From: Escherichia phage EdH4 | Direction: 5' to 3' (one strand) | DNA length: 64,000 bases | Sequence record: MK327930.1 | Shown: in pieces, positions 1 through 64,000 of the stretch | Numbering within the stretch: position 1 is the first letter of the stretch | How the letters are laid out: each line of letters starts with the position of its first letter | Translations under genes and position numbers: made by a program | Notes under the pieces: model-generated | Seen by the model: the letters and a program-made list of their open reading frames with translations, nothing else | What the model was told of the DNA's origin: nothing | Databases searched by the model: none

Positions 1-479
1 GGCGGACGGAATGGGAATACTTCTCATTCTTATAACAATTCTCAAATATCGAGGCAGTGAGGCAAATTAATAGGTGAGGCCGTTCACATAGTGGCACAAC
101 ATTTGCAATCTATTTTGTGTGGGGGAATGAGAATACCTATCATTGTGAGAACTGTTATCATTACGGGCAATTTAACATAATACCCATTATGCGCACCACT
201 GGCGATACATACAGGGATTGATAACATGGGTTACTGTTTACGCACATAACAATTATATTTCTTACTATTTGTGTGGGATATAGTTAGCAGCCGATAGATT
301 AGATATTAACCTGCAGACTTCTGACCGTCCAGACGTCTAAACGCCCACACACCAAGGATTATACATACACTCCTGAATGTAAACAGGGCCGCAAAAATGC
401 TACCATACAAGCTTGTAAATTTTTCATGCAGCACTTGACAAAGAGGAGAAAAACTTGTCTGACATAATGTGACCTAACT

Positions 480-590
480 GACACAACATGACACTTTTAC
501 ACACCTATTAGTTTACACACTGGATTGTTTACATTTCTGATTGTTCACATGCTAACCATTTATATGATTGACTGTTTACACACCGATAAT
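480..590. repeat. Five spaced copies of a (T)GTTTACACA-like motif
   Basis: ttttacacacc, gtttacacac, gtttacattt, gttcacatgc, gtttacacacc at 15-25 bp spacing; resembles DnaA-box or iteron arrays. Confidence 0.5.
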
Positions 591-592
591 CA

Positions 593-843
593 GCCATGCC
601 ATTCGTTTGCATGACAATAATTATACATGACAATAATCGCACTGATTATAATTAGCATGACATAATATAAAAGCAGGGCAACTATTAGCAGATCTATAGT
701 TGCCTTGCTTGTTATGTCATGATTAACTAAATACAAGGCAACTATGATCTGATTAATAGTTTGCAGACAAACTATCACGGGGGTGATGGTTACTGCTTTT
801 ATATTATGTCGCGACTCCGTCGCGCCATGCCATTCGTTTGCAT
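593..843. repeat. 20-bp direct repeat GCCATGCCATTCGTTTGCAT (593-612, 824-843) flanking CATGACA(A)TAAT repeats and GGCAACTAT/ATAGTTGCC palindromes
   Basis: Exact 20-mer twice; 9-bp inverted repeat ggcaactat-N10-atagttgcc at about 677-704 plus further copies; operator-like or origin-like. Confidence 0.55.
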
Positions 844-1460
844 AGTTGCCTTATTGTTACGAATAAAACAATTGCATTGTTAATGATTTCTTATCTTTCT
901 CTTAGTCATCTAATGATTCCAGTCAGTATAGTAATGTACAGTAAACATTAGACGACTAAAGATTTCTCTGTTTATTATAACTCACCGTTATAATTTCGAG
1001 CTGTTTACGAAAAATGTTGACATCCTAGCCGATTTATGTTATGCAGTTTACACGAATAATTATTTTATGCAGGTATTGACTATTCCGTTATTCTATGGTT
1101 GGAATAAATACTTAGCAGGCTATAGACTGGTGAGCGTACGTAAATTCTGAGATCTGGCGGCTATAGTTATACTCGATTTTTCACGTAGAACACGCTTTTG
1201 TGGTTATGTAAGTGCATGACTTATAAAGATTTTTAGTTGTTGACAAGATATTGGAGATGTGCATCAGGTTAAAATTTGTGCAATAGCGGCATTACGTGCA
1301 ATTTTGGAAGGTAAAACGGGTAAAAATGGCCTTGCTACCACACAATGAAAAATTATGCAATAGTTATTTTCCATGTATATTTGTACAGTGTGTGGGATTG
1401 ATGGCTCGTCAATTATTCCACTTGCCAGGTAGGGCCGTTTATGGTAGGAAAAGAGAAGAC

Positions 1461-1485
1461 AAAAAGAAAGGGGCTTTAAGCCCCT
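1461..1485 (-). terminator. Rho-independent terminator ending the minus-strand early gene cluster
   Basis: Hairpin aggggctttaagcccct preceded on plus by an A-run (T-run on minus), just downstream of the stop of CDS 1505..1768. Confidence 0.6.
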
Positions 1486-1504
1486 GACCGTTCATCTTGT
1501 TGTA

Positions 1505-1768
1505 TTATTTGTTGCTCATCCAGTTTTCCCAAGCTGCCTGATAATCTGCCTCACTACGGCGGATCTCTTCTTGTTCTTCAAGTCGGATCTCTTCTTCCAG
1601 GTACCCCAAGATGTCAGCCTTTTTGGTCTGGCGTAGCATCCAGTCATCTTTTTTGCGGGTAAAGATCTTATAAGCTTTCTCGCAAACCTCTTTTTTGCTA
1701 CCTTTCTGGACTTCCAGAACACGATAAGCCATATATTGAACTAGTTTGAGCTGGTCAAGACGTTTCAT
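1505..1768 (-). CDS. Hypothetical small early protein
   Basis: 87-aa ORF co-oriented with neighbours; followed by terminator. Confidence 0.6.
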   Translation of the reverse strand: MKRLDQLKLVQYMAYRVLEVQKGSKKEVCEKAYKIFTRKKDDWMLRQTKKADILGYLEEEIRLEEQEEIRRSEADYQAAWENWMSNK

Positions 1769-1830
1769 GATGTTTTTCCTCTTTATGTGGTTTTTGTTTA
1801 GTGGGCCTTTTGGCCCGTGTCATTATCTTA

Positions 1831-2103
1831 TTACTTACGGCGGCAGAATTCAAGAGTTTTTAATTGATAATCTTCCTCAGCCTGGAGTACAACCGCCTCG
1901 ATCATTTCGTTGGCATTGTTGAAGCCATACCCTTTAGCGAACTCATCCGCACCACCTTCGTGATCATGTTCTGCGTTCATCGCTTCCACGAAATGGAATT
2001 CAAGATTATTGAGATAAGGGCTTGATGTTCCGTCCTCTTTTTCGATGAGATCCCAAATAGCATTAAAACGTGATTCGACTTCTTGATTAATCCAGCTTGA
2101 CAT
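1831..2103 (-). CDS. Hypothetical small acidic protein
   Basis: 90-aa ORF; promoter and 5' hairpin upstream. Confidence 0.6.
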   Translation of the reverse strand: MSSWINQEVESRFNAIWDLIEKEDGTSSPYLNNLEFHFVEAMNAEHDHEGGADEFAKGYGFNNANEMIEAVVLQAEEDYQLKTLEFCRRK

Positions 2104-2157
2104 AATGTTTTCCTCTCTTCTGGTTGTTGTGTGGGCACTTTTGCCCCTTCAAGATAA

Positions 2158-2186
2158 ATGTTACCCCACCACCTGGCAGATGTCAA
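2158..2186 (-). promoter_or_regulatory. Sigma70-like promoter (TTGACA-N17-TAACAT) followed by 5' hairpin
   Basis: Minus-strand TTGACA at 2181-2186, -10 at 2158-2163; hairpin gggcacttttgcccc at about 2133-2147 precedes the RBS. Confidence 0.5.
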
Positions 2187-2211
2187 CGGTTTTTATAGTT
2201 CTTATATGACA

Positions 2212-2256
2212 GGCAGGCCCGGTGATTGTCTCCCCCCGTCGCCAGGTGCCTGCCGT
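2212..2256 (-). repeat. GC-rich repeated element, copy C (inverted relative to copies at 11401 and 11555)
   Basis: 2212-2234 is the exact reverse complement of 11555-11577 (23 nt); 2234-2256 is a near reverse complement of 11401-11422. Confidence 0.7.
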
Positions 2257-2270
2257 GTAATAAGTATAAC

Positions 2271-2300
2271 AAAAAACAGGACCATTGCAAGCCCTGTTTT
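2271..2300 (-). terminator. Putative hairpin terminator (bidirectional-looking)
   Basis: aacagg-N12-cctgtt flanked by an A-run and a T-run, downstream of CDS 2315..2506. Confidence 0.4.
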
Positions 2301-2314
2301 CTAGTTAATAAGGA

Positions 2315-2506
2315 TTATATTTTTTCGCCTATGTAGTCCGGTCGGTTTTTCTCTGTCATGCGCTTTAGCAATTCTTGCATGTTACTTATGGCTTGTAGTG
2401 TATCCTCTTCCAGACTTGAATCAACATAATCAGGATCGTCTATGACCTTTCTATGATTATGATAACGCAGTACCGCCAATACCTTTCTAACTTGTTCAAC
2501 ATTCAT
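2315..2506 (-). CDS. Hypothetical protein
   Basis: 63-aa ORF co-oriented with neighbours. Confidence 0.45.
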   Translation of the reverse strand: MNVEQVRKVLAVLRYHNHRKVIDDPDYVDSSLEEDTLQAISNMQELLKRMTEKNRPDYIGEKI

Positions 2507-2655
2507 TTTTATCGCTCTTTAAAACAAGGTGCCAACCGTTTCTAGTAGATCACTGACCACCAGGACAATACTGATCAGCACATATCTAACCATAAGGGGA
2601 AAGAGCGCCAGCGATCCCGCCACAATCCCCAAGGTAATGATTATCTTTTTCACGG

Positions 2656-2940
2656 TTAACGGTTAACGTAAGCTTTACCGTTCACGGTTATGGGTAGATC
2701 CTCCAGGTCTGGATCTTCCTTAAGGTCGCGAGCAAGCTCACCGCACCGGATACCCTCGAATCCGTAGTACTCTGTTGTACCGTCATTAAAAGTTTTAGCG
2801 GCAAGGCATAAGCGATAAGTAACCCCGATTTGATTGACGGCATGGATATCCGTTAGATCAACCTCTTTTGCCAGCTCTTTAGCCATTACAGGCGCATTAA
2901 GTCCAACAACCAGGGCAACTACTGCGATCATCTTTTTCAT
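2656..2940 (-). CDS. Small secreted protein with N-terminal signal peptide
   Basis: MKKMIAVVALVVGLNAPVMA then a polar mature region with 2 Cys; RBS gaaagagga upstream. Confidence 0.6.
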   Translation of the reverse strand: MKKMIAVVALVVGLNAPVMAKELAKEVDLTDIHAVNQIGVTYRLCLAAKTFNDGTTEYYGFEGIRCGELARDLKEDPDLEDLPITVNGKAYVNR

Positions 2941-3031
2941 TGTGTCTATCCTCTTTCTGCTACGTTTAAGGCGGCAGTAACCGCCTGTTTATGATTTATT
3001 GGTTAATTTTCAGGTATCGCTATAAATTAAA

Positions 3032-3256
3032 CTATGCTGTACGCTCAACTATAACAACGGTTTGAGGGATCTCACCTTCCACCACTATCAAGGCCTTTTT
3101 CTGCGTGATGGATATCTTTACCCGTTGCAGCGTGGCGGTGAAGTCTTTCATTTCGTCACGTGGTGTTTTAGTGCAATGCCAGATCTCAGGCTTACCTATT
3201 TGCAAGCCGCGTAAAAATTCTGTTTTACCTGTCTTATTCGTGATCATTTGATTCAC
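3032..3256 (-). CDS. Hypothetical protein
   Basis: 74-aa ORF; AAGGTGA RBS-like upstream. Confidence 0.45.
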   Translation of the reverse strand: MNQMITNKTGKTEFLRGLQIGKPEIWHCTKTPRDEMKDFTATLQRVKISITQKKALIVVEGEIPQTVVIVERTA

Positions 3257-3257
3257 C

Positions 3258-3461
3258 TTAACCGATACCGTGGGAAGATAGGATCATGTTAGCCATAGTT
3301 GCAACCACTCCAACCGATAATGCCAGGCCAACTACTACAACCGTGAAAATTTTCTCTAACATGATTCTACCCTCATTAATGGGCGTTGCCTTATTGCCCC
3401 GCCCTACGAAATACAGTCTATCAAGTAATAAACTATTGTCAAGATTTATTTTACTTCCCAA
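3258..3461 (-). CDS. Hypothetical small membrane protein (start uncertain)
   Basis: 67-aa ORF with hydrophobic C-terminal segment VVVVGLALSVGVVATMANMIL. Confidence 0.35.
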   Translation of the reverse strand: MGSKINLDNSLLLDRLYFVGRGNKATPINEGRIMLEKIFTVVVVGLALSVGVVATMANMILSSHGIG

Positions 3462-3582
3462 ACGGAAAATTCACTACCTGGCGGAATCATCTTTTTAATC
3501 TTGTTTGCTGCTGCTACCAGATCCACGGCTTGTACTGTAATAATATAACCAATTGTCGAGGCTGTTGCGTTGAAAGTTTTCA
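3446..3582 (-). CDS. Hypothetical 45-aa protein (below ORF-track cutoff)
   Basis: ATG preceded by a GAGG RBS and the ggcgggaa..ttcccgc hairpin; MKTFNATASTIGYIITVQ... Confidence 0.35.
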
Positions 3583-3663
3583 TTAAATTACCCTCATTAA
3601 TGGCGGGAAGTATTCCCGCGCTATGTAGTACACTTTACCAGATTGTTGACTGTTGTCAAACTA

Positions 3664-3846
3664 TTTTAACGATAATCATCATATGCTTTATTGACCTGGC
3701 GAATATAACATTCAAAAGCTAGATCAATAGATTTATATTCACGGATATATTCACCATAGGAAACCACATACATTTCTATAGCTTCCTCATATGCGAGGAG
3801 AATAGAATCTAAGCCTACGATCTCAGTCTTTGCAATAATAGCCATG
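3664..3846 (-). CDS. Hypothetical 59-aa protein (below ORF-track cutoff)
   Basis: ATG at about 3846 with an agagga RBS; MAIIAKTEIVGLDSILLAYEEAIEMYVVSYGEYIREYK... Confidence 0.45.
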
Positions 3847-3920
3847 ATTTTTATCCTCTTTGTGGTTGGTGGGGCTTGTTGCCCCCTTTGATTTATATTC
3901 TACAGTCTTATAAGGTCATG

Positions 3921-4154
3921 TCAACTGTTTTCAAAAAATTTTTCTGCTGTAATATTTTTCCCGGTAGGGTTCGCTACTTTCAAAATTTTATCATGCACCG
4001 GACGCCCGAAAGAATAAGATCCGTATACAGTAAACCAATAATTGCCGTCAGGCTGTACTATTACCGCCGCATATGGTACGCCTTTTTCGTTTTTGCTGAC
4101 AAAATAGATCACATTGCCATTAATAGCCTCGGCGCGTTTAATTTGTTCCATCAT
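3921..4154 (-). CDS. Hypothetical protein
   Basis: 77-aa ORF. Confidence 0.55.
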   Translation of the reverse strand: MMEQIKRAEAINGNVIYFVSKNEKGVPYAAVIVQPDGNYWFTVYGSYSFGRPVHDKILKVANPTGKNITAEKFFENS

Positions 4155-4217
4155 GATGATTCACCTATCTTTATTTTTTCATAGTTTCAGGAGGGGGCCT
4201 TTTCGGCCCCGCCAGGT

Positions 4218-4502
4218 TTATTTATTGATAGCGTGCAGCGGGAAAGGTACGCCAGGTTGATAGATAACCTTTACAACCTCATCAGGACAAAAGAAATTGC
4301 AGAACTCACCGCAATAGGCCTCATCCTCTTTCAACTCTTCATCAACATACTCAAAAAAGTAGTCGATGCTTGGATAATCTTGCCCTGGGTTATAGTCAAC
4401 CATTGTCAGGACTAGTTCAAGATCGTTGCGTAGGATATGCATACCCGCTTTTAAGTATTTTGCTTCCATTTCCACTACATCGCCAACGGTAACAATAGCC
4501 AT
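4218..4502 (-). CDS. Hypothetical acidic protein
   Basis: 94-aa ORF; promoter-like TTGCAT-N16-GATAAT upstream at about 4560-4590. Confidence 0.55.
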   Translation of the reverse strand: MAIVTVGDVVEMEAKYLKAGMHILRNDLELVLTMVDYNPGQDYPSIDYFFEYVDEELKEDEAYCGEFCNFFCPDEVVKVIYQPGVPFPLHAINK

Positions 4503-4708
4503 GGTTTTAACTCCTATCTATCCGGTTAATGATTGGAGGCCTCACCGCCCCCCGACACCCTTTATTATCCATATTGTAGGACTTGATGCAAGTACTTCTT
4601 TAAAAATTTTTTAAGCGCCTTGGGGGCCGCTGTAACGCCAAAATAATAAAGGCTATGCAACCGCATAGCCTTTATGTGATTATATCGCTGCAGGCCCTGC
4701 CAGGGGCC

Positions 4709-5059
4709 TTATTTTGCATTCTTTCCTATATTGCCGCTACGGTACCAGCGTTTACGGTGAAAATGGTAATAATCACCATCGGCATTAAACATCAGATGAT
4801 TTTCAATAACCAGCTTACGAAGGTGGGCCGGATCTTGTTCCATTCTTGCCAGATTCTGGCGGCTGTTACGTAAGCGGATAAATTCTATATTCAGGCCGTT
4901 GATTGCAGCATGGATGTCAAAGTAACCACCTTTGAGACGTTCACGCATGGCGTTAAGCTCAACACAATATACAGATTTCTCACAAATCAAGGTATTAGCC
5001 AGGGCGCGGACCTGGGCAAGGGGGTTAAGCTCATTAAGGTAATATAGTTTTACTTTCAT
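4709..5059 (-). CDS. Hypothetical protein
   Basis: 116-aa ORF. Confidence 0.6.
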   Translation of the reverse strand: MKVKLYYLNELNPLAQVRALANTLICEKSVYCVELNAMRERLKGGYFDIHAAINGLNIEFIRLRNSRQNLARMEQDPAHLRKLVIENHLMFNADGDYYHFHRKRWYRSGNIGKNAK

Positions 5060-5076
5060 AAAATCACCTGCTGAAA

Positions 5077-5376
5077 TTAGTTTGAGAAAACATCGTTCAC
5101 AATAGCGATCACAATGCCGCCCACCTTGTCACGGTCAACAATGCACAAATCACCATAGATCATGTGGTAGTCTGGATGATCTTTGACGGAATAGTCGATA
5201 AGTGTTTTCTTGTCATCCAGCTTACTAACTTCCATTCTCATAACGATATGAGAATCATCAAAGGCATTATTCCGAAAAGTCATAACCTGACCGCCAGGGC
5301 ACCCGGTGATTTCCACCTCCACGCCGTCTACGATCTGACCATCAAAGAAATAAAGATTATTAGCCTGGATAAACAT
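5077..5376 (-). CDS. Hypothetical protein (start trimmed to ATG with AAAGGAG RBS)
   Basis: Track start at 5397 is a GTG; the ATG at 5376 has a canonical RBS. Confidence 0.55.
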   Translation of the reverse strand: MFIQANNLYFFDGQIVDGVEVEITGCPGGQVMTFRNNAFDDSHIVMRMEVSKLDDKKTLIDYSVKDHPDYHMIYGDLCIVDRDKVGGIVIAIVNDVFSN

Positions 5377-5418
5377 GATCATTACTCCTTTTTGCACTGA
5401 TTATTTTAACAGGGTTTA

Positions 5419-5464
5419 AATTTACTTTATTGATGGCCCTAGAGTCAAGGCCATCTAAAAATAA
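5419..5464 (-). promoter_or_regulatory. Conserved 45-bp intergenic element, copy 1 (promoter TTGACT-N18-TAAATT with palindrome over the -35)
   Basis: tttactttattgatggccctagagtcaaggccatctaaaaataa; palindrome GATGGCC-N10-GGCCATC; near-identical to copies at 9135 and 9756. Confidence 0.5.
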
Positions 5465-5467
5465 ATT

Positions 5468-5668
5468 TTACAGGCCTACAATCTCTTTAATTCGTTTTAC
5501 TGCTGCCTCAGCGCCTTGAGGGTAAAAATTATGGTAACCAATCACGCGAGTGATACTAATCGCCGTTTGATGATCTTCATAATCACCTTTAAAGATTTCT
5601 TGACCGTCAATCAGCACGGCAATTTTTTCTTCTTTTTTGAAGTTAATAACGCGGATATTGTTGCTCAT
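5468..5668 (-). CDS. Hypothetical protein
   Basis: 66-aa ORF. Confidence 0.5.
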   Translation of the reverse strand: MSNNIRVINFKKEEKIAVLIDGQEIFKGDYEDHQTAISITRVIGYHNFYPQGAEAAVKRIKEIVGL

Positions 5669-5727
5669 TTTGTTTCTCCTTTTGGAACTTTGTCTATGCG
5701 GTGGGGAGTGTCTCCCCGTTGATTGTT

Positions 5728-5755
5728 ATTATCCATATTCTGGATCGGATTGCAA
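5728..5755 (-). promoter_or_regulatory. Sigma70-like promoter TTGCAA-N16-GATAAT followed by 5' hairpin
   Basis: Hairpin ggggagtgtctcccc at about 5703-5717 lies between the -10 and the RBS of CDS 5468..5668. Confidence 0.45.
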
Positions 5756-5912
5756 CACTCAGGGAGAAAAAAATTTGAAAAGTTAGGCCCCCATGATCGG
5801 GGGCCGTTCTTAGTTACTTACAGCGATAAAGTACATCCCTACGCCTAGCAATATTTCAAGGGCGATAATCTCAAGCCATACCATAACGCGGCGCACCTTA
5901 TCGGTGCATGGC

Positions 5913-6095
5913 TTATCCTTGGTTGTCATCGTCTCCCCCTTTCCTTCTGGTAGTAGTGACGCGATCTACAATGGCCCCCAGGAGTCCTATCACGACACAC
6001 ACCACAAGAAAAATTATCTCCGCTGTTGTTCGATCCATTGTTATAAAATTCCTCAAGATCAGGCCTGAAAATAAAGCGTTCGTTATTGAATCCAT
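5913..6095 (-). CDS. Hypothetical small membrane protein (frame choice uncertain)
   Basis: Hydrophobic stretch IIFLVVCVVIGLLGAIV; the overlapping 87-aa ORF in another frame is low-complexity and less plausible. Confidence 0.35.
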   Translation of the reverse strand: MDSITNALFSGLILRNFITMDRTTAEIIFLVVCVVIGLLGAIVDRVTTTRRKGGDDDNQG

Positions 6096-6148
6096 CCCGC
6101 CAGGCGGCTGGCTTCAAATCTTCACTAAAGGGGTTAATTAACGTGGCA

Positions 6149-6520
6149 TTATTTAAACGGCTGGTCCACATATTTTCTATTCCTCTCAAATAGGCGATCC
6201 GCCTCAGTTAAACAAATCTCATGGGCGTGATCTCTGGTTTTAGCTTCATCGAAAACCTGTTGTGCAAGGCTGCAACGTAGGGAGACTGGAAGATCACTAT
6301 AATAGGCGTTGACAAACGTTTGAGCGTCGTACAGGTCTGAAAATACTTTACCCTTTCTATTATTCCCCTTGTCAACAATTGCAAGGATAACCAATACAAT
6401 AGTTGCAACCACCCCCAGGAAAATAGATATAATAAACCATAAAAAGGCGGATCTTCCCATCTTGCCAGCGATCCAGGCGTTAAACAAGGCAACCAATACA
6501 GCCAAAATAATAAATTCCAT
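6149..6520 (-). CDS. Membrane protein (two predicted TM helices)
   Basis: Start trimmed to the ATG with an AAGAGG RBS; MEFIILAVLVALFNAWIAG...FLWFIISIFLGVVATIVLVILAIV. Confidence 0.6.
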   Translation of the reverse strand: MEFIILAVLVALFNAWIAGKMGRSAFLWFIISIFLGVVATIVLVILAIVDKGNNRKGKVFSDLYDAQTFVNAYYSDLPVSLRCSLAQQVFDEAKTRDHAHEICLTEADRLFERNRKYVDQPFK

Positions 6521-6584
6521 TCTATGTACCTCTTTTACAGTTCTGATTAACAATAAGGCGGCAAATATGCCGCCTGCTACCTGA

Positions 6585-6965
6585 TTAAAAATTATCGCCG
6601 TAAATCTTTCCGCTTTCTACCCATACCACCACGCGAGGCATACTATCCCACACGTCTTGTTTTAGATTGAGCGCGTGCAATTCTTCGGTGGTGCTCATAC
6701 CGGGCACGGGCTGATTGTATACTGCAAAACGACCGCCTGCATAATCATAGGCCAGGGTTAAATCACACTGGATCATCTTTTTGATCATGGCATTAAGCAT
6801 GGCGTTAGCCGCATATTGATCACGTTTTAAAGGCAACTCTTTGATTAGTTTGCGATAGTTTTCGATATGGTCGCACACTGTTTCACGAGGAAGATCTTTC
6901 ATATCTTCACGGAATGTAACCAGGTTAAACATAACGGTGTCAATAGCCTTGGTAGTGTTTTTCAT
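6585..6965 (-). CDS. Hypothetical protein
   Basis: 126-aa ORF; promoter and hairpin upstream. Confidence 0.6.
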   Translation of the reverse strand: MKNTTKAIDTVMFNLVTFREDMKDLPRETVCDHIENYRKLIKELPLKRDQYAANAMLNAMIKKMIQCDLTLAYDYAGGRFAVYNQPVPGMSTTEELHALNLKQDVWDSMPRVVVWVESGKIYGDNF

Positions 6966-7019
6966 GATGTTATCCTCTTTGTTTTGTGTTGGGGCAAACG
7001 TCTTGCCCCCTTGAGTTTT

Positions 7020-7047
7020 AATATAGCAGGTTTTTAGGTTATTGCAA
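7020..7047 (-). promoter_or_regulatory. Sigma70-like promoter TTGCAA-N16-TATATT followed by 5' hairpin
   Basis: Hairpin ggggcaaacgtcttgcccc at about 6991-7010 downstream of the -10. Confidence 0.45.
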
Positions 7048-7055
7048 CACTTTAT

Positions 7056-7679
7056 TTATGAAAAAGTCATCTCACCATATTCATCGACATCAAACCGCCA
7101 ATCATTGGCCTCGATAAGGCCGATCAGGTTTTCTGCGGTTAACTGTTCTAGATAGGCCTCCTCCAGGTCTACGTAAACCTTGCGGGATAGCTCCCGTACC
7201 GTCTCGGTGATCAGTTCTTCCAGGTCTTCCACTTTGTTTTCTTGTTTGGCGGTCAGATCTAGCCAAGTGGTATCAATGTACCCGCTTACAGTGTTTTCAT
7301 GGCTGTAATGGCTGTACTTGTCGCGTTCAACACTGGCTGATAACTCGCCATCGTGCATTGTGCCGAACAAGTGACGAATTGATCGGAACTTGGTCAGGGC
7401 CTTTACTTTACGCAAAAATTTTTCTAAATCCACGTTTTCAGCACTGATTGACGCGCCGTCACCCTGGCACCAAAAGCCTGACCAATGTACTTCGGTATCT
7501 TCAAGGCCATACTCTGGAAAAACATATTCTTTATAGTATTCAATTACACTTTCTGCAAAAAAGTTATCCCCGCTGTGTTCTTCTCTTTCGCGGACCATTT
7601 CAACGGCTTTTTCTTTTTGTTCGTCGGTCAGCACGTCGAAAGATAAATTGTAACCTGCGGTAATGTTAACGGTGGTCAT
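7056..7679 (-). CDS. Hypothetical acidic protein
   Basis: 207-aa ORF with AGGAG RBS; motif HWSGFWCQGDGASI; no family confidently recognised. Confidence 0.65.
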   Translation of the reverse strand: MTTVNITAGYNLSFDVLTDEQKEKAVEMVREREEHSGDNFFAESVIEYYKEYVFPEYGLEDTEVHWSGFWCQGDGASISAENVDLEKFLRKVKALTKFRSIRHLFGTMHDGELSASVERDKYSHYSHENTVSGYIDTTWLDLTAKQENKVEDLEELITETVRELSRKVYVDLEEAYLEQLTAENLIGLIEANDWRFDVDEYGEMTFS

Positions 7680-7736
7680 GATATTTTCTCCTATTTTCTT
7701 TGTTAGTGGCGGGAAGTTTTCCCGCCTGTGTGTTTA

Positions 7737-7764
7737 AGTATACTTATTGAGGCTTACTTGTCAA
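7737..7764 (-). promoter_or_regulatory. Sigma70-like promoter TTGACA-N16-TATACT followed by 5' hairpin
   Basis: Hairpin ggcgggaagttttcccgcc at 7708-7726 sits 10 nt after the -10. Confidence 0.55.
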
Positions 7765-8014
7765 CACTATTTTTTAAATTATTGTGGCGCAAAATGTTTA
7801 AAATCTCCTCAACGTCATCAACACGGCGGCAATTTTTAAACGCTACCAATTGCCCCATGATTTTAATCACTGGGCGGCCTTGCCAGTGCCCCTGAAGAAA
7901 GCGCGCCCTGACTTTATCGGTGGAACTATCACGCCACCAAATAGCCTTGTTGTTGCAGTAGTAAAAATTATTCAGGATAACATCAACTTTATCAAAATTT
8001 TTTAATTTACGCAT
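7754..8014 (-). CDS. Hypothetical protein
   Basis: 86-aa ORF. Confidence 0.6.
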   Translation of the reverse strand: MRKLKNFDKVDVILNNFYYCNNKAIWWRDSSTDKVRARFLQGHWQGRPVIKIMGQLVAFKNCRRVDDVEEILNILRHNNLKNSVDK

Positions 8015-8046
8015 GGCGTTTACTCCTTTCTCTCTTTGATGTGGTT

Positions 8047-8074
8047 AGTATAGCTAACCTGTTGACGATGTCAA
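8047..8074 (-). promoter_or_regulatory. Sigma70-like promoter TTGACA-N16-TATACT
   Basis: Upstream of CDS 7754..8014, followed by an aaggag RBS. Confidence 0.5.
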
Positions 8075-8231
8075 TGATATTTTTAACGCCATGAAACGGC
8101 CCTGGGCGATGTTTTCAGGTTAAAGGGGCGATTGCATAGGTGGGGGCCTTTTTGGCGCTTACAGGGCCAACCAGGGGCGCTATTCGTAGGATAGAAATAA
8201 AAAGCCCCGCACAATGGCGGGGCGCTGGTTG

Positions 8232-8429
8232 TTATTTGTCTTTATGGCGGTATCGTTCTGCCTGTCGTTCACGTTCCAAAAGTAGGCCGGGCAATTTACG
8301 ATCATAATGATTACGCCAGATCTTCCCAAACCTTTTTGGCTTATTCAGTTTATTGTTACGCTGGCGGCGTTCTGGCAGCTCTTCGGAATCATGAGGGCGC
8401 TTTACAATTTTCTCGAAATTAATTTTCAT
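8232..8429 (-). CDS. Small basic protein (possible nucleic-acid binding)
   Basis: Start trimmed to MKINFEK; rich in R/K (PERRQRNNKLNKPKRFGKIWRNHYDRK). Confidence 0.5.
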   Translation of the reverse strand: MKINFEKIVKRPHDSEELPERRQRNNKLNKPKRFGKIWRNHYDRKLPGLLLERERQAERYRHKDK

Positions 8430-8772
8430 ATATTCCCCCCTTGCTAACTTCAATATTGGCCTGAATAGCCCGGATACGGCGCTTTATAACTTCCTGATCT
8501 GTGTGGTCGTATCCCCAAAAGTCTACAATTTTTGCGCCACCCGCCTCCAGGCGGTATAGTGTTTCCTGCATTTTGTAAGCCGGGATCGGTCGCGGTGTTA
8601 CTTGGTCACCTTCTTTATTTTTATACTTTATAATATAATCTTCGTTATCGTTGAATGCCCAAAATGGATATTCTGCAAGGGCGGTACTTCCTCTTTCCTT
8701 TTTATCCTGGATCTTATTTACAATTAAAGCCGTAGCAATAGCGCCAATAATAAAACTTGCCCCGCTGATCAT
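8419..8772 (-). CDS. Membrane-anchored protein (N-terminal TM helix)
   Basis: MISGASFIIGAIATALIVNKIQ then a soluble domain. Confidence 0.6.
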   Translation of the reverse strand: MISGASFIIGAIATALIVNKIQDKKERGSTALAEYPFWAFNDNEDYIIKYKNKEGDQVTPRPIPAYKMQETLYRLEAGGAKIVDFWGYDHTDQEVIKRRIRAIQANIEVSKGGIYEN

Positions 8773-8846
8773 GTACTTTCTCCTTTCATGGTGTTAATAA
8801 ATTATCTTTATAGATGGCCCTGCAACCAGGACCACCGAAAAAATAA

Positions 8847-9092
8847 CTATTTCACAATGCCTACAAAACAGATCCCGCCTTCACCTATATAAGCAATATC
8901 GGTCACTTTATAACTTGTCAAGATCTGCTTATTTAGTTCATTAATAAAATCGGTCATTGCGTTGGTGTAGTTGTCTTCCGTGTCTAAGGCATAATCCCAG
9001 GTGTACACCTTTTTACGTCCGAAGCCTTTTACCATGATACGGGCGCTTTTGGTGTTGGTAGGGGCATAATATTTGGTGATTAGTGCTGCCAT
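8847..9092 (-). CDS. Hypothetical protein
   Basis: 81-aa ORF. Confidence 0.6.
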   Translation of the reverse strand: MAALITKYYAPTNTKSARIMVKGFGRKKVYTWDYALDTEDNYTNAMTDFINELNKQILTSYKVTDIAYIGEGGICFVGIVK

Positions 9093-9134
9093 GGTTTTAA
9101 CTCCTATGCATTAGTTCAGTGTTAACAGTATAAA

Positions 9135-9179
9135 GTTTACTTTATTGATGGCCCTGGTGTCAAGGCCATCTAAAAATAA
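9135..9179 (-). promoter_or_regulatory. Conserved 45-bp intergenic element, copy 2 (promoter TTGACA-N18-TAAACT with palindrome over the -35)
   Basis: gtttactttattgatggccctggtgtcaaggccatctaaaaataa; identical to the copy at 9756. Confidence 0.5.
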
Positions 9180-9181
9180 GC

Positions 9182-9523
9182 TTACTCGTTTTCTTCCAGC
9201 TCCGCAAGCTCTTCTTTTGCTTCTTCTAACTCTGTCTGTAATTCCTGGTATTCTTCATCGTCCTCAATATCCAGGCTGTCGATGTAGTCGCTAAATCCGC
9301 AGCGGTAAGCGATAGGATCTAGCTCCTTGAGGATACGCGACGGAAGAAAAGAAATGTTTCCGATCATAATTTCGCCGTAGATCTCGTCTAACCATTCATC
9401 ATAGTTTTCGTCGTACTTGTCCTCGTCGATTTCAAAGTTATCGATCTTATTCTCAAGGTCTGCGATCTGTTTTTTCAGTTCAGCGATCTGCATAGCTTTT
9501 TCTGAGGCGGTCATAGTAGTCAT
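9182..9523 (-). CDS. Acidic coiled-coil protein
   Basis: 113-aa ORF; heptad-like QIAELKKQIADLENKIDNFEID and an acidic C-terminus. Confidence 0.6.
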   Translation of the reverse strand: MTTMTASEKAMQIAELKKQIADLENKIDNFEIDEDKYDENYDEWLDEIYGEIMIGNISFLPSRILKELDPIAYRCGFSDYIDSLDIEDDEEYQELQTELEEAKEELAELEENE

Positions 9524-9574
9524 GGTGTTTTTCTCCTTTTGTGTGTTCTGGGAAGTTTTCCCGTTTATGTGCTT

Positions 9575-9602
9575 ATTATATCGATTTAAGTTAGCTTGTC
9601 AA
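9575..9602 (-). promoter_or_regulatory. Sigma70 consensus promoter TTGACA-N16-TATAAT followed by 5' hairpin
   Basis: Hairpin gggaagttttccc at about 9550-9563. Confidence 0.55.
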
Positions 9603-9722
9603 TTAAAAGTTTAAGAAAAATTTTGCGACACCGTTGGCGCTACCCATCAACATTTGCGCCAGGATGTACCCAATGATGCAAACGATGATGGTTACCTTTG
9701 TGTGCTGGCGTGTAGTGCTCAT
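9603..9722 (-). CDS. Small hydrophobic protein, 39 aa (below ORF-track cutoff)
   Basis: Strong RBS aaaggagg then ATG; MSTTRQHTKVTIIVCIIGYILAQMLMGSANGVAKFFLNF. Confidence 0.45.
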   Translation of the reverse strand: MSTTRQHTKVTIIVCIIGYILAQMLMGSANGVAKFFLNF

Positions 9723-9755
9723 CTTTAAGCCTCCTTTTCCGCTCAACTGTGGTTA

Positions 9756-9800
9756 GTTTACTTTATTGATGGCCCTGGTGTCAAGGCCATCTAAAAATAA
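9756..9800 (-). promoter_or_regulatory. Conserved 45-bp intergenic element, copy 3
   Basis: Identical to copy 2; upstream of the small CDS 9603..9722. Confidence 0.5.
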
Positions 9801-9802
9801 AC

Positions 9803-10198
9803 TCAATAAGTTTTTAGTACTTTCCCGTCCAATCTGTCAAGCTGGATCTCGATAGCTGCAGAAAACCTATTGTAAACCACATCGCCCAGGGAGTCCAGCC
9901 AATCTATGACGTTATATACCTGCTCTTTATTCTTGCAAGTCCGGATCCGTTTCATTACGTAAGACGGATCAATATTAGCGCTCTCGTTGTTGTGGTCCTG
10001 CGCCTGGCCTGCTGCGCTAGTTATAGATTTTACAACCACCTGAAAGGGCTTTAAGGTGCCTTTTGCGTTCATCTCACGCGCTTTTGCGGCGCGGTTGTTA
10101 TATGTTACACAACGGCGGCAAATGTTGACCAAATGCATATCAATAATTTTTTCATCGTTTGCCAGTTCGTTCATGATGCGGCGTACGTTCTTATTCAT
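9803..10198 (-). CDS. Hypothetical protein
   Basis: 131-aa ORF. Confidence 0.6.
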   Translation of the reverse strand: MNKNVRRIMNELANDEKIIDMHLVNICRRCVTYNNRAAKAREMNAKGTLKPFQVVVKSITSAAGQAQDHNNESANIDPSYVMKRIRTCKNKEQVYNVIDWLDSLGDVVYNRFSAAIEIQLDRLDGKVLKTY

Positions 10199-10246
10199 GA
10201 TCTTTTTCCTTTGTGCTGGCGGGAAACATTCCCGCCTTTTGTGTCT

Positions 10247-10274
10247 AGTTTACTTAAATTTTGCAGCGTGTCAA
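10247..10274 (-). promoter_or_regulatory. Sigma70-like promoter TTGACA-N16-TAAACT followed by 5' hairpin
   Basis: Hairpin ggcgggaaacattcccgcc at about 10219-10237. Confidence 0.55.
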
Positions 10275-10280
10275 TGATTT

Positions 10281-10679
10281 TTATTCGTGGGCGCATGTTA
10301 CAATGTGTTTTTTATAGCCCAGGTGGTCAGCAAGTGCCGACAAAAACTCTTCTTCGTAGATCCAGCCGTCGGCAGTGATCCCCATAGCATTTAATGCGCT
10401 CTCAAGTGCTGCGTTAGCTTTATCGTAACCGTGACCGCTCGCCTTGCCGCCAGTATAACCGTACTTATTGTTCTTGTTGTCGTGAATCCAAAACACGCAG
10501 TAGTGAGTGTTCCCGCTGGCGGCGGCATAATACCGGATCTCAGCTACTTCGTGCAAATTATTGTCATCGTCCAGGCCCACCAGATTATAAGCCTTGTAAA
10601 ATCCACGATCACGGCGGCAGTTCTTGACATCAGAAAAAGAAAAGTCTGCATTATCAAAATTAAAGGTAGTGGTTTTCAT
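10281..10679 (-). CDS. Hypothetical protein
   Basis: 132-aa ORF. Confidence 0.6.
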   Translation of the reverse strand: MKTTTFNFDNADFSFSDVKNCRRDRGFYKAYNLVGLDDDNNLHEVAEIRYYAAASGNTHYCVFWIHDNKNNKYGYTGGKASGHGYDKANAALESALNAMGITADGWIYEEEFLSALADHLGYKKHIVTCAHE

Positions 10680-10711
10680 GATTTTATCCTCTTAGTGTCT
10701 TTTGTGCTTTT

Positions 10712-10740
10712 AGTGTATTTGGTGTCGGACTGTATGTCAA
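10712..10740 (-). promoter_or_regulatory. Sigma70-like promoter TTGACA-N17-TACACT
   Basis: Upstream of CDS 10281..10679. Confidence 0.45.
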
Positions 10741-10743
10741 TAC

Positions 10744-11019
10744 TTATTTTTTATTAAACCAGTGGTTGATCTGACCTTTTGTCAGGGCGCAACGATTAAG
10801 CTGTTGCAGGGTATAGCTATGACCGCGACGAAATTTATAAAGGCCTTGCCCGTTGTTGATGGTTACATCCACCCGGCAAATCACTTGATTGGTGACCACC
10901 TGGCGAGTGTTGCGACGTACTTTGATCCCGTATGCGTTCATAAATTTATCCTCTTTACTGGTTAGTGCGGTGTTGTTCACCTTGTAGGGTAATAATACCA
11001 TGATTAACCTTGTTGTCAA
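10744..11019 (-). CDS. Hypothetical protein
   Basis: 91-aa ORF. Confidence 0.55.
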   Translation of the reverse strand: MTTRLIMVLLPYKVNNTALTSKEDKFMNAYGIKVRRNTRQVVTNQVICRVDVTINNGQGLYKFRRGHSYTLQQLNRCALTKGQINHWFNKK

Positions 11020-11022
11020 CGA

Positions 11023-11196
11023 CTATTTTAAATTATTTTTATGATAGAATCCACCTGCCGCCCCCCGCCAGGTTAACCACCATTTTTCGTACTCTTCTTT
11101 ATGTTCCAACGCTCCCGCCATAGCCTTTTCAACCAGGGCGATAGCCTCAGAGTCATTAATAGCTACATTTTCCAGGGGGATCATATTACCTTTCAT
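11023..11196 (-). CDS. Hypothetical 57-aa protein (below ORF-track cutoff)
   Basis: RBS gaggagg then ATG; MKGNMIPLENVAINDSEAIALVEKAMAGALEHKEEYEKWW... Confidence 0.45.
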   Translation of the reverse strand: MKGNMIPLENVAINDSEAIALVEKAMAGALEHKEEYEKWWLTWRGAAGGFYHKNNLK

Positions 11197-11354
11197 TTTT
11201 GTACCTCCTCTTCAATTGTTACCTATCCTGTAGCATAGGCCCACCAGGTTTACAAGCCTTCATTCTCCCCTACCTGGTCAGTTAGGTCCTGCCAGGCTGG
11301 CCCCGCCAGGTTGCAGCGGTTAGCGCATCAGGTTAGAAAAATTTTTTGAAAAGT

Positions 11355-11383
11355 GTTGACAGCGGCCCCGCCAGGTGGCACAA
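11355..11383 (+). promoter_or_regulatory. Plus-strand sigma70-like promoter TTGACA-N17-CACAAT pointing into a non-coding region
   Basis: No plus-strand ORF downstream; the GC-rich element begins about 18 nt after the -10. Confidence 0.45.
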
Positions 11384-11400
11384 TATACCTATCGAAAGGA

Positions 11401-11437
11401 CGGCAGGCACCGGTGACGGGGGAGACAACCACCGGGG
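11401..11437 (+). repeat. GC-rich repeated element, copy A
   Basis: cggcaggcaccggtgacgggggagacaaccaccgggg; related to copies at 11555 and 2212. Confidence 0.6.
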
Positions 11438-11500
11438 ATGGGCGCTGCATAAAATGAGAACGGTTATCATTATCATTTAAAAATTTATGCAAAAAAATCC

Positions 11501-11531
11501 TTGCTTTCTTTGTCCTGTGTGATACTATAAT
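11501..11531 (+). promoter_or_regulatory. Plus-strand promoter TTGCTT-N16-TACTATAAT
   Basis: Transcribes toward the AT-rich iteron region; no ORF downstream. Confidence 0.45.
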
Positions 11532-11554
11532 AACAAGCCGGGGCAACAGGGGCC

Positions 11555-11577
11555 GGGAGACAATCACCGGGCCTGCC
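11555..11577 (+). repeat. GC-rich repeated element, copy B
   Basis: gggagacaatcaccgggcctgcc; exact reverse complement of 2212-2234. Confidence 0.7.
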
Positions 11578-11699
11578 CGTTATTCTGCAAACGAGAATGA
11601 TTATCATTCAAAATTCTAAATGAGAACTCCTAGCATTTAATAAATTTAATTAGCACGCTAATTACCCTCCGTAACAATTTACTATAAAATAGTATCCAC

Positions 11700-12190
11700 T
11701 AAAATATTCCCATATAGAAATTTTAAAAATCCATTTCTGAAAACGAAAAATCGATTTCGTCCCCAAAAATTTCAGGTTGAGAGCCGGAACGATTTCCAGA
11801 AAATCCGATTCAGAAAACGAAAAACAGATCGAGTACTGAGAAATTTATCGAGAAAAATTTTCAGAAAATCCAAGCCCTGAAATGAAAAGTAGATCGAGTA
11901 CCTGGAAAGCTGCACCGCAACTTCAAGATAGCGGTTAGATTGTTACCATAGAAGGTCAAGGGTAAGTGGAGGAAGTTCTAGTAGAGAGAGGTTAGCATGT
12001 GTGGGAAATCTATAATGGTGGCCTGGAATATGGTGCAAACGATAGGATGAGTTATTCAGCTTGTCGCGCCTACTCTGAAAAATCCATTTTAGTTTTCGAT
12101 CCATTTTCTGATTTTCTAAGAATTTTAAAATATCCAGCCCGGTGAAATATCAAAAGGAGGAAATCCATTTTAGAAATCCCCCTTATACTT
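11700..12190. repeat. AT-rich non-coding region with iteron-like direct repeats (candidate replication origin)
   Basis: Three copies of a unit agaaaatcc-N-cagaaaacgaaaa-N-agatcgagtac at about 11720-11905, plus aaaatccatttt copies at about 12075-12180; no ORF on either strand. Confidence 0.5.
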
Positions 12191-12213
12191 GATATGCCAG
12201 GAATTTTCAAGTA

Positions 12214-12543
12214 TCAGTTGTCTTTGTTTTTAGGTTTGTACATGCGCAGAGGTATGGTCTTTGTAACATTCCATTTCCTCAACCCTTCCCAGCTCCAGTT
12301 GTGGGCGTGGTATCCGGTTATGCATGCACTACTGGAGTGATCGTAAGCATAAGAGAACGCTAAGCGCACCAGGTGGGGCCAGTCCTTCCATGGTTGTGGA
12401 CCGTAAGCTTTTCTCCAACACCGACACAAACTAAATGTCTCAAGGATAGGAAGGATAACAAACCCATACACTGTCACCAAAATAGCCAGTGCAATGATTG
12501 TCAGGAATACATACCCTGCAGTTGAAATGATGATCTCTGTCAT
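12214..12543 (-). CDS. Membrane protein
   Basis: 109-aa ORF with N-terminal TM helix IISTAGYVFLTIIALAILVTVYGFVILPIL. Confidence 0.55.
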   Translation of the reverse strand: MTEIIISTAGYVFLTIIALAILVTVYGFVILPILETFSLCRCWRKAYGPQPWKDWPHLVRLAFSYAYDHSSSACITGYHAHNWSWEGLRKWNVTKTIPLRMYKPKNKDN

Positions 12544-12737
12544 TTGTCCTCCCCTTTCTTACGAATATAGATGTGAGATCCTGCCTGTATATAAATTTCT
12601 CGACCATCTTCTGCAAAGATATGAAATACACGATCACCTTCGTACTCGATACGAGATATTTTCATAATGGTCTTTCCACCTGGGATACGGATCTCGTCCC
12701 CCACAGCGATGTTCCATGCAGATTTAAGCTTAAACAT
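12540..12737 (-). CDS. Hypothetical protein (start trimmed to an internal Met)
   Basis: The track ORF overlaps the upstream gene by 74 nt; the internal ATG removes the overlap. Confidence 0.45.
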   Translation of the reverse strand: MFKLKSAWNIAVGDEIRIPGGKTIMKISRIEYEGDRVFHIFAEDGREIYIQAGSHIYIRKKGEDK

Positions 12738-12975
12738 CTGCACCTTCCTTTGGGAGCTCGAACTCTGGCATAGCCATATACGCCACAACAGGGTTGTAAT
12801 CAAAGTAGAAATGACCGTTAATTATCCCAGTTTTGTGAGCATAGTCACCAGATCCTGCAAGAACAACCTCGCAAACTCCGAAATCAACCTTGCCATTCTC
12901 ATCTGCCATGGCTACAATATACTTTCCTAGAGGCATGTTTTTAACGCCGTCTACAAATGTCCACCCTTTGTTCAT
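12730..12975 (-). CDS. Hypothetical protein
   Basis: 81-aa ORF. Confidence 0.5.
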   Translation of the reverse strand: MNKGWTFVDGVKNMPLGKYIVAMADENGKVDFGVCEVVLAGSGDYAHKTGIINGHFYFDYNPVVAYMAMPEFELPKEGADV

Positions 12976-12996
12976 AACTTTATCTCCTGGACTTTC

Positions 12997-13329
12997 TTAA
13001 GGTAACCAGTAAACAATTTCGCCTTTCAGTTCCATGTCGTTACCGACATAGATTTTCCAGCCATCCATTTTAGCCACTGCAGGAGTGAAGTCCGAAGAAC
13101 CACTAACCTCTTTCCAAGTCCCGTAGTCAGGTTGCCAGATATAGAATCCACCTTCCTTGTCCCATGCTCCATATACCACATCGAGCAGGTTGCCCATTGC
13201 AACAATAGTAGGCCGTGGGAATAATACATCTACAGATGCACCACAATTTCTGGTAGATTTTAAATTACAATCCCAAAAGATGTCTGCCAGTGTGGCGGCA
13301 ATAGCTTTACGTCTTTCCAATGTTACCAT
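12997..13329 (-). CDS. Hypothetical protein
   Basis: 110-aa ORF. Confidence 0.55.
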   Translation of the reverse strand: MVTLERRKAIAATLADIFWDCNLKSTRNCGASVDVLFPRPTIVAMGNLLDVVYGAWDKEGGFYIWQPDYGTWKEVSGSSDFTPAVAKMDGWKIYVGNDMELKGEIVYWLP

Positions 13330-13339
13330 GGCACGATAC

Positions 13340-13531
13340 TCACTTGTTGTTAAGAAGTTCTAAAACTTTCTGTTTTACTTTGTCAAGGTCTGTGGATTCA
13401 AAAACTGTACGATATCCCCAACTTTGCCCATAGGAGTGACTGCAATCCCCGTAGCACCATTGCTCAATTTGATAGTATTCAAGGAACGGGTGCTGTCTAA
13501 CTATGATACCATCCCGGTTAAAAATTACCAT
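13340..13531 (-). CDS. Hypothetical protein
   Basis: 63-aa ORF. Confidence 0.5.
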   Translation of the reverse strand: MVIFNRDGIIVRQHPFLEYYQIEQWCYGDCSHSYGQSWGYRTVFESTDLDKVKQKVLELLNNK

Positions 13532-13594
13532 AATACATCACCCTCTGTTAGTTTATGCGTATATTATACACTGCAGTTTTCAGATGTCAACCTC

Positions 13595-13789
13595 TTACAG
13601 ATTGCTCCAATACAATCGGCATTTACATTTTGGGCAATGAGGTTCTTTTATGTAGTAACCGTCAGTCTTTGGAACACTTTTTGGTGCAGTTTTAAGATTG
13701 TACCTGGTAAAACATCGGAAGCAGGTTACCTCTCCCACCTGTTGATCGTTGATCCACTCACCGGAGTAAAGTTCTTTCTTGTTTCTCAT
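13595..13789 (-). CDS. Small zinc-ribbon protein (CxxC...CxxC)
   Basis: Start trimmed to ATG with a GGGAGAG RBS; CFRCF...CPKCKC. Confidence 0.45.
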   Translation of the reverse strand: MRNKKELYSGEWINDQQVGEVTCFRCFTRYNLKTAPKSVPKTDGYYIKEPHCPKCKCRLYWSNL

Positions 13790-14015
13790 AATTCTCTCCC
13801 AAATCCTCTGCAATCTTATACCAAAATCTCCAGCCAGAAAGCACATGGGAACACTTTGAGGATTGAATCTTTACTTGGCTCGGAAGTTCTTTTTCCGTAT
13901 GGTAGGTAGAAATACCCTCCTGCAGATTCGAATATAGCTCCTTCGGTTGTATCTACCACAGCAAGAATTAAGATTTTAGTCTCCACAGTGCTCTCCTCTC
14001 TTAGTTGTCGTGGAA

Positions 14016-14044
14016 ACTATATCACCTCAGAAGATGGTCGTCAA
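14016..14044 (-). promoter_or_regulatory. Sigma70-like promoter TTGACG-N17-TATAGT
   Basis: Immediately downstream of the macrodomain gene stop. Confidence 0.4.
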
Positions 14045-14499
14045 CACTTTTTGTACTCCACCACGACAATATCTATGTCGAAAGTGGCAAGGTTAATAAC
14101 GTCCTCTACGTGTTCCCACTTCAAACCGCCTATGCCGCACCCGATCTTAGGGATGTAGAATGGTAAAGTCGATCCGCTGAATACTTCATTGACTAGCTCA
14201 AAGCCTTTCAGGATTGAGAAATACTCAGCATTAGGTCCTGGGTAGAACTGGGTATATAGATTGATTCCGTAGACAATACCTATCGGAGATAAGTGCTCCC
14301 ATCGGGAGAACGCACCCAGTTTACTTAGGCAACCGTATCTAGTCTCTTTGTCGGCTGACAGTGCTTGAGGAAACTCACGGGCAATCTGTTTTGCTATACC
14401 CTTGCCCATTGTGTGGAAGCAGTTACAACCGTGGATCAGGTGACCAGCACCGCTCTTAAAAAGGGAGATTAAATCTCCCTCTACAGTATCAATAATCAC
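14041..14499 (-). CDS. Macrodomain protein, TARG1/OARD1-like (putative ADP-ribose hydrolase)
   Basis: GAGHLIHGCNCFHTMGKGIAKQIAREF and PKIGCGIGGLKWEHVEDVI match recalled TARG1 blocks (LAHCISEDCRMGAGIA; MPRIGCGLDRLQWENV); start trimmed to a GTG overlapping the upstream stop. Confidence 0.6.
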   Translation of the reverse strand: MIIDTVEGDLISLFKSGAGHLIHGCNCFHTMGKGIAKQIAREFPQALSADKETRYGCLSKLGAFSRWEHLSPIGIVYGINLYTQFYPGPNAEYFSILKGFELVNEVFSGSTLPFYIPKIGCGIGGLKWEHVEDVINLATFDIDIVVVEYKKC

Positions 14500-14914
14500 G
14501 GTAAGCCAGCTCCTCTTCCGCAATTTCAAAAAACTCAGTCCAGCACTGTGGCATATTGGAGTTACCGAAGTGGCTTTCATAGTAAAGGTTCTTACCGCTA
14601 GGAAGGTAGAAATCTGTTACCTCATAAAATCCACAATCGTCGCACTCACCTTCTTCAAACTTGGCCTTAACCTTAATACCGAGGAAGGTGAAAAGTTTAT
14701 GGACATCTTCAGTTTCGAACTCCCAGGGAATGTTGTTTTCCGCATCGGTGTAGAACTGGATCAGCAGACCATTGTCCAGTTTACCAAAATACTCTGTGAA
14801 GTAACTTCCTTCCCAGAAATCTTTATGACAAATAATATCCATGCGTTTGCCCATAATAATGGTGTGAGCGTTTTGGGCATCGTCACGAATCAGTTTTGGC
14901 ATTTCATAGATCAT
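14489..14914 (-). CDS. Hypothetical protein
   Basis: 141-aa ORF, translationally coupled to the macrodomain gene. Confidence 0.55.
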   Translation of the reverse strand: MIYEMPKLIRDDAQNAHTIIMGKRMDIICHKDFWEGSYFTEYFGKLDNGLLIQFYTDAENNIPWEFETEDVHKLFTFLGIKVKAKFEEGECDDCGFYEVTDFYLPSGKNLYYESHFGNSNMPQCWTEFFEIAEEELAYRDY

Positions 14915-14982
14915 CTTAGTTCTCCGGGTTCAACAGGTGGTGGTGCTACAGGAAGATCATAAAACATGGCTATCACAGTCTC

Positions 14983-15180
14983 TTACACAGGAATTGCTTC
15001 AAATAGACCGTTATCTATACCGTCCTTCAGATAGAGATTATATTCTATATCGGTATCTGTATAAAGGGCAGCATCCAGCATTCTATCTGTGAGTCCATCC
15101 ATCGGGTGGAGAAACCACCACCCACGCCAGTCAAAGTAACAGCCTGGTGCATCTTCTCTTACACGGATTCGATAAATCAT
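14983..15180 (-). CDS. Hypothetical protein
   Basis: 65-aa ORF. Confidence 0.45.
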   Translation of the reverse strand: MIYRIRVREDAPGCYFDWRGWWFLHPMDGLTDRMLDAALYTDTDIEYNLYLKDGIDNGLFEAIPV

Positions 15181-15276
15181 GGGCAGTGGCCTCCTGTTAG
15201 TTATACATCCCAGTTTTCTTCGTTCATCACGTCCTCCCGTTCTATGAAGTTATAATTGCACACCTTTCAATCCGTG

Positions 15277-15693
15277 TCAACAGAAAACTTCAACAAATTC
15301 TTCCACAGTTTTAATGTCGTGGGAAAAAGGTTTACGGCTATAACGGGCAATAGCACTATCAACCACCGCCCGGTACTCCAAATCTTCAGAATATTTCATG
15401 AAGCATTGTAGCGTCTCTGGGCAGATAGCTAAATAGCTCCACCACCCCTCTTCAGATTGGTAGTCGAATCCCATACTCTCCAACCATGAAGCATATACGT
15501 CTGCACCCTCAAGCCAGTGAGTGTTTTCATCCAGGAACTTGTTAACAGACATGTGGGCTTCCAAGCATTTATCCAACTCTTTTCCGTTAACCAGCCACGC
15601 ACTGACCGTGGCGCATCCAAGGTCTACAGATTGAGTTGACAGGTTGTATTGGTCATAGTTCTCAGGCTTAACAATGATATCTTCTAATGTCAT
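15277..15693 (-). CDS. Hypothetical protein
   Basis: 138-aa ORF with a GGAG RBS. Confidence 0.55.
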   Translation of the reverse strand: MTLEDIIVKPENYDQYNLSTQSVDLGCATVSAWLVNGKELDKCLEAHMSVNKFLDENTHWLEGADVYASWLESMGFDYQSEEGWWSYLAICPETLQCFMKYSEDLEYRAVVDSAIARYSRKPFSHDIKTVEEFVEVFC

Positions 15694-15712
15694 TTTTCAG
15701 ATCTCCTTATAC

Positions 15713-15740
15713 AAAAATGCCCCACCCTTTCGGGCAGGGC
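15713..15740 (-). terminator. Rho-independent terminator after the SSB-like gene
   Basis: Hairpin gccccaccctttcgggcagggc plus T-run on minus; the same 22-nt hairpin recurs at 25850-25871. Confidence 0.65.
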
Positions 15741-15755
15741 TATGTTAACTAAATG

Positions 15756-16982
15756 TTAAAATGGGATGTCATCATCAAAGACGTACTGTGCTGGATTCTG
15801 ATCCATCGGGTCATCTTCCTCATCATTTACAGGAGGGGCGTCTACAGTGTTTTGCTGTGGAGCGGCTTCCTGTTTGGCAGCTTGAGGTTCTTGATGGTCA
15901 GTGGACTCAGCACCGTTCTTGATCCAATCGTACAACGGCTCAGCCAGATTAGTCAAGACATCTTTTGCTTCTGCAGTAATTGCCACTGCAAAATCATCAA
16001 CTTTCGTTTTCTTGTCAATACGGCGACAAGCGTTCAACACCGCATTACCGACACTGGCACCTACTTCATCTTCAGTTCGGTTGGTGGCTTGAGCATACTC
16101 TTTCTTAAGCTCAATGGTGACTACGTGCAGTGTTTTAGCCACGCCCAGTGGGTCGTCTACCTTAAACCCGCGATCCAGGATGATCTGCAACGCATTGATG
16201 CTATGCCCCGTTTCCACACCGATAGGGTCGTAAGAGGATTTACGCTTGCCACCAGAGCCTTGAGTGCCGTTCTCTGCCTTAGGAGGATAGGCCTTGAAAC
16301 CACTGATAATGTTTCCGGTGTCTTTGTCAACAATGGCTGCAACACGACCACCTACCACCAGGTCTTTAAGCTGCTCATCAGTTACAACCATAGCACCTTC
16401 GCCAATCTTGTGGTCATTAACAGTAACCACGTTGCCAACAATCTGAGTCACATCACCATAGATGCGTAAAACGTCCTGATTGGCATTCTGCTGAGGTTTC
16501 TGCTTCTGGCCTTGTGATTGTGCACCTTGTTGCTGTTTTTGCTGCTGAGTCGCTGCTGGAGCCTCTCCTGCACCCAGCTTAACCATCTTAGCCAGTGAGC
16601 CCTTGTAATAGGTCTTACCGTTATGCTCGTTTGCCTTCAAAGGTATATTTACGATCCATCCTGGCGTTACGGTTTCCCACTTGTCATCAATCTTAACAGA
16701 GACAGAGTCTTGATGACCTGGTTTAAGCAGCTTATCACCCATGCTGATCCAGACTTCTTCACCACCTTGAAGCAGGTTATCAGAGGAATCCAGTTCAGAA
16801 ATCAGTAAAGAGATGGTGTGGCTGGATTCAATTTTCTTACCTTGCCACACAGTGGTTTTAATACCTGTTGTAGGATCAGCACCTTTGATAGGCTTGATGC
16901 TAACACGTTTAATCATGCCGTGAGCCAGTAAAACAGTTTCACGCGGATTCATTGGGTTAGCGAATTGTTGAATAACGCTCAT
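15756..16982 (-). CDS. Single-stranded DNA-binding-like protein with SSB-type acidic C-terminal tail
   Basis: C-terminus ...DDDIPF is identical to the E. coli SSB tip; Q-rich linker QQQKQQQGAQSQGQKQKPQQ; 408 aa. Confidence 0.6.
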   Translation of the reverse strand: MSVIQQFANPMNPRETVLLAHGMIKRVSIKPIKGADPTTGIKTTVWQGKKIESSHTISLLISELDSSDNLLQGGEEVWISMGDKLLKPGHQDSVSVKIDDKWETVTPGWIVNIPLKANEHNGKTYYKGSLAKMVKLGAGEAPAATQQQKQQQGAQSQGQKQKPQQNANQDVLRIYGDVTQIVGNVVTVNDHKIGEGAMVVTDEQLKDLVVGGRVAAIVDKDTGNIISGFKAYPPKAENGTQGSGGKRKSSYDPIGVETGHSINALQIILDRGFKVDDPLGVAKTLHVVTIELKKEYAQATNRTEDEVGASVGNAVLNACRRIDKKTKVDDFAVAITAEAKDVLTNLAEPLYDWIKNGAESTDHQEPQAAKQEAAPQQNTVDAPPVNDEEDDPMDQNPAQYVFDDDIPF

Positions 16983-17347
16983 TATTTGTCTCCTTGTTCT
17001 TCGTTAGTGCTTGCCGTGTGTGCGAACCCTGCTTGAATTAATTTGTCCTGAACTTGAGCCAACAGGCCCATTGCAAAACTTGTAGTCCCAGAGAGGGCCA
17101 TCAGCATATCTCGTTGTTGAGCTACCCAACCTAAGGCATAGTCCAAACGACGATATTTTTCTTCTTCACGCAAAGCTTGGAATAATTGTTCAGCCTCTGG
17201 CTGTTGTGTAAGCTCCTGAAGTCTTCCCATGAAAGAAGAAAGCACTAGCAGAAGAGACACTTGATCTTTACTTAACCCTAAGAAAAATTCTTGAGGTTGT
17301 TCTTGCTCGTTCATCGCAACCGACGTTTGATCGTTCATTTGTTCCAT
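16982..17347 (-). CDS. Hypothetical protein
   Basis: 121-aa ORF, start overlaps the upstream stop. Confidence 0.55.
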   Translation of the reverse strand: MEQMNDQTSVAMNEQEQPQEFFLGLSKDQVSLLLVLSSFMGRLQELTQQPEAEQLFQALREEEKYRRLDYALGWVAQQRDMLMALSGTTSFAMGLLAQVQDKLIQAGFAHTASTNEEQGDK

Positions 17348-17430
17348 TATGGAATCTCCGATTTTATTTGAACAACATAGAAGGAGACACTATTTTAGCA
17401 TCCCCTTCTGTAAATTACAATAGGTATTTG

Positions 17431-17676
17431 TTAGCCAATCACTTCGAAAGTTCCCCAATTCCCGTCCAGCAGGCAGGTGATCGGATCCCCATCGTCGTCA
17501 AAGATTTCAAAGTTTTCAGCATCCAGGATGTGGCCCTCGAACACAATACTTTCGTCGCCACCACCAGAAATAACAGCGTATTCCTTACCTTGAGTCAAGT
17601 TTTGACACCCTTTGCCACCAAAACCTACTTCAACACAACGTACTTTCTGTCCTGCGCGAGCAACTACTTCAGTCAT
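17431..17676 (-). CDS. Hypothetical protein
   Basis: 81-aa ORF. Confidence 0.5.
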   Translation of the reverse strand: MTEVVARAGQKVRCVEVGFGGKGCQNLTQGKEYAVISGGGDESIVFEGHILDAENFEIFDDDGDPITCLLDGNWGTFEVIG

Positions 17677-17693
17677 CTTAAGGTCTCCTGATA

Positions 17694-18014
17694 TTAATCG
17701 TCAAGTTCAAAATAGATTTTAACAGCTTCATCAAAGATTGGAATCCCGATGTTGTTGATAAGCTGCCAAACTACCATATCTTTACCTGGGTCTGGGAGAA
17801 TGTCAACCTTTCTCCATGCGCTGTATATCCAGTTTGGACCACCTTCTGCACTAACTGGCAGATTTTCACCAGCCTCCTGCAGATACTTATACAGCAAAAG
17901 ATATTCTGGATACTCTAGAACACTGTCCTCTGTAGTATATAGCAGTTCACGGTATACTTTTAAGAACCCTGCTGGGGTGATGTTTTCAGTCTTCATTTGC
18001 TGCTTCTCCTGCAT
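17694..18014 (-). CDS. Hypothetical protein
   Basis: 106-aa ORF. Confidence 0.5.
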   Translation of the reverse strand: MQEKQQMKTENITPAGFLKVYRELLYTTEDSVLEYPEYLLLYKYLQEAGENLPVSAEGGPNWIYSAWRKVDILPDPGKDMVVWQLINNIGIPIFDEAVKIYFELDD

Positions 18015-18375
18015 TCATCAGATCTGCCATAGCGTCACCCACGAAGAGAACAACCACATCGTTGACCGCGTCAGCATCATCTTTGTTGACGTTGCTGAAT
18101 TTAGGACACACAGCAATAATCATATAGACACCGTTACCAACCTGAACTGTCCGTGTGGTGCACATCATGGCGGTATTTGTGCCATCTTTGAAGGCGAAGC
18201 CTTGAAGACGCTCCTCTAAAGTGTTACCGGTAGATTTCAGAAGCGCCAGCTCGTCCAAGGCATAGATGATATCTCCGGAAGTTAGTGTTGCCTTGCCATC
18301 AGACACCATAATCACTCCATCAGCACCGTCAAGCTTAGAGGCTTCAAAGATATCGATATCCCAAATATTTTTCAT
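17986..18375 (-). CDS. Hypothetical protein
   Basis: 129-aa ORF. Confidence 0.55.
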   Translation of the reverse strand: MKNIWDIDIFEASKLDGADGVIMVSDGKATLTSGDIIYALDELALLKSTGNTLEERLQGFAFKDGTNTAMMCTTRTVQVGNGVYMIIAVCPKFSNVNKDDADAVNDVVVLFVGDAMADLMNAGEAANED

Positions 18376-18692
18376 TACTCTTCCTCGTCTAAGGAGTTGA
18401 AGATTTCACCGAAGTATTCTAAGACTTCTAGCTCCCGTGTGGTGCAGAAAACACAGTCACCGTTGTCATCCTCGATAACGGCCTCTTTACCCAGTACATC
18501 TACTTCAAGTTTATCGTTCAACAGGACGGCCCCTGTGTAAACTTTGTCAGCTGTGCAGTCCCGAAAAGCAGAGTCCTTCTCTAGATAGTCTGGCTTAACC
18601 TTGGCTTTAATTCGTTGATATTGTTTGGTCATTGCTGTGGTCCCCTTTCGTTTTGATAGGACCATTGTATTAGGTCCTATCGCTGTTGTCAA
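18375..18692 (-). CDS. Small Cys-containing protein, paralogue family 1 (member a)
   Basis: Shares AF(R/K)DCT...D(N/E)GD(C/S)V(F/W)CT with the adjacent gene. Confidence 0.55.
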   Translation of the reverse strand: MTTAIGPNTMVLSKRKGTTAMTKQYQRIKAKVKPDYLEKDSAFRDCTADKVYTGAVLLNDKLEVDVLGKEAVIEDDNGDCVFCTTRELEVLEYFGEIFNSLDEEE

Positions 18693-18695
18693 GTA

Positions 18696-18950
18696 TTAAT
18701 GTTCAGTTTTTACAAAAACTACTTCGTTAACAGTGCACCAGACAGAGTCTCCTTCATCATCTTTAAAGGTAAGGCACTGTGCTGAGTTTTCCAGCTCATC
18801 AAGCTCTTCTTGTGATAGAGGGGCCCCTTCTTCCAAAAGGGCTTTTACCAAAGGGTTCTCACAAAACTCTGCTTCATAAGTAGCGCCAAGTGTGCAATCT
18901 TTAAAAGCTCGGTCGTTTGCAACGCATTCTGGTTTCAACATGATTTTCAT
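18696..18950 (-). CDS. Small Cys-containing protein, paralogue family 1 (member b)
   Basis: Paralogue of CDS 18375..18692. Confidence 0.55.
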   Translation of the reverse strand: MKIMLKPECVANDRAFKDCTLGATYEAEFCENPLVKALLEEGAPLSQEELDELENSAQCLTFKDDEGDSVWCTVNEVVFVKTEH

Positions 18951-19026
18951 CTTAGAGGTCTCCTTAATTATTTAACAATCAATACTCTGTTTGTGAGGAG
19001 TATCTTACATCTAACCTTACTTCTTG

Positions 19027-19425
19027 TCAACGACTATTTTCAATCATCCACCAAGGATCAAGGTAGGTTTGTTGACTTTTTGCCCACTGGCAAACATCTT
19101 CGTACATCTGAACTTCGTTTTCAGTCAGTTCACGAATAGGCTCATCTATACCCTCATTTTTGTGGTAATCCCAGTCGGCATCGATTTCCCACAACCATGA
19201 CTTGTTGTCACCACGCTTACGCACACAGAAGTCACCGGGACGGCCTGCCAATGCATTTAAGAACTCATTCTCCGCTCGCTCCTGAAGAATACTAAGGAGC
19301 AAAACGTTGGAGCATGACCGTAAAATATGCTTCAGCTCACAATCATCAATCTCAACTTCAATACGTTGTTTGACTGTGTGGGTACCTTTTACTAACATCC
19401 TACCTCCTCTAAACGAACTCTGCAA
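19027..19425 (-). CDS. Hypothetical protein
   Basis: 132-aa ORF. Confidence 0.5.
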   Translation of the reverse strand: MQSSFRGGRMLVKGTHTVKQRIEVEIDDCELKHILRSCSNVLLLSILQERAENEFLNALAGRPGDFCVRKRGDNKSWLWEIDADWDYHKNEGIDEPIRELTENEVQMYEDVCQWAKSQQTYLDPWWMIENSR

Positions 19426-19603
19426 GAGTTGTGTTGTTCACTGCACCGCAGTAAATGGAGTATCCCAGCCCATTAGAGTGCAGAAACCACGGCGTGCCGA
19501 AATTATCTTTCACGTAGACATCACCGTTGCTTGTAAAGGGCCAATATTCTTCACCAAGGGTGAAATACCTACTCATACCCTCAGCCAGATACTTTACTTT
19601 CAT
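19409..19603 (-). CDS. Small protein, paralogue family 2 (member a)
   Basis: Motif G-x-(P/I)-W-F-(L/I)-(S)-H shared with the next two genes. Confidence 0.5.
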   Translation of the reverse strand: MKVKYLAEGMSRYFTLGEEYWPFTSNGDVYVKDNFGTPWFLHSNGLGYSIYCGAVNNTTLAEFV

Positions 19604-19827
19604 AGGTCCTCTTCAACAGCTACAAACTTGGCAAGCAGGGTGGTTCCGTAGATATGATACTCACCGTTTGCCAGATGGGAGATAAACCAGGCAATCCCCT
19701 CCTCGTCTTTAATCATCTTGTTTGCACGATCTTTATCGTAATAAACCTCGTAGGTCTTTCCTTCTTTAAAGAAGGACAGGTCTGTCATCTTTTCTTCTAC
19801 AAAAGTAGCTTTAACCAAAGTTGTCAT
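19600..19827 (-). CDS. Small protein, paralogue family 2 (member b)
   Basis: EEGIAWFISHLANGEYHIYG; overlapping stop/start with its neighbours. Confidence 0.5.
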   Translation of the reverse strand: MTTLVKATFVEEKMTDLSFFKEGKTYEVYYDKDRANKMIKDEEGIAWFISHLANGEYHIYGTTLLAKFVAVEEDL

Positions 19828-20198
19828 TGATCGGTCTCCTTCTTGTTAAGTCTGAATACTGCAATAATAGCATTCCCAAGGTGCAGTGTCAAATCATTTC
19901 CAAGATACCACAACATTCCACGGTCATCTTTAATGAAAGGGTAACAATCCGGTGCCTTCCAGACATTGTACACCTTGCCAACCTGAAAGAAATCAGGCCC
20001 TGTTGGGATTTTGGTGCCAGGCCACACTTGAGATACCTGAACACACTCCACCTGCATAATAACAGGGATAGTCATGGATGTAAATGTTTTTGTTGGTTCT
20101 ACTACCATAAAAGTCTCCTCTTTACTCAACAACACTTCCATGTGTTGATAGTTTACATTAGTGACAATCACCCCAATTACGACCACACAAGTATTCAC
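19824..20198 (-). CDS. Small protein, paralogue family 2 (member c, longer)
   Basis: C-terminal DDRGMLWYLGNDLTLHLGN resembles the two preceding genes. Confidence 0.5.
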   Translation of the reverse strand: MNTCVVVIGVIVTNVNYQHMEVLLSKEETFMVVEPTKTFTSMTIPVIMQVECVQVSQVWPGTKIPTGPDFFQVGKVYNVWKAPDCYPFIKDDRGMLWYLGNDLTLHLGNAIIAVFRLNKKETDQ

Positions 20199-22935
20199 CT
20201 GTGATCTGGAACGGGACTCCCATCATTTTAGAAGCTTGCCAGAAGCAATGCACCACCATTTCACCCACAGGGCTCCAGATAAGTTCAAGCTTTCCGTCAT
20301 CGTTCAGGATAGGATCGTACACCGTGTTTCCGTCTCTGTCAACCACTTCGTTTCCGTCCTCATCCTTGCGTGCCTTTTTGTACTTATGACCGTCGAACAC
20401 ATGAAGTTTGGCTTCCTGCTCTGCCTTAAATGCTTCCAGTTCTTCAATTGTGTCGAAGGTGTACACAGTCTTATACTTCGGTGTGTCAGGCACTTGAAGC
20501 TGATATTCGTCATGGTAATAGATAATACGGCGAACACCTTCATCGTACCACCCACGCTTCACCATTTGGTGGTGCATGAGTATCCCAACTAAGTCACACA
20601 ACGATGCACCACCATTTTGTTGGTATGCATTAAGTAAAGAGTGTTTAGATCGGGTCCAGATGGCATGACCATCAAAAGAGTAGATAAACTTCTTACCCGT
20701 TGCTTCCCAGAATTTCTCCAGATCTTCTTTACGCCCCTTAAGACCGGGGTTGGCATCCCAAAGTGCATCGATTACCCTTTGTCCCAACTCTGGAGAGATA
20801 TCCAGCATGTCTGCAACTTTATCTTTTTGTGCCCCGTACATAACCCCATACGTGATAGGTTTACCGTCGTTACGAGACACCTCTCTACCTGCTACTTTTG
20901 TATATGCCTCAGCATTGTTTTGGTGTGCGTCCCCGTTACTTACAACATCGTAATACAGGCCGTTGTCGAACTCAAAGGCACCCCAAGCCCCGATAAGCTG
21001 CTCTAAGTTGGACCCGTCAATACCGATCTCAAAGTATCCTGGAGGAACACCCCACAGACTACGCATCTCTTTACCCATAACCACTTTAGGAGATGGTTTA
21101 GGCATGTTTGCACAAATACTGTGTTTCTGTCGGGAAGTGTTTGTTAATCCAGAACTTTTAGCAGGAAGCTTATGGTCAATCTTCAAACGTGGGTGATTAA
21201 GAAGACCAGTATCAACCTTATCCTCCTTGATTGGATCAAGGACCGATCTGCGGTTTCGCAATGATAACCACAAGACGATATCTTTAGCCATCTCTCCGTT
21301 CAATTTTTCAAGATTTGGGCATAGGTGTCCAAACGTATCTTTCAGTTGCGGAGAAGTAATAAGTGCCCTGGCTTTTCTACGTATTTTCCCGAACACTTCC
21401 TTTTTAATCCTTTCGGAGTTAGGAAAGCTTCGGAACTTGTGCACGGTTGTCTGAAACTTAGCATCAGTTTTGTTCCAGAAGTTGATAATCAGGTCACAAT
21501 ACTCTGACTCTAAAAGCTCGTCCATGTATGCATATACTCGTGCATCAACATCTGCATCAGGTAGAGCTTTCTTCTTGCTGTCTTTAGTTACATCCTTAGT
21601 TCTCCACATTGTCGGAAGCCAACCAGCACTGATCAGGTATCGCTTAATGTCGTCCTGATTGCTGATTTTCATAGGTATCTTGCAGTCAGGCATTCGCTTC
21701 TGCTGTAGATCACTTATTGCCTGATCCATCAGCTCTTTAGGTAAAGGTTGTGGTGTGGAAGTGCCCTTAATATAGCCTCTCAAGAAAGCAGCCATCTTAT
21801 CAGGGTCTTTGCAGCCCATCTCTTCACACCATTTTATCCCCATCTTACTGACATCTCCTGTGGAGGTAAATGCTCGCTTAGGTGGGGCTTTGAAATCTAA
21901 AGCGCTCATGTCCACAGGATAGCCAAGCTTATCTTTTAACCATTTCCAACCATTATTGGAGATTGTCCCATCTTGGTTAAACGGCTTTTCAGGGAACTTG
22001 GGCCGCTGAGATATTGACAACTCTTTTAAAGGGAGTTGAGGTTCAACACGATCAGCGATCTCTTTCATCCACGCATCGCAACGGTCACGTAAAGCAATAG
22101 CCCCATCTATGTCGAAATACACACCCTGACGGGCCTGCAGCTCCATCAGGAAGTGCTGCAGCATGCCTCGGCGTAATGCGTTCTTCCAGGTGATCTTCTT
22201 GAACCCTTTCGGCTTCTCTTTGGCAGGATCGTACATAAAGTTCTGCATGTCAGATTTGCCGTAGAATACACCTTTTGATTCCGCTACCAGCTCTTTCCAG
22301 AGCAGCTCCTGGATGATAACGTCCTCGAATACACGATCCACATACTTCCACAACGGAAGATCGCGCCAGTCATCAATTTGAACTTTCTGGTTACCAAGTG
22401 CGTAGCCCCATGCCATAAGGCCGTGAGGACCAACAGGCTGCATTTTCTTAGTAACCGGGTTGAATACGGAGTCAGGACAACCTTTTGGTAAAGGGCGATC
22501 AGGCCATAAGATTCGGCTCATCGCCAACGTATCAAACAGGTTAACCTGGTGGTCGTTGATAGTCCCCATGCATTTAGGATCACGGAACATATCAAAATGA
22601 ATACCGGATAATCTTTCCATCAGCATAAAGTCATAACTGTAGCAGTTATGGCAGTTCAAAGCTGTTGGTGACCAGTCGGAATTGCCTGTGAGCCAACCTT
22701 CCAACTCCGAAAAATCTGCTATGCGAACTTCAAAATCTTTATAAAGAGTTTTCTTTGCCAGAATGAAGTTCTTAGCCTTTTCTATATCCTCCTCGGAGTA
22801 GTGTGTGCGGTCATTTAGAGGAAGGAACAGCATAAAACGGTTCTTATTCAGCTCTTTAAACAGACCGCAGTGATAATAAAGATCTGGGTCTTCCAGCAAA
22901 CCGGATGACTCAAAATCGAAAGACCACATGCTCAT
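20158..22935 (-). CDS. DNA polymerase, family A, with 3'-5' exonuclease domain
   Basis: Exo I FDFESSG; motif A DGSNLEQLI; motif B RNDGKPITYGVMYGAQ; motif C YYHDEYQL; 925 aa. Confidence 0.9.
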   Translation of the reverse strand: MSMWSFDFESSGLLEDPDLYYHCGLFKELNKNRFMLFLPLNDRTHYSEEDIEKAKNFILAKKTLYKDFEVRIADFSELEGWLTGNSDWSPTALNCHNCYSYDFMLMERLSGIHFDMFRDPKCMGTINDHQVNLFDTLAMSRILWPDRPLPKGCPDSVFNPVTKKMQPVGPHGLMAWGYALGNQKVQIDDWRDLPLWKYVDRVFEDVIIQELLWKELVAESKGVFYGKSDMQNFMYDPAKEKPKGFKKITWKNALRRGMLQHFLMELQARQGVYFDIDGAIALRDRCDAWMKEIADRVEPQLPLKELSISQRPKFPEKPFNQDGTISNNGWKWLKDKLGYPVDMSALDFKAPPKRAFTSTGDVSKMGIKWCEEMGCKDPDKMAAFLRGYIKGTSTPQPLPKELMDQAISDLQQKRMPDCKIPMKISNQDDIKRYLISAGWLPTMWRTKDVTKDSKKKALPDADVDARVYAYMDELLESEYCDLIINFWNKTDAKFQTTVHKFRSFPNSERIKKEVFGKIRRKARALITSPQLKDTFGHLCPNLEKLNGEMAKDIVLWLSLRNRRSVLDPIKEDKVDTGLLNHPRLKIDHKLPAKSSGLTNTSRQKHSICANMPKPSPKVVMGKEMRSLWGVPPGYFEIGIDGSNLEQLIGAWGAFEFDNGLYYDVVSNGDAHQNNAEAYTKVAGREVSRNDGKPITYGVMYGAQKDKVADMLDISPELGQRVIDALWDANPGLKGRKEDLEKFWEATGKKFIYSFDGHAIWTRSKHSLLNAYQQNGGASLCDLVGILMHHQMVKRGWYDEGVRRIIYYHDEYQLQVPDTPKYKTVYTFDTIEELEAFKAEQEAKLHVFDGHKYKKARKDEDGNEVVDRDGNTVYDPILNDDGKLELIWSPVGEMVVHCFWQASKMMGVPFQITGEYLCGRNWGDCH

Positions 22936-22993
22936 ATACAGTTCTCCTTAAAGGGGAGGCGGTTGTACTACCCCTCCCACTCTTGGTTAAACA

Positions 22994-25072
22994 TTAAAAA
23001 GGCGTTTCATCGTCCTCAAAACCAGGGACAGGGTCAGAGGATGGATCATCGTACTGTAGGTCTTCTTGTGTGTCAACAGGCTTAACAGTAGGAGTTACAA
23101 CCTTATCAGCCACAACCTTGCCCATAGGTGTTTCTACAACTGCATGCTCCTGATCCTCAAACATAGCCTGGGGTCTCCAAACAACCTCCCCACCTTCTCC
23201 GTCTGTAAACATCTGCATTTCTTTGTCCCAGTACCAATTACTGGCATCATGGAACTTACCTGTATGCGGATCCATAACTAAAGTGTCAGCAATACCTAAA
23301 GTTTTTGCTGGACGGTTTTTAAGACCTACCAGACGGACACGTCCACGAGAACGATCCACCATTTCTTCGGCCTCGACACCTATGACTACCCAACTCAACT
23401 GTTCAAGCCCAGCCGATCCTCGCAAATTCTCTTTTCGCACAGGATACCAGAAAGGTAATGGGTTACCATCCTTGTCCTTAGGGGGCACAATCTCTGTACG
23501 TTTGAGGTGAGCGATCACCAAGATAAACACGTTAAACTGCTTACAAAACGCAGCCAGTTGGGTCATAGCCATGTCCAGTTCTTTTCGCTCATCCTTAACA
23601 TTAAGCCCTGAAATTACCATGGACAGGTGATCCAGCACAATATAACGACAATGGTACAGGCAAACCATTTGCTTAAGCTTGGTAATCAACTCGTCCACTG
23701 GAATAGACCCGAAATGTTTGAACACTTTGATTTTTCCAGCTTTTGCCCATGATTGGTGAATCTCTGCGTGTTCTTGATCAGTTAAAAACTGGCTAGGATC
23801 TTCAACAAACTCTTTAACATCAAACCCTAACTGGTTTGCATACAAGGAGTTAATTGCTTCCTCTGGGTCCTCCTCAAGATGAATCATGCATAGACGATCA
23901 TCCTCTTCGTAATCATCAGCCTTTGGACATGTCGGGTCCATTAGGTATCTTGCAATACAGTGTTCCAGTTTTTTAGCTACAGTTGTTTTACCGCCCCCTG
24001 ATGGACCTGTAAGCATTACGAGTGTCCCTTTGTGCAAGCCTTTTAGCATTTTTTGCAGTTTTGGGAACTCTGCGCTGATATCTACCCCGTTGGAAGTCTT
24101 TTTCCGCAAAGATTCGATAGAGAAGTCTTCTAAATCCGATACAGCATCCGGTACATACTTAACAGGATGCCGGAACATGTTTACAATATCTTCCAGCTTT
24201 TTAGCCTTCAGCATGTCACGGATATCTTTTACACCGTCAGGATCGTTTACTTCACCAGGGTACTCTACGTGGTAAACGTTATCAGCCATCAAAAATGCTG
24301 CGATATTGTGCGTAGCCTCAACACCTTTAATGACGTGTTTTTGCTTCTCTACCTCGTTAGCTGCATCGTTATCCATTGCCAGCACAACTGTTCCATAGCT
24401 ACGGATAAACTTCTCATTGTTTGCAAAAGTATCTACTGCGTTTGCACATCCACAGTTAATTCCAACAAAAGGTAGGCAGGGTTTTCCTGCCAGATCACCA
24501 CCGTTGATAACTGCATCGATCCCGTCCTGTACCTCTTTAGCCCACTGCTTCACCTTTGCCGGGGCTTTAGCGTTGGTGAGAATCCCTTTTACTTGTATCT
24601 GATATGCAGCCTGCCATGCTGCAATAACATCACCTTCTCCCTCGCAAACGTTAATCTGCTTACGGTTGTTGGAAGATGCACACAGCTTTTGCCCAAACAT
24701 CTGGGAGTTAGCCTTTACTATGCCAACAACGGAGAAATGGCCCCTTTGCTCTTTAGGAATCGTCCAGTCACGCTTTTTGAAACCTGACAGATTTCCGTAG
24801 CGGTCGTAATATGGGAAATATGTTGCAGTGACTGTCACACCGTCTTCTTGGGACAATGCTGATCGCACACCAAAATATTGTGCAGCCATCAGACCGATAT
24901 TTTGTTGTGGGACAGGGACAATTTTAGTATTTTCTAAAACAGTCTCTACAGTTTCAACTTCTTTTTCATCACGATAGTCTCGTTTCACACTCCCCCCACT
25001 TTTATACTTAGTTGCTTTCGGGTTTGGCTCACCGAAACGGTTGTATGCAGATGCCATAAATTTACTTCCCAT
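22994..25072 (-). CDS. Bifunctional primase-helicase (TOPRIM plus DnaB-like helicase)
   Basis: TOPRIM CEGEGD and VLAMDNDAAN; Walker A GPSGGGKT; acidic C-terminal tail ...FEDDETPF. Confidence 0.85.
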   Translation of the reverse strand: MGSKFMASAYNRFGEPNPKATKYKSGGSVKRDYRDEKEVETVETVLENTKIVPVPQQNIGLMAAQYFGVRSALSQEDGVTVTATYFPYYDRYGNLSGFKKRDWTIPKEQRGHFSVVGIVKANSQMFGQKLCASSNNRKQINVCEGEGDVIAAWQAAYQIQVKGILTNAKAPAKVKQWAKEVQDGIDAVINGGDLAGKPCLPFVGINCGCANAVDTFANNEKFIRSYGTVVLAMDNDAANEVEKQKHVIKGVEATHNIAAFLMADNVYHVEYPGEVNDPDGVKDIRDMLKAKKLEDIVNMFRHPVKYVPDAVSDLEDFSIESLRKKTSNGVDISAEFPKLQKMLKGLHKGTLVMLTGPSGGGKTTVAKKLEHCIARYLMDPTCPKADDYEEDDRLCMIHLEEDPEEAINSLYANQLGFDVKEFVEDPSQFLTDQEHAEIHQSWAKAGKIKVFKHFGSIPVDELITKLKQMVCLYHCRYIVLDHLSMVISGLNVKDERKELDMAMTQLAAFCKQFNVFILVIAHLKRTEIVPPKDKDGNPLPFWYPVRKENLRGSAGLEQLSWVVIGVEAEEMVDRSRGRVRLVGLKNRPAKTLGIADTLVMDPHTGKFHDASNWYWDKEMQMFTDGEGGEVVWRPQAMFEDQEHAVVETPMGKVVADKVVTPTVKPVDTQEDLQYDDPSSDPVPGFEDDETPF

Positions 25073-25826
25073 TAATTCTGCTCCTTACTACAGGCTCGTT
25101 TGCTAAGAATACGGCTTTTGCCCAGCCACGTGGTGTGAGACTTCGAATCATCTTCGTTCTTGCACTCTTTCCACCCAGCTTGGCGTGTTGCATAGAATAC
25201 CCGCTAACCGCGTCAACTATTTGCGGGACAGGTTTTGTGGGCGGGATTATAAATCCATTACCTATCCAGCCGCAAGTTATTTTTGGATAGGCATCACGTG
25301 GAGCTATAAATTCAGGAAACCAAGGGTTTACATCATCCTCCGGTAAATACCCACCATAGTCAGAAGGATGAAAACGGTAATCAGGTTTGCGCCACAGTGT
25401 GGACATAACACCCACAGGATTCTCTACATGCCACGGGCAATCGTAAATCTCTCCCAGCTCTTCCGCAACCCGAGCATCCTTTACGGCATTAATTTGGATC
25501 AGAGGGTCCTTAGCCAGCTTTTTCTTAAAATGTGCAGCACCTGATACCGCTAAATGCGTGCACGGAGGAAATGCAAGAATAAAGTCTGGAGCTGGGTACA
25601 TGCAAAAAGTTTCCTGAGGGAACCATGGGTCAATCCAATAATCCACATAGTGAATGTTGGGATGATCGGTTATAACCTCTGCATAACTGCCGTGATCAGC
25701 GCCTTCTGCATTAAAGCACAGGCACAGGTACCCAGCTTTTGCCCAGTCAATGACTGCACCACCAGACCCGTCAAATAGACTCCACACAACACCTTTGTGG
25801 TAGTGTTCTTTGTAGATAAATTTCAA
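25062..25826 (-). CDS. Putative DNA (cytosine-5)-methyltransferase-like protein
   Basis: Motif I SLFDGSGG; motif IV FPPCTHLAVSG; motif VI HVENPVG; start trimmed to a TTG with an AGGAG RBS because the track start lies inside the terminator hairpin. Confidence 0.5.
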   Translation of the reverse strand: MKFIYKEHYHKGVVWSLFDGSGGAVIDWAKAGYLCLCFNAEGADHGSYAEVITDHPNIHYVDYWIDPWFPQETFCMYPAPDFILAFPPCTHLAVSGAAHFKKKLAKDPLIQINAVKDARVAEELGEIYDCPWHVENPVGVMSTLWRKPDYRFHPSDYGGYLPEDDVNPWFPEFIAPRDAYPKITCGWIGNGFIIPPTKPVPQIVDAVSGYSMQHAKLGGKSARTKMIRSLTPRGWAKAVFLANEPVVRSRINGK

Positions 25827-25844
25827 TTTGCTGTCTCCTAATGC

Positions 25845-25871
25845 AAAAAGCCCCACCCTTTCGGGCAGGGC
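25845..25871 (-). terminator. Rho-independent terminator (same hairpin as 15719-15740)
   Basis: gccccaccctttcgggcagggc plus T-run on minus. Confidence 0.65.
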
Positions 25872-25877
25872 CTAGTG

Positions 25878-26360
25878 TTAAACCCGGATACCTATTGTAT
25901 ACTCGGTGGATACCAATGTCAAATCTAAATTTAAAATTTCTTGCATCTCATAATATGCGTCCAGGGTGAGATACATTTCCCCATCCTTTTCTACATACTT
26001 GTCAAGGTGTTTGAGGCACTTTGGATAACTATTAAGGGCAGCCTTTAGGCACTCAAACTCTGTGCTGTTGATGAATCCTTCCATCTTGGCTACCCGTTCT
26101 GGGGTAACGATAGCACTGTAGTGAGATTTAGCTTCCTGAATGCAATGGGTCCAAGCATCAACTTTCTCTTCGAAAAGTCCGAAGAACTTCTTTTTGGTGA
26201 GCTTCAGATTCTTTAAGTGCTTAAGCACTCGGTTGCCGATCACAGATACATCACGAAACTTAAAGATCACTTTGTCAATATCCTCGCGGCCTATTTTTAC
26301 AAAGCAAGCCTCGCACATTTCAGGAGAGGCATATCCTACTTTCCACATAAAATCTGACAT
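25878..26360 (-). CDS. Hypothetical protein
   Basis: 160-aa ORF. Confidence 0.55.
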   Translation of the reverse strand: MSDFMWKVGYASPEMCEACFVKIGREDIDKVIFKFRDVSVIGNRVLKHLKNLKLTKKKFFGLFEEKVDAWTHCIQEAKSHYSAIVTPERVAKMEGFINSTEFECLKAALNSYPKCLKHLDKYVEKDGEMYLTLDAYYEMQEILNLDLTLVSTEYTIGIRV

Positions 26361-26372
26361 AACACTCTCTCC

Positions 26373-26768
26373 TTATTCCTGAAAAGCAACGATATCATAT
26401 GCACTTACCAATGATTCCGGTGAAGAATGACTCCAGTCCAGGTTATCAGAGTATCCAGCGTGCTGTGCACCGCTACGTAGTTTGTATTTTACCCACTTAC
26501 CTGGTGCAGGGTTTTCACCACCTTCCCATGCTTCCCAGTCTTCTGACAGGCCGTCCTGAGAGCAGTCATCCACTTCACTGATAATCTTAGGGTTTGGCAC
26601 CAAGATCCCTGCAGGCTCCTCCTTCCGGATAAGTGTCCACACAGCGTAGGTGTCTGAGCAGGCGCATGATAGCAAAGTATATCCACTATTTAGAACTTCT
26701 GCAAGCTCTTTTTCAGCATCTTCCAATTTGGTTAAGTGGTATTGGATAATCTTCACACCTGTAATCAT
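26373..26768 (-). CDS. Hypothetical protein
   Basis: 131-aa ORF. Confidence 0.55.
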   Translation of the reverse strand: MITGVKIIQYHLTKLEDAEKELAEVLNSGYTLLSCACSDTYAVWTLIRKEEPAGILVPNPKIISEVDDCSQDGLSEDWEAWEGGENPAPGKWVKYKLRSGAQHAGYSDNLDWSHSSPESLVSAYDIVAFQE

Positions 26769-27112
26769 CAGAAACCTCCCACTTCTTCAGCAAATGCAGC
26801 TGCTGTCGTCGCTGCATCCAGATAGGACTCTAGTTCACGGACTGCACGTTTGTAAATTGAGTGGCGCATATCGTTTGGCAATTGGTGGAAGTCCACCTCT
26901 TCACCGTTGTGGTAAACATGCACATCGGTAATTTGTCTAAATCCGTAATAGTCAACATCAGAATCACGGCACTCTGGGTCTGGCAACTGGACAACTGCCT
27001 GAGCTTCCACAGTGAACATATCGTCAAGTTCGAAATCGATTTCAAAAGTGTATGGTTTATAACGTTTCATCATTTGATTGTACTCTTTATTGGTCAGACT
27101 TATCTTTCGCAA
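26768..27112 (-). CDS. Hypothetical protein
   Basis: 114-aa ORF. Confidence 0.55.
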   Translation of the reverse strand: MRKISLTNKEYNQMMKRYKPYTFEIDFELDDMFTVEAQAVVQLPDPECRDSDVDYYGFRQITDVHVYHNGEEVDFHQLPNDMRHSIYKRAVRELESYLDAATTAAAFAEEVGGF

Positions 27113-28412
27113 TTAAGGTCGGGGTAAGTTTGTAATAGCGGAAGCCACCACCACCTTCCCAGTTTACAGACTTAGAAATACCACCTTGATCTTCACCATC
27201 GATCACTTTTTCCAAGCGCGGAATAATATGGGTATGACAATGATCACCTATCTCGATTGAGATCCAACGTCTTTTCATCTTGTGAGCTACAGCAGCAGTA
27301 GTTCCCGAACCACCGAATGAATCCAATACCAAATCGCCTTCTCGCGTACACATTTCGAAAATTCGCTTCAAAAGCGCTTCTGGTTTTTTCCCATTTTTGA
27401 AACTAACGCCACCTTCATTTGCTATTCCATTCCAACTAATGTCTGTCCAAACATCAGTTATTAGTTCCGCAGGTTGCATATCACCGTCAATTTCCAAAAG
27501 CCTGTTGGAGTAAAAGACCATTTGCCTACCATTTACGATATAAAATCCTTCAACATCTTCATTTGGATGTACATAAACCTTATCCCTATCTTTCTTTGAC
27601 TTCTCGATAGTTTCTTTTCTCTTTACTTTAGCACCACCGCCGATTGCAACAGATTGAAATACACGTTCTGCATTATCAATTGCGAATTGTGCTAATTCAT
27701 CATCGAATGTATCAGGCAGTTTTTTCTTGGCCTCTTTTGCATCTTTATAGCCATTGGCCTTTGCAAACGCATCGGCAATACCGCACCACGTCCAATTTTT
27801 ATAATGGTCATCCGGGTTTAATAGGTATTTGTTATATCCTGTATCATACCCTTTAGGTATATAGATTTTGTTAAGCGGTTTCTGGGTGCGATCTTTTGCA
27901 TATACAAGCAAAAAGTTTGCTGTGGAGAAAACTGTGGCTCCTGTTGCCTTAAATCCCGAAGGGGAATTTGTGGTCATCGATATGGTATTTAACTGATTTG
28001 CACGACCAAAAATCTCGTCCATCAAAACTTTTAAATACGCCATTTCGCAATCATCTAAGTGAACGAATATTACCCCATCATCACTTAGAAGATTACGAAT
28101 TATTTCTAACCTATCCCTCATTAAGCCCAGCCAAATGGAATGCTCAAGGCTATCATCGTAGTGCTCAAAAGCCCTTCCAGTATTGAATGGTGGGTCTATG
28201 TAAACACACTTCACTTTGCCTGCATACTCTTGCTCTAGCGCCTTCAATGCTAATAAGTTATCTCCAAAAATCAGTTTATTATCAAAAATATCGTTTTCGG
28301 TCACTTTCTGGCTGTGGTAAGACTTGCTAGAATCTTCTAACAAAATGTGCGGCTCTAACTTTTTGCGCTCGTTTTTACCTATCCAGGTTAGTTCTAATTT
28401 GGTTTTACTCAT
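27087..28412 (-). CDS. DNA methyltransferase, beta-class (N6-adenine or N4-cytosine), Mod-like, apparently orphan
   Basis: Motif IV VYIDPPFNTG precedes motif I DSFGGSGTTAAVA (beta-class order); no restriction subunit nearby. Confidence 0.8.
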   Translation of the reverse strand: MSKTKLELTWIGKNERKKLEPHILLEDSSKSYHSQKVTENDIFDNKLIFGDNLLALKALEQEYAGKVKCVYIDPPFNTGRAFEHYDDSLEHSIWLGLMRDRLEIIRNLLSDDGVIFVHLDDCEMAYLKVLMDEIFGRANQLNTISMTTNSPSGFKATGATVFSTANFLLVYAKDRTQKPLNKIYIPKGYDTGYNKYLLNPDDHYKNWTWCGIADAFAKANGYKDAKEAKKKLPDTFDDELAQFAIDNAERVFQSVAIGGGAKVKRKETIEKSKKDRDKVYVHPNEDVEGFYIVNGRQMVFYSNRLLEIDGDMQPAELITDVWTDISWNGIANEGGVSFKNGKKPEALLKRIFEMCTREGDLVLDSFGGSGTTAAVAHKMKRRWISIEIGDHCHTHIIPRLEKVIDGEDQGGISKSVNWEGGGGFRYYKLTPTLIAKDKSDQ

Positions 28413-28473
28413 CGTTTGGTGCTCTCCTTAGTTTTTGTGGGGAGGAGTGCCTCCCCTTTATACTCACATCTTA

Positions 28474-28815
28474 CTACTCAAGGTCTTCAGAGTCAAGCTC
28501 AAAAAGAATCAAACTGTGCATACCTGCAGAGAGATTAACACACCCTGCAACAATAAGGGTTTGATAGTAAGGTTCAGCACCCTCAATGTCTTCGTTAAAA
28601 TCCACAACAAGGTAGTCACCTTTGTTAAAGGTGTATTTGTCCGATGTAAACGCAAAACCTGCCCAGTCCCCTACTGCAGGATCTTTATCAGTCACCTTTG
28701 TCAGCAGTAGATCTTTTTCACGAGATCTTTTAGTAAAATCGTGAATCACAACATCCTTCTCTTCAGGAGTTGGATTGCCACACACGTAGTTAACTATATT
28801 TCTCCACAAACTCAT
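28474..28815 (-). CDS. Hypothetical protein
   Basis: 113-aa ORF. Confidence 0.55.
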   Translation of the reverse strand: MSLWRNIVNYVCGNPTPEEKDVVIHDFTKRSREKDLLLTKVTDKDPAVGDWAGFAFTSDKYTFNKGDYLVVDFNEDIEGAEPYYQTLIVAGCVNLSAGMHSLILFELDSEDLE

Positions 28816-30182
28816 ACGTCCCCCTCTTCTGCTCTGGTTTCAAAATCTTTCCTGACAATTTTGTCTAAGTCAGGAAAGGTTGTATTGTAAAACTCTACTA
28901 CTCGCGGGTCAACAATAATGTCAACTTCTCTTAGTGGACGCAACAAGTTTATTCCTTGTATTGTCTTAACTCGACTCAAAGCAACATACGTCATCCCAGG
29001 AGAGAAAGCTCCGTTCTTTCCAAGGTCCAGGTTGTAACAATCTAGCGTAAGTCCTTGACTTTTATGAGATGTTACGGCGTACCCAGATTTCAGAGGGAGT
29101 TGCTTGTATGATCCAATCACTACCCTCTCTATAAACTTCTCCATCTTCCTTTCTGCAATGTTGTATCTTTGAGATGGCTTATACTCGTTATTCTCCCACA
29201 ACCTTTGTTCTATGTCAACCTGTGTTCCATCTTCAAGCTCCACCACCACCGCCTTGTTCTTAAATTTAACAATTGTGGCACGTGTTCCGTTAACATAATA
29301 AGGTACTTTGTGCGTCGGGTCAACATCGTTGGCGGTTATCATAACTTTCATGCCAATTTTCAACTTCATCTCCTGCTCAACTGGCAAGGTGGAGGGAAAC
29401 TTACCCTTCATTTCACCAGTGTATACCTTCTCTGGGGCGTTGATGGCATCATAGAACCTTCTGTTCACTTCCTCTGCTTGTTTGTTGGTGGCGCAAATTG
29501 TGATAGCGTCTGTTGGTACACCTCCTTTGTAACAGCGAGCATTAAGTTCTGCTACAACCTCTTTTATACGACGACCCTCACGAACACAGTTGAGCATTGT
29601 AGCAAATCGAATAGACTCCTGTCGGAACTGATCTATTAGGGCTATGTTGTGGAGGTCAAGCTCTTTCCAAGATTCGGTATAGCAACACAAGTCCGTATGG
29701 TAGAAGTTGAAGTAGGCTTCCTTCTCCATAGAAGAGACAACAGGAGGTGCCTGGTAAAAATCGCCAAACAATATGACCTGTATGCCTCCGAAAGGTTTGT
29801 CATTTTTTCGAAGGAAGCGGAGTTTCCTATCCATCTCTATAAACTTATCAGCACGGATCATAGAGATTTCATCGATAATTAGGATGGTAAATGCCTTGCT
29901 CTTCAAAGGCTTTGCTGTTTTTGCCCTTATTGCGGTCCAGTCTGACTCCATGCTCACACCTGCTGCAAGATCGAAGGTTCGGTGTGCTGTTGCTCCATTA
30001 ACGTTTAAAGCGGCTACCCCTGTCGGGGCAACCGTTATGCAAGAGTCTCCATACATTGACTGGATCATGTTGATGAGGTACGTCTTCCCACAACCTGCGG
30101 GTCCTGAAACGAAGACATTCTCACCGCTCATGATTGCAACGAGGGCAGCATCTGTGCCTACATCATACTGCCCTTTTTCCAT
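28812..30182 (-). CDS. Dda/RecD/Pif1-like superfamily 1 DNA helicase
   Basis: Walker A VSGPAGCGKT; IIDEISMI; AVTSHKSQGLTLD. Confidence 0.8.
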   Translation of the reverse strand: MEKGQYDVGTDAALVAIMSGENVFVSGPAGCGKTYLINMIQSMYGDSCITVAPTGVAALNVNGATAHRTFDLAAGVSMESDWTAIRAKTAKPLKSKAFTILIIDEISMIRADKFIEMDRKLRFLRKNDKPFGGIQVILFGDFYQAPPVVSSMEKEAYFNFYHTDLCCYTESWKELDLHNIALIDQFRQESIRFATMLNCVREGRRIKEVVAELNARCYKGGVPTDAITICATNKQAEEVNRRFYDAINAPEKVYTGEMKGKFPSTLPVEQEMKLKIGMKVMITANDVDPTHKVPYYVNGTRATIVKFKNKAVVVELEDGTQVDIEQRLWENNEYKPSQRYNIAERKMEKFIERVVIGSYKQLPLKSGYAVTSHKSQGLTLDCYNLDLGKNGAFSPGMTYVALSRVKTIQGINLLRPLREVDIIVDPRVVEFYNTTFPDLDKIVRKDFETRAEEGDV

Positions 30183-31387
30183 TACGCCTCCTCGTAAAGA
30201 ATGTCGATAGTGTTACCATCACGGTCAACCACGTATTCAATCGGATCGCCATCTTTGCGTGATTCCGGTGCTGCTACGATTTCGTAGCGGCATGCACGGC
30301 ACTTAGCACTGTTGTGTTGGTATGGCACACTAACCACATCCGCAGGGTCAACCATAACCATCATTACGGTGCCATAGCCCGCTGCATACTCTTTGCTGGC
30401 GCAGTGCAGGCCATAAGAACACGCAGCTTCCGGATCATCTTCTACAAAGTTACGAGGCATGGATACAAAAGCACCCTGGTATTGTGGAACTTTACCGCTG
30501 TGCCAATCCACCCACTTGCTTCCGTTAAACTGAACCCCCTTATAGCAAATGATTCGACCATCTTCTGCAACCTGGATGTCATTAGCCTGCATGAAATCGT
30601 AGAGCATGTTCACAGATTTTGCAGACGGGTTGCGTAGCAGACGGACAAGGAATTTAACATATCGGTCGTCCAGTGTTCCATCTATATAATCTTCCTCAAT
30701 TTTCTTTGCAATGGTAGATTGCATCTCTACACCGTAGTAATAGAGCTTACCATCTTTCATAATCAGGTTGTCTGCAAGTGTAGTGAACTCATTCTTGCGT
30801 TCCAACCAGACAAGGATTTCACCAATTGCCTCGTCATATTCCTGAACAGAGATATGGTCGAAGACTTTCTGGTAAACTTCCTCACTTTCGCTGCGGCGAA
30901 TTTCAAAAATGCCTTCGTTGCAGGTGATCTGGAGGAGTTCCCCACAAATAACCACCAAAGGCTCGATGTTTCGAGTCTGTTGCTGAGACACACTGCTCAC
31001 CACCTCCAGCACCGGATCTTTGACTTCTACTAAAGGTTCTTCTGACTTGATTGCCACCCCAGTGAACCCCACACCGTGAACAACACACAGTGGGTATACC
31101 ACGCCCCAACGTTTAACGGAACCTTCACCTAAATCTAAGATCATAGCGTACTTACCGTTATCTTCCAGACCGTATCGAAATAAACGGGCCTCTTCGCGGG
31201 TTTCAAAATCCTCACGGGTGTAGCAGACGCTGTCACGGTCAGGATCGAACAACTCTGGGGCACCAACTGCCAGTGTCCAGGTTGTGTCGCCTTTCTCAAT
31301 GGCACATGTGAAACCCTTCTTCTCAAGTTCTGCACGGCGGTCTCGTGCTTCTTTACGGGTTTTGAAATGTTCGTAGATGAAAATCAT
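30182..31387 (-). CDS. rIIB: rIIB-like protein
   Basis: C-terminal half matches recalled T4 rIIB blocks (NPSAKSVNMLYDFMQANDIQVAEDG; SYGLHCASKEY; VDPADVVSVPYQHNSAKCRACRYE); about 100-aa N-terminal extension. Confidence 0.7.
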   Translation of the reverse strand: MIFIYEHFKTRKEARDRRAELEKKGFTCAIEKGDTTWTLAVGAPELFDPDRDSVCYTREDFETREEARLFRYGLEDNGKYAMILDLGEGSVKRWGVVYPLCVVHGVGFTGVAIKSEEPLVEVKDPVLEVVSSVSQQQTRNIEPLVVICGELLQITCNEGIFEIRRSESEEVYQKVFDHISVQEYDEAIGEILVWLERKNEFTTLADNLIMKDGKLYYYGVEMQSTIAKKIEEDYIDGTLDDRYVKFLVRLLRNPSAKSVNMLYDFMQANDIQVAEDGRIICYKGVQFNGSKWVDWHSGKVPQYQGAFVSMPRNFVEDDPEAACSYGLHCASKEYAAGYGTVMMVMVDPADVVSVPYQHNSAKCRACRYEIVAAPESRKDGDPIEYVVDRDGNTIDILYEEA

Positions 31388-31397
31388 CTTGGTCTCC

Positions 31398-33380
31398 TTA
31401 TTTGATGTTATTCTTTGTATCGATCAGCTCACGGTATTCAATCATAGCAGGGGTGTCCCAATATTTCAAGCCCACATGCTTCAAAAGTGGATATTTCTTT
31501 TCCAATCTTGCAATATAGGCCTTCCCGCACTTAACCCGGTTGGCGATTAAGATTTTGGCACGATGATTTAGCTCACTGTGCTTCCACGCGGTGTTACCTT
31601 CCCACTTGTGGAAATGTGGCCGATAATTTCCAAAATCCTGCATGGGGATAATTTTCCCTAATTGTCTATACAAGCTGTCATATGAAGTTTCATTTGCTGC
31701 GCGAGTCAGTAAGAATTTCCAAGCATCCTCTTTCAACAAATGTTCCACATTCTTCTCTGTAACATACTGGCAATCAGGATCAGTCCAAAGCAGACGAGAT
31801 TCTGATACCAAGTACAGATCTTCACCTTCAGGAATCTGGAGTGCAGCACGCACACGGTCATAATTTTGCTGGTAGATGTTACTCAGCTGTCCCAGCCAAC
31901 AACTTCCACGTTGGATATCACCCTCATAAGGAATGCAGTGCTTAATCTTCTTGAACTCTGCCTTAGTAATACGTTCACGACGGAAGTAACCATCCTTCTC
32001 AAGCTTTTTAACCCAATAACCTGGCTCGTAATGAGTTTTTGTTTCACCTTTCTTCGCAGGTCGGCGAGGGAGCTCTGATAACAATTTGACAGTATCTGCA
32101 AAGAACGGATGGTGTGCCGCCTCTTTAAACTCTTTCACCAGATCCGTGTTCCGGCAATAGAAAACGTTGCGTCCGGTGATTTCGCTTAAGTAGTTACACT
32201 TATTTCGGTTATATTTACCATCTCCGTCGTTAAATACAAGGTATACACCTCGTAAGAACTCCGACTTTCCGTAACGAGCATAGCCTATGCGGCCTTTATT
32301 TAAGCCGCCAGCGAAAATTTCACAATCGCCTAAGTCGCCAAGCCCTGTTTCTTCCCAACGGTTCCACATAAAGTTTTTGCCGAAGATGTGTCCGAACACT
32401 CCACTATTCTTCATCATTTCACGTGCTTCTGCGGAGGTTTTTGCCGTCTCCAGTTCTGCAATAACTTCTGCCCCGCGAAGACGTATACCTTCTTTGACAA
32501 AGGCCTCCAGGCGATCCTGGAATCCACCGTCGTCATGGCCCTCTATGGTCCATTCACGCCCAGGGTTAATATTGCAATCCCCAATAGGAATTTCCACGCA
32601 GATTGCAGGGTAATCGGTCAATGTCTCCAGGAACTTGGAGCGGTAAGGTTGGTGACCCATCACAACACGGCTCTCATCAGAACTGGTATAACCTTTCAGG
32701 ATGGTCATTTTCCAGCCATCCTTCTCGTAATGATACTGTGCCTCAACCTTGTCACCTTCTAACATCTTACTGGTCATAGGATCGGTGACGATGAACGGAA
32801 ACTTCGCATAGCGTAAGCACGATGCAATAGCAGTGCGATATTTCAGGACATGCTCTTTCTTAACATGGAACTGAACTTTTACCCCGTTGTGCTCTTCAGT
32901 CTTCCGCTCACGGATCTTGGTAACGTTTGGGATACCCTGATCCAAGAACAATAGATATGTGCTTTCAACACCATTGTGCACACTGATAACATCGAAAGTG
33001 TCCACCATACTGAACGGAGCCTTTGAACCAACACCTTTATTACCTACCAGAGCGTTGCTGTTGCGCTTGGTTGACTCCCCGAGATTCATGAAAGTGTTGC
33101 GGACCATCTCTTCTGACATGCCCAATCCAACGTCCTGCACAAAGAAGTATGGTTCAAGGTCTGTAGGAGAGTGAATGATGATCGGTACATCACCCCGTCC
33201 AGACTCAACATGGGAGTCCACAGCATTGAAGATTGGTTCACGGCAGCTTGCCAGCACCTTATCTTCGTAAATCCCTTTAATGATTAGCCCAAAAGTCTCT
33301 TTGTTCAGAGAAATTGAGCCCCTGGTGACCTCCATATTTCCGGTCAGCACTGCTTTAGTTTCATTACTGTTTACAATCAT
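31398..33380 (-). CDS. rIIA: rIIA-like protein (GHKL-type ATPase fold)
   Basis: Bergerat motifs REPIFNAVDSH, VQDVGLGMS, GNKGVGSKAPFSMVDTF parallel the T4 rIIA N-terminus. Confidence 0.75.
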   Translation of the reverse strand: MIVNSNETKAVLTGNMEVTRGSISLNKETFGLIIKGIYEDKVLASCREPIFNAVDSHVESGRGDVPIIIHSPTDLEPYFFVQDVGLGMSEEMVRNTFMNLGESTKRNSNALVGNKGVGSKAPFSMVDTFDVISVHNGVESTYLLFLDQGIPNVTKIRERKTEEHNGVKVQFHVKKEHVLKYRTAIASCLRYAKFPFIVTDPMTSKMLEGDKVEAQYHYEKDGWKMTILKGYTSSDESRVVMGHQPYRSKFLETLTDYPAICVEIPIGDCNINPGREWTIEGHDDGGFQDRLEAFVKEGIRLRGAEVIAELETAKTSAEAREMMKNSGVFGHIFGKNFMWNRWEETGLGDLGDCEIFAGGLNKGRIGYARYGKSEFLRGVYLVFNDGDGKYNRNKCNYLSEITGRNVFYCRNTDLVKEFKEAAHHPFFADTVKLLSELPRRPAKKGETKTHYEPGYWVKKLEKDGYFRRERITKAEFKKIKHCIPYEGDIQRGSCWLGQLSNIYQQNYDRVRAALQIPEGEDLYLVSESRLLWTDPDCQYVTEKNVEHLLKEDAWKFLLTRAANETSYDSLYRQLGKIIPMQDFGNYRPHFHKWEGNTAWKHSELNHRAKILIANRVKCGKAYIARLEKKYPLLKHVGLKYWDTPAMIEYRELIDTKNNIK

Positions 33381-33877
33381 TTATTGCGCTCCTTGTAGTA
33401 GATATGGCTCCCGAATTGAGCTGTCCTCTGCATCTTTTTTGCCCATTTCGGTCGTACTTTGGTTGTATGGTAGTGTGTTGCTCCACCTGTTATGTCCATA
33501 GCCATGTATGCAACATGGTTGTTATTATAGACCTTTAGAAGCATCTTTGCAAGACTTTTAGCGTGATCCCATGAATCTTTTTCTGTCACCTTAAAAGTTT
33601 TGCCGTGGTTTGTCCACGAAAACTGGTTAGGTTGGTAGACAATCTTTCTTATAGTGTCTGGGTATTTAGGGTGGGATTTCCTGTTTAGTGTGGCAAACCC
33701 AGATGCCAGCATACCCATCGTGCCATCTCCTCTAGCTTCCCTGTAGATATTGCATGCCAGAATGTTTTCCTTAGTATCTGATGGCTTGCAAGTATGATAT
33801 ACTTTTTGTTTTGGTGCTGCAACAACAGGCAGCGATAAAAGTGCGCTCAAAATAATAGCAAAGATCTTAATTTTCAC
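33377..33877 (-). CDS. Cell-wall hydrolase, SleB-like, with N-terminal signal peptide
   Basis: MKIKIFAIILSALLSLPVVAAPKQ then the YREARGDG hydrolase motif. Confidence 0.7.
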   Translation of the reverse strand: MKIKIFAIILSALLSLPVVAAPKQKVYHTCKPSDTKENILACNIYREARGDGTMGMLASGFATLNRKSHPKYPDTIRKIVYQPNQFSWTNHGKTFKVTEKDSWDHAKSLAKMLLKVYNNNHVAYMAMDITGGATHYHTTKVRPKWAKKMQRTAQFGSHIYYKERNK

Positions 33878-33891
33878 AATGACTCCAAATA

Positions 33892-33914
33892 GAAAATCCC
33901 CGCCGAAGCGGGGG
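33892..33914 (-). terminator. Rho-independent terminator
   Basis: Hairpin ccccgccgaagcggggg plus T-run on minus; the same hairpin type recurs at 60333. Confidence 0.6.
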
Positions 33915-33926
33915 AGGTCTTAGAAA

Positions 33927-34307
33927 TTAATCGTAGTGTGCCAAAATCTCTCCATCGTTGCAAGTTCCCTCTACAAAGTTATGAAGATTCATGCACTCAT
34001 CTTGATAGAAGAATTTACCGCTTTTCAGCCGTAGGCCAAACAACTCCGCATCTCCACGATGGCAAGCCTCTACAAGTTCATAGATTTCATACGGCAACTC
34101 TCCGTCGTCATGGAAGAATCCAGCCTTATCGTTGACATAAATGAAGAAATAATCACTGCTATCGCAAGCGTCCAATATTTTAAACCAGACTTCATCTACA
34201 TCTTTTTCTCGGATATCGATCACGCAAGTGGAGCTGCATTCGTACTCCTTCTCCGGCTCCTCGGTCAATACCACCAGGTAGTTTCCCCGCTTACCTACTT
34301 TAGCCAT
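33927..34307 (-). CDS. Hypothetical acidic protein
   Basis: 126-aa ORF. Confidence 0.55.
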   Translation of the reverse strand: MAKVGKRGNYLVVLTEEPEKEYECSSTCVIDIREKDVDEVWFKILDACDSSDYFFIYVNDKAGFFHDDGELPYEIYELVEACHRGDAELFGLRLKSGKFFYQDECMNLHNFVEGTCNDGEILAHYD

Positions 34308-34318
34308 ACAACCCCCCC

Positions 34319-35503
34319 TTAAGCTTTAGCCAAAATGGCGCTAAACTCTTCACCAAACTCTTTTACAATCTTCATCAGGTTTGGGTATGCTTTGATCAGC
34401 TGAGCAACAATCTTGTCACGCCCTTTACCGATAAGCAAGGCATTTCCTAAGGCATTAGGTTTCATCATCGCCATAAAGACTGAGAATACAAAATCTCGGT
34501 TCTCGTCCTTGAAGTTTTCCCAAAGGAAATCGAGGAAGTTTGCCACGCAGCTGACAAGATCTTCGTCTGAGATACTTGCATTTTCCATCATATTGCGAAT
34601 AGCGATACAACCTTCAGATCCAAGAATCCACAAAATGTCTGGCTGCTTAGGACCTACGTATTCTTTGCAGCCACCTGCCATAATCCGACCGATTTCCGGT
34701 AAATTACGTTTCTTGGTGTGGTAAGTCCAGATCTCTACCGCTGCAGTGTGACCAATAGCACCTTGTAGAAGAACACGGGCCATAGCGTCAGAAATAATAC
34801 CGCTGTCAAAATCGTGCAAGATGTCAGATGCAGCAACCCAAGATCGTGGTGTGGCAAAAGATGGACAATTAATCTCAGCCATAGCCTCATAATTATCAAT
34901 AGCTGATGGAACTCTTTTCAGATACCCAATTACAGAGGAGTGAACCCCGTTGAGGAATGCGTAGTCCTCAATAAACACCTCTGCATTGCTTGTAACCTCT
35001 ACAATGATAAAACGGTTAGCCAGAGGGGCTTCGAGCGCCGAAAGAACCGCACCATCTGTAGAACGGTTACCCGCAGCCACAAAAACAGAACCCTTAGGGA
35101 ATGCATAGGTGCCGCACTTGTGGTCAAGCATAATTTGCATTGCAACCTTTTGCAGGTAGTTATCTGCATGAGTGAGCTCATCCAGAAAGATAATTCCGCT
35201 CCAGTCAGGATCCGCAGGCCAAAATTCTGGAATTGCAAACACTGTACGTGTAGTTCCATCCGCTTCTACAGGGATAGGTAGCCCAGATAAGTCGGCAGGA
35301 TCTTTATCTGACAGTCGCACGTCAACAAGGTTGTCATCTCGCTCACCGAACATATTATCAGCGATCTGCTTCATCACCTGGCTTTTACCCACACCCATTG
35401 GTCCCAAAATTAGGACAGATCGGCTATGACGTTGGGCAAACTGAATAATAGCTGGCAACTCACGGACAGTGATTTGACCACTTTCGAATACGTTTCTTGA
35501 CAT
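34319..35503 (-). CDS. MoxR-like AAA+ ATPase
   Basis: Walker A GPMGVGKS; Walker B IIFLDELTHA. Confidence 0.75.
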   Translation of the reverse strand: MSRNVFESGQITVRELPAIIQFAQRHSRSVLILGPMGVGKSQVMKQIADNMFGERDDNLVDVRLSDKDPADLSGLPIPVEADGTTRTVFAIPEFWPADPDWSGIIFLDELTHADNYLQKVAMQIMLDHKCGTYAFPKGSVFVAAGNRSTDGAVLSALEAPLANRFIIVEVTSNAEVFIEDYAFLNGVHSSVIGYLKRVPSAIDNYEAMAEINCPSFATPRSWVAASDILHDFDSGIISDAMARVLLQGAIGHTAAVEIWTYHTKKRNLPEIGRIMAGGCKEYVGPKQPDILWILGSEGCIAIRNMMENASISDEDLVSCVANFLDFLWENFKDENRDFVFSVFMAMMKPNALGNALLIGKGRDKIVAQLIKAYPNLMKIVKEFGEEFSAILAKA

Positions 35504-35772
35504 TAGTAAAAGTCCTCTACTTGTGTGTAAGTGTTTTCAAAGTTTTCCAAAACAGATATCACATCGAATCTGTCAATATCATACGTGACTCTCCAGTTGT
35601 ACGCAACCCTTTCTGCTGTTGCCTCTTCTGGCGCTAGTCGTCTGCTGGCATAAAAGAGTGTTGGAGTACACTTTCTTGCTTGCCCTCTAACTTTCCCATA
35701 ATAATATCTGTGAATATCTTTGTCAAAATTTAACTCTTTTTCTGCACGAAGTTCATATTGCTGGTATAACAT
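35503..35772 (-). CDS. Hypothetical protein
   Basis: 89-aa ORF. Confidence 0.5.
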   Translation of the reverse strand: MLYQQYELRAEKELNFDKDIHRYYYGKVRGQARKCTPTLFYASRRLAPEEATAERVAYNWRVTYDIDRFDVISVLENFENTYTQVEDFY

Positions 35773-35816
35773 CTCTACTACTCCTTAAGCGGCATCCTTG
35801 CCGCCATTCCTGCCCA

Positions 35817-36197
35817 CTAAAATGCAGTCCGAATCCAGACAAGGTTCTTATCTGCCCAATCATAGAGGCAAGTCATTGCACTATTGAATTGCTCACACGG
35901 AGGATAATCTTCTTCCATCTGGCGCATAGCAGAGCCTTGTGGGTAAAGCTCCCGTGCTGCAAACCACGCATCGTAGTCATCCACGGTATCGAAGTAGTAT
36001 ACAACATCCTCCAACTCAGGATCGAACTTTGAACTATCAGGATCCAGTTGTTCAGGGAACTTGGAGCGTAACTTGCCAGCCACAATACTTGCCAACTCGC
36101 TAACATGCTTATTGTCCCACTCCACTAGCTTCCCGTCTTCAGTGATGCGTCCTAACCACTGATCATGAAGGTCAACTGTTGTCTTCCACTGAGCCAT
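35817..36197 (-). CDS. Hypothetical protein
   Basis: 126-aa ORF. Confidence 0.55.
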   Translation of the reverse strand: MAQWKTTVDLHDQWLGRITEDGKLVEWDNKHVSELASIVAGKLRSKFPEQLDPDSSKFDPELEDVVYYFDTVDDYDAWFAARELYPQGSAMRQMEEDYPPCEQFNSAMTCLYDWADKNLVWIRTAF

Positions 36198-36199
36198 TA

Positions 36200-36457
36200 T
36201 CAGTCCACCTCTTCTTCTCGTTGTAGTTCAAGATACCCGTAGGTCTGGACATCTTGAAGGGTGTGGAACTCCCCCTCTGCCGCTAAGGCACGAACAACTT
36301 GGCACAAAACCTTATGAGGAACTTCATCCAAACCTAGATTCAGTGCAGGAAACACCTTATCTAAGTCAACAAAATAAACGAACTGTAGCTCACCAGCTTC
36401 AAAAGGTGTATCTTCAATAAACATCTTCTCGGCATTAGTCAAGATCTGCACTTTCAT
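36200..36457 (-). CDS. Hypothetical protein
   Basis: 85-aa ORF. Confidence 0.5.
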   Translation of the reverse strand: MKVQILTNAEKMFIEDTPFEAGELQFVYFVDLDKVFPALNLGLDEVPHKVLCQVVRALAAEGEFHTLQDVQTYGYLELQREEEVD

Positions 36458-36813
36458 TATTCTACCTCCTCTTCTTTTTCTTCGGCATTAGTTTCATGGC
36501 TACTCCACTCGGGAGTTTCCACCTCGATAGTAAACTCACGCACTACACGGTAATTGCCCATGAAGCGCTCTACTTCGTCAAGGCTTATGGAGAGGCCATT
36601 GGCAACCAGGTCTGCAGCACCCTCTTCTACCAGGTAGTCCAGATTGGCTTCCAGAGCCTCAGGTTCAAACCCTGTCAATGCAATAAGATAACCTTCCCCT
36701 TCATCAGGGAGGACAATACAGCCCAATTGATTTTCTTTAAAAAGGCAGTGACCATCATTATTGATTGGGTGTTCATTGCAGTAAATAGCTGCACGATAAG
36801 TAACTTTAGACAT
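36457..36813 (-). CDS. Hypothetical acidic protein (start trimmed to MSKVTYRA...)
   Basis: RBS TAAGGAGA 8 nt before the ATG; the track's first 7 codons translate the RBS. Confidence 0.55.
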   Translation of the reverse strand: MSKVTYRAAIYCNEHPINNDGHCLFKENQLGCIVLPDEGEGYLIALTGFEPEALEANLDYLVEEGAADLVANGLSISLDEVERFMGNYRVVREFTIEVETPEWSSHETNAEEKEEEVE

Positions 36814-36819
36814 CGGTAA
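36790..36819 (-). repeat. 29-bp inverted repeat, copy 1 (covers start codon and first 7 codons)
   Basis: taccgatgtctaaagttacttatcgtgca; exact copy on the plus strand at 38651-38680. Confidence 0.8.
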
Positions 36820-36826
36820 GGTCTCC

Positions 36827-37105
36827 TTAGGCAATTGTCATTTTACATTCTTGAAATTTTAACACAAGACGGTGATTGTGTCTAGTGTCTAAAAATATTT
36901 TTTCAACCATCAGGCACACGGTATAACCGTCCATCTTGTTGACAACAAAATCTCCAGGATGAGGGAGGATGTCTCCCGGATTGGGGAAACATAGTCCACT
37001 CAGAAAGGCATCGTCAGTGGTGGACTTAATAGATTTCCACACACTGTCTGCCTGAACATGTTCACCGACGTAATATACATTACCACACGCCTTCATCATA
37101 GTCAA
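36827..37105 (-). CDS. Hypothetical protein
   Basis: 92-aa ORF. Confidence 0.5.
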   Translation of the reverse strand: MTMMKACGNVYYVGEHVQADSVWKSIKSTTDDAFLSGLCFPNPGDILPHPGDFVVNKMDGYTVCLMVEKIFLDTRHNHRLVLKFQECKMTIA

Positions 37106-38001
37106 ACCCTCGCATAAATTAAACTTGTATCAGTATACTTCTTTAATGGGTAAATATCCTGTCCATAGATGCAATCATTAAACACCTCATCTACCCAAAG
37201 GCTACACTTATATCCCATCATTTCTAAAACACCCATCTCTTCTTCGGTAAACTTATCACCGCTCTTGCAAGATGTCAATACCTCATTCTGAACTCTTGCT
37301 ACCTCGAAGCGGTTATTGGCAATATCGCTATTGGCGATCAAATACTCACCTAGAGGGTGTGCGGCATTAAAGATGCACAGTGGACGGCTGACGTAATAGT
37401 CTCCAGGTGTATAAAAATTGTTGAGGTCTTTCACTAGAACATTCTTATCAGTCACTTCATTTATAACATCATGCATATCGCACATCTTTATATGTTTGAG
37501 GATTCCATCCCCCATCACAAAATAAAAACTTGCTGAGACACTTTCGGCATAGATCCTACTAGATCCGTTGTAGTTGTATTTTACTCGGATGCTAACGGGG
37601 GTTTTTCCTGTCGCGTTAGCCATCATCCAAAGAAATGGCAGCTCATACTTCTCCTCTGAGGAAACAAAAGGTGAGGTAGCCAGAGATCGAAAACCTCCAG
37701 AGAAGTTGAAAGTTACAGAACCGCTCCGGCGGTATGATACCGCGTATTCTACTTTTATATCGACATACCCATTGGAATAGGTGTGTCCTTCATTATCTAA
37801 ATATGTCCACTTATCAGACCCAGATACCAATCTACGCTCAATAACCTTCATCACTATAGGAATTAATGGGTTGGTACAAACCGCTTTTGAAGTAGCTTTA
37901 TCATCTAAAGCCTCGTAAATTGCAGAAAGGATGTCCCCAGCTGAAAGATTGGTTGTTATGTCCTGTTTCCACCGCGTACTAAAACTGTTAAGATTTGCCA
38001 T
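37102..38001 (-). CDS. Hypothetical protein
   Basis: 299-aa ORF, first gene of the minus-strand operon. Confidence 0.6.
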   Translation of the reverse strand: MANLNSFSTRWKQDITTNLSAGDILSAIYEALDDKATSKAVCTNPLIPIVMKVIERRLVSGSDKWTYLDNEGHTYSNGYVDIKVEYAVSYRRSGSVTFNFSGGFRSLATSPFVSSEEKYELPFLWMMANATGKTPVSIRVKYNYNGSSRIYAESVSASFYFVMGDGILKHIKMCDMHDVINEVTDKNVLVKDLNNFYTPGDYYVSRPLCIFNAAHPLGEYLIANSDIANNRFEVARVQNEVLTSCKSGDKFTEEEMGVLEMMGYKCSLWVDEVFNDCIYGQDIYPLKKYTDTSLIYARV

Positions 38002-38083
38002 AAGTAAGTGCTCCTATGTTAGTTTTCTTTCGAATGGGTGCACTATATTGTGGAGTTAGAGTAAAGTCAACACGTTTTTGATG

Positions 38084-38112
38084 TTGACATCTGTTGAGAC
38101 AATTGATACGAT
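38084..38112 (+). promoter_or_regulatory. Sigma70-like promoter TTGACA-N17-TACGAT for the plus-strand cluster
   Basis: The track's TTG/ATG start at 38078 lies inside this promoter. Confidence 0.5.
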
Positions 38113-38143
38113 TTCTTCACTTACAGAGCACGAGAGACGACTC

Positions 38144-39121
38144 ATGAATCTTGAAAAATATTATACACCAGAAGAGTTAGAGCGCTTGCTCAAAAAATAT
38201 AGACGCAAACAGAATAACGCACGGAAACGAGATATAGAGTTCGACCTGTCATGGGAAGAATACCTCCTATTTGGTAAAAAACTTTTAGGAGATGGAGTAT
38301 GCGACTATACCCTTATACCTTTTGACATGCACACAGATGAAAACGGGCTGGGGAATCCTTTCTACCCATCTCTGGAGCGGATAGATGATGAAGGTCCTTA
38401 TGCGGTTGATAACTGTTGTGTGGTGGGATTGAGATGCAACTCTCTAAAGGACTGTCTGGTAGATAAAAAGACTGCAGTCTTGATTAAAGACGAAACTGAT
38501 CGAAAAATTGTCCAGCAGATGATGCTCCACCTGAGCGAAGAGCGTATGGAGAAATTGAAAGGTGATTATACTTTTGAAGATTTCATCTTGCAATATGGAA
38601 CGGAAGAGGATAAACTAGCACTCTTTGACGAAGAAGAGGAGGAAGATATGCTACCGATGTCTAAAGTTACTTATCGTGCACCCAAGAAGCACATTTCCGA
38701 CATTGTAAACGAGCCTATCACAGAAGAGATTGAAGAAATGACGCAACAGGTGCATGAAGAGGAAAAAGAGACTCAGGAGGTCGAAGAGGAGCTTACAGAA
38801 GAGGTTCCTCCACTACCTGATGATGTTGAGATTGCCAAAGCTTACACTTTCTATTGTCAAACGTTCTACGATGTAGGTATGAAAGTTGATCTGTCGTTCA
38901 GCCAATTTAAGAGTTCGTATATTCGCAAATGCTGTGCTTTAACTGGTGAACGTCTTGGAGCTGGACTTAAACCCCTGTTGGTGACCGACTGGAATAAAGG
39001 TTTCACTAAAGGAAACTTTATGGTAGTATCTCCAATTATGGAGAAAGCTATGACAGATCTTATGAAGACCACCCGCATGACAATGACCGAGTTGGCAGGT
39101 ATTTTCAAACACGTTAAATAA
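38144..39121 (+). CDS. Hypothetical protein with Cys-rich N-terminal half and acidic C-terminal half
   Basis: Start trimmed to the ATG downstream of the promoter; contains in-frame copy 2 of the 29-bp repeat. Confidence 0.55.
   Translation: MNLEKYYTPEELERLLKKYRRKQNNARKRDIEFDLSWEEYLLFGKKLLGDGVCDYTLIPFDMHTDENGLGNPFYPSLERIDDEGPYAVDNCCVVGLRCNSLKDCLVDKKTAVLIKDETDRKIVQQMMLHLSEERMEKLKGDYTFEDFILQYGTEEDKLALFDEEEEEDMLPMSKVTYRAPKKHISDIVNEPITEEIEEMTQQVHEEEKETQEVEEELTEEVPPLPDDVEIAKAYTFYCQTFYDVGMKVDLSFSQFKSSYIRKCCALTGERLGAGLKPLLVTDWNKGFTKGNFMVVSPIMEKAMTDLMKTTRMTMTELAGIFKHVK
38651..38680 (+). repeat. 29-bp inverted repeat, copy 2 (in-frame LPMSKVTYRA inside CDS 38144..39121)
   Basis: Exact match to the reverse complement of 36790-36819. 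Confidence 0.8.
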
Positions 39122-39154
39122 TGACAGGGGCCAATGGCCCATTCTGGAGTTTTA

Positions 39155-40615
39155 ATGGATAGCAGAAGTTCAGAAATCATTGCCTCACAGAAAGATGATG
39201 CCCTGAGAATGTTGCAGGCTGCACGTATGTATCTCCTTGAAAAGCTGCCGTTTTATGGCACACTACTGTCAGGGTTGCAGTTCGTAGAAAACCACACATG
39301 GTGCTCCACCATGGCAACCGACCATAAACGCATCTACTACAGCCCTGAGTTCATTATGGGGTTGGCGGATGAGCGTAAAACCATTCTTAAAGCATCTCTG
39401 ACTGACAAGCAGTTTGAGATGGCTGAGGTTTTCTATTCCCCAAAATCTGTGAAAGAGGTGGCCTTTCTTCTGTCACATGAGGTGGGGCATATTATCTGTG
39501 ATCATCTGGTCCGTGGTAAAAGCTTTGAGCCGGAACTGTTCAATATTGCTTGTGATCACGTTATCAACACAGGTCTTGTGGTTGACTTTAGCAAGCCTCC
39601 TTGTGTTTTCTTCCCAAAGGGGAAAAGCACTGAGTTCGTAAAAGGTAAGCCTTTTGGCTTCTTAGCTAGTTGCTACTGCGACATGAAGTTTCATGGATGG
39701 ATTGCTGAGAACGTCTATGCAGTTCTTGATAAGCAAAGAGATCAGAATAACGGTAAAAGTAAGAGCGGCAAAGGTGAGAATTCTCAAGGAGATAAGCGAC
39801 AAACCGATGATCACATGAGCGGCAACGGTGGCACCAGCGATGATCTTGGAAAGGCTATGGGGTATGATCAGCCACAACCTGTAATCAGCCAATCTGATAA
39901 AGATCAGGCCATGCAGGACTCTGGTGATATGCTGGAGGCAGCAATGCAAGCGTCCGGAGGCCGTTGCCCTGAGGCGGTGCGTGAGTTTGTCAAGAACAGA
40001 GGTAAGCCTGTAATCAACTATATAGACATCATTAAGCAACGTATGTTGTCTAAAAGAAAGGCCGAACTGACCTACAGAAAACCTGGTCGCCGATCTGGGT
40101 CTTTGACCAGCACAATGCGAAAAGTTGGGGCTATAAACAAGAACCAGCACGTTATTGTTCCTGGTCGTAATCCGGAAAACACTATAGATATTGTGGTGGC
40201 TTTAGACGTTTCTGGCTCGATCTCTCAAAGAACTTTAAAGAAAATGTTCAATGAAATCACCGGATTGTGCAATCTGTATAAAGAGTTTAAGGTTACAATG
40301 TTCTGTTGGTCAACTGAGGTTGGAGAGGTTAAAGTATACACTCGCGGCAACATAGACGAGATGGTCAACTATGAGGTCCACTCAACATGGGGCACAACAG
40401 CTGCTTGCGTGTTCGAGTATCTGGATGCCAACATACCTAATGCAAAAGATGTCATCGTCCTGACCGACCTATACTTTGAGCATAACTTTGAACAAAAGGT
40501 TGTTGACAACAAGTGGAAAAAGTACGATACTCTATGGGTCCTCACTGAGGGGTATAATAAAAATTATATCCCGAGCTTTGGGAAAACTGTGGAATTAATC
40601 GAGTACGCTAAGTAA
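39155..40615 (+). CDS. Zinc metallopeptidase-like plus von Willebrand factor A domain protein
   Basis: HExxH in LLSHEVGHIICDH; VWA MIDAS motif VVALDVSGS; start trimmed to the ATG with a GGAG RBS. Confidence 0.7.
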   Translation: MDSRSSEIIASQKDDALRMLQAARMYLLEKLPFYGTLLSGLQFVENHTWCSTMATDHKRIYYSPEFIMGLADERKTILKASLTDKQFEMAEVFYSPKSVKEVAFLLSHEVGHIICDHLVRGKSFEPELFNIACDHVINTGLVVDFSKPPCVFFPKGKSTEFVKGKPFGFLASCYCDMKFHGWIAENVYAVLDKQRDQNNGKSKSGKGENSQGDKRQTDDHMSGNGGTSDDLGKAMGYDQPQPVISQSDKDQAMQDSGDMLEAAMQASGGRCPEAVREFVKNRGKPVINYIDIIKQRMLSKRKAELTYRKPGRRSGSLTSTMRKVGAINKNQHVIVPGRNPENTIDIVVALDVSGSISQRTLKKMFNEITGLCNLYKEFKVTMFCWSTEVGEVKVYTRGNIDEMVNYEVHSTWGTTAACVFEYLDANIPNAKDVIVLTDLYFEHNFEQKVVDNKWKKYDTLWVLTEGYNKNYIPSFGKTVELIEYAK

Positions 40616-40630
40616 GAGAGGAGGTTATTT

Positions 40631-40894
40631 ATGGCAACAGAGTTAAAATTTGCATCAAACCGTAAAACTAAGAAGTATCTGTCCTCAGTAGCTCCAGGCA
40701 CTGTGGTGATGTTTGTTGATGAACTTGGGGATGTGAATACAGCACTTGTTGTAAAATCACATCCTGCAAACATATATGTTGGGGTATTTGACCTGTTCAG
40801 AAAGGTGTTTGTAGAACTGCCTCACAGTTTGGTTGTTACAGAAATGGATGCCTGCATAGAAATTCTTGGCGAAGTTATGGTGGAGGAACAATAA
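40631..40894 (+). CDS. Small protein, tandem paralogue family 3 (member 1 of 4)
   Basis: 87 aa; shares the pattern K..F..G.VV...D...V.K.....VF.L..........VTE.D..I.ILGE with the next three genes. Confidence 0.6.
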   Translation: MATELKFASNRKTKKYLSSVAPGTVVMFVDELGDVNTALVVKSHPANIYVGVFDLFRKVFVELPHSLVVTEMDACIEILGEVMVEEQ

Positions 40895-41157
40895 TGGCTA
40901 CCAGCATTGTATTCAATTCTAAGGTGAAGAACAAAAAGCGTGCAGACAGTTTTCCGTGTGGGACCGTGGTAAGTTGCGACGGAGACGGCATTCAAAACAT
41001 AGTTATGATTGTCAAAACAGGAGAACATTGTGTGTGGGGGTTCGATTTAGAAAATAATGAGTTGTACGATCTGCCGCCAAACATGAAAGTTACAGAGCTT
41101 GACACCAAAATTACCATCCTTGGAGAGACAAGCTATTCAAAAGAAGGAGGAGAATAA
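40894..41157 (+). CDS. Small protein, tandem paralogue family 3 (member 2)
   Basis: 87 aa; TAATG overlap with the previous gene. Confidence 0.6.
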   Translation: MATSIVFNSKVKNKKRADSFPCGTVVSCDGDGIQNIVMIVKTGEHCVWGFDLENNELYDLPPNMKVTELDTKITILGETSYSKEGGE

Positions 41158-41420
41158 TGACCACAAAAATCACTATCGCAGAACCGAAAGCTAACACTCA
41201 GCCTATCGAAAAGTTTAAGTGCGGTGAGGTGGTAACATTCACACCAGATAATGAAGATGCTAAGATTTTCGCAATGGTCACAGCTGAGTGGATGTGTGAC
41301 AACACCACACAGGTTCTGCGTTTTGACACCTACCTTACAGATGAAATCAGGAACGATAAGATCGTGACTGGTGTAGATACTGAAATTATTTTCTACAAGA
41401 GCTTTTTAGAGGGTTTCTAA
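41157..41420 (+). CDS. Small protein, tandem paralogue family 3 (member 3)
   Basis: 87 aa; TAATG overlap with the previous gene. Confidence 0.6.
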   Translation: MTTKITIAEPKANTQPIEKFKCGEVVTFTPDNEDAKIFAMVTAEWMCDNTTQVLRFDTYLTDEIRNDKIVTGVDTEIIFYKSFLEGF

Positions 41421-41421
41421 T

Positions 41422-41658
41422 ATGGCGAAAATTCGTAAATTATCCAACAATCAGGTTGTTAAAGATTTTGAACCCGGGGAGATTCTGTATGTTCGTGATG
41501 CAGATGACGAAGGAGAAGATCTTGTTATGCTGCTAGGACACGCTGCTGAGGACGGATGCATCCAGGCTGTTTTTCTTGAAACAGCTATGGTGCACTGGAT
41601 AGAGCTGGACATGAAAGCACGAAAACCTAAAGCAGAAATCCTGATTTACGAAGATTAA
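41422..41658 (+). CDS. Small protein, tandem paralogue family 3 (member 4, divergent)
   Basis: 78 aa; conserved FEPGEILYV...VFLETAMVHWIELD. Confidence 0.55.
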   Translation: MAKIRKLSNNQVVKDFEPGEILYVRDADDEGEDLVMLLGHAAEDGCIQAVFLETAMVHWIELDMKARKPKAEILIYED

Positions 41659-41674
41659 CAAAAAGGAGAGAGCC

Positions 41675-42124
41675 GTGTTGAGCAAACGTGAATGCGACAG
41701 CATTAGCCTGAATTCTTATAAGAAACAATGGTTTGGGGTAGAAGTTTGCCGACTGCGGCTAGGCTCCTACCTGAACTTCGTTTATTACGAGAGCGACAGT
41801 CGTATCGTTTCTTATGAAGTGTTCTACACTAAGAACACATTCGAACTGCGCCGTAAAGTAGAGGGAGGGAGAACTACCACCCAGAATAATTGGGAAACTA
41901 TTCTGCCTCCAGATGTTATAGGAAGTCCCCTGAATGTATCTGAAGATGAAAATCTTATGGTTCATGCTATGATGGGACTTGACAGCTTAGAGCTGGCGAT
42001 CTATGATATGTCCATCGAAGCAGTTAAGCTGGACTACATCGAAAACACTTTAGAGGAAGGTATCAAGAAGTTTCTCAGTGAGAAATTAAAAGATCACTTT
42101 CATAAGGAGCTATACCTGTTATGA
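41675..42124 (+). CDS. Hypothetical protein
   Basis: GTG start with an AGGAGAG RBS; 149 aa. Confidence 0.55.
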   Translation: MLSKRECDSISLNSYKKQWFGVEVCRLRLGSYLNFVYYESDSRIVSYEVFYTKNTFELRRKVEGGRTTTQNNWETILPPDVIGSPLNVSEDENLMVHAMMGLDSLELAIYDMSIEAVKLDYIENTLEEGIKKFLSEKLKDHFHKELYLL

Positions 42125-42366
42125 AGACCCGTAAAGAACGTAACAAAATTTTACCTGGAGCTCTCGAACACCTGATGAAGTGCAGATCTATTTGGCACTC
42201 TGCCAAGGAAGGGCAGAAGGTGGTTGTGGTTAGTGACAATACCAACCCGTTTGGAGATTATACCACCATGATGGCCCCATATGTCCGTGATGGCGTTGTA
42301 GAAGTGGTCCCTTACAACGGTTTGCATGAACGGCACTTTGAAAGCACTTTGCTAGTGGAGCTATAG
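42121..42366 (+). CDS. Hypothetical protein
   Basis: 81-aa ORF, overlapping stop/start. Confidence 0.5.
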   Translation: MKTRKERNKILPGALEHLMKCRSIWHSAKEGQKVVVVSDNTNPFGDYTTMMAPYVRDGVVEVVPYNGLHERHFESTLLVEL

Positions 42367-42368
42367 TC

Positions 42369-42935
42369 ATGGCGGTCAATGTGGCTTACAACACAGGAAA
42401 GCTTGACAGAGACATTGGGTGTCTTGTCCTTTCAGATACAGAAGAGTATTGGGGTTATGGGTTGCTGTCAGACCCACACCCGAGCAACCTTGTATCAACA
42501 GTGCTATACCGCTACGACCCTGTGCCAACGGTACACGACAAAGACATTCACGACCTTCGGATCAAGTGTCTGGAAGATCTGCTGAACAATGGTTGCAACG
42601 ATCTGCGGGTAGCCAAGGAGAAGCTTACAAACATTCACAAAGAGGAAGTGATGAGTACCCTCAGTAAAAGATCAGTGCACAAAAAGATGATGCTGATCTT
42701 TGCAATGGGTATCTACATGGATGGGTATAAGGGAGGGGATCCGATCCTCAAGCTTCGCTGCCCGACACTGTGGGAAAGAGTGGTTGACAGTAAGGACGGG
42801 ACTGCCCTGCTCGAACTCCACACTGCAGGTTGGATTTGGCGGTATGTAGACGGATACCCTCTGTGGGCATGTGGACCTGGGGAATTTGTTGACAGACCTA
42901 GCGCGGTGGTGGACTTACTATTGCAGTTTGAATAA
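42369..42935 (+). CDS. Hypothetical protein
   Basis: 188-aa ORF. Confidence 0.55.
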   Translation: MAVNVAYNTGKLDRDIGCLVLSDTEEYWGYGLLSDPHPSNLVSTVLYRYDPVPTVHDKDIHDLRIKCLEDLLNNGCNDLRVAKEKLTNIHKEEVMSTLSKRSVHKKMMLIFAMGIYMDGYKGGDPILKLRCPTLWERVVDSKDGTALLELHTAGWIWRYVDGYPLWACGPGEFVDRPSAVVDLLLQFE

Positions 42936-42992
42936 AAAGGTGAGTTATAAGGTATTCATACACCTACCAACAATACAACAGGAGAGACTAAG

Positions 42993-43268
42993 ATGACGAA
43001 AGAAGAGGCCGACGTATTAGATTTTGCACTAGAGGCTACGCAGGAGGCTTTGGTGTTAGCTTGGAAAATGAACCAGCGTGCTGCAGAATGCAACCGCCGC
43101 ATCAATGAGATCTTGGGCATGTCTATGTATGATTTCACCATGCATGCAGGAGAGATTCCTGAATTAACTGCCGAGATGAATGATCTTGACGATAAAATTA
43201 ATATCATTCTGAAGACAGCAGAAACAACTCACCAAACCGCCCGTAAATTTATCAACGAGAAGGTGTGA
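42993..43268 (+). CDS. Hypothetical protein
   Basis: 91-aa ORF. Confidence 0.5.
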   Translation: MTKEEADVLDFALEATQEALVLAWKMNQRAAECNRRINEILGMSMYDFTMHAGEIPELTAEMNDLDDKINIILKTAETTHQTARKFINEKV

Positions 43269-43735
43269 ATATGGACTACAGCTACTGCGGGGAAGAAGTC
43301 CCTTTTAATTACAGCAATCTTACCACGAGCAATCCATATGAGACTCGCCACGGCACGCACATCATTGCCATCGACTTTGATGGAACGTTTAATGCGAGCC
43401 CTTTCATCTTCTCCAGCCTGATCAGGGATCTGAAGAAGGAGGGGTGGACAGTCTACCTTGTGACTTTCCGATTCATTACTCAAGACAATGTAGACATTGA
43501 GTATTGGCGCAAGGAGCTCGATGTTGGTGTGTTCTACACAGGTGGTGTTCAGAAGGCAGCCTACCTGGCGCAGTTTGATATCTACCCAGATATCTGGGTT
43601 GATGATTCTCCGGCATGTATTCCGGCTAAGAATCAGTTAGAGTTTGCAATGAAGGAGATTGAGTATAAGTCTGAGGCTAAGCGGAACGGATGGCCCTTTA
43701 TTATTGAAGATTACCCAGATCCTGAACCGGAGTAA
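43265..43735 (+). CDS. HAD-superfamily phosphatase (5'-nucleotidase-like)
   Basis: HAD motif I IIAIDFDGTF; motif IV-like VDDSP. Confidence 0.6.
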   Translation: MNMDYSYCGEEVPFNYSNLTTSNPYETRHGTHIIAIDFDGTFNASPFIFSSLIRDLKKEGWTVYLVTFRFITQDNVDIEYWRKELDVGVFYTGGVQKAAYLAQFDIYPDIWVDDSPACIPAKNQLEFAMKEIEYKSEAKRNGWPFIIEDYPDPEPE

Positions 43736-43740
43736 GAGCC

Positions 43741-43911
43741 ATGAGGCGAAGATATCATTACCTGATGTGGAAGTTATATCAAAATGCTGCCAAAGCCTAT
43801 CATATCATGTTTGGCAATGACGATCACTACATCATGTTACATCTCACCGCTATTGAGCATCACAATGAGTGGATTCATGCAATCGTGGCAGGTGATAAAG
43901 ACTTTAAGTAA
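43741..43911 (+). CDS. Hypothetical 56-aa protein (below ORF-track cutoff)
   Basis: GGAG RBS then ATG; MRRRYHYLMWKLYQNAAKAYHIMFG... Confidence 0.35.
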   Translation: MRRRYHYLMWKLYQNAAKAYHIMFGNDDHYIMLHLTAIEHHNEWIHAIVAGDKDFK

Positions 43912-43961
43912 AGTATACCTCAAAAACGTATAGTGCGGCTTTCTAGACGGAGACTGATTAA

Positions 43962-44342
43962 ATGTGCAAGTGTAAATCCTATAATTGGAAAGTGAAAGGT
44001 GCCAAGCATCCAAATGTTATCGTTGATGTGCCTAAAAATCTTCGTGACGGCAAAAAACGTGTGTGCCTTGATAAGTGTATGGCTAAGCCTATCATGAGTT
44101 TGTGGGCAGCAGGTTTGAAAACGCTAAACTGCTGCTGTGGTCATAACAAAGATATTCCAAGCATCATTATCCCAGAAGATGCAGATCCTAAAGCTTATGC
44201 CAAAATACTGACCCGCTATCCCAGCACCTTCCTGATCGGAAAATGGTGTCACGATGAACTCCAATGGTGGATAGCCTATGGTAGTATAGGCACTACTTTT
44301 GGCTTCCCAGCTTTGTCAGAGCGCTATGTCAAAGTGTCATAA
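43962..44342 (+). CDS. Cys-rich protein
   Basis: 126 aa; CKCK...CLDKC...CCCGH; followed by hairpin aggcctcaaacgaggcct. Confidence 0.55.
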   Translation: MCKCKSYNWKVKGAKHPNVIVDVPKNLRDGKKRVCLDKCMAKPIMSLWAAGLKTLNCCCGHNKDIPSIIIPEDADPKAYAKILTRYPSTFLIGKWCHDELQWWIAYGSIGTTFGFPALSERYVKVS

Positions 44343-44446
44343 TAGAATTTAAGGCCTCAAACGAGGCCTGTGCCTTCATAAATTTCTCCACCCTGTGCGA
44401 TTGCCTTCCTGAATAAAATACCCTCTCAGATCTCTTAAAATTAAGC

Positions 44447-44475
44447 TTGACACCACCACCAGATCTATATATAAT
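44447..44475 (+). promoter_or_regulatory. Sigma70 consensus promoter TTGACA-N17-TATAAT
   Basis: Perfect -35 and -10; the track's TTG start at 44447 is the -35 hexamer. Confidence 0.6.
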
Positions 44476-44503
44476 TCTCACCAACCAAACAGAGGAGATC
44501 GTC

Positions 44504-44911
44504 ATGGATAATCTTGCAGATGTAAATGTCGAAATTGTTAAACTAAAGTTCTTGGGCTTTCGAGACCCTTATTCTTTAACAGCCATACTAATGGATACTC
44601 ACTTCACACCAGGTAAAGAGTACACTGCCTTCCGTTATATTTGCGGAGATCACGAATCAGCTTACAGTGTGAATACAAACCTCGGCGAGGGATATTTCAT
44701 CAGAGATATCACAGATCACTTGTGGGGTATGTGGGAGTTGGTGGAGGAAGAGAATAAATCCCTTCCTAAAGAGATTTGGGTGCACACCTTCCACACAGGT
44801 AAGTTTGGAGGTACGGAACATAAGTCTATCCACTATGATGAAGAAAGTGCCATCAAACAACAAGCTGTGCTTGGTGGATCTATAGAAAAATTTGTTAAAT
44901 GCGAGGACTGA
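44504..44911 (+). CDS. Hypothetical protein (start moved to the ATG with an AGAGGAG RBS)
   Basis: MDNLADVNVEIVKLKF...; 135 aa. Confidence 0.55.
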   Translation: MDNLADVNVEIVKLKFLGFRDPYSLTAILMDTHFTPGKEYTAFRYICGDHESAYSVNTNLGEGYFIRDITDHLWGMWELVEEENKSLPKEIWVHTFHTGKFGGTEHKSIHYDEESAIKQQAVLGGSIEKFVKCED

Positions 44912-44914
44912 GAA

Positions 44915-45115
44915 ATGGCTGATTTTTGTAAAGATTGCTCTGAAGAGTTGTTTGGCTTTGACTGCAAAGATTTGGAAGGTCTGATCACTGAGGATCAGTG
45001 GAAGGAAGGCTATGCAGCACCTGTTATTTGTGAAGGTTGTGGCTATACCTATGTTGACCATAAAGGTAAGCGCGTCAAGCCGTCTGAAGATGGGGCATGT
45101 TGGGAGTATTACTAA
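44915..45115 (+). CDS. Small zinc-ribbon protein
   Basis: CKDC...CEGCG...C; 66 aa. Confidence 0.5.
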   Translation: MADFCKDCSEELFGFDCKDLEGLITEDQWKEGYAAPVICEGCGYTYVDHKGKRVKPSEDGACWEYY

Positions 45116-45117
45116 CT

Positions 45118-45150
45118 ATAAAAAGAAAGGGGCCGTTTGGCCCCTTTTTA
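45118..45150. terminator. Bidirectional rho-independent terminator between convergent gene blocks
   Basis: aaaagaaaggggccgtttggcccctttttattt: hairpin flanked by an A-run and a T-run. Confidence 0.75.
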
Positions 45151-45162
45151 TTTACCCCCTTG

Positions 45163-48100
45163 TTAACGAGAAAAGGTTGCGTAGGCTTCTAGACGATACT
45201 GCTGGTCACCAGGGAACATAACACCTATAGAGGCTGTCCCTAGAATCCTGCCTTCCTTTCCAGACTCCATTCTGAACCCTACCCATCCTGAACTCCTTGC
45301 AGCCTCGATGTTGTCGCTATACCCGAAAGTGGCAAGATCGTCAACACCAGCCCCAAACAGCAACTGAAGCTGACTTCTCGGAAGCCCTATAATTTCAGGA
45401 ATATACGCACCAAAGTACACCATCTGCCCTACCTTAGGACCGCTGCCGTACTCCATCGGTTTGCTTGTAGAGAAAGTCTTCATACCAGAAGTACCTGCCG
45501 GATTAGGGTATGCCCCGTTTGTTGCTGTACCTATCCACATTCTCCACTGTGGTGCCATCTGTTTGACAGTAAAAGATGTTGAAGACGTTTTGCGCCCTGC
45601 ATCATCAGTAACTACAAACTTTATGGTGACATTCCCAGTAGCTTTAAATGTTACCAGCCCTGTGGCAGCATCCACTGTTGCAATGTTGGTATTACTACTT
45701 TCCCAAGTCTTTCTAATACCGGATACGTTGGAAGGGGTAATAGAAGGTTCCTGCATCTGCAGTTTACCACCCACAATCCCTATGCCGTTACCTGGATTAT
45801 ACAGCACACCAACCTCGTCTACAATGTTCCCTGCTTTGAGACTATACTTCCTTGAGAAGTTGTAGGTTCCGTTATAAGTGTGTGTCCCTGAGAAGGTGAC
45901 ATCTGCCTTCCCGTAAGAGATGCAAACCAAAGCATACTTCCTGTCAGGCAACGTTTCTCCAGTCTCTGGGTGAGTTTTACCTACCTGGAACACACTCGGG
46001 TCAGTAGAGTCGTGACTATCACTAACGGCGCTTGGACCGCCCATCAACTGTGACAAACAATTCCTTACCCATGTCCAGTTATTATCGCTGGAGAAGTCCA
46101 CAGTCAAATCAAACACAACCCACTCATTTGGCTTCCACACAGGTGTTGTAATGGACTTGCCTACACCACCTCCTTGGAGTGTTGCCGACTGTTCAGTGAT
46201 CAGGGCCGCATAGGCCAGAGTTCCTAAACTCAGAGTCTGGCTTGCTGTCCTCACTACCTTAGAATCAGCATCTGTGAAGTTGTTGATGATTTGGAATGTG
46301 CCATAAGTGTTTTTACAGGTAATTCTGGCGTTCAGTGTGTCAATCTTCCTCACATCTGCCATAGCAGTGTTAGACACAGAGAAGTCAGAAGCTTTAGCTG
46401 AGTTTGCCGCAACAGCAGGATCAACGTTAAGAGTTGCGTTGAACTGACAGGCAGGGGTAACCAGCAGCTTGTTATCACCTATTTGCTTCCATGAAATACT
46501 TTGGACAGGTAGATTCCATTTAATACCTGAGAAAACTTTAGCAACCCTTGGCCCCAAAGCTCCAGTCCTGTTGTCTTTACAGCACATAGACATAGTGATC
46601 GTTGACGGAGTTGCCTGACCGAACAATTCCTGTGCTTTTGCAGAGGACATAGTGTAGAAATTGTCCTTAACAAACTCATCAGCGGCTAAAGATCCGTCAG
46701 CCCTCCACCACTGCACCTGGTACCCGGTCTTATCCCAGCCACCGACCTGCTTCAGGTCTTCCCAGGAGATTTCCAGATCCCCAGTGGTAGGGTTGATTGC
46801 AGCAGCTCCTGGTGTTCCAGAGGACCATAATGGGATATCGAACCACGCTGGTTTAGCAGACTGCACTGCACTAGGCCCTATTGCAGCAGCAAGTTGCTGG
46901 CCCATCAATACACGAGCATCTTTCACCAGACCCCACTCGATCATGGACCCGGAGTAACCTTCTTTCTTGTAGGCTGAGGATCCGTTCAAATGGATGAGTC
47001 GGCTTGTGCCAAAGTTATATGCTCCACCACCGTTGTCGTCTGCAAAATTGTATATAACCCTATCTCTGATATCTTTCCATGCTCTACCGCCAATCTCGTA
47101 GTCATGGTCATAACATCTTTGCAATGTTGTCCAGCAAATGATCGCCATCCTTCTGCCGTCACTAAAGCCAAAGGCCTGATCGTTAAGCTCTCTCCACAAG
47201 TAGCAGTTAGTGGTCCACATAGCTCTGTGAATGTTGAACCAATTTATAGACCTGGCTGCATTGTTGTAGGCGGTGCCTTCTAGCGTAGGCCACACTGCAT
47301 TAACCAGCATATCCTCTGTCCCTGCGTCTATCAGGAATCCTCTCACTTTCTTACCCATTCCTATCCTATCCTTGGCAATCCATGAGCCGAACAATTTCAG
47401 TTTAGGACCGATTACGGCATCCTCTGGATGCTCAAGAGAGACATACTTCAAGTATACTGTAGGATCACCGTAGGTGCCATCACAAACAGCTTTGTGCATG
47501 TTTTCACCAAGGTCCAGACGGATACCTGTGAGAGTTTTGGTATCATCTGTGAACTTATCTGTCAAATCAAACTCGTACCACCACCACCCGGCTCCAAGTA
47601 AAACTTTCTTACAGCGCTTGGAGTCTGTGTCGGAGATTCTTTTATCCCCTGCATATGGTGAGTCTGCAAACTGGTAGTGCAGAGCAACTTCAAAAGGATG
47701 TGTGGATGTTCCGTTTTCTGCAAGAACTTGCTTCCCGATCAGATCGCATTTAATAATCATCACGACACGTCTGTATCCATTGGCAACTGGAACGTCGAAC
47801 GGATACCTCGCACCATCCATATTCGCATGCAAAGCTGCGAAATTTATGTATGGGTCAACAGCGTTACCTAAAGTTTCAGGCCCTGGGATCATCTTGTACT
47901 TCTTGACCTGTCCCATAATATAGTCGCTGCCGTAGGTTGCAGCCTCGAAGCAAGAGCCGCTGTCAGGCAGTTCAGCAGGCCCCCAAAAGTATGCTCCGTA
48001 ACAATTATAGAACCATTTGTTAGGGTCGTAGTTATTCTTGAAGGTCTGAACCTCGTTGGCCTGTTTTGTCAAGAAAACCTGCGTATCTGTAAAGATTGCA

Positions 48101-50799
48101 GGATTTACCCTTGCCTGACGCGGAGGGTAACCTGTAGTTTGGTTAAACCACAAATTACAAGAGTAATCCCTCATATAGTCATAATCAGAGTATTTGTTTG
48201 CATCCTCGTTCCAACACATGTTCAGGTTGGTACCGCCCATGCATACAATATATTCTGCGACATACTTATCACTTCTGGTAGGAATACCTATGAACCATCT
48301 GTTAACAGGTTCATCCCAAGCTGTGCGCTCATCTTTAACGCAGATAGCAATCCAGTCATGTGTTCCTGTTTTCTTGCACACATCCCGCTTCATACCATAG
48401 TAGAACTCTTTAGTATTCGGCTCAGGTGCATTTATCAGGTAACTCCATGCCTGATTTGCATAAGTTCCATTGGTGCGTGGATCATGATCAAAGGCATACA
48501 TGATGATCCTTTCCCCACCAAGATGTTCGCCAAGAGTAACTTTGACATTCACATCGCCGTAACCATTGCGAACAACATCCATATTGTCAATAGATATACC
48601 TCTGGGAGTGTAGGCAATCTTCAGTGAGTTATCCTCACTAGTGCCACCAAGTGTAATCCCTATGTTGTTTGTTGTCCCATCGGCATATCTTACTGTAGCT
48701 TCCCAGCGTATTCCGAAATATCCTACATCATGGCTGACAATTTTCAGTGTACGAGCGCCAGGGTGAGGTTTTCCAGGATCAGGCCAAGGGTCTGGGTGTT
48801 CGTGGACAGTCAACGACGTTCCGTTTTGCTCGTTAACCTGCAACATTTTACCACCTCTGCCGTTAGGGTTGAACTCCCATACGGCCTGTGTCTGCACCAA
48901 GTTGTTGTAGGTATTTCGTCTCTGATCATAAATCTCTTGGGTAACATCATAAGTGACTGATCCAGCATCCATTCTGTGGAGTCGGACCATATACGATGTA
49001 TCCCCTTCTACTGCAGGCTGAGTCCCATTCAGTCCGAAGTATACAGTATCGTTAACATGGAACTGCTTGTTTCTACCAACGGTATGCCACTTGCCGTTGG
49101 ACGGATACGCAGGAACTATGGTGTTCCAGTTCAAAGTCCTTGTTGTGTGAGTTCTGCCTGTGCCATGCTTGTCATGATAGGTTATTTTTACAGAGTACAG
49201 GCCACGTCTGTTAACATTTCTGTTATACTGGGTAACAACAACTTCATTGGCCCCGCCGTGGTTCCAGTTGGTGGAGAATTGGTAATTTGCATCTGTAACA
49301 ACCGTACCTGCAGCATTCACCAGTTCAATCTTGTCAATGATGAACGTAGCTCCCTCTGGCTGAGGCTTCAATTTCATCTTGACCGTGTCACCAATGTAGA
49401 TATTGCTAACACTGCTAACACCATTAACGTCGAAAATATCATCAACGCCCCAACTGTCTACTGGGACATTTTTATACCAATTCTCAGGAACCTCTGTGAA
49501 CCCCTGACTATTAAGTCTGCCGCCAAACAGGTTATTAGAGCCTGTAAAACTTCCCCTTGGGATACCTGACCACCAAAGTTTACCATTAACAACAGTAAAG
49601 GTCCCTAAGAAACCTTCTCTGTGGATGCCTTGGAAATAAACACTCTCTGTCCAGCTGACTGGCAGGCGTTGCTCAACATATTTAGCTGTAGCAAGAGCTT
49701 GATAGTGGATAAAATCGGCCCTAGGACTATTGTTTGCAGATTGTGCACCAATATCATTACATAAGTTGCGAGAGAACCCACGATACTGCTTAGTGCCATT
49801 ATTGAAGAAAATGCCACTTGTGCCGTACCCACGAGCCATCATTACCTCATGGGTGTAGGTGATATTCAGTTCCCGCCATGTATCATCTCCCCAAATGTTT
49901 TGACCATAAAATACGTTAACAAGCTGCTGGTCATCGGGTCTATGCATCCTCTGTGTAGCAATTACTGCCCCGTTAGGACCACACATAAACCCTTTCCACT
50001 CCTCATCTGCAGGAATGCCCCTCAAATCGTTACGAGTAATCTGCACAGGAGGCCAAACAAGGTCGTTTCTACTGTTATTTCTCAGAAAGTCGTATCCAGC
50101 AATCCAGAAACCCCTAGGACCACCGAAAATAACAGAGTTGTCATGCACCTCACAGTTGATGCTTGGGTTTTTCCAAGGGCCTGTTTCAGGATCTTCCGAT
50201 GTCTCACCAATCTTTACAGGGGTTGCATGCTGATTTTTATCTACATGCAAAGATCCGTAGGTGTTGTTACCAGATCCATACAGGTTAAGTATGCCAGCAC
50301 CTTCTGCCTCTGCAATAACCCAGACAGTGTTGTTAATACCGCCCATCACCTCAATAAGGCGTTCTGGGTGGGTGTCAAGGTGCAATCCTTTAACAATCTG
50401 CTCTGGGAGTGGTGTCCACTCGTTTACGCAAACATCATTACCGCCTGCCGCAGTGGATCCGATAAGACCTGCAGTGCAGCCGATGTAGAAAAACTGGTTA
50501 TCAAAAGTCCGGATCACAAACGCGCGGTCTGCTCTCCACACATGATCAACATTCCAGGCTGTTTCGCTCGGATAGTTTATAGGGCTACGATCCCCAGTGC
50601 GGCACTCTCCGAACTTGTTATAGCCAGTAATATTAAGCTGACCATCATCAAAAAGTATAGCTAAGCTATTTACATAGGATACTGTGTTGCTTGTACCATC
50701 ACTGTTGTCTATTGGGTATGACAGAACAGCAAGTTCCTTAATTCCACCCCTCTTATCGAGGAAATGACGACCAAGTTTTAGCAAAGGGATTGGAAGCAT
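45163..50799 (-). CDS. Very large tail fibre or host-range protein with C-terminal Ig-like (BIG2-type) domain
   Basis: 1878 aa; C-terminal NVSGIRKTWESSNTNIATVDAATGLVTFKATGNVTIKFVVTDDAGRKTSSTSFTV resembles a bacterial Ig-like fold; last gene of the tail module. Confidence 0.6.
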   Translation of the reverse strand: MLPIPLLKLGRHFLDKRGGIKELAVLSYPIDNSDGTSNTVSYVNSLAILFDDGQLNITGYNKFGECRTGDRSPINYPSETAWNVDHVWRADRAFVIRTFDNQFFYIGCTAGLIGSTAAGGNDVCVNEWTPLPEQIVKGLHLDTHPERLIEVMGGINNTVWVIAEAEGAGILNLYGSGNNTYGSLHVDKNQHATPVKIGETSEDPETGPWKNPSINCEVHDNSVIFGGPRGFWIAGYDFLRNNSRNDLVWPPVQITRNDLRGIPADEEWKGFMCGPNGAVIATQRMHRPDDQQLVNVFYGQNIWGDDTWRELNITYTHEVMMARGYGTSGIFFNNGTKQYRGFSRNLCNDIGAQSANNSPRADFIHYQALATAKYVEQRLPVSWTESVYFQGIHREGFLGTFTVVNGKLWWSGIPRGSFTGSNNLFGGRLNSQGFTEVPENWYKNVPVDSWGVDDIFDVNGVSSVSNIYIGDTVKMKLKPQPEGATFIIDKIELVNAAGTVVTDANYQFSTNWNHGGANEVVVTQYNRNVNRRGLYSVKITYHDKHGTGRTHTTRTLNWNTIVPAYPSNGKWHTVGRNKQFHVNDTVYFGLNGTQPAVEGDTSYMVRLHRMDAGSVTYDVTQEIYDQRRNTYNNLVQTQAVWEFNPNGRGGKMLQVNEQNGTSLTVHEHPDPWPDPGKPHPGARTLKIVSHDVGYFGIRWEATVRYADGTTNNIGITLGGTSEDNSLKIAYTPRGISIDNMDVVRNGYGDVNVKVTLGEHLGGERIIMYAFDHDPRTNGTYANQAWSYLINAPEPNTKEFYYGMKRDVCKKTGTHDWIAICVKDERTAWDEPVNRWFIGIPTRSDKYVAEYIVCMGGTNLNMCWNEDANKYSDYDYMRDYSCNLWFNQTTGYPPRQARVNPAIFTDTQVFLTKQANEVQTFKNNYDPNKWFYNCYGAYFWGPAELPDSGSCFEAATYGSDYIMGQVKKYKMIPGPETLGNAVDPYINFAALHANMDGARYPFDVPVANGYRRVVMIIKCDLIGKQVLAENGTSTHPFEVALHYQFADSPYAGDKRISDTDSKRCKKVLLGAGWWWYEFDLTDKFTDDTKTLTGIRLDLGENMHKAVCDGTYGDPTVYLKYVSLEHPEDAVIGPKLKLFGSWIAKDRIGMGKKVRGFLIDAGTEDMLVNAVWPTLEGTAYNNAARSINWFNIHRAMWTTNCYLWRELNDQAFGFSDGRRMAIICWTTLQRCYDHDYEIGGRAWKDIRDRVIYNFADDNGGGAYNFGTSRLIHLNGSSAYKKEGYSGSMIEWGLVKDARVLMGQQLAAAIGPSAVQSAKPAWFDIPLWSSGTPGAAAINPTTGDLEISWEDLKQVGGWDKTGYQVQWWRADGSLAADEFVKDNFYTMSSAKAQELFGQATPSTITMSMCCKDNRTGALGPRVAKVFSGIKWNLPVQSISWKQIGDNKLLVTPACQFNATLNVDPAVAANSAKASDFSVSNTAMADVRKIDTLNARITCKNTYGTFQIINNFTDADSKVVRTASQTLSLGTLAYAALITEQSATLQGGGVGKSITTPVWKPNEWVVFDLTVDFSSDNNWTWVRNCLSQLMGGPSAVSDSHDSTDPSVFQVGKTHPETGETLPDRKYALVCISYGKADVTFSGTHTYNGTYNFSRKYSLKAGNIVDEVGVLYNPGNGIGIVGGKLQMQEPSITPSNVSGIRKTWESSNTNIATVDAATGLVTFKATGNVTIKFVVTDDAGRKTSSTSFTVKQMAPQWRMWIGTATNGAYPNPAGTSGMKTFSTSKPMEYGSGPKVGQMVYFGAYIPEIIGLPRSQLQLLFGAGVDDLATFGYSDNIEAARSSGWVGFRMESGKEGRILGTASIGVMFPGDQQYRLEAYATFSR

Positions 50800-50810
50800 T
50801 GTGTTCTCCA

Positions 50811-50840
50811 GATAAGAAAACCGCCCCGTCAGGAGCGGTT
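50811..50840 (-). terminator. Putative terminator between the 581-aa fibre gene and the 1878-aa gene
   Basis: aaccgc-N10-gcggtt hairpin followed by T-rich sequence on minus. Confidence 0.45.
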
Positions 50841-50847
50841 AGATATA

Positions 50848-52593
50848 TTAACGTTGTGCAATTACTACGTCTACGATATCACCAACACCACAATACGTTA
50901 ATTGCAGCAAGGTAACACTGTTAGCCTTGTTGTTAATAACAGGTGTTGCCGACAGGATAGCATACTTATCGTGCAAAGTCACGTTGTGACCTACAGCATC
51001 CTGAATTACATAGATAACCGCAGTGAATGGATAAGGTTTATCTTCCGCTGATGTCCCAGGCCACTGCCCTATTGTAAAATCCCCTTTAGCGTGGACAACA
51101 TACATACTGGCCTGCCCGTTAGGTGTCCATGTCCCACTGGACGCGTCAACCTCCTCTAAATCGAAATCTACCTTCCCTGCGTGGAAAGTAGGGGCAGTGA
51201 TGGTTTTACCAGCCTCAATTTCTTGAGAGGTGGTTATCTTACCACTGGAGTTAATGCCATTACAAACAAAGTTGACATTAGAGAAGTCTGGCAGCCACCC
51301 GGTCACTGTGCCGGATATTTCAAGATTGTGAAGGTGGGTGGTGCCAGTCCCTGCGGCGTTTAAACTAACATCTCCATTTACCTGCAAGTTTCTGGTAATG
51401 TTGCAGTTTTCAGAGTTTGCAGTTGTTGCAGTTAAAGTGGTGGTGGTCAGCTCGGTAATTGTACCTCTATTGGCTGTAAGCCCTTCTCCTTCAAAAGTTG
51501 CACGCTCATTGACTCTTAGAGTATTCAGAGCTATATTTTGGATAGAGGCTGTACCTCGAATAACTACAGACCCGCCAACCTCCAAATCGCCATTTATCAA
51601 TGCATCACCCGTGCTTTCAATATAGCTAGGGTAGATCATGGTGCCATCGACAGAGTATGTTATCCCTGTAACGGTACCTGTCACCTCAAGGTTCTTAACC
51701 CTGGTGGTCCCATCGACCTGCAATGTCGGTTCGGTTGCTGCCTTCATGGCATTACCACGAATGTACACGTAGTCAAAAAAGTTATTACCTAGACCATCAA
51801 AATGCACATCGTTATTATTAGCCACTGGTTTCCCAGAAGTTATAGTGTCAGCTATAATCCTGTGGGTGGACACTTCATGAGGTTGCAGCTCTGTGCTTCT
51901 CCAGTCTGCATGCTTAGGATCGCTCCACGCAAAAGTAAGTGTAGAAGTATTTGCCGTGAGGATTAGATTCCTGAAGCGTGCAGTAGAATCTGCTCCATTA
52001 ACAGGCCCATGTAAGGTGAGGGTGCCACCGACTATGGTGTTAGCGAGTTCTGTAAGACCTTTTACCACCAAAGACCCTACAGTAACTTTCATCCCCTCCA
52101 TGGCTTTAAATATACTATCAACATAGTCAACAACAAACTCTGTGTTTGCTATGGACTCTGACTTATCGTCCATTGGAGGTGTAGGTACTCGCGGGTCACC
52201 TTCGAACCTCGGGCTGTTAAGTTTTGCGTAGTATTTTGCCATTACTGCAGAGTCGGTATATAATCTCCAGTTTGGAGATTGTGAAGGATCTGCTGGCATT
52301 CTAACCGGGTTAGATTTTGATGCTGCGGGAGCGTACCACCACTGAGGACCTGTATCCCCCTTAAACTCATACAGCTGGTTAAAAACTGTTGTGGATGCAC
52401 CATACGCCCAAGGGATCGGTGGCGTTTTAAAATAAAGGGTGTCAAGCATGGCTTTTCGTACCGTAGGGATGGTGGTCCCATCCTCTACGACAACTTCATC
52501 CACAGCGTTACCGTTGACAATCAGGTGCAAACGTTCAGAATCAACAATTACTTGATCTACCGCCTGCTCAAAGCTTGTCATGTCTTGCGCCAT
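50848..52593 (-). CDS. Tail fibre protein with beta-helix-like repeats
   Basis: 581 aa; Thr/Gly/Asn-rich repeats (TLQVDGTTRVKNLEVTGTVTGITYSVDG...). Confidence 0.6.
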   Translation of the reverse strand: MAQDMTSFEQAVDQVIVDSERLHLIVNGNAVDEVVVEDGTTIPTVRKAMLDTLYFKTPPIPWAYGASTTVFNQLYEFKGDTGPQWWYAPAASKSNPVRMPADPSQSPNWRLYTDSAVMAKYYAKLNSPRFEGDPRVPTPPMDDKSESIANTEFVVDYVDSIFKAMEGMKVTVGSLVVKGLTELANTIVGGTLTLHGPVNGADSTARFRNLILTANTSTLTFAWSDPKHADWRSTELQPHEVSTHRIIADTITSGKPVANNNDVHFDGLGNNFFDYVYIRGNAMKAATEPTLQVDGTTRVKNLEVTGTVTGITYSVDGTMIYPSYIESTGDALINGDLEVGGSVVIRGTASIQNIALNTLRVNERATFEGEGLTANRGTITELTTTTLTATTANSENCNITRNLQVNGDVSLNAAGTGTTHLHNLEISGTVTGWLPDFSNVNFVCNGINSSGKITTSQEIEAGKTITAPTFHAGKVDFDLEEVDASSGTWTPNGQASMYVVHAKGDFTIGQWPGTSAEDKPYPFTAVIYVIQDAVGHNVTLHDKYAILSATPVINNKANSVTLLQLTYCGVGDIVDVVIAQR

Positions 52594-52602
52594 GATTTCT
52601 CC

Positions 52603-52869
52603 TTAAGCTTTTTGCTCTTCGTTTTTAACGTGGTCAGGGTGCTGGCAACCCCACCGGAGCGAGATGAATTTGCTAATAAGCTGGGGGCAAGCTACTGAAG
52701 GCGCGTATATCCACGCATACCATTCAGGAAGCGTATCATTATACCCCATATGAATAAACACCCCAGTCATCACCGCCATGCCTATGTTCGACCATAGCTT
52801 AGATTGGGACACTTTCGTAGGGTCATCAGATGCCGCAACCAGTCCCCATAAAAACTGAGTTAGTTTCAT
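52603..52869 (-). CDS. Small membrane protein embedded in the tail-fibre module
   Basis: 88 aa; hydrophobic segments LWGLVAA and IGMAVMTGVFIHM. Confidence 0.5.
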   Translation of the reverse strand: MKLTQFLWGLVAASDDPTKVSQSKLWSNIGMAVMTGVFIHMGYNDTLPEWYAWIYAPSVACPQLISKFISLRWGCQHPDHVKNEEQKA

Positions 52870-52880
52870 TTACCCTCTTT

Positions 52881-53927
52881 TTAAGCATAAGATATAGTGA
52901 TCCATTGACCATTTACAAGTTTTTGGATAGCACCTGTCCAGTAATCACCTTGATAAGGGTGTTTATAAGCGTAGTTGCCAGAGCACATCACATGTCCAGG
53001 GTAGACTCTTGACTCTCTGTAGGTGGTTTTGAAACGGTTTGCTATCCTTACATCGTCAACCCCTCTGCTGGGCATAGGGATAGTAAGGTTACCACTACTG
53101 TCTGCGCTGTTACCGTTTACCCTGCGGACCACGTTTCTTCCACCAACGGTTGCATATTGGCCTCTAACGGTTTCATCGTTACAATCAACTCTTCCACCTA
53201 TTTGAGCGCTTCCGCAGGATTGTTGTCCGTTAACAGTGGCTCTTGGTATCGTGACCGCATTGGCATTTGCAGAGGAACTTTTTGCATCGTTGCATTCAAG
53301 ATTTCCTTGGATAGCTAGTCTTGCACGGTTGGCAGTTATAGCATTGAGCTTCATAGCCGAAAACACAGGCTGCCCACCAGAAGGTTGAAATCTCCAACGG
53401 AACCCGTCTATTTGGTGAGAAGGATCATCAAGGTCTGTGCCGTCAGCACCACCGATGTTGTCCATAATCCAGAAATCCATCGTCGTCTTGTCTGGCGTTA
53501 TGGTGGTATATATTGCCGCACTGTCTGTTGACGCAGATGCAAACTCGATTCTTTGAAGACCTAAAGTTTGAGTCTGAGTCATTATGTCTCCGGACTTGTC
53601 AATATATAGATCGTCCATTTCTTCAGGCGAGTATACATTGAGAACTTGACGTGCAGCAGCTTTGTCTGGAACGTCTGCTAGATTATTAGTGACCCTTAAG
53701 AATCTATTATCCCATCCTGGGACAACATCTTCTGTTAAATGCTTTAACCACGCAGAAAGCATGTGAAGTTCAAAGTTAACAACTTCACATGCCACTCTTT
53801 GTGTCATATCCCAACCTTTCAATCTCTCTTCTTTTTTTGGTTGAGACTTATTCAACTCTCCCGTATTTTCAAGCACAACATCCTGATTGGCCCAAATATC
53901 AAGAGGGATAACTGGTTTAGTCATCAC
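52881..53927 (-). CDS. Receptor-binding tail fibre protein, paralogue B
   Basis: 348 aa; conserved N-terminus (KPVIPLDIWANQD) and C-terminus (QKLVNGQWITISYA) shared with CDS 54939..55979; centre divergent. Confidence 0.65.
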   Translation of the reverse strand: MMTKPVIPLDIWANQDVVLENTGELNKSQPKKEERLKGWDMTQRVACEVVNFELHMLSAWLKHLTEDVVPGWDNRFLRVTNNLADVPDKAAARQVLNVYSPEEMDDLYIDKSGDIMTQTQTLGLQRIEFASASTDSAAIYTTITPDKTTMDFWIMDNIGGADGTDLDDPSHQIDGFRWRFQPSGGQPVFSAMKLNAITANRARLAIQGNLECNDAKSSSANANAVTIPRATVNGQQSCGSAQIGGRVDCNDETVRGQYATVGGRNVVRRVNGNSADSSGNLTIPMPSRGVDDVRIANRFKTTYRESRVYPGHVMCSGNYAYKHPYQGDYWTGAIQKLVNGQWITISYA

Positions 53928-54013
53928 GTTCTCCTGAGAAAATTCCTTAGGACTATTTTAACACTTTAGGGAACAAAATGCAAGAACGGAGTCCTTTCCG
54001 TTCTGACCTTTGT

Positions 54014-54328
54014 TTACCTTTTACTATGCTCTACGAGCATGTGCAAAATCTTTTGTACATCGGCTCTGATGCCGGAGACATCTGTCCTGACATCCTGCTT
54101 AAGGTCGTTAATATCGGCCTCTAGCTTGCTTAACCGGGTCTCTATAACGGAATCAAGTTTATCTTTTGTAACCATACTGTTTTTCACTAAGATGAGGTCT
54201 TTCTCCAGCTCATCCAACCTCTTGGAAATGCCTTTCCATTTGGTGTGCCACTGGTTGAAAGCCCATACACAGATCGGGACAACGGTACCCATGCAGATAC
54301 CGTACAATGCCGCCAAATCCAACTCCAC
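54014..54328 (-). CDS. Small membrane-anchored coiled-coil protein
   Basis: 104 aa; TM helix LAALYGICMGTVVPICVWAF then coiled coil. Confidence 0.5.
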   Translation of the reverse strand: MELDLAALYGICMGTVVPICVWAFNQWHTKWKGISKRLDELEKDLILVKNSMVTKDKLDSVIETRLSKLEADINDLKQDVRTDVSGIRADVQKILHMLVEHSKR

Positions 54329-54339
54329 AACACCTCCTC

Positions 54340-54924
54340 TTAGAGGGTAGGTCGCTCCGGGAAGAAAATGTCAGGGGCTTTAGATGTATCTATTTCAAGA
54401 AGTTTTACCCTGTACATTTTCAAATCTCTGATGTTACGTTTCTGGTCATCAGTAAGATCATATTCAAGGTCAATCATGTCTTGATAGGCACCAATTCTAG
54501 CAGTAGCCCAAGCAAGTTCTGTCTCTATGACACCCTCTGCCTGTTGAACAAAGAATTCATTGTCTGTGACAAATTCATCACCAACTAAACGCAAAGCGTC
54601 GTGGTGAAGCATAATGTTTTCTGGTACCTCTTCTTTTTTGGCGATAACCACACGAAGACCTGGAGCAGGCCATAAGGCATCAGGTTCTTCTGTAGATGTC
54701 TTAAGAATTCCCTTCTCGTCAACAAGTAGGAAGATACACCCTGGATTTTCTTGTCGTAATGTTCGTGACTGCACATACCAATCACCATCATCATTACGTA
54801 AAAAATACCCAGTGTATGCGGTGTAATCCTCGACCTCTTGAGGGGTCAGCTCCTTGGTTTCCTTATTGGAGTGGTATTCGCCAGATCCCGGTTGGTAAAG
54901 TTTAAACTCTTGAAGTATTTTCAT
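54340..54924 (-). CDS. Tail fibre assembly chaperone (Tfa-like)
   Basis: 194 aa; C-terminus YRVKLLEIDTSKAPDIFFPERP matches the lambda Tfa / P2 gpG C-terminal signature. Confidence 0.7.
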   Translation of the reverse strand: MKILQEFKLYQPGSGEYHSNKETKELTPQEVEDYTAYTGYFLRNDDGDWYVQSRTLRQENPGCIFLLVDEKGILKTSTEEPDALWPAPGLRVVIAKKEEVPENIMLHHDALRLVGDEFVTDNEFFVQQAEGVIETELAWATARIGAYQDMIDLEYDLTDDQKRNIRDLKMYRVKLLEIDTSKAPDIFFPERPTL

Positions 54925-54938
54925 GCTAGTCCTCCGAT

Positions 54939-55979
54939 CTATGCATAATTAACAGTGATCCATTGACCATTTACAAGTTTTTGTAAAGGTCCTGCCCAGT
55001 AGGTTGAACCACGCATCTCTTTTTTGTCACCGAAATGCCAGCCTGTGACAACGTATCCGTTGCGGATTGGGGATTCAGAAACGCCGTCCACAAGTCTTGC
55101 ACCGATTCTGATGTCTTGCACACCTGTCTGCGGGATAGTGATCGTTACATCACCGTTACCGTTAGCCGTCACTCCATTCACGGAGCGCACCACATTTCTG
55201 TTACCGACAACACAGTGCTGGCTTCTTACAACCATACTGTCACAACTTGCACCACCATTAACATATACTGACCCAGCCGTCAACTGACTGGCCACATTAC
55301 AGTTGGTGAATGTTGCTGTATTGCTGATAGTAAGGTTATTGCACCTCATGTTATCGACAACTTCAACATTGCCTACCACTTTCAACAGCGCACGATTAGC
55401 CGTGATCGCGTTAAGGTACATCAAAGTGAACTCTGGATTAATATCCGGCTGAGTTGGCTGGAATCTCCAACGAAACGCATCTACTGTAGATGTACCACCA
55501 TCATCAAACGACCCGGTATTATCACTTAGCCCAAAGTCGAGGGTTGTCTTATCTGGGCCAATAGTTGTCTCTATCCAAGCCTTATCTGTCTCGGCAGCTT
55601 TAAAGTTGATACGTTGCAACCCCAAGGGGCCTGTCATTGTATCACCTGTAACTTTTACATACCTGGCGTCTGCCTCTTCCTTAGTGATAATCCCAAGGTT
55701 TCTACGGGCAACAGGAATGTTCAAAAGATCGCTCAAGTTATTATCACGTACCAGATAACGGCCTTCTTGAGCTGGGATCTGCTCGTCAGCAATGTATTTT
55801 GCCCAAGTCCCGAGCATATTGAAAATATAGTTAAGTTCTTCACATGAGGGCTTTTGACCAAGATCCCAACCTTTTCTCCACAAATCATCAATCGGGCGTA
55901 GCCTGTTCTGTCTGTGGGTGTTAGGCAGAACCTGATCCTCCTCTGCCCAAATCTCTAATGGAAAACTAGGTTTTGACAT
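54939..55979 (-). CDS. Receptor-binding tail fibre protein, paralogue A
   Basis: 346 aa; C-terminus PLQKLVNGQWITVNYA resembles the P2 gpH tip; followed by Tfa. Confidence 0.65.
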   Translation of the reverse strand: MSKPSFPLEIWAEEDQVLPNTHRQNRLRPIDDLWRKGWDLGQKPSCEELNYIFNMLGTWAKYIADEQIPAQEGRYLVRDNNLSDLLNIPVARRNLGIITKEEADARYVKVTGDTMTGPLGLQRINFKAAETDKAWIETTIGPDKTTLDFGLSDNTGSFDDGGTSTVDAFRWRFQPTQPDINPEFTLMYLNAITANRALLKVVGNVEVVDNMRCNNLTISNTATFTNCNVASQLTAGSVYVNGGASCDSMVVRSQHCVVGNRNVVRSVNGVTANGNGDVTITIPQTGVQDIRIGARLVDGVSESPIRNGYVVTGWHFGDKKEMRGSTYWAGPLQKLVNGQWITVNYA

Positions 55980-55991
55980 TTTATCTCCTGA

Positions 55992-58064
55992 TTATGAGAA
56001 GTCTGGCGGGACAACATCTTCTACATACCCTTTCAGAGCAACCTGCCCCATATGAAGCACGGTAGAATCTCTAGCGGTAACAGTGATGCTGTCAGACATT
56101 ACTTGCGGGTATGCCCACACATACTGTTTTACCTCAGGATATCTATACTCTATAGTTGCCATGTTTCCGCAAATACATCTCCATAAAAATTCTTGGTAAT
56201 TCCTGGTTGGGTCGTAACCATATACCGGAGCAAGCTCTTTACTAGGAACGAACCCTGCAAGGTATTGTATTTCAGACGGTTGCCAACCTAACTTAACGAT
56301 AGGTATGTTTACAGACTCTTTTGCCTTTTCAATACCTCCCTGCATCACCCAATCGTAGCACTCGGTGCAGAAGAAATCAAGAGCACCTGCTTCCTTTTTA
56401 TATTGGTCAGCAAGGTTAAGCTTTTGCGTAAGCTCGGTTTCCATAATGGTTGGGAAAAACAGCAGAGCTGTCATCTGAGCTGATGCAGCGTGTGCCTTTA
56501 TTGCCTTTGAAATAGCCGCAATACGAGCGCCAAGCTTACCACGACAAAATGCTACATACTTATCGTAAACACCGCCAGTTTTAGGATCGTCAATAGTCCC
56601 AATATCTAATGCATACTCGCCTGTCTCATCATAAAACGCCTGTTTTGTAGGGTAATCATAAATACAAGGTCTACGAGTATCGGTATTGTACCACCACCAC
56701 GGTTCACCAACCTGCATAATCACTGGCAGGTTGTTTCTCATAGCGGCTGATGCAAAATTCTTAAATACTGCAGTAAGGAAATTCATACCCTCTTCAATGG
56801 TTGGAGACAGGAGGTAGCTACAAGGTGTATACCCTGTTTTAGCGTAGTTATCGTTCCAGTCTCTTTGGGTCCATTCCAACGGGCAGGCATCGCTGAAAAG
56901 CTCAAAACTTACAGATTGCATAACGTCGAAGTTATGTCGTTTGGCATTGTACATAAAATCATCATGCCATTTATAAGCTGCAGCGTTTAGCGCTCCTGTT
57001 CTGTTTATAGACCATTGGGTTCCTGACCATGTGTAGTCATAATAATGACTCATACCAACATAATGGTTTATGGTTCCGGTATAGCCCAGACGCTTGATAT
57101 TGTTCAACACCCTTAAAGGAGACACGTTCCACATATCGTCATATGCGGTGCAGATCCCAACATCGTGCTCTCTCACCTGGATATTGTTAAGTTGCATCAT
57201 TTTCCAGCCTGTGTCTGGCTGAAGCAGATCTAGGCGCAACTCACACTCTACATTTTCCGTTCTCGGGTCTGTGCTATTACTTACCCAGTCTTTAGGCATA
57301 AGCGGTATTAAAATCCTTCTCACCTGCCGAGGATCAACACCCATCATGTTGTTGTTCTGATCCATCCCGACGCAGTCCTCAAAATCAATATGAATTTCTG
57401 CAACATTCTTATCCTCTGAGATGCTGACAGCATATTGAGCTAAAGGAACATAGATGATTGTGCCATCAACAAGGTCTACAGTCATAATCATCTTTTCAGG
57501 AGTGGAGAAGTTGCTGGCGTTGGTTATTGACATTCTGAACCAAAGCTTGGTGTTTCTCATCTCATAGTGATCATCAAACCCAATACCGAAATGGTCATAC
57601 TTGTCAACTGTTTCCCAAATGCACCCAGCCATACCTCCATATGTTCTTGACACTAAACGGTTAATACAACAGTTGTTATCTGCAACAATACAGGTACTTT
57701 CAGTCTGCTGAGTGGTTGTAACCCAATATCTTGGGTGAAACATTCTCTCCTCAACAGTATCCCAAGATATCCTGTCAAGATTCTCATCTGAAACTATTGT
57801 ACATTTCGCCCTTTGTGTTCCAATCATCACCCCTTGAGATTTTGATGAAAACTCCATAAAGAAGCTTCTTGGCAACCTGTTGGGTAATTTGTCAACAATT
57901 TCCACGGGGATCTCAATACTGGTTGCCCCAACTGGGATAGTTACATCGCCCTCAACATGATCATAATCCCTACCAGGAACGGCAGTATCCTGAACTGTTC
58001 GGTAATGAAACCGTGCAGCCATTGTAGAGTAATCACGGTAAGGTTTAAAAACAGCTGTTGCCAT
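55992..58064 (-). CDS. Tail-associated structural protein (possible carbohydrate-active domain)
   Basis: 690 aa; N-terminal beta-sandwich-like segment then a large Trp/Tyr-rich domain; no confident family. Confidence 0.55.
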   Translation of the reverse strand: MATAVFKPYRDYSTMAARFHYRTVQDTAVPGRDYDHVEGDVTIPVGATSIEIPVEIVDKLPNRLPRSFFMEFSSKSQGVMIGTQRAKCTIVSDENLDRISWDTVEERMFHPRYWVTTTQQTESTCIVADNNCCINRLVSRTYGGMAGCIWETVDKYDHFGIGFDDHYEMRNTKLWFRMSITNASNFSTPEKMIMTVDLVDGTIIYVPLAQYAVSISEDKNVAEIHIDFEDCVGMDQNNNMMGVDPRQVRRILIPLMPKDWVSNSTDPRTENVECELRLDLLQPDTGWKMMQLNNIQVREHDVGICTAYDDMWNVSPLRVLNNIKRLGYTGTINHYVGMSHYYDYTWSGTQWSINRTGALNAAAYKWHDDFMYNAKRHNFDVMQSVSFELFSDACPLEWTQRDWNDNYAKTGYTPCSYLLSPTIEEGMNFLTAVFKNFASAAMRNNLPVIMQVGEPWWWYNTDTRRPCIYDYPTKQAFYDETGEYALDIGTIDDPKTGGVYDKYVAFCRGKLGARIAAISKAIKAHAASAQMTALLFFPTIMETELTQKLNLADQYKKEAGALDFFCTECYDWVMQGGIEKAKESVNIPIVKLGWQPSEIQYLAGFVPSKELAPVYGYDPTRNYQEFLWRCICGNMATIEYRYPEVKQYVWAYPQVMSDSITVTARDSTVLHMGQVALKGYVEDVVPPDFS

Positions 58065-58750
58065 TAACCCTCCTGTCTAGTTGCGTTTACTGTAATACTT
58101 TCACAATAAATGGTTGTGGTGTCCCAATCAGGTCTTACGTCAGGAACATACAGCAAAGTAGCCAGCCCACCAACTCCAAACTGGTTTTCTTCCCATACTG
58201 ATCCGAAGCCAAGAGCTGTAGAGTCCCCTTCAAAACCAAAAGCTTGCCCTTGCGATTCTGTAAGACGCAAATGACAAGGCAATGGTAGCATATCTAAGAT
58301 CTGATCGATAGACTGCAATATGTCAAAGCAAGTTTTTCTAATATTTATGTCAAACCTGAAGTTGTCTCCTTTCCACGTATCGAAATTGTCTCTTCCGAAC
58401 AATTGTCGCAAGGTGGAGATGACATCTTCGCGAGTCCCGCCCCTTGATGCTGCGGCCTGCTGAATAATTAGTGTGGCACGAAAATCAGCATCTGAAAGTC
58501 CATTCCTAAGAATACCAAGTTGATTACCAACTTCGTCAAGGTATCTTCCGCTGGCATTGTTAAGCAATCTTCCTTCAGCCAAACCTACCAGCATCTTATC
58601 AACATCCTCCAACCTTTTAAGGTATACGGTTAAGAATGTGACTAAATTAACCTTCTCAGCCAGAAAATCTCCAGGCAGGTAGTCAAGACCTCCCTGAACA
58701 AAATCTGGCAGAGTGTGGATGTGGTTAACATCCGACTTAATCTCTGCCAT
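58064..58750 (-). CDS. Putative baseplate or tail-fibre-associated protein
   Basis: 228 aa; position equivalent to P2 gpI after a baseplate-J-like gene; sequence similarity not confirmed. Confidence 0.5.
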   Translation of the reverse strand: MAEIKSDVNHIHTLPDFVQGGLDYLPGDFLAEKVNLVTFLTVYLKRLEDVDKMLVGLAEGRLLNNASGRYLDEVGNQLGILRNGLSDADFRATLIIQQAAASRGGTREDVISTLRQLFGRDNFDTWKGDNFRFDINIRKTCFDILQSIDQILDMLPLPCHLRLTESQGQAFGFEGDSTALGFGSVWEENQFGVGGLATLLYVPDVRPDWDTTTIYCESITVNATRQEG

Positions 58751-58761
58751 ATCTCGCCGCC

Positions 58762-60252
58762 TTAAATAGTTTGTTGGAAAGTTATATTACTTTCGTCGAG
58801 GTCAAACACCTCAGTCATGTTCGCAACAATATCGTTTGTAGTGTAAGCTTCATCAGAAGCTCCTACGGATTTAACTTGAATTACCAGTCTATTAAATCTG
58901 CCTATTGACACAGCAGCAGATGCAGCACCTACCAATTGGATATTATACAACGTATCTGCAACATCCAGTCCGTTAACAACCTGCAAAAGAGCCTCTATAA
59001 TGGCATCTTTTTCGGTTGTGGAAAGCGCAGCACCGGAGTAGGTAATTCTCATATCCAGGCGGTAGGTATTTGCCTTGGAGTAATAAATTCTTTCAGTCTG
59101 ACCGTCAGATGTAGTGACATCGTAGAAAATATTACCATAAGTCCTGTTCGTACAGGCTATAGTTTGGTAAAGTGCCTGGCAGATATCCTCTGTTGCACCA
59201 CCAAACACCACCACTTGAAACTTATAAGGTGGTATACCTTTCGCATCCGTTTTATCGGTGTTGTTAGAGAACACTCTTACTTTCTCAACACCTTTCACCT
59301 CGCTTACAGCGCTAAGAATTGCAGGACGGGTAGCCTTAGATGTTAACTGTTTTGTGCTGGAAGCTCTTAAGCGATACTCTGAGTCTTTCTCAACATCCCT
59401 GCCCTCATTGAATCTTTCTCTGTTGGTAAGCTTGATAAATCCACTGGGAGTAGGTGACATTGTTGTCACGGTTTCTGCCTCTCTTGACAGCTCACCAGCC
59501 TCGTTAGCGATAACATCCAAGGTGATAGTTCTTTCCCCTACAATCGGGGATACTCTGAAATCTACCCTGCTATTAAGTCCAACTTGATCAAGATTTGAAT
59601 TGTACCCTATCCACAACGTTCCTGTCAACATATCGATCTGAATCAAATCGTCGTTCAACAGAGTTGTATTATCGACAATGAATTGCTTAATCTCTCCGTA
59701 AAAGCTTGGCAGATCAGAAGAGTCCAGAGCCTTATCTGTTAAAACCAGACTTTTTGTTTTGATACTTCCATCTGTCTGGTTGGTAATTTGAAAGTTGTAT
59801 TTACCAATCCTTAGGTCTGGAGCATTTATTCTGTGAGCAATAAGATTCCCTGCTACTTGCACATCATTGCTAAGAACAAAGTTGCCACTATCCAACGTAT
59901 AAGTTTTGGAATCGTAAATCATATTGTACGGCACAGTTGTGTTGATCGTCAACTGGCAGGTACCTGATGATTTAGAACGGCCTCTTCGGTAAATACCTCG
60001 TCTTCCAAGAAGTTCGTCTAGGTAAATACCTTCTGCCCCATACAGCGTTTGTGATGCGTACACAGATGCTGCCATAAGAATAAGTTGATACTCTCGCTCG
60101 TTGAAAATAGTGGTCAGCTTATCTGCAACGGAGTTACTTTGTACGTTGAAGTTTTCGCCAAAAGCACGGATCAGGCTTTGCTTAGTTTCAACGATTAGGT
60201 CATTTAGGGTTGGTATAACGAAACCAGCCTCTGTCAATCCATACTTAGCCAC
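58762..60252 (-). CDS. Baseplate J-like protein
   Basis: 496 aa; block VEKDSEYRLRASSTKQLTSKATRPAILSAVSEVKGVEKVRV parallels recalled P2 gpJ ESDTDYRLRIQQAF...GRVADISV. Confidence 0.55.
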   Translation of the reverse strand: MAKYGLTEAGFVIPTLNDLIVETKQSLIRAFGENFNVQSNSVADKLTTIFNEREYQLILMAASVYASQTLYGAEGIYLDELLGRRGIYRRGRSKSSGTCQLTINTTVPYNMIYDSKTYTLDSGNFVLSNDVQVAGNLIAHRINAPDLRIGKYNFQITNQTDGSIKTKSLVLTDKALDSSDLPSFYGEIKQFIVDNTTLLNDDLIQIDMLTGTLWIGYNSNLDQVGLNSRVDFRVSPIVGERTITLDVIANEAGELSREAETVTTMSPTPSGFIKLTNRERFNEGRDVEKDSEYRLRASSTKQLTSKATRPAILSAVSEVKGVEKVRVFSNNTDKTDAKGIPPYKFQVVVFGGATEDICQALYQTIACTNRTYGNIFYDVTTSDGQTERIYYSKANTYRLDMRITYSGAALSTTEKDAIIEALLQVVNGLDVADTLYNIQLVGAASAAVSIGRFNRLVIQVKSVGASDEAYTTNDIVANMTEVFDLDESNITFQQTI

Positions 60253-60322
60253 GTCACTCCTCCGGTATGAAAATCTCTACAAGGTATTTTACCAAATTTT
60301 GTAACAATAGTCAATCTGAGCA

Positions 60323-60348
60323 TAAAAATAAACCCCGCCGAAGCGGGG
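60323..60348 (-). terminator. Rho-independent terminator after the J-like gene
   Basis: Hairpin ccccgccgaagcgggg with T-run on minus. Confidence 0.6.
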
Positions 60349-60357
60349 CTTTAAAGA

Positions 60358-63300
60358 TTAGTCGTGAGACTCGTTCCAAGGTCCCTGGAAGCTTGAGTTA
60401 GAACGACTAACGATCACAGTGGGACAGGAGATTGTGACACCTGTCACGCTCGACGTTGACCACGGTGTGTAAATCTCGATAACAATGTCTATAGTTTGTT
60501 CACCCAGACCTGTTATCCCTACCGCACACATGCCGTTGTTGTCGTTAAAATACTTCTTGCCAGCAAGGATCTGATGACCAGCTATCCATGCATTCAGTTG
60601 GGAGCTGGCAAGAGTACCATTCAGTTTAAAGAAGAATGTTACGTTCTTACCCTGACCTGAAACGTTATCTACGTATCTCCACCTCCAACGGCAAACCCTT
60701 TGCTGGGAGTTATATACTGGAGCACAATCTCCGTAAGTCCTGTGTGCAACAATCGCACCTTCGAACTGGTTAGCACGGATAACAGAAGCTTCTACACGAC
60801 CACGGAAGGTACCTCCGGTTGCATCTATGGTGCCTCTAAAGCTACCATTATTGGCATAAACATCACCACGGAAGGTACCACTGGTGGCGTTAACTGCCCC
60901 TGTGAAGTTACCAGAACTGGCGTTGATGTTGCCTTTCACCCACACATCCATAAATTGGGCGTGCCCGTTCTTGTTAATATACCAACCGTATTTATGGTAC
61001 CCGTTGCCATCGTAGTTGTTTGACGAAATTTCTTGTGCGATCTTGGCAGAGGAGATCGTGCCATTCTCTATAAAAGCGTCTTTCAAGAACGCTTGGTTGT
61101 TCTTGATTGCGAAAGCAAGGGTTGCTGTTCCATTTCCAGGGTTGTATACCGCAAAATTGTTTGCACTAACCATGAAGTAGGATTGAACTTGTCCTCCAGA
61201 CCCCTCCATGCCCAGCTGGATACCTGCAACATACTTATTCCCTGCAGAGTCTACCTGAATCTTAGCTCCCCACTGAGCATCTATTTTACCCTCAAGTGTT
61301 GTTACAGCTTTAGAGGTATTAGATACTGTAGCCCTGAGCTCATCAATATTACCCATTTCGTCAACAATTTCTTGTTTTGCAGAGGTAAGTTCTTGACGGA
61401 TCGCTGCGGCTGTATTATTAACAAGATCAACTGTTGTACTATTAGTTTCTTGAATAGATGCTTGCAGATTGGCAACCTCTTTCTGCACATCATCTTCCAG
61501 CTTGGTGATCTTCCCTGTAGCTGCCACCAGATCCTGCTTAATAGCTTCCGTTGTCTTATTTAGCAGATCGGTTGTTGCCTTGTTGGTTTCTTGAATAGAG
61601 GAGTTAAGTTTGCTCTCAGTATTCTTCAACTCTTCCCGCAGAGTACCTTGAGTTGCAGTTATTTGCTCACTCAATGCTTGAGTTTTACGATTAACAAGAT
61701 CAACGGTTGATCTATTTGTTGTCTCGATTAGTGACCCAAGCCTACCAGACTCTGCTGCAAGTTTATCGTCAAAGGATTGCTGAGCTGCTACCAGCTTACT
61801 GTTAAGGGCAGAAATTTCTCCATTAACCCCTGTAAATTTTTCTGTCGTCTCTCTGACAACACCCTCTATTGTATCCCCAAGCTCTTCAAAAATGCTAGTA
61901 ACACGGTCATTGACTGCACCAACATTTTTATCCATTTCCTTGACTGCATTATCAAGATTGGCGGTAAGCTCTTTATAAGTCTCTGTCTTTTTGAACTCAG
62001 CATCAATCTGTGGCATAAGATCTTCTATGGATGTGTAACAGCGGGCTGCACACTCCACAAAAGCAGATGAACCAAAAGCATTTGTTGTCCTGATATACCA
62101 GTAATAAATCTTATCGTTCTGCAGACCTTCAGATGTCCAAGTTGAACCAACACCCATACGAGTGGCTTTTGAAGTAACGGTTGCATCACTGGTATCTGGC
62201 AATCTTGTCATCCCAGATGTCCAAAAGTCGTACTGGGTGCTTACACTTGCTAAATCCCTACTATGCGGAATCAAGGTGATAGCAAAGTATCCTTGCTTAA
62301 CCTCTACAGAAACCGGAGCTTCAGGTGCCTGAATGTTAAACTCACAGTACGCTTCTGGAGATACACCACCTTTATAAGATGTTGCAACCACGGTTGCTGT
62401 GTATGACCCTTTGGTCAAACCTTCTACTCTGACAAACTGCTCAACTGTCTGTGCTGTCCAAACAATCTCTCCGTTCTTTCTTACCTGCACAATATTTTGA
62501 GCGTAAGTCCCAACGTTGTCCCAAGCCAAAACACCGTGAGTTACTTCCCCAGCTTGGAGAACGGAGTATCTGAAGTTTTGCGGCTGAGCTACACCGGACG
62601 GGGATATCGGAATATCTACATCACCGGAATCCGGAAGTTGCCCTGTGGCATCATTCCACTCTTTAGCATCTTGACGAAGTTTTACCTTGACACCGCCCTT
62701 TTTGGTGAACTCCCATTCAAGAACCCTCATTTCTTGGCCCACTATACCAATACTTGGGAGGTCCATTGTAACGTAACGACCAGGTTTAAATTTGAAACCT
62801 CGCATATTGCAGGTGACTTCAATAATCCTGCCAGCTCTGGCACGTCTTAGGAAGATTGCAGAAACACGCTGAGCTTGATAAGGACTGGTAACAAAGCGAT
62901 AGTCTATATCGATTATCTTTCTTTCTCCATCCTTCTCTATCCACTCTGGGACAAACACTGATGGGAAATCTGTTTCAGAATACCCTTTGGTAGGACTGGT
63001 GAATCTGCCAGTTATTGTGTTGGATCTTTTGTCAAATGAGGCTTCCGGATAGATCTTGACCTCACCACAGACACAATCCTCACTCAGTGTCATTGTTGCC
63101 GGGCCATAGTATGCACCAACCAGCAAACCATACTTACCAGCTACATAGCTGAGATCTGCACCACAAGCTTTCAGCATTTCTGCCATAATGCTTGCTGGGG
63201 CCTCATCCATGTCAAACTCACCGTTAATGGTGTAACGTCGCTCACTGGTTCCGTCAGCGTTTTTTACCGCCTCGTCGCATATGTTGGCAGCCTCCTTGAA

Positions 63301-63957
63301 GGACTCCCAGTTAATGGTTTCGTCAGGACATTTAAGGTACGTTCTTAAATAGTCTAGGATCACCAAGGCCGCGTTATTGGTATACACCTCTTTACTGATA
63401 CGAGGATCATAGCATTTTTTACCAACCTTGACAAGTGTAACGTTTGGCAACCCAAAAGGAAACTTGTTAGGGTCAAACCTGAAGCTGGCACGTAGCCAAC
63501 TGATCCCTCTACCTATCATGTCGGGTGACCATGATGGGCAGTGTGCACCCATGAAAGGATCAGATGTTTTTCTGTCGTTATGTAGCTCCCACGATACCAG
63601 ATCTCCATACGAGGAAATAGGATTACCGTCGATAAGTATATCTTCTATACCTTCCAGAGGGTGATTGGCAAGAACAATAGCACAATGGAGGGTTCTGTCG
63701 CTATCCTGCTCCAAAAACGCAAGCAATCCGGATGTGCGTGTCTTCCCATACACTACAGAGCAGGGTGCAGCAGAAGATCTGAGAAGCTTTTGTCTATCTT
63801 GCTGACTTCTGTAAGATTTGTTGCCCTCAAAAATCTTATCCAGAGTTCTGGTGGTAACAGTGTTCAGGCTGTCAGCCAGAGCTGCCTTGGATGCGTTCCA
63901 GTCATAACTTGAAGATCTTGCAGAAGCAACGATGTTATCAATCATTGCAATTGGCAT
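60358..63957 (-). CDS. Central tail fibre / host-specificity protein, lambda gpJ-like
   Basis: 1199 aa; VEVKQGYFAITLIPH, IYYWYIRTTNAFGSSAFVE, NKYVAGIQLGMEGS and C-terminal fibre repeats align to recalled lambda J blocks. Confidence 0.85.
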   Translation of the reverse strand: MPIAMIDNIVASARSSSYDWNASKAALADSLNTVTTRTLDKIFEGNKSYRSQQDRQKLLRSSAAPCSVVYGKTRTSGLLAFLEQDSDRTLHCAIVLANHPLEGIEDILIDGNPISSYGDLVSWELHNDRKTSDPFMGAHCPSWSPDMIGRGISWLRASFRFDPNKFPFGLPNVTLVKVGKKCYDPRISKEVYTNNAALVILDYLRTYLKCPDETINWESFKEAANICDEAVKNADGTSERRYTINGEFDMDEAPASIMAEMLKACGADLSYVAGKYGLLVGAYYGPATMTLSEDCVCGEVKIYPEASFDKRSNTITGRFTSPTKGYSETDFPSVFVPEWIEKDGERKIIDIDYRFVTSPYQAQRVSAIFLRRARAGRIIEVTCNMRGFKFKPGRYVTMDLPSIGIVGQEMRVLEWEFTKKGGVKVKLRQDAKEWNDATGQLPDSGDVDIPISPSGVAQPQNFRYSVLQAGEVTHGVLAWDNVGTYAQNIVQVRKNGEIVWTAQTVEQFVRVEGLTKGSYTATVVATSYKGGVSPEAYCEFNIQAPEAPVSVEVKQGYFAITLIPHSRDLASVSTQYDFWTSGMTRLPDTSDATVTSKATRMGVGSTWTSEGLQNDKIYYWYIRTTNAFGSSAFVECAARCYTSIEDLMPQIDAEFKKTETYKELTANLDNAVKEMDKNVGAVNDRVTSIFEELGDTIEGVVRETTEKFTGVNGEISALNSKLVAAQQSFDDKLAAESGRLGSLIETTNRSTVDLVNRKTQALSEQITATQGTLREELKNTESKLNSSIQETNKATTDLLNKTTEAIKQDLVAATGKITKLEDDVQKEVANLQASIQETNSTTVDLVNNTAAAIRQELTSAKQEIVDEMGNIDELRATVSNTSKAVTTLEGKIDAQWGAKIQVDSAGNKYVAGIQLGMEGSGGQVQSYFMVSANNFAVYNPGNGTATLAFAIKNNQAFLKDAFIENGTISSAKIAQEISSNNYDGNGYHKYGWYINKNGHAQFMDVWVKGNINASSGNFTGAVNATSGTFRGDVYANNGSFRGTIDATGGTFRGRVEASVIRANQFEGAIVAHRTYGDCAPVYNSQQRVCRWRWRYVDNVSGQGKNVTFFFKLNGTLASSQLNAWIAGHQILAGKKYFNDNNGMCAVGITGLGEQTIDIVIEIYTPWSTSSVTGVTISCPTVIVSRSNSSFQGPWNESHD
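61320..62010 (-). repeat. Internal tandem repeats encoding a coiled-coil stalk inside the J-like gene
   Basis: Repeated peptide IQETN(K/S)(A/T)TTDL(L/V)N(K/N)T(T/A)(E/A)AI(K/R)Q(D/E)L and repeated nucleotide blocks (ttggtttcttgaatag...). Confidence 0.55.
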
Positions 63958-64000
63958 TAATACCTCCAGACATCAACAACTATAGAATCTTTCATGTCGA
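63957..64000 (-). CDS. 3' end of the upstream tail gene (partial, truncated by the window edge)
   Basis: Open frame ending ...DMKDSIVVDVWRY with TAATG overlap onto the J start. Confidence 0.4.
   Translation of the reverse strand, partial: DMKDSIVVDVWRY

What the first reader, a model, noticed from the sequence alone, without database searches (positions are those of the whole stretch)
480..860. Repeat-dense non-coding region at the left end of the window
Upstream of the terminator that ends the early cluster there is about 1.4 kb without convincing ORFs. It contains five spaced (T)GTTTACACA motifs (DnaA-box-like), a 20-bp exact direct repeat (593-612 and 824-843), four CATGACA(A)TAAT copies, and several GGCAACTAT/ATAGTTGCC palindromes including a perfect 9-bp inverted repeat with a 10-bp spacer. 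This looks like a protein-binding hub: a second origin, a packaging or terminal-repeat boundary, or a multi-operator control region.
Basis: seen in the sequence. Interest (0 to 1): 0.55.

Follow-up and report, generated by a model that had tools for sequence, protein, structure and literature searches.

The report
Repeat arrays beside phage terminal repeat
This is the non-coding DNA that starts at the first base after the 459-bp terminal repeat at the left end of an rV5-like E. coli phage genome; it probably helps cut and package the genome rather than acting as a DnaA-type replication origin, and that role has not been tested experimentally.

Summary
Window 461-860 is the most repeat-dense 400 bp of the 64 kb, and its motifs occur almost nowhere else in the genome.

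The window is the left end of a Vequintavirus (rV5-like) phage. In near-identical phages with mapped ends, bases 1-459 are the direct terminal repeat (DTR). The finding begins at the first base after it.

Sixteen relatives show a modular layout:
- TGACAY units at about 10-bp spacing, starting at +1 after the DTR in the 14 relatives checked.
- AYTGTTYACRY iterons with a 15-16 bp period, from 1 to about 12 copies.
- A 20-bp direct repeat bracketing an AT-rich repeat spacer and a 168-bp nest of palindromes.

The palindromic cassette is in 117 of 119 records; only phage FV3 lacks it. Similarity between phages falls from about 95% to about 45% exactly at the DTR edge. Inside the cassette, substitutions avoid the repeat arms (P = 0.0008).

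Best reading (confidence 0.4): a cis-acting end-processing and packaging platform, laid out like the short-repeat array beside the T7 terminal repeat. The cassette would be a dispensable accessory, possibly a small-RNA or terminator unit.

The DnaA-box idea fails: one consensus box here, none in 10 of 14 relatives. An iteron origin is not excluded, but nothing here positively supports it.

The parts
1..459 (.). Left direct terminal repeat (DTR). It is the context that defines the left edge of the feature. It carries outlying iteron-like copies at 234-242 (+) and 378-386 (-).
   Evidence: Exact 459-bp repeat at both ends of the HdK5 record, which is 98.4% identical to window 1-1500 and starts at the same base. 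Gotham annotates repeat_region 1-459. 90-98% conserved in 16 relatives. Iteron-like copies.
460..495 (+). Module a: four TGAC(A/C) units at 9-10 bp spacing (TGACATAATG / TGACCTAAC / TGACACAACA / TGACACT), starting at the first base after the DTR.
   Evidence: TGACA sits at +1 after the DTR in the 14 relatives checked, but unit number and sequence vary.
496..590 (+). Module b: six head-to-tail 16-bp iterons (starts 496, 512, 528, 544, 559, 575). Genus consensus is AYTGTTYACRY.
   Evidence: D1; position matrix from 52 copies, period 15-16 bp, 1 to at least 8 strict copies per phage. A further outlying copy lies at 1001-1009.
593..612 (+). Left copy of the 20-bp exact direct repeat GCCATGCCATTCGTTTGCAT.
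   Evidence: (D5). Present in all relatives; FV3 has a single copy with one mismatch.
613..655 (+). Module d: AT-rich spacer with CATGACAATAAT twice (610-621, 626-637) at a 16-bp period, and a TATAAT at 647-652. In relatives it is replaced by other AT-rich 12-13-bp repeats and/or a GC-rich hairpin cassette.
   Evidence: D19; identity 0.60; GC 28% in 601-660.
656..823 (.). Module e: palindromic cassette.
- CATGACATAAT at 656-666, which contains an extended -10-like TGnCATAAT at 658-666.
- 18-bp perfect inverted repeat 659-676/793-810.
- Hairpin or operator O1 at 671-685/696-710.
- Inverted CATGACATAA at 712-721.
- O2 at 737-745/756-764, with a bulge at 760.
- Hairpin 770-791, extendable to 763-796 and followed by T-tract 797-807.
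- GC hairpin 811-823.
   Evidence: fold z-scores -7.6 to -8.7 on both strands. Present in 117 of 119 records, 107 of them at 95% identity or more. Absent from FV3. 4 of 146 arm positions vary versus 10 of 59 non-arm positions, Fisher P = 0.0008.
824..850 (+). Right copy of the 20-bp direct repeat (824-843), overlapping a lone ATAGTTGCC half-site (842-850).
   Evidence: Invariant in the relatives.
851..1468 (.). The rest of the conserved non-coding stretch (84-98% identity). It is AT-rich and has several TTGACA hexamers but no convincing -10 element.
   Evidence: The rV5 paper marks this stretch as a 'non-coding' box and predicts no promoters in it.
1469..1485 (-). Intrinsic terminator that ends the leftward early gene cluster. 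It is the right-hand limit of the non-coding region.
   Evidence: annotated in HdK5.

Best explanation
The finding is a modular, cis-acting, non-coding element that abuts the inner edge of the 459-bp left direct terminal repeat (DTR) of an rV5-like (Vequintavirus) myophage.

**Proposed mechanism (inferred, not shown).**
1. During replication the genomes are joined head to tail, with a single DTR copy at each junction.
2. The head-to-tail arrays just right of that copy are TGACAY units in helical phase starting at +1, followed by 15-16-bp AYTGTTYACRY iterons. They would serve as the loading platform for the end-processing machinery, either the small terminase subunit or a partner DNA-binding protein.
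3. That machinery would place the cut at 459|460, so that the junction repeat can be duplicated and a unit genome packaged.
4. The downstream cassette bracketed by the 20-bp direct repeat (AT-rich repeats plus nested palindromes) would be an accessory part. One natural phage, FV3, lacks it. It most plausibly stops or insulates transcription entering the junction, or encodes an RNA of about 130 nt.

**What is shown:** the anatomy, the exact abutment to experimentally mapped ends, uniqueness in the genome, non-coding status, and the conservation pattern.

**What is inferred:** which protein binds, and what the binding achieves.
For: 1. Position. The window starts at base 1 of HdK5, Gotham and bov11CS3, whose ends were mapped from virion reads. 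The DTR is 459 bp, and the arrays begin at base 460 (PMC6563267; PMC7471380; PMC8407724).
2. Three independent boundaries coincide at 459|460: the mapped DTR end, the first TGACA (invariant at +1 in 14 of 14 relatives), and a fall in between-phage identity from 0.96-0.98 to 0.45-0.50.
3. Modules a and b and at least one copy of the 20-bp repeat are present in every relative checked, including FV3, which lacks the cassette.
4. The motifs are confined to this locus across 139 kb, as expected for a cis site and not for dispersed operators.
5. T7 has the same layout: a 160-bp DTR, then twelve CCTAAAG units at a 13-bp period from base 175. T5 has nine short direct repeats where its long terminal repeat meets unique DNA (bioRxiv 10.1101/866236).
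6. Arrays of short same-orientation repeats next to the cut site are how known terminases recognise their DNA, for example lambda cosB R sites and the P1 pac hexamers (from my own knowledge).
7. Within the cassette, selection acts on the repeat arms (Fisher P = 0.0008).
Against: - There is no binding, cutting or packaging experiment for any Vequintavirus. The small terminase subunit is not even identified.
- No matching array lies on the other side of the DTR. That side has different repeats, such as CCTGAAGAG.
- Iteron number falls to 1-2 in bov11CS3, PDX and nom, so a large cooperative array is not a conserved requirement.
- Hypervariability could equally mean weak constraint.
- To my knowledge, the function of the T7 array that serves as the model is itself unproven.
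- The direction of packaging is unknown, so whether the arrays lie on the packaged side of the cut cannot be said.
Confidence: 0.4

Rival explanations
1. An iteron-type replication origin, possibly a late or rolling-circle origin coupled to packaging. A phage or host initiator would bind the 16-bp iterons, the adjacent AT-rich repeats (601-660) would melt, and the palindromes would assist.
For: - The order iterons, then AT-rich repeats, then palindrome is the order in ori-lambda (from my own knowledge).
- GC content drops to 28% at 601-660.
- Outlying iteron copies flank the array at 234, 378 and 1001.
- In phage ICP1 a late origin maps next to the packaging end (PMC7145576). The rV5 paper names ICP1 among the closest homologues of the rV5 DNA polymerase.
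Against: - No initiator gene is known. The replisome is T7-like, a type that to my knowledge needs no iteron-binding initiator.
- Cumulative GC skew is at its maximum here and at its minimum near 99 kb, and transcription converges on this region. Both point away from an origin, though skew is confounded by gene orientation (the rV5 paper says the same).
- Iteron number ranges from 1 to about 12.
- DnaA boxes are not conserved.
- FV3 lacks the AT-rich spacer and the palindromes.
Confidence: 0.2
2. The palindromic cassette (about 658-807) is a small-RNA gene on the + strand, or a transcription terminator or insulator. Its parts would be an extended -10 promoter TGnCATAAT (658-666), a start near 672, a 5' hairpin (671-710), an AU-rich linker, a second hairpin, and a terminator hairpin (763-796) followed by UUUUAUAUUAU. 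This reading is compatible with the arrays having a separate role.
For: - Between-phage conservation begins at ATGACATAAT; position 656, one base upstream, is variable.
- The fold is strong, at -53.3 kcal/mol with z = -7.6.
- The + strand is 6.5 kcal/mol more stable than the - strand, because both imperfect stem positions are G.U on the + strand (sequence).
- Most of the 14 variable sites, and all three insertions, fall in loops, bulges, linkers or wobble positions. T760A only changes which base is bulged.
- The scan flags a + strand terminator-like hairpin at 770-791.
- Some relatives carry a UUCG-type GC hairpin plus a T-run just upstream.
Against: - The promoter scan does not call this promoter, and the rV5 authors predicted none here.
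- There is no Rfam family.
- There is no compensatory substitution, so DNA palindromes bound by protein fit equally well.
- The opposite strand folds almost as well, with z = -8.7.
- FV3 lives without the cassette.
- No expression data exist.
Confidence: 0.2
3. There is no specific function. The arrays are tandem repeats that expand, contract and diverge by slippage and recombination in a tolerant stretch of spacer DNA between two converging transcription units.
For: Modules a, b and d are the least conserved DNA of the whole 2.5-kb non-coding region (0.45-0.60 identity) and vary widely in copy number. TRF does not even score the window's array.
Against: - Motif, orientation and period (15-16 bp; about 10 bp) are kept across array types that share little other sequence.
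- TGACA at +1 is invariant in the 14 relatives checked.
- The variability starts exactly at a functional boundary.
- The cassette's repeat arms are under purifying selection.
Confidence: 0.12
4. A T5-style injection-stop or DnaA trap: host DnaA would bind a cluster of boxes on the first DNA to enter the cell and pause entry.
For: There is a superficial likeness to T5 repeat region 3, a repeat-dense untranslated stretch that straddles the end of a terminal repeat and includes the box variant TTTTACACA.
Against: - There is one consensus box in the window and none in 10 of 14 relatives.
- No pre-early genes lie between the end of the genome and this site. The first 1.5 kb is non-coding, so a two-step entry would transfer nothing useful.
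Confidence: 0.03

Closest known systems
Phage T7 left-end short-repeat array (SRL) beside the 160-bp terminal repeat and concatemer junction
   Same: A short exact DTR is followed, within 0-15 bp, by a one-orientation array of short repeats at a fixed sub-20-bp period, in non-coding DNA at the genome end. Compared directly.
   Different: - There is no sequence similarity (CCTAAAG versus TGACAY and TGTTYAC).
- Here there are two different arrays plus a palindromic cassette.
- No mirror array lies on the far side of the DTR, whereas T7 has one (from memory).
- rV5-like phages use host RNA polymerase, so the T7 polymerase pause signal at the junction has no counterpart.
- To my knowledge the function of the T7 array is itself unproven.
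Phage T5 repeat region 3 (injection-stop region) at the end of the left terminal repeat
   Same: An untranslated, repeat-dense stretch with nested direct repeats, inverted repeats and palindromes that crosses the boundary between terminal repeat and unique DNA, including a run of nine short direct repeats (bioRxiv 10.1101/866236).
   Different: T5 has a 10-kb repeat, eight positioned DnaA boxes and pre-early genes upstream. Here the repeat is 459 bp, DnaA boxes are not conserved, and no genes precede the site.
Terminase recognition sites next to the cut (lambda cosB R sites; P1 pac hexamer repeats)
   Same: Several copies of a short motif lie immediately beside the site where the genome end is made. 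This is a functional analogy from my own knowledge.
   Different: Those phages make cohesive ends or package by the headful, not short DTRs. Binding by terminase is proven there and untested here.
Iteron origins (ori-lambda; plasmid oriV)
   Same: Direct repeats, then an AT-rich stretch, then a palindrome, in that order.
   Different: No cognate initiator is known, the period is 15-16 bp instead of about 20-22 bp, copy number ranges from 1 to 12, and the GC-skew and transcription context points the other way.
Phage ICP1 late (rolling-circle) origin next to its packaging end
   Same: The replisome is related according to the rV5 paper, and there is evidence that a replication start and the packaging end sit together (PMC7145576).
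   Different: ICP1 was predicted to package by the headful from a pac site. No coverage time course exists for any Vequintavirus.

Membership tests
T7-type short-repeat array flanking a direct terminal repeat | Genome has a short, exact direct terminal repeat | tested here: met
   459-bp exact repeat at both ends of HdK5. The window holds only the left copy, so for the window's own phage this rests on 98.4% identity and the same first base.
T7-type short-repeat array flanking a direct terminal repeat | One-orientation array of short repeats starting within about 15 bp of the inner DTR edge | tested here: met
   The arrays start at base 460, which is +1. The T7 array starts at 175, after a 160-bp DTR.
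T7-type short-repeat array flanking a direct terminal repeat | A related array on the other side of the junction repeat | tested here: not met
   The 1 kb to the left of the right-hand DTR has no TGACAY or TGTTYAC array.
T7-type short-repeat array flanking a direct terminal repeat | Sequence relationship to the T7 unit | tested here: not met
   CCTAAAG versus TGACAY and AYTGTTYACRY.
DnaA-box cluster (oriC-like or T5 injection-stop-like) | Several matches to TTWTNCACA in a fixed arrangement, conserved in relatives | tested here: not met
   One match (495-503). None in 10 of 14 relatives. The conserved iteron core is TGTTYAC.
Iteron-type replication origin | Array of at least 3-4 initiator-binding direct repeats, conserved in number | tested here: inconclusive
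   Six copies here, but 1 to about 12 in relatives.
Iteron-type replication origin | Adjacent AT-rich unwinding region | tested here: met
   GC content is 28% at 601-660, against 44% for the window.
Iteron-type replication origin | Cognate initiator protein and mapped replication start | not testable with these tools
   No initiator is annotated. The GC skew maximum lies here, which is weak evidence against.
Terminase recognition site (cosB or pac type) | Repeated motif immediately next to the end-forming cut | tested here: met
   The TGACAY units start at the mapped cut, 459|460.
Terminase recognition site (cosB or pac type) | Bound by the small terminase subunit and required for packaging | not testable with these tools
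   This needs EMSA or ChIP, and deletion or transduction assays.
Small-RNA gene with intrinsic terminator | Promoter, stable fold, and a terminator hairpin with a U-tract | tested here: inconclusive
   The extended -10-like element at 658-666 is not called by the scan. The fold z-score is -7.6 on the + strand, but -8.7 on the other strand. A hairpin at 763-796 is followed by a T-tract (and the sequence).
Small-RNA gene with intrinsic terminator | Compensatory base changes, or membership of a described RNA family | tested here: not met
   No double changes among 15 sequences. No credible Rfam match.
Miniature mobile element with target-site duplication (for the cassette bracketed by the 20-bp repeat) | Terminal inverted repeats at the element ends, and copies elsewhere | tested here: not met
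   The inverted repeats are internal, not at the ends. The cassette occurs once per genome, only in Vequintavirus, and not in E. coli genomes. The FV3 state is better read as a deletion between the two 20-bp repeat copies.

The most novel reading that the evidence does not exclude
The terminal non-coding region is a combined packaging-initiation site and late replication start, as suspected for ICP1. Under this reading:
- The hypervariable TGACAY and TGTTYAC arrays are specificity determinants. They would co-evolve with an unidentified phage DNA-binding protein, so that co-infecting vequintaviruses process only their own concatemers.
- The cassette bracketed by the 20-bp repeat encodes a structured + strand RNA of about 130 nt.
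Probability: 0.12. Interest if true: 0.65.

Novelty: new variant of a known kind. Interest (0 to 1): 0.4.

Why it matters
How phages with short direct terminal repeats recognise and duplicate their ends is poorly understood outside T7, and even in T7 the repeat array beside the terminal repeat has no proven role.

Vequintaviruses are widely used therapeutic and typing phages. More than 100 genomes are available, and most records are deposited in arbitrary permutations.

This analysis gives:
- A sequence landmark for the true left end: ...CTTGTC|TGACA, with the DTR starting at GGCGGACG.
- A natural series of array variants, from 1 to about 12 iterons and several sequence types.
- A natural deletion of the palindromic cassette in FV3.

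Together these make the function of such arrays directly testable. The analysis also removes a tempting but wrong DnaA-origin label.

Tried and rejected
- **Tandem Repeats Finder** found nothing in 1-2000, because the array units are too diverged. I used in-register comparison instead.
- **Rfam**, at E-value up to 1, gave only a meaningless plant microRNA hit on the palindrome. It gave nothing on the neighbouring conserved region.
- **The cassette as host-derived or mobile DNA:** no match in 5,426 E. coli genomes. Only two IMG/VR contigs match, both vequintaviruses.
- **A more distant relative for covariation:** phage A5-4 (69% protein identity in the flanking gene) has a non-coding region with different repeats and no alignable sequence, and its ends are not mapped.
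- **Coding potential:** rejected.
- **DnaA boxes:** rejected.
- **Dispersed operator:** rejected, because the motifs are unique to this locus in 139 kb.
- **A shared 12-mer upstream of both DTR cuts** (GACCTACAGGAG and GACAAAGAGGAG, 9 of 12 matching). By my estimate this is about what chance gives over the offsets examined, so I dropped it.
- **Resemblance of the TGACA 10-11-bp array to PhoB boxes, and of TGTTTACA to OmpR sites.** These are recalled from memory only. The period does not fit well (10 and 16 bp versus 11 and 10 bp), and I did not pursue it.
- **Literature searches** for the function of the T7 repeat array and pacB returned nothing usable.
- **The Certrevirus CB7 paper** gives no end coordinates.

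Full report
**What the window is**

Window 1-1500 is 91-98% identical to 110 or more Vequintavirus (rV5-like) phage records. The best match is Escherichia phage vB_EcoM_HdK5, at 98.4% and starting at the same first base.

The ends of three relatives are documented:
- HdK5 ends were determined experimentally. Its record carries an exact 459-bp repeat at both ends, and the paper states 458 bp (PMC6563267).
- Gotham is annotated with repeat_region 1-459 and described as having 459-bp terminal repeats and a fixed packaging start.
- The bov11CS3 record starts at the same base.

So window 1-459 is the left direct terminal repeat (DTR), and its inner boundary is ...AAAAACTTGTC|TGACATAATG at 459|460. 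For the window's own phage this is an inference from near-identity.

The leftward early gene cluster ends at the terminator at 1485-1469. In circularly permuted records the gene-free stretch is about 2.5 kb, with the DTR in the middle and transcription converging on it from both sides. The rV5 genome paper drew this stretch as a "non-coding" box and gave it no function or promoters.

Yes.
- Window 461-860 is the most repeat-dense 400 bp in the 64 kb. Repeated 8-mers cover 262 bases, against a median of 47, a 99th percentile of 156, and a maximum of 198 in 1000 simulations.
- The motifs are nearly confined to this locus, both in the window and in a composite 139-kb genome made from the window plus the rest of HdK5.
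- The region is non-coding. The local ORFs have no PHROG family, whereas the adjacent 87-aa gene does. The only persistent open frame has a GTG start, no ribosome-binding site and a variable C-terminus, and its substitutions are mostly non-synonymous.

**Anatomy**

Reading rightward from the DTR:
- **(a) 460-495:** four TGAC(A/C) units at 9-10 bp spacing.
- **(b) 496-590:** six head-to-tail 16-bp iterons.
- **(c) 593-612:** the 20-bp repeat GCCATGCCATTCGTTTGCAT.
- **(d) 613-655:** an AT-rich spacer with CATGACAATAAT twice at a 16-bp period.
- **(e) 656-823:** a nest of palindromes. It holds an 18-bp perfect inverted repeat (659-676/793-810) that encloses a 15-bp-arm palindrome (671-710), an inverted CATGACATAA (712-721), a second GGCAACTAT palindrome (737-764) and a hairpin (770-791). 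A GC hairpin follows at 811-823.
- **(f) 824-850:** the second copy of the 20-bp repeat, overlapping a lone ATAGTTGCC.

Either strand of 590-860 folds with a z-score of about -8.6, so the symmetry is a property of the DNA.

**Comparison with relatives**

I extracted the homologous stretch from 14 GenBank vequintaviruses and two IMG/VR contigs.

The DTR, the cassette and everything from 860 to 1470 are 84-98% identical between phages. Identity collapses to 0.45-0.50 exactly at the DTR edge. It recovers at the left copy of the 20-bp repeat and dips again over spacer (d).

The variable modules still keep their logic:
- TGACA is the first five bases after the DTR in the 14 relatives checked.
- The iterons share the consensus AYTGTTYACRY (52 copies), one orientation and a 15-16-bp period.
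- The iteron number ranges from 1-2 (bov11CS3, PDX, nom) to about 12 (V5, Murica).
- Spacer (d) is always made of AT-rich short repeats. In some phages it also carries a GC-rich hairpin cassette.

The cassette (e) is present in 117 of 119 records, 107 of them at 95% identity or more. Ten records carry a 33-bp insertion between two hairpins. Only FV3 lacks (d) and (e), and it has a single copy of the 20-bp repeat. This looks like a deletion between the two repeat copies, and it shows that this part is dispensable for a viable phage.

Inside the cassette, 4 of 146 positions in repeat arms vary, against 10 of 59 elsewhere (Fisher P = 0.0008). All three insertions fall outside the stems, and T760A merely changes which base is bulged. 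The repeats themselves are therefore under selection. There are no compensatory double changes, so protein-bound DNA palindromes and RNA or DNA hairpins cannot be told apart.

**What it most likely does**

The strongest clue is position. Three independently defined boundaries coincide at 459|460: the mapped end of the DTR, the first TGACA unit, and the break in conservation.

The layout matches T7, which I examined directly. T7 has a 160-bp DTR followed by twelve CCTAAAG units at a 13-bp period from base 175. T5 likewise has a run of nine short direct repeats where its terminal repeat meets unique DNA. Known terminase recognition sites, such as lambda cosB and P1 pac, are also short repeated motifs beside the cut (my own knowledge).

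I therefore favour a cis-acting end-processing and packaging platform for modules (a) and (b), with the 20-bp repeat possibly part of it. The cassette would be a dispensable accessory. Confidence is 0.4. Nothing about binding or cutting has been tested. No mirror array exists on the other side of the DTR. The iteron count is not conserved.

**Rivals**

*Iteron origin (0.2).*
- For: the order of iterons, AT-rich stretch and palindrome; 28% GC at 601-660; and the ICP1 precedent of a late origin next to the packaging end.
- Against: no initiator is known; the GC skew maximum is here and the minimum is near 99 kb; transcription converges on the region; and FV3 lacks the AT-rich and palindromic parts.

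*Small-RNA or terminator unit in the cassette (0.2). This is compatible with the main reading.*
- For: conservation begins at ATGACATAAT, with position 656 one base upstream variable, and that sequence contains TGnCATAAT; a 5' hairpin; a terminator-like hairpin at 763-796 followed by TTTTATATTAT; the + strand is 6.5 kcal/mol more stable, because both imperfect pairs are G.U on that strand.
- Against: the promoter is not called by the scan, there is no Rfam family, there is no covariation, and there are no expression data.

*Functionless tandem repeats (0.12).* This rival is weakened by the conserved motif, period and orientation, and by the invariant +1 TGACA.

*T5-like DnaA trap (0.03).* There is one consensus box here and none in 10 of 14 relatives, and no genes lie ahead of the site.

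**Novelty**

The DTR and the "non-coding box" are published. In the papers I searched and read, I found no description of the modular repeat architecture, its exact abutment to the DTR, its hypervariable and invariant parts, or the FV3 deletion.

It is a new variant of a known kind of feature, the short-repeat arrays and palindromes that flank phage terminal repeats. Interest is moderate. It is not surprising to a specialist, but it offers a natural allelic series for testing a question that is still open even for T7.

Noticed in passing
window 11200-12200: The second most repeat-dense, gene-free stretch of the window. It has a 57-nt unit three times (11713, 11787, 11852) and AAATGAGAACGGTTATCATT-type units at 11452, 11589 and 11618.
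   Followed up: partly
window 13-28, 129-144, 147-162 and 11453-11637: The motif GAGAAYNNTTATCATT (up to 2 mismatches) occurs 7 times in the 64 kb. All are in the DTR or in the 11.5-kb non-coding region (expected 1.4; 0 of 100 shuffles reach 7). It resembles a Fur box, from memory. The two non-coding regions may therefore share a binding protein.
   Followed up: partly
outside the window: L003 (phage pangalan) 2120-2840, roughly HdK5 137,990-138,710: About 720 bp of gene-free DNA to the left of the right-hand DTR is 97-100% identical in 15 vequintaviruses, more conserved than the DTR itself. A near-consensus promoter, TTGACA-16-TGnTAAAAT at L003 2150-2177 (+), points toward the DTR. There is no Rfam match. 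It is a candidate for an undescribed non-coding RNA.
   Followed up: partly
relatives: L008, L009, L011, L012, L014 (spacer d); L009 (inside the cassette); L021 (about 20 bp left of the DTR start): Small GC-rich hairpin cassettes are inserted at different points of the terminal non-coding region in different phages. The spacer-d and cassette insertions contain GGCTATGCC, and one has a CTTCGG loop. They are absent from the window. They could be tiny mobile or terminator modules.
   Followed up: no
relatives, between the non-coding region and the 87-aa gene (for example L008 2956-3375): Many vequintaviruses carry an extra 420-bp gene here. Murica annotates it as 'contains Rel homology domain'. 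The window, HdK5, Gotham, FV3 and JeffSchatz lack it.
   Followed up: no
search results for window 1-1500: Eighteen records named 'Campylobacter phage' (MG0656xx), with C. jejuni listed as host, are 92-97% identical to these E. coli rV5-like phages. This suggests mislabelled or contaminant assemblies.
   Followed up: no
window 2098-2106: The only other TGACATAAT in the 139-kb composite genome overlaps the start codon and ribosome-binding region of the second gene from the left end (ORF 2103-1831, minus strand). An RNA containing UGACAUAAU would be antisense to that translation start. This is probably coincidence.
   Followed up: no
window plus HdK5, whole genome: Cumulative GC skew has its maximum at the genome ends and its minimum near 99 kb, at the divergent promoter region between the polynucleotide kinase and RNA ligase genes. 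If skew reflects replication at all, that is the better place to look for an origin.
   Followed up: partly

What the first reader, a model, noticed from the sequence alone, without database searches (positions are those of the whole stretch)
1500..11200. Early region built from repeated promoter plus 5' hairpin plus small gene cassettes
At least eight early genes have their own sigma70-like promoter (TTGACA or TTGCAA, 16-18 bp spacer, -10 TAWACT, TATAAT or GATAAT) followed 9-11 nt later by a stable GC-rich hairpin (for example ggcgggaagttttcccgcc, ggggagtgtctcccc, ggggcaaacgtcttgcccc) and then an AGGAG RBS. A hairpin at the 5' end of the transcript would protect the mRNA from 5'-end-dependent decay. 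The uniform architecture suggests modular, individually expressed cassettes.
Basis: partly seen in the sequence, partly recalled or inferred. Interest (0 to 1): 0.45.

Follow-up and report, generated by a model that had tools for sequence, protein, structure and literature searches.

The report
Promoter plus 5' hairpin gene cassettes
In the early region of this rV5-like coliphage, ten small genes of unknown function each carry their own host-type promoter followed at a fixed distance by a GC-rich hairpin; this is real and conserved, and it is another example of the promoter/stem-loop cassettes (PeSLs) already described in T4-like phages.

Summary
The window is an rV5-like coliphage (Vequintavirus, 99.6% identical to phage Alma). 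All genes in 1500-11200 lie on the minus strand.

- Ten of the 29 genes have a sigma70-like promoter, a G-first GC-rich hairpin 9-12 nt after the -10, an A/C-rich leader, a Shine-Dalgarno sequence and ATG.
- Chance expectation is about 0.2 such cassettes (P about 4e-15). None of 39 promoter-like sites in the other 53 kb has such a hairpin.
- Four more genes use a 49-nt repeat in which the hairpin encloses the -35.
- Across 13 related phages the -35 is nearly invariant and stems vary three times less than loops.
- The hairpin keeps its position despite loop inversions, indels and hairpin swaps.
- phi92-like and phAPEC8-like phages have the same architecture.
- Gene gains, losses and swaps between phages break at the cassettes.
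- The hairpins lack U-tracts, unlike six true terminators in the region.

Best reading: these are insulated early expression units equivalent to PeSL cassettes of T4-like phages, and the hairpin forms the 5' end of each mRNA. A role in mRNA stabilisation is inferred, not shown. There is no transcription-start or half-life data, and no classic compensatory covariation was found. I rate it a new member of a known kind, of moderate-to-low interest.

The parts
10196..10274 (-). Type-1 cassette: -35 TTGACA 10269-10274, -10 TAAACT 10247-10252, hairpin GGCGGGAATGTTTCCCGCC 10218-10236, leader, ATG 10198 (131-aa ORFan)
   Evidence: hairpin kept in 13 orthologues, loop flipped with a 1-nt deletion in phita32; rV5 promoter P194
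9521..9602 (-). Type-1 cassette with a weak hairpin: TTGACA-16-TATAAT (12/12), 5-bp hairpin within CGGGAAAACTTCCCA 9549-9563 (-5.5 kcal), ATG 9523
   Evidence: degenerate copy of the GGCGGGAA family (D3); rV5 P192
7677..7764 (-). Type-1 cassette: TTGACA-16-TATACT, hairpin GGCGGGAAAACTTCCCGCC 7708-7726, ATG 7679 (207-aa ORFan)
   Evidence: loop inverted (AAC to GTT) in MaxBurger and A51.2; annotated 'terminator' in the Alma record; rV5 P185
6963..7047 (-). Type-1 cassette: TTGCAA-16-TATATT, hairpin GGGGGCAAGACGTTTGCCCC 6991-7010, ATG 6965
   Evidence: orthologues carry a flipped loop (FV3) or a remodelled stem GGGGCGAG/CTTGCCCC with G.U
5666..5755 (-). Type-1 cassette directly after terminator 5786-5805: TTGCAA-16-GATAAT, hairpin CGGGGAGACACTCCCC 5703-5718, ATG 5668
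   Evidence: four loop/stem-top variants among orthologues, 5-bp GGGGA/TCCCC core kept
4500..4591 (-). Type-1 cassette with a weaker promoter: TTGCAT-16-GATAAT (8/12), hairpin GGGGGCGGTGAGGCCTCC 4535-4552 (one G.U), ATG 4502
   Evidence: pair GC:6 / GU:4 among orthologue variants
3843..3924 (-). Type-1 cassette: TTGACA-16-TAGAAT, hairpin GGGGGCAACAAGCCCC 3871-3886, ATG 3845
   Evidence: annotated 'terminator' in the HdK5 record; homology breakpoint 3919-3928; rV5 P174
3581..3659 (-). Type-1 cassette: TTGACA-16-TAAAGT, hairpin GCGCGGGAATACTTCCCGC 3603-3621, leader CCATTAATGAGGGTA shared with the next cassette, ATG 3583
   Evidence: most frequent breakpoint (3612-3622, 7 loci); fused to gene 3362 in Mangalyan
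3360..3442 (-). Type-1 cassette: TTGACA-16-TAGACT, bulged hairpin GGGCGGGGCAATAAGGCAACGCCC 3381-3404, ATG 3362 (34-aa membrane peptide)
   Evidence: same hairpin in phAPEC8 and near-identical in phi92
2101..2186 (-). Type-1 cassette: TTGACA-17-TAACAT, hairpin GGGGCAAAAGTGCCC 2133-2147, ATG 2103
   Evidence: phage PDX carries the 7047-type hairpin here; rV5 P168
9720..9803 (-). Type-2 cassette: 49-nt repeat in which the -35 TTGACA lies inside the 10-bp hairpin GATGGCCTTGACACCAGGGCCATC 9768-9791; -10 TAAACT; ATG 9722
   Evidence: family D1
9090..9182 (-). Type-2 cassette, hairpin 9147-9170, ATG 9092
   Evidence: D1, reference copy
5374..5467 (-). Type-2 cassette, hairpin 5432-5455 (C to T gives G.U), ATG 5376
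   Evidence: D1, 90%
8770..8848 (-). Degenerate type-2 cassette, hairpin GGTGGTCCTGGTTGCAGGGCCATC 8813-8836. Its three 5'-arm differences from the other copies all keep pairing through wobble pairs. ATG 8772
   Evidence: D1, 69%
10939..11019 (-). Promoter-only cassette (TTGACA-16-TATTAT, only a 4-bp hairpin), ATG 10941
10677..10740 (-). Promoter-only cassette (TTGACA-17-TACACT, no hairpin, A/C-rich leader), ATG 10679
   Evidence: rV5 P195
8012..8074 (-). Promoter-only cassette (TTGACA-16-TATACT, no hairpin), ATG 8014
   Evidence: rV5 P186
1766..1830 (-). Hairpin plus leader without a convincing -35 (GATAAT, 5 nt, GGGCCAAAAGGCCC 1803-1816), ATG 1768
   Evidence: insertion point of an extra gene in MaxBurger, Mangalyan and EduardKellenberger, flanked by leader repeats
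2938..3010 (-). Hairpin AGGCGGTTACTGCCGCCT 2969-2986 plus leader, no promoter at 9/12 or better, ATG 2940
4152..4217 (-). Hairpin GGGGCCGAAAAGGCCCC 4194-4210 plus leader, no promoter at 9/12 or better, ATG 4154
8204..8223 (-). Intrinsic terminator (hairpin followed by TTTTTATTTC)
6556..6575 (-). Intrinsic terminator-like hairpin (followed by TATTGTTAAT) upstream of ATG 6520; rV5 t184
5786..5805 (-). Intrinsic terminator (rV5 t181)
4646..4675 (-). Intrinsic terminator (rV5 t177)
2263..2303 (-). Composite terminator/promoter: terminator hairpin 2270-2303 carries the -35 TTGCAA in its loop, and its U-tract runs into the -10 TATACT (2263-2268). It drives the 45-nt GC-rich element at 2220-2265.
   Evidence: breakpoints 2274 and 2299-2306
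1469..1485 (-). Terminator closing the gene array (rV5 t164)

Best explanation
The region is an array of self-contained early expression units for small accessory genes. Each unit has five parts: an A/T-rich upstream tract, a near-consensus sigma70 promoter read by unmodified host RNA polymerase, a G-first GC-rich stem-loop, a G/U-poor A/C-rich leader, and a strong Shine-Dalgarno sequence plus ATG. The stem-loop starts 9-12 nt after the -10, which is about +2 to +5 of the transcript.

Shown here: the architecture, its statistical non-randomness, purifying selection on the -35 and on the stems, retention of a hairpin at the same position while its sequence turns over, its presence in three phage genera, and its coincidence with gene-content breakpoints.

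Inferred: the hairpin forms at the extreme 5' end of each primary transcript. It would also form at the 5' end of fragments released by cleavage in the AU-rich promoter sequence of read-through transcripts. There it would leave too few unpaired nucleotides for RppH and the 5'-end sensor of RNase E, which stabilises the mRNA. It would also fold the 5' end on itself, so that the leader and ribosome site stay accessible whatever gene follows.

Because the units share sequence, they also act as recombination sites that shuffle gene modules, as described for PeSL cassettes of T4-like phages.
For: 1. Ten cassettes have a gap of 9-11 nt to the GC block; chance P is about 4e-15, and 0 of 39 promoter-like sites elsewhere in the window have one.
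2. Divergence across 13 Vequintavirus loci: -35 0.4%, -10 4.6%, stems 5.3%, loops 16.7%, spacer 8.7%.
3. In orthologues a hairpin is kept at a gap of 9-12 nt. This holds despite three loop inversions, loop/stem-top indels, a remodelled stem and replacement by another cassette's hairpin. Four single-substitution variants weaken or disrupt the stem.
4. No U-tract follows the hairpins: 0-3 T in the next 10 nt (mean 1.1), against 5-8 for the six hairpin-plus-U terminators in the same region. The phage therefore uses canonical terminators where it terminates.
5. One-sided changes give G.U in the sense strand: GC:6/GU:4 at one pair, two C-to-T changes in cassette 2186, and three in the type-2 repeat. 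Across 36 segments the sense strand is more stable in 28 and the antisense in 7.
6. The leader composition is A 54%, C 26%, G 9%, T 11%, against 32/20/23/25 for the region.
7. The same design occurs in phi92 (at least 10 cassettes) and phAPEC8 (at least 7). It also occurs, presumably independently, in Gordonia phage Pupper.
8. Modularity: 9 of 22 breakpoint clusters fall in cassettes, which cover 18% of the region, and most of the rest lie at gene ends. A cassette-to-cassette fusion through the shared leader is seen in Mangalyan, and a phi92-type gene with its cassette sits in Mangalyan and FV3 at 92-95% identity.
9. From established knowledge, not tested here: a stem-loop with no more than 2-4 unpaired 5' nucleotides stabilises E. 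coli mRNAs (Emory, Bouvet and Belasco 1992, ompA). RppH needs at least 2-3 unpaired 5' nucleotides, and RNase E is 5'-end dependent.
Against: - No transcription start sites, RNA 3' ends or half-lives are available, so the position of the hairpin in the transcript is predicted, not observed.
- RNAalifold found no pair with compensatory change on both sides; the G-C cores never vary.
- Sense/antisense stability differences are small, and many segments are paralogues. I count about six independent G.U events against one.
- Three strong promoters in the same array work without a hairpin.
- Viable relatives carry disrupted hairpins: Alma cassette 3659, A13b cassette 5755 and EduardKellenberger cassette 7764. 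The hairpin is therefore dispensable.
- The constant spacing could partly be inherited from a common ancestral cassette.
- For the T4-type analogue, one stem-loop terminated as well as rrnB T1 in a reporter.
- Breakpoints at intergenic cassettes are also what selection for intact genes alone would leave.
Confidence: 0.5

Rival explanations
1. The stem-loops are attenuators or terminators for transcription arriving from the upstream cassette. This is the interpretation given for PeSLs. Each gene would then be expressed mainly from its own promoter, and early transcription would not accumulate along the array.
For: A PeSL stem-loop reduced lacZ expression as strongly as rrnB T1. The hairpins are intergenic, G-then-C stems like those of PeSLs. 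The Alma and HdK5 records annotate four of them as terminators. Few canonical terminators separate the 29 genes.
Against: No U-tract follows any of the ten hairpins, whereas six canonical hairpin-plus-U terminators exist in the same array. The consensus scan calls none of them a terminator on the coding strand. A terminator placed 2-5 nt after a start site would also stop the cassette's own transcript. An attenuator needs no fixed distance from the -10, and in RB49/phi1 the stem-loops occupy five different positions, but here the distance is 9-12 nt in every case.
Confidence: 0.18
2. The inverted repeats act as double-stranded DNA operators for a phage or host regulator that shuts early promoters off. 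They would sit at +3 to +22 in type 1 and flank the -35 in type 2.
For: Both positions are classical operator positions. One stem sequence, GGCGGGAA/TTCCCGCC, dominates: 4 cassettes in the window and at least 8 in phi92. The type-2 repeat is 90-98% identical over 49 nt in three copies.
Against: At least six unrelated stem sequences serve at the same position. The distance between half-sites varies from 3 to 8 nt. Loop inversions and stem remodelling are tolerated. G.U pairs would be mismatched half-sites in DNA. For type 2 this reading is less well excluded.
Confidence: 0.1
3. The hairpins matter only at the DNA level, as shared sequence or cruciform-prone sites that promote recombination and gene shuffling. 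They would have no role in expression.
For: Breakpoints, cassette fusions, hairpin swaps and loop inversions occur at these sites. PeSL recombination and mini-circles have been shown in RB49/phi1.
Against: A recombination site needs no fixed distance from the -10. Stems are more conserved than loops within lineages. The sense-strand G.U bias points to an RNA or single-strand role. The architecture recurs in unrelated actinophages. Recombination is better seen as a consequence than as the selected function.
Confidence: 0.1
4. The hairpins terminate antisense (plus-strand) transcription and so shield the early genes from convergent transcripts.
For: On the plus strand, seven of the hairpins are followed by T-rich sequence and are called terminator-like by the scan.
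Against: No promoter at 10/12 or better lies on the plus strand in 1400-11300. No late-promoter motif lies on the plus strand in 1-11200. The T-richness is simply the complement of the A-rich stretch between the -10 and the hairpin. G.U pairs in the sense strand become C.A mismatches in antisense RNA.
Confidence: 0.04

Closest known systems
PeSL (promoter-early stem-loop) cassettes of T4-like phages RB49, phi1, PST and nt-1 (Arbiol et al. 2010, PMC2839356; Comeau et al. 2014, PMC4122927)
   Same: - A sigma70-consensus promoter with an A/T-rich upstream tract, a stable stem-loop with G-tracts followed by C-tracts, then a Shine-Dalgarno sequence and ATG.
- Many copies, concentrated in a variable region upstream of small ORFans.
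- Indels and replacements between relatives are bounded by the cassettes.
- Subclasses with the stem-loop over the -35 (type 2 here) and downstream of the -10 (type 1 here) are both listed for PeSLs.
   Different: - The phage lineage is different: Vequintavirinae and Stephanstirmvirinae, not T4-like. The PeSL papers mention no such phage.
- Here the dominant class sits at a fixed 9-12 nt after the -10, inside the transcript. In RB49/phi1 the commonest positions are between the hexamers or over the -10.
- No terminator features are present here, and separate canonical terminators exist.
- Terminator activity and mini-circles were shown experimentally for PeSLs and are untested here.
- mRNA stabilisation was never proposed for PeSLs.
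5'-terminal stem-loop mRNA stabilisers: E. coli ompA 5' UTR hairpin, the stem-loop at the start of phage T7 late transcripts (gene 10 leader), synthetic 5' hairpins, 5' stabilisers of Bacillus phage SP82 and ermC (from my own knowledge)
   Same: A short GC-rich hairpin within a few nucleotides of the 5' end, upstream of and separate from the ribosome binding site.
   Different: Those are single, experimentally characterised elements. Here the hairpin is a repeated, promoter-linked design feature across about ten genes, and its function is only inferred.
Host-takeover module of Bacillus phage SPO1: clustered small early genes, each with strong promoters and ribosome sites (from my own knowledge; SPO1-likes are cited in the PeSL discussion)
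   Same: A dense array of small early genes of unknown function, individually driven by strong host-type promoters.
   Different: I know of no fixed 5' hairpin in that module; the host and lineage are different.

Membership tests
PeSL regulatory cassettes (T4-like phages) | Sigma70-consensus early promoter with an A/T-rich tract upstream of the -35 | tested here: met
   Nine of the ten type-1 cassettes score 9-12 of 12 to TTGACA-N16-18-TATAAT, and cassette 4591 scores 8 of 12. A/T-rich tracts such as AAAAATTTTTTGAAAA precede the -35 (I3). The -35 is nearly invariant in orthologues.
PeSL regulatory cassettes (T4-like phages) | Adjacent stable stem-loop, typically G-tract followed by C-tract | tested here: met
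   Free energy -5.5 to -13.4 kcal/mol; the 5' arm is G-rich in 10 of 10.
PeSL regulatory cassettes (T4-like phages) | Repeated motif concentrated in a variable (hyperplastic) region upstream of ORFans | tested here: met
   Repeat families D1, D3, D5, D8, D9, D12 and D18. The cassettes are confined to 1500-11200 of 64 kb. The proteins have no Pfam family that reaches its cut-off and fall only in PHROGs of unknown function.
PeSL regulatory cassettes (T4-like phages) | Indels and replacements between close relatives are bounded by the cassettes | tested here: met
   9 of 22 breakpoint clusters lie in cassettes (18% of the sequence). Junction sequences are shown for MaxBurger and Mangalyan. Selection for intact genes could also contribute to this pattern.
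PeSL regulatory cassettes (T4-like phages) | The stem-loop acts as a transcription terminator/attenuator | tested here: inconclusive
   The sequence lacks a U-tract, and the scan does not call the hairpins terminators on the coding strand. Activity itself cannot be tested with these tools.
PeSL regulatory cassettes (T4-like phages) | Recombination between neighbouring cassettes yields excised mini-circles | not testable with these tools
   Only the deletion product is seen: in Mangalyan the promoter and hairpin of cassette 3659 are joined to gene 3362.
PeSL regulatory cassettes (T4-like phages) | Sequence homology to RB49/phi1 PeSLs (common descent) | not tested
   RB49 and phi1 sequences were not fetched. 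BLAST with one cassette finds only Vequintavirus orthologues. PeSLs are defined by architecture, so I treat this as an analogue in another lineage.
5'-terminal stem-loop mRNA stabiliser | Hairpin within about 0-4 nt of the transcript's 5' end | tested here: inconclusive
   The 9-12 nt gap, with a start site expected about 7-8 nt after the -10, predicts 1-4 unpaired nucleotides. No start sites have been mapped.
5'-terminal stem-loop mRNA stabiliser | Removing the hairpin shortens mRNA half-life in an RNase E/RppH-dependent way | not testable with these tools
   An experiment is needed.
Intrinsic (rho-independent) terminator | GC-rich hairpin immediately followed by a U-tract on the transcribed strand | tested here: not met
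   0-3 T in the 10 nt after the ten hairpins, against 5-8 for the six real terminators.
Known RNA families (Rfam 15) | Match to a curated covariance model | tested here: not met
   No match at E up to 1 in 1-13000.

The most novel reading that the evidence does not exclude
The G-first hairpin, usually preceded by CAUAG or ACAG, is a shared 5'-end signature of early mRNAs in Vequintavirus, phi92-like and phAPEC8-like phages, and arose again in Gordonia phages. It would let the infected cell tell phage messages from host messages. For example, it could exempt them from phage-stimulated, 5'-end-dependent host mRNA decay; a protein with a Srd-like region is encoded at 38144-39121. Alternatively, it could be bound by a dedicated factor that times early expression. 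The type-2 repeat would then be a separate regulatory class.
Probability: 0.12. Interest if true: 0.6.

Novelty: new member of a known kind. Interest (0 to 1): 0.35.

Why it matters
The finding would extend the 'mobile regulatory cassette' principle from T4-like phages to a second large group of therapeutic and typing coliphages (rV5, phi92 and phAPEC8 relatives). It also suggests that the stem-loop has a role in the cassette's own mRNA, not only in stopping upstream transcription.

Practical consequences:
- It explains why several deposited genomes annotate 'terminators' directly downstream of promoters.
- It gives a ready-made set of compact, insulated expression units (promoter, 5' hairpin, leader, ribosome site).
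- It marks the places where accessory genes are exchanged between phage genera.

None of this overturns current understanding.

Tried and rejected
- Rfam search of 1-13000 at E up to 1: nothing.
- Pfam on ten cassette-driven proteins: no family reached its curated cut-off, only three chance-level matches. PHROGs gave only families of unknown function.
- RNAalifold on orthologue variants of two cassettes: no pair with change on both sides, only G-C to G-U. I therefore do not claim covariation.
- BLAST with one whole cassette: only Vequintavirus orthologues, so sequence search cannot trace the family.
- IMG/VR pattern scan for promoter plus GGCGGGAA: most of the 120 loci have a single match that fits chance. 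Only loci with several cassettes were used.
- PVP-SE1 (same subfamily, genus Seunavirus): only two such cassettes in 46 kb, so the design is not universal in the subfamily.
- Literature: no paper in the library describes these cassettes or maps start sites in rV5-like or phi92-like phages. The rV5 paper lists seven of these promoters and four terminators but not the hairpins.
- RNase III sites: rejected because the stems are 5-8 bp, too short.
- Lambda boxB/nut-type antitermination sites: rejected because there is no conserved loop and the loops invert freely.
- N4-type hairpin promoters: rejected because such promoters need a virion RNA polymerase, which is not known in this group (not tested here), and the hairpins lie downstream of sigma70 promoters.
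- Antisense terminators: rejected, see rivals.

Full report
**Identity of the window.** Bases 1500-11200 are 99.6% identical to Escherichia phage vB_Eco_Alma and 93-98% identical to about 100 other Vequintavirus (rV5-like) genomes. All genes of the region lie on the minus strand. There are 29 small ORFs of 34-207 aa. None has a Pfam family that reaches its curated cut-off, and PHROGs places them only in families of unknown function.

**Observation check.** I read the minus strand and tabulated, for each of the 29 start codons, the best promoter and the fold of the downstream leader.
- Ten genes have a sigma70-like promoter followed 9-11 nt after the -10 by a GC block that forms a 5-8 bp hairpin, with the first paired base 10-12 nt after the -10. 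Their start codons are at 10198, 9523, 7679, 6965, 5668, 4502, 3845, 3583, 3362 and 2103.
- Hairpin free energy is -5.5 to -13.4 kcal/mol. Each hairpin is followed by a leader and a purine-rich Shine-Dalgarno sequence.
- Two of the ten are weaker cases: 9523 has only a 5-bp stem, and the promoter of 4502 (TTGCAT-16-GATAAT) scores only 8/12.
- Hairpins of this strength occur at 3.7 per kb on this strand, so the probability of at least 10 of about 16 promoters having one in a 4-nt window is about 4e-15.
- In the remaining 52.7 kb of the window, none of 39 promoter-like sites has a hairpin starting 8-13 nt after the -10.

**What else is in the array.**
- Four genes (starts at 9722, 9092, 5376 and a degenerate copy at 8772) use a different module. 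It is a 49-nt repeat in which the -35 lies inside a 10-bp hairpin, GATGGCCTTGACACCAGGGCCATC.
- Three strong promoters have no hairpin or only a 4-bp one (first base of the -35 at 11019, 10740 and 8074).
- Four genes have a hairpin and leader but no convincing promoter (starts at 1768, 2940, 4154 and 6520).
- Eight genes have no signals of their own and are presumably co-transcribed.
- Six hairpins are followed by U-tracts and look like true terminators (minus-strand 5' ends at 8223, 6575, 5805, 4675, 2303 and 1485). Four of these are the terminators listed for rV5.
- The rV5 genome paper lists seven of the promoters (P168, P174, P185, P186, P192, P194, P195) but does not mention the hairpins.
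- The Alma and HdK5 records annotate four of the 5' hairpins as 'terminators'.

**Anatomy that bears on function.**
- The ten hairpins are followed by 0-3 T in the next 10 nt (mean 1.1). The six terminators have 5-8.
- The leader between hairpin and ribosome site is A 54%, C 26%, G 9% and T 11%, against 32/20/23/25 for the region.
- In all ten hairpins the 5' arm is G-rich and the 3' arm C-rich.
- The nucleotides just before the stem are usually ATAG, GTAG, ACAG or AAAG.
- With a start site expected 7-8 nt after the -10, the transcript would begin 1-4 nt before the stem. This step is an inference; no start sites have been mapped.

**Conservation.** I aligned each cassette with its orthologues in 13 Vequintavirus loci.
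- Divergence from the window is 0.4% in the -35, 4.6% in the -10, 5.3% in stems, 16.7% in loops, 8.7% in the spacer, 7.5% in the -10-to-hairpin gap and 9.4% in the leader.
- In nearly every variant a hairpin is retained at a gap of 9-12 nt, although its inner part turns over. The loops of cassettes 7764, 7047 and 10274 are inverted in some phages. Cassettes 5755, 4591 and 3924 differ by loop and stem-top indels. Cassette 7047 has a remodelled stem with a G.U pair. Phage PDX carries the 7047-type hairpin in cassette 2186.
- RNAalifold found no pair with change on both sides, only G-C to G-U changes. The evidence is therefore 'structure kept while sequence turns over', not classic covariation.
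- One-sided changes favour pairing on the sense strand. Of 36 distinct segments, the sense strand is more stable in 28 and the antisense in 7. Many segments are paralogues, and I count about six independent G.U events against one.
- Single-substitution disruptions exist in viable phages: Alma cassette 3659, A13b cassette 5755 and EduardKellenberger cassette 7764. The hairpin is not essential.

**Distribution.**
- The same design is abundant in phi92 (Justusliebigvirus, at least 10 cassettes in 12 kb) and phAPEC8 (Phapecoctavirus, at least 7 in 14 kb), which belong to another subfamily. It consists of TTGACA-16/17-TAnnnT, about 10 nt, GGCGGGAA...TTCCCGCC or GGGCGGCA...TGCCGCTC, a short leader, a Shine-Dalgarno sequence and ATG.
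- It is rare in PVP-SE1 (Seunavirus): two cassettes in 46 kb.
- A pattern scan of IMG/VR also recovered it in Gordonia phage Pupper, an actinophage, where the origin is presumably independent.

**Modularity.**
- Homology with other phages breaks at the cassettes. 9 of 22 breakpoint clusters lie in cassettes, which make up 18% of the region. Most of the others lie within a few nucleotides of gene ends. The exception is the loss of gene 4709-5059.
- In MaxBurger an extra gene is flanked by two copies of the leader ACTAATCA.AAC.
- In Mangalyan the promoter and hairpin of cassette 3659 are joined, through the shared leader CCATTAATGAGGGTA, to the gene that cassette 3442 drives in the window. This removes gene 3583.
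- The slot between the genes starting at 3845 and 3362 holds different genes in different phages. One is a phi92 gp243-like gene with its own phi92-type cassette, at 92-95% identity in Mangalyan and FV3.
- Selection for intact genes would also leave intergenic breakpoints, but the shared junction sequences point to recombination between cassettes.

**Mechanism.**
- The best-supported reading is an array of insulated early expression units in which the stem-loop is the 5' end of the unit's own mRNA.
- By analogy with known 5'-terminal stabilisers, the stem-loop would block access of RppH and RNase E to the 5' end. The A/C-rich leader would keep the ribosome site open. This is inference from established knowledge.
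- The same hairpin would protect the downstream fragment when read-through transcripts are cut in the AU-rich promoter sequence.
- A protein with a Srd-like region is encoded at 38144-39121 (PHROG matches to 'Srd anti-sigma factor' and 'decoy of host sigma70'; the rV5 paper calls gp11 a probable Srd homologue). T4 Srd is reported to stimulate RNase E (my own knowledge). This offers a rationale but is not evidence.
- The main rival is the PeSL authors' view that the stem-loop attenuates upstream transcription, and one PeSL stem-loop terminated strongly in a reporter. Against it here are the missing U-tracts, the presence of separate canonical terminators, and the fixed distance from the -10.
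- The operator, recombination-only and antisense-terminator readings are less likely, for the reasons given under rivals.

**Comparison with what is known.** The closest known system is the PeSL cassette of T4-like phages.
- Tested here and met: the promoter type, the A/T-rich upstream tract, the G-then-C stem-loop, the repetition in a variable ORFan region, and the indel boundaries.
- Untestable here: terminator activity and mini-circles.
- Both hairpin positions seen here are among the five listed for PeSLs. However, the dominant class and its strict spacing differ, and the PeSL papers neither mention non-T4 phages nor consider mRNA stability.

I therefore rate this a new member of a known kind. 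It is real, conserved and useful for annotation, but not surprising to a specialist.

Noticed in passing
window 2220-2265 (-), 11405-11450 (+), 11540-11590 (+): Three copies of a GC-rich element of about 45 nt with core CACCGGTGACGGGGGAGACAAYCACCGGG. Two have a scored sigma70-like promoter just upstream (TTGCAA-16-TATACT at 2290, TTGACA-17-CACAAT at 11356); for the third I only read a candidate -10 by eye. They fold at -22 to -27 kcal/mol (z -1.6 to -2.9), have no Rfam match, and one copy is shared with phAPEC8. They may be small RNAs or protein-binding sites.
   Followed up: partly
window 11452-11474, 11589-11608, 11618-11637, 143-162: Repeated motif AATGAGAAC(G/T)GTTATCATT that resembles the E. 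coli Fur box. GATAATGATAACCGTTCTC at 11456-11474 has 3 mismatches to the consensus, and there are two matches in the window against 0.02 expected. Two of the copies lie just after the plus-strand GC-rich elements.
   Followed up: partly
window hairpins 7708-7726, 6991-7010, 10218-10236 compared with L003, L015, L007, L006: The hairpin loops are exactly inverted between closely related phages (for example AAC against GTT, GACGT against ACGTC). This is the signature of template switching or recombination across the stem, and it shows that loop sequence is free.
   Followed up: yes
L104 6600-11300 (Gordonia phage Pupper NC_054723, 131.6-137.9 kb) and L128: In a high-GC actinophage, four of seven TTGACA-17-TAnnnT promoters are followed 7-11 nt later by a GGCGGG...CCCGCC-type hairpin and then directly by a Shine-Dalgarno sequence and ATG. 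This is the same design in an unrelated phage-host system.
   Followed up: partly
L113 700-5800 (-), IMG/VR human-gut phage contig: Six consensus TTGACA-17/18-TATAAT promoters are each followed 7-9 nt later by a long GC-rich hairpin, with no obvious gene start after it. The contig has only distant similarity to known phages.
   Followed up: no
window 38144-39121 (+): The homologue of rV5 gp11 matches PHROG families 'HNH endonuclease' (1e-112), 'decoy of host sigma70' (7e-13) and 'Srd anti-sigma factor' (3e-10). It has no Pfam hit.
   Followed up: partly
window 4205-4221, 11299-11315, 11364-11380: Short repeated motif GGCCCCGCCAGGT (CCTGGCGGGGCC on the other strand) in intergenic DNA, including over the spacer of the plus-strand promoter at 11356 (D11).
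   Followed up: no
window 1-1500 and 11200-12200: Two stretches without convincing genes flank the cassette array. They are rich in short direct and inverted repeats (for example GCCATGCCATTCGTTTGCAT twice, and a 57-nt unit three times at 11713-11908). They probably correspond to the 'non-coding' box on the rV5 map.
   Followed up: no
window 6951-6982 vs 10665-10696; 4498-4517 vs 9088-9107: Ribosome-site modules are shared between unrelated genes and extend into the first codons: 91% identity over 32 nt, and 100% identity over 20 nt (ATAGGAGTTAAAACCATGGC). The repeated unit therefore includes the translation start (D12 and D18).
   Followed up: no

What the first reader, a model, noticed from the sequence alone, without database searches (positions are those of the whole stretch)
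2212..2256. GC-rich structured element present in three copies, one inverted, always next to promoters
The 23-mer gggagacaatcaccgggcctgcc at 11555-11577 is exactly reverse-complementary to 2212-2234. The adjoining cggcaggcacc(g/t)g(t/c)gacggggg segment at 11401-11422 recurs inverted at about 2234-2256. On the minus strand the 2.2-kb copy sits about 27 nt upstream of a promoter's -35; the 11.4-kb and 11.55-kb copies follow promoters on the plus strand. Such conservation of a GC-rich element in an AT-leaning genome suggests a binding site for a phage regulator or a structured RNA module.
Basis: seen in the sequence. Interest (0 to 1): 0.55.

Follow-up and report, generated by a model that had tools for sequence, protein, structure and literature searches.

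The report
Conserved promoter-proximal phage RNA motif
The three GC-rich copies are real and belong to an undescribed structured RNA motif that sits at the very start of short transcripts in rV5-like phages and in unrelated uncultured phages; its job is unknown, but its build suggests that it acts on the transcribing RNA polymerase.

Summary
The window is a close relative of Escherichia phage HdK5 (rV5-like, Vequintavirus). A covariance model finds the element three times in the window (A 2209-2256 minus, B 11400-11445 plus, C 11538-11580 plus) and nowhere else in the 139-kb HdK5 genome. All three copies, including the 2.2-kb one, lie just downstream of a sigma-70-type promoter in the transcribed orientation.

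The element is one member of a wider family. Unit C is syntenic in 361 phage genomes (Vequintavirinae, Stephanstirmvirinae, Aeromonas phages). The same motif occurs 3-8 times per contig in uncultured phages that share no other detectable similarity in the sequence sampled.

Three parts are shared:
- a short hairpin, often with a GNRA loop, whose stem covaries
- an exposed strand GGAGACAAnCACC
- 10 nt further on, a G-N8-Y-G box that matches the consensus pause pattern

Covariation, excess of G.U over A.C pairs and variable distance from the promoter favour an RNA, not a DNA site. Nothing in Rfam or the searched literature matches.

The function is not established. My best guess (about 0.35) is a cis-acting nascent-RNA plus pause module that modifies elongating RNA polymerase, in the manner of put, nut or ops. 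The main rival is a trans-acting small RNA or decoy.

The parts
2209..2256 (-). Copy A of the element. Read on the minus strand: outer stem P0 GGCAGGC (2254-2248) pairs with GCCUGCC (2218-2212); hairpin P1 is CCUG-GCGA-CGGG (2246-2235); the exposed core GGGAGACAAUCACC is 2234-2221; the pause-like box is GGGCCUGCCUG (2220-2210).
   Evidence: Covariance model hit of 74.3 bits, E 4e-14; exact 23-mer; fold z-score -2.9; alternative folds compared.
2263..2303 (-). Terminator-like hairpin (2303-2270) with an embedded sigma-70-type promoter, TTGCAA (2290-2285), 16 nt, TG-extended TATACT (2268-2263). The predicted start falls 1-3 nt before P0 of copy A.
   Evidence: Promoter and terminator scan; HdK5 annotates a terminator at 2274-2297. 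Related phages have a promoter at the same place with a different sequence: Murica TTGACT-17-TATTCT and SSBI34 TTGATT..TATCTT.
2158..2186 (-). Second promoter, TTGACA-17-TAACAT, 25 nt downstream of copy A. It drives the 90-aa gene at 1831-2103 (minus; phrog_7287, function unknown).
   Evidence: The layout promoter 1, element, promoter 2, gene is the same as in the uncultured phages.
11356..11384 (+). Promoter of unit B, TTGACA-17-CACAAT with TG.
   Evidence: conserved in all Vequintavirus loci fetched.
11400..11445 (+). Copy B: outer stem GCAGGC/GCGCUGC, hairpin CCG-GUGA-CGG, core GGGAGACAACCACC, then GGGGAUGGGCG.
   Evidence: Covariance model hit of 54 bits, E 2e-9.
11501..11531 (+). Promoter of unit C: TTGCTT (11501-11506), 19 nt, TATAAT (11526-11531). 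An alternative reading is a TG-extended GATACT. The spacing is suboptimal and the start site is not mapped.
   Evidence: Read from the sequence. The TTGCTTTC..TAT(T/A)AT block is conserved across genera.
11538..11580 (+). Copy C, the ancestral 'unit 2' version: outer stem GGGCA/UGCCC, inner stem CCGG/CCGG enclosing the core GAGACAAUCA, then GGGCCUGCCCG.
   Evidence: Covariance model hit of 37.5 bits, E 1.4e-5. It is 80-90% identical over about 60-70 nt in distant genera. Folds.
11453..11471 (.). 19-bp dyad AATGAGAACGGTTATCATT downstream of copy B (family AATGAGA-N5-TMTCATT). It is a neighbour of the element, not part of the RNA motif proper.
   Evidence: Repeat family D4; pattern scan.
11590..11637 (.). 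Two further copies of the 19-bp dyad (11590-11608 and 11619-11637), downstream of copy C.
   Evidence: Perfect palindromes AATGAGAATGATTCTCATT occur in Hena1, DU_PP_I and phiWec179.
11713..11908 (.). Three iteron-like repeats of about 65-74 nt in the AT-rich remainder of the 780-nt non-coding gap.
   Evidence: Repeat family D2; equivalent repeats in Hena1, Seunavirus and Mydovirus loci.

Best explanation
SHOWN. The element is a transcribed, structured RNA motif at the 5' end of RNAs started by host sigma-70 RNA polymerase. It has four parts. (1) A short hairpin P1 of 3-6 bp, usually capped by a GNRA tetraloop or a GNR(N)A pentaloop; its stem sequence is free to change as long as pairing is kept. 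(2) Directly 3' of it, a near-constant unpaired strand GG(G)AGACAAnCACC. (3) Ten nucleotides further on, a box G-N5-G-C-N-Y-G that fits the consensus elemental pause pattern (G at -10, Y at -1, G at +1). (4) In the rV5-type copies, an outer stem P0 that encloses the rest. In the window, copies A and B have all four parts. Copy C keeps parts 2-4 and replaces P1 with a CCGG/CCGG stem around the core. I put the claim that it works as RNA on the promoter-sense strand at about 0.8.

INFERRED, and my committed mechanism (about 0.35). The module acts in cis on the RNA polymerase that has just made it. When the polymerase reaches the Y10/G11 pause, the hybrid covers the 10 nt after CACC. The conserved strand then lies in and just outside the RNA exit channel, and the hairpin has just folded. 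In that state the nascent RNA, alone or with a conserved host elongation factor, would change the elongation complex, for example making it resistant to pausing, terminators or roadblocks. HK022 put RNA, lambda nut and ops/RfaH work in comparable ways.

This would let transcripts from the upstream promoter read through the terminators that separate the small early-gene cassettes (copy A, and the cassettes of the uncultured phages). For B and C it would carry transcription through the protein-binding dyads into the iteron region.
For: Promoter link: all three window copies follow a promoter in sense. The 35 distinct copies in uncultured phages were retrieved with a pattern that required TATAAT 18-34 nt upstream, so that promoter is imposed by the search, not an independent finding. 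What the search did not impose is that this TATAAT usually sits directly after a terminator hairpin.

RNA structure: on a model-guided alignment of 61 distinct copies, 75.9% of cells pair against 67.2% in shuffles (0 of 500 shuffles reach the observed value). Eight of 11 pairs show changes on both sides. P1 is 95.6% paired. Sliding the partners gives at most 61%. There are nine distinct P1 stems; native strands form a mean of 4.1 contiguous pairs and non-native combinations 1.2.

Within Vequintavirinae, P1 changes conservatively: CCUG/CGGG, CCUG/CAGG, CUUG/CAGG. Its loops stay GNRA: GCGA, GUGA, GGAA, GGGA.

Strand: G.U/U.G 49 cells against A.C/C.A 13.

Pause-like box: G1 in 57 of 64 copies, G7 in 56, C8 in 56, Y10 in 60, G11 in 52. 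The pattern G1-N8-Y10-G11 is present in 48 of 64 copies in this register and in 0-1 copies in six neighbouring registers.

No phage-specific partner seen: tblastx of 125 kb of the uncultured phages against the whole HdK5 genome found one shared protein segment, matching a hypothetical ORF next to the terminase-like gene, and a tRNA-region match, nothing else.

Geometry: P1 ends about 23 nt before the pause position. In HK022 the put-sensitive pause lies 21 nt after stem II (PMC9378689).

Layout: terminator, promoter 1, element, promoter 2, gene, in both phage groups.
Against: No transcript, start site, pause or read-through has been measured; everything is sequence inference. The pause box overlaps the 3' strand of P0 in the rV5-type copies, so its conservation there may be structural.

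At least eight of the uncultured-phage copies (about a quarter) are followed within 30-60 nt by a good, usually bidirectional terminator with no gene downstream, like a discrete small RNA. B and C in the window point against all neighbouring genes, so read-through there has no obvious coding purpose.

If antitermination were processive, one copy per operon would be enough, yet these phages carry 3-8 per contig. The element has no sequence similarity to put. It has no boxA, and the T6 that RfaH needs in ops is variable here.

RNAalifold found no consensus structure on plain MAFFT alignments. For A and B the thermodynamic optimum is not P0+P1. The covariation counts come from an alignment fitted to the model, which leans towards it.
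Confidence: 0.35

Rival explanations
1. Trans-acting small RNA or decoy. The exposed 13-mer is a seed that pairs with a conserved host RNA, or it mimics a target and so soaks up a host small RNA or RNA-binding protein. The hairpin protects the 5' end.
For: B and C are gene-less units pointing against the neighbouring genes. At least eight uncultured-phage copies are promoter, element, 25-50 nt of A/U-rich sequence, then a terminator, which is the usual build of an enterobacterial small RNA. The core is unpaired in both candidate folds. The strand is C/A-rich; from my own recall, unchecked, that is the kind of sequence GcvB-type seeds recognise, and prophage-encoded anti-sRNAs are known in E. 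coli.
Against: Most copies sit in front of a second promoter and a gene with no terminator in between. No complementary site of 9 nt or more, other than the elements themselves, exists in 125 kb of the uncultured phages or in the HdK5 genome. No host target was identified; BLAST against E. coli genomes cannot see such short matches. It does not explain the conserved G-N8-Y-G box.
Confidence: 0.25
2. Origin-associated transcripts (applies to B and C only). The 780-nt non-coding gap is a replication origin. The two promoters fire towards the dyads and iterons, and the G-rich structured RNA primes replication or opens the origin by transcription, as at the T7 or T4 origins or at ColE1.
For: Two tandem promoters, an array of 19-bp dyads, an AT-rich stretch and three iterons make up a syntenic block, and the promoter/RNA part of that block is matched in 361 phage records. 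The same dyad also occurs in the 459-bp terminal repeat. The origin of rV5 is undefined (PMC3606486).
Against: The same motif stands in front of ordinary small genes (copy A) and occurs 3-8 times per contig in the uncultured phages, so it is not origin-specific. No replication data exist. GC skew in rV5 only follows gene orientation.
Confidence: 0.12
3. Generic 5'-end stabiliser. A stem-loop at the extreme 5' end protects early RNAs from RNase E and RppH; the rest is incidental.
For: P0 or P1 starts within about 2-8 nt of the predicted start in most copies.
Against: A stabiliser needs only a stem. It does not explain a near-invariant 13-nt unpaired strand and a conserved downstream box shared by phage groups that show no other similarity in the sequence sampled.
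Confidence: 0.1
4. Mobile promoter cassette. The similarity reflects spread of a promoter, terminator and leader module by recombination, as proposed for the PeSL cassettes of T4-type phages. The core would be conserved because the spread is recent, or because it serves as a recombination site.
For: The repeated layout terminator, promoter, element, promoter, small gene with different genes inside. A, B and C share 23-45-nt near-identical blocks within one genome.
Against: Flanks and stems have diverged with compensatory changes while the core is kept, which indicates selection and not recency. Unit C is syntenic across subfamilies.
Confidence: 0.1
5. Double-stranded DNA site for a phage or host regulator.
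For: Proximity to promoters. The core is highly conserved and non-palindromic, as some monomer sites are.
Against: Stem covariation with G.U bias on one strand. GNRA loops. The distance from the -10 to the core ranges from about 24 to 55 nt (sequences). No shared candidate binder was found.
Confidence: 0.06

Closest known systems
HK022 put RNA (putL/putR), a factor-independent antitermination and antipausing RNA
   Same: A promoter-proximal structured nascent RNA in phage early transcripts. It needs no phage protein. A pause lies a fixed short distance downstream of the last stem: 21 nt for putL (PMC9378689), about 23 nt here.
   Different: put is about 70 nt with two long stem-loops. This element is about 45 nt with one short hairpin plus an unpaired conserved strand. 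There is no sequence similarity: the best match in HK022 has 4 mismatches in 17 and lies in a coding region. Activity is untested.
Lambda/P22 nut sites (boxA plus boxB) and rrn leader boxB-boxA
   Same: A hairpin with a GNRA-type tetra- or pentaloop whose stem varies, next to a conserved single-stranded box. A few copies per genome, downstream of early promoters, on both strands.
   Different: The order is hairpin then strand (as in rrn, not as in lambda). The strand GGAGACAAnCACC is unlike boxA (CGCUCUUA, from memory). No N-like protein was identified.
ops element / RfaH recruitment site (GGCGGTAGnnTG)
   Same: The box after the core ends in (A/U)GCNYG, like the 3' half of ops, and fits the consensus pause pattern. 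Some copies read GGGGTAGCGTG, 10 of 11 matches to ops positions 2-12.
   Different: The T at ops position 6, which from memory is required by RfaH, is T in only a minority of copies. The rV5 copies read GGGCCUGCCUG. ops works as non-template DNA, whereas this element shows RNA covariation upstream of the box.
PeSL promoter/stem-loop cassettes of T4-type phages
   Same: A repeated early promoter plus stem-loop module at the borders of small early genes.
   Different: PeSLs, as I recall them, have no conserved transcribed strand or GNRA hairpin. Here the conserved part is downstream of the start site.
Phage-encoded small RNAs and anti-sRNAs (for example prophage AgvB)
   Same: A short phage RNA with an exposed C/A-rich strand, and in some copies its own terminator.
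   Different: Most copies are leaders of genes and not stand-alone RNAs. No target is known.

Membership tests
Any Rfam 15 family | Score at or above the family's gathering threshold | tested here: not met
   No match at gathering thresholds in the 64-kb window. Only chance-level matches (E at least 0.39) in 11150-11950. Nothing relevant in 8 homologous loci.
tRNA / tmRNA | ARAGORN-detectable cloverleaf | tested here: not met
   No genes found in the window.
HK022 put RNA | Sequence or structure homology to putL/putR (two stem-loops, about 70 nt) | tested here: not met
   Best match of the 17-mer core in the HK022 genome has 4 mismatches and lies in a coding region. The element has one short hairpin and is about 45 nt.
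HK022 put RNA | Acts in cis on RNA polymerase (beta' zinc-binding domain) to suppress pausing and termination | not testable with these tools
   Needs in vitro transcription or structural work.
Lambda-type nut site | boxB hairpin with a GNRA-like loop | tested here: met
   P1 loops are GCGA, GUGA, GGAA, GGGA, GAAA and the pentaloops GAACA, GAGCA, GGACA, GUACA, GAGAA. The commonest uncultured-phage type has AGAA or AAAA, which is not GNRA.
Lambda-type nut site | boxA consensus next to boxB, and an N-type antiterminator gene | tested here: not met
   The conserved strand is GGAGACAAnCACC, not boxA. No N-like protein was searched for systematically, and none is shared between the two phage groups.
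ops / RfaH site | 12-mer GGCGGTAGnnTG with an invariant T6 | tested here: not met
   At the equivalent position, T is in the minority (8 of 64 at position 5 after CACC). Only the 3' pause half is conserved.
Consensus elemental pause site | G at -10, pyrimidine at -1, G at +1 | tested here: met
   48 of 64 distinct copies in one register, and 0-1 in six neighbouring registers. Actual pausing was not tested.
Intrinsic terminator | GC-rich stem directly followed by a U tract | tested here: inconclusive
   rV5-type copies have a good stem (P0) followed by a weak U tract (UGUCAUAU, GUUAUUCU). The uncultured-phage copies have a strong U tract but no adjoining stem. The terminator scan does not call any of the three.
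Hfq-type trans-acting small RNA | Discrete RNA with a seed, an A/U-rich site and its own terminator | tested here: inconclusive
   Met by at least eight uncultured-phage copies. Not met by the majority, by copy A, or clearly by B and C.
ToxI / pseudo-ToxI antitoxin RNA | Tandem 36-nt ToxI-like repeats at the phiTE escape locus | tested here: not met
   The phiTE escape locus is at 106,714-106,772 (PMC3475682). The homologue of this region in phiTE is at 39,565-39,792. The element is not a tandem array.
Fur box (concerns the neighbouring 19-bp dyad, not the element) | Match to GATAATGATAATCATTATC or the 7-1-7 form TGATAATnATTATCA | tested here: inconclusive
   By eye, the B dyad matches 16 of 19 and the C dyad 15 of 19 in a shifted register. 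The in-register family consensus is TGAGAAT-N-ATTCTCA, one change per half-site from the 7-1-7 box. No scoring matrix or binding data were available.

The most novel reading that the evidence does not exclude
The motif defines a new and widespread class of nascent-RNA elements: a small hairpin, a 13-nt strand and a programmed pause. Lytic phages of proteobacteria would use it to reprogram host RNA polymerase without a phage-specific protein. That would make it a second, unrelated solution to the problem solved by HK022 put, and in the rV5 group it may be coupled to firing of the replication origin.
Probability: 0.25. Interest if true: 0.8.

Novelty: new variant of a known kind. Interest (0 to 1): 0.62.

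Why it matters
rV5-like phages and their relatives are widely isolated and are used in E. coli, Salmonella and Klebsiella phage therapy work. Their early regulation and replication origin are nevertheless unknown. According to the rV5 genome paper they depend entirely on host RNA polymerase.

A compact RNA module of about 45 nt that recurs at transcript starts in phage groups with no other detectable similarity is likely to touch something universal in the host, such as the polymerase, an elongation factor, the ribosome or an RNase. If it changes elongation, it would be a rare factor-independent regulator and a handy synthetic-biology part.

Even if the function turns out to be different, the motif gives a testable handle on three things: two conserved non-coding RNA genes, the 0.8-kb non-coding hub of these genomes, and a likely mis-annotated ORF.

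Tried and rejected
- Rfam at gathering and at E-value thresholds, on the window and on 8 homologous loci: nothing.
- tRNA and tmRNA scan: nothing.
- HK022 genome scanned for the core: no similarity.
- The pseudo-ToxI idea (the reverse complement loosely resembles ToxI): rejected, because the phiTE escape locus is elsewhere and the sense strand is the structured one.
- BLAST of copy B against 5,426 E. coli genomes: no match, but the search is blind to matches under about 20 nt.
- Scan of 185,579 bacterial genomes with the promoter-anchored pattern: 9 scattered single hits in unrelated taxa, taken as chance. The element is therefore not a bacterial chromosomal motif.
- RNAalifold on MAFFT alignments of unit-2 homologues and of the uncultured-phage copies: no consensus structure, because loop lengths shift the register. 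I used a covariance-model alignment and my own stem tables instead.
- Search for complementary targets of 9 nt or more in the phage genomes: none.
- Search for a protein shared by the two phage groups: one segment matching a hypothetical ORF next to the terminase-like gene, plus a tRNA-region match.
- Sigma-70-dependent pause idea (GACAAT as a -10-like hexamer): rejected, because the last base is A, C or T.
- Pairing with the 3' end of 16S rRNA (GGAG...AUC): rejected, because the variable position breaks it.
- PHROG and Pfam on the genes flanking copy A and on the small plus-strand ORF upstream of unit 1 in other genera: only families of unknown function, including DUF7170.
- Literature: no paper in the library holds the core sequence in a phage context. 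The rV5, CB7 and HIDEN-SEQ papers do not describe it.

Full report
WHAT THE WINDOW IS. The window matches Escherichia phage vB_EcoM_HdK5 (MK373780.1; Vequintavirus, rV5-like) from position 1. Identity is 99.7% over 1500-4500 and 97-98.6% over the first 14 kb. In HdK5, genes from 1.5 kb to about 99.7 kb are all on the minus strand. HdK5 1-459 is repeated exactly at 138870-139328. That is a 459-bp direct terminal repeat, so window position 1 is a physical genome end.

CHECK OF THE OBSERVATION. The 23-mer is exact at 2212-2234 (-) and 11555-11577 (+), and none of 100 shuffles gave a match. The 17-mer core GGGAGACAAYCACCGGG has three copies. The CGGCAGGCACC..GACGGGGG arm of the 11.4-kb copy recurs inverted at 2234-2256 with two substitutions and one extra G. 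Mismatch scans and a covariance model find no fourth copy in the window or in the remaining 75 kb of HdK5.

Copy A lies 25 nt upstream of the TTGACA-17-TAACAT promoter (2186..2158). It also lies directly downstream of TTGCAA-16-TATACT (TG-extended; 2290..2263), which is embedded in the terminator 2303-2270. Read in the direction of transcription, all three copies therefore sit at the start of a predicted RNA.

SURROUNDINGS. B and C lie in a 780-nt gap (about 11152-11925) with no credible ORF. The ORF that HdK5 annotates at 11312-11590 (-) runs straight across both units, and many related genomes annotate nothing there. B and C point rightwards, against all neighbouring genes. Each is followed about 30 nt later by a 19-bp dyad of the family AATGAGA-N5-TMTCATT (11453, 11590, 11619). 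An AT-rich stretch with three repeats of about 65-74 nt follows (11713-11908). The same dyad occurs at 10-28 and 126-144, inside the terminal repeat.

RELATIVES, GROUP 1. The gap is syntenic far beyond Vequintavirus. With the window as BLAST query, distant genera retain only the stretch around copy C and its dyad, at 80-90% identity. These include Seunavirus, Certrevirus, Mydovirus, Henunavirus, Phapecoctavirus, Justusliebigvirus and Aeromonas phages. With a Seunavirus query, 361 phage records match.

All show two tandem promoter-RNA units followed by dyads and iterons. Unit 2 is the homologue of copy C. Its core varies slightly: GCGAGACAAUCACC, GGAGUACAAAACACC, and GAAGCAAUCACC in W70 and A7_1; TH18 is more divergent. 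Unit 1 is a different GC-rich RNA in the other genera. Its 3' part, GGAAGGUGGAUCGCCGG, looks like a diverged core. In Vequintavirus, unit 1 is copy B. Salmonella phage SSBI34 carries an A-type element in the unit position.

RELATIVES, GROUP 2. Pattern scans of IMG/VR and of metagenomes found the same core in uncultured phage contigs of about 42-47 kb and in one 215-kb contig, with 3-8 copies each and 35 distinct copies in all. The metagenome pattern required TATAAT 18-34 nt upstream and fixed the core, so both of those features are imposed by the search in this set.

The sampled sequence of these contigs shows no other DNA similarity to rV5. The only protein-level matches are one segment matching a hypothetical ORF next to the terminase-like gene and a tRNA-region match. 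Their proteins resemble those of phages of various proteobacteria.

Their standard cassette is: terminator hairpin, TATAAT, about 7 nt, element, U-rich run, TGTAAC..TGTAA repeats, a second full promoter (TTTACA-17-TATAAT), a short leader and a small gene. At least eight copies are instead followed by a bidirectional terminator at a convergent gene junction. Copy A of the window has the same layout of promoter 1, element, promoter 2, gene.

A scan of one genome from each of 185,579 bacterial species gave only nine scattered single hits, which I take as chance.

ANATOMY. Comparison across both groups gives the following picture.

- P1 is a hairpin of 3-6 bp ending 0-3 nt before GAGACAA. Nine different stems occur: CCUG/CGGG, CACUA/UAGUG, CACUA/UGGUG, CACUAG/UUGGUG, CACCG/CGGUG, CCG/CGG, CGG/CCG, CUA/UAG and ACC/GGU. 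Native strand pairs form a mean of 4.1 contiguous pairs, and mixed combinations 1.2.
- In the window, A has CCUG-GCGA-CGGG and B has CCG-GUGA-CGG. Other Vequintavirinae have CCUG-GCGA-CAGG, CUUG-GGAA-CAGG and CCUG-GGGA-CAGG. The changes are conservative or compensatory, and the loops stay GNRA.
- P0 is an outer stem in the rV5-type copies. It is GGCAGGC/GCCUGCC in A, GGCGGG/CCUGCC with a G.U pair in SSBI34, a version with a bulged U in Murica, and AUAGCGGG/CCCGCUAU, AUGGCG/CGCUAU or AUGGCG/CGUCAU in unit 2.

A covariance model built from seven A-type sequences retrieved 86 copies, 61 of them distinct. On that alignment 75.9% of cells pair against 67.2% in shuffles (0 of 500 shuffles reach the observed value). 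Eight of 11 pairs show changes on both sides. P1 is 95.6% paired and P0 66%. Slid controls reach at most 61%. G.U/U.G cells outnumber A.C/C.A 49 to 13, so the promoter-sense strand is the one under structural constraint.

Three caveats apply:
- The alignment was fitted to the model.
- RNAalifold found nothing on plain MAFFT alignments.
- For A and B, the minimum-energy fold does not contain P1. It extends P0 by pairing CC(U)GG with CCGGG around the core: -22.2 and -20.1 kcal/mol, against -16.6 and -8.1 for P0+P1.

Copy C and five uncultured-phage copies have only this second arrangement. In both arrangements the core GGAGACAAnCA stays unpaired. I regard that as the robust feature.

THE DOWNSTREAM BOX. 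After CACC, 64 distinct copies from both groups share G1 (57), G7 (56), C8 (56), Y10 (60), G11 (52) and U15 (60). The combination G1-N8-Y10-G11 is present in 48 of 64 in this register and in 0-1 copies in each of six neighbouring registers. From my knowledge of the NET-seq literature, this is the consensus elemental pause pattern (G at -10, Y at -1, G at +1), and it is also the 3' half of ops. In the rV5-type copies the box overlaps the 3' strand of P0, so part of its conservation there may be structural. In the uncultured-phage copies, which lack P0, it cannot be.

INTERPRETATION. Four things are shown:
- the repeat is real and non-random
- it is transcript-proximal
- it is conserved in two phage groups that share almost nothing else in the sequence sampled
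- its variation follows RNA pairing rules on the sense strand

I give about 0.8 to the claim that it functions as RNA. The function itself is inferred. The motif combines a small GNRA-type hairpin, a near-invariant exposed strand and a pause-like site about 23 nt after the hairpin. It stands directly after promoters, in genomes whose small early genes are separated by terminators. No shared phage protein turned up. The nearest precedents are the elements that load onto, or modify, the elongating polymerase: HK022 put (pause 21 nt after stem II; PMC9378689), lambda nut and ops.

I therefore commit, at about 0.35, to a cis-acting nascent-RNA and pause module that alters elongation. For copy A it would allow read-through of downstream terminators. 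For B and C it would carry transcription through the dyad-bound region into the iterons.

The strongest rival (0.25) is a trans-acting small RNA or decoy. It is favoured by the gene-less, terminator-bounded copies and by the orientation of B and C. The other rivals are origin priming or activation for B and C only (0.12), a plain 5' stabiliser (0.10), a mobile promoter cassette (0.10) and a duplex DNA operator (0.06).

MEMBERSHIP. The element is not a member of any Rfam family, nor of put or ToxI. It fails the ops definition at T6. It meets the boxB-like loop criterion of nut only in part and lacks boxA. So it resembles these systems in layout, not in ancestry.

NOVELTY. No paper in the searchable library contains the core sequence in a phage context. 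The rV5 genome paper only marks a 'non-coding' box and leaves the origin undefined. I rate the element as a new variant of a known kind (promoter-proximal regulatory RNA of phages). I give a 0.25 chance that it is a new class of polymerase-modifying RNA.

Noticed in passing
window 10-28, 126-144, 143-162, 11453-11471, 11590-11608, 11619-11637: A 19-bp dyad family, AATGAGA-N5-TMTCATT, which is a perfect palindrome AATGAGAATGATTCTCATT in Hena1, DU_PP_I and phiWec179. It occurs both in the terminal repeat and downstream of units B and C. It is one change per half-site away from the Fur-type 7-1-7 box, and two copies match the 19-bp Fur consensus at 15-16 of 19 in a shifted register. It is probably the operator of a dimeric DNA-binding protein (host Fur or a phage protein).
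   Followed up: partly
window 1-459 (HdK5 1-459 = 138870-139328): An exact 459-bp direct terminal repeat, so window position 1 is a physical genome end. Window 1-1468 has no annotated gene and is full of short direct and inverted repeats (for example 593-612 = 824-843, and 659-676 inverted at 793-810). It probably corresponds to the intergenic region of about 2 kb that tolerated no transposon insertion in Bas54 (bioRxiv 10.1101/2025.11.20.689424).
   Followed up: partly
window 11713-11908: Three iteron-like repeats of about 65-74 nt, each with GAAAA(A)TTTT-type and TCGATTTT/AAAATCGA-type palindromes. Equivalent repeats occur in other genera. This is a candidate replication origin or another protein-binding array.
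   Followed up: partly
L019 1040-1130, L017 1085-1190, L152 590-700 (unit 1 of other genera): A second conserved GC-rich RNA candidate upstream of unit 2: ..CGCCACCCCACGGCGAAAAGGCGGGGCUAAC.., which could form a pseudoknot, followed by a hairpin and then GGAAGGUGGAUCGCCGG. In Vequintavirus it is replaced by copy B. There is no Rfam match.
   Followed up: partly
window 11312-11590 (-): The ORF that HdK5 annotates as HdK5_00029 (hypothetical protein) overlaps units B and C on the opposite strand. Many related genomes annotate nothing there. It is probably a spurious gene call.
   Followed up: partly
window 2263-2303 (-); L199 and L200 about 250-290: A promoter embedded in a terminator hairpin: the -35 lies in the loop or 3' arm and the -10 just after the U tract. 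The same coupling of terminator and promoter precedes nearly every element in the uncultured phages.
   Followed up: partly
window 4205-4221, 11299-11315, 11364-11380; also 2165-2175: A GGCCCCGCCAGGT(G/T) / GCCAGGTGG motif recurs in or next to promoter spacers (repeat family D12). CCAGGT-like words cluster at 11230-11380 upstream of unit B. This may be another regulatory site.
   Followed up: no
window 5419-5467, 8800-8848, 9134-9182, 9755-9803: A 49-nt repeat family (D1), up to 98% identical, that contains a hairpin GATGGCCCTGGTGTCAAGGCCATC overlapping TTGAC-type promoters of early genes. It is a repeated promoter/stem-loop cassette reminiscent of the PeSLs of T4-type phages.
   Followed up: no
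L149 351-542, L152 292-558, L156 291-557, L016 1208-1402 (other genera): A small plus-strand ORF (63-88 aa; DUF7170 in phage 4MG) lies just upstream of unit 1, in the same orientation as the RNA units, in a region where all other genes are on the minus strand. It is absent from the window. It is a candidate partner of the dyad or of the RNAs.
   Followed up: partly
L163 about 1236-1337 (215-kb metagenome contig ERZ650304.5-NODE-5): Two copies of the element face each other across one hairpin, GCATCCTATAATTTATAGGATGC. Their transcripts would be mutually complementary over the hairpin. The same locus encodes a class I tyrosyl/tryptophanyl-tRNA synthetase-like protein.
   Followed up: no
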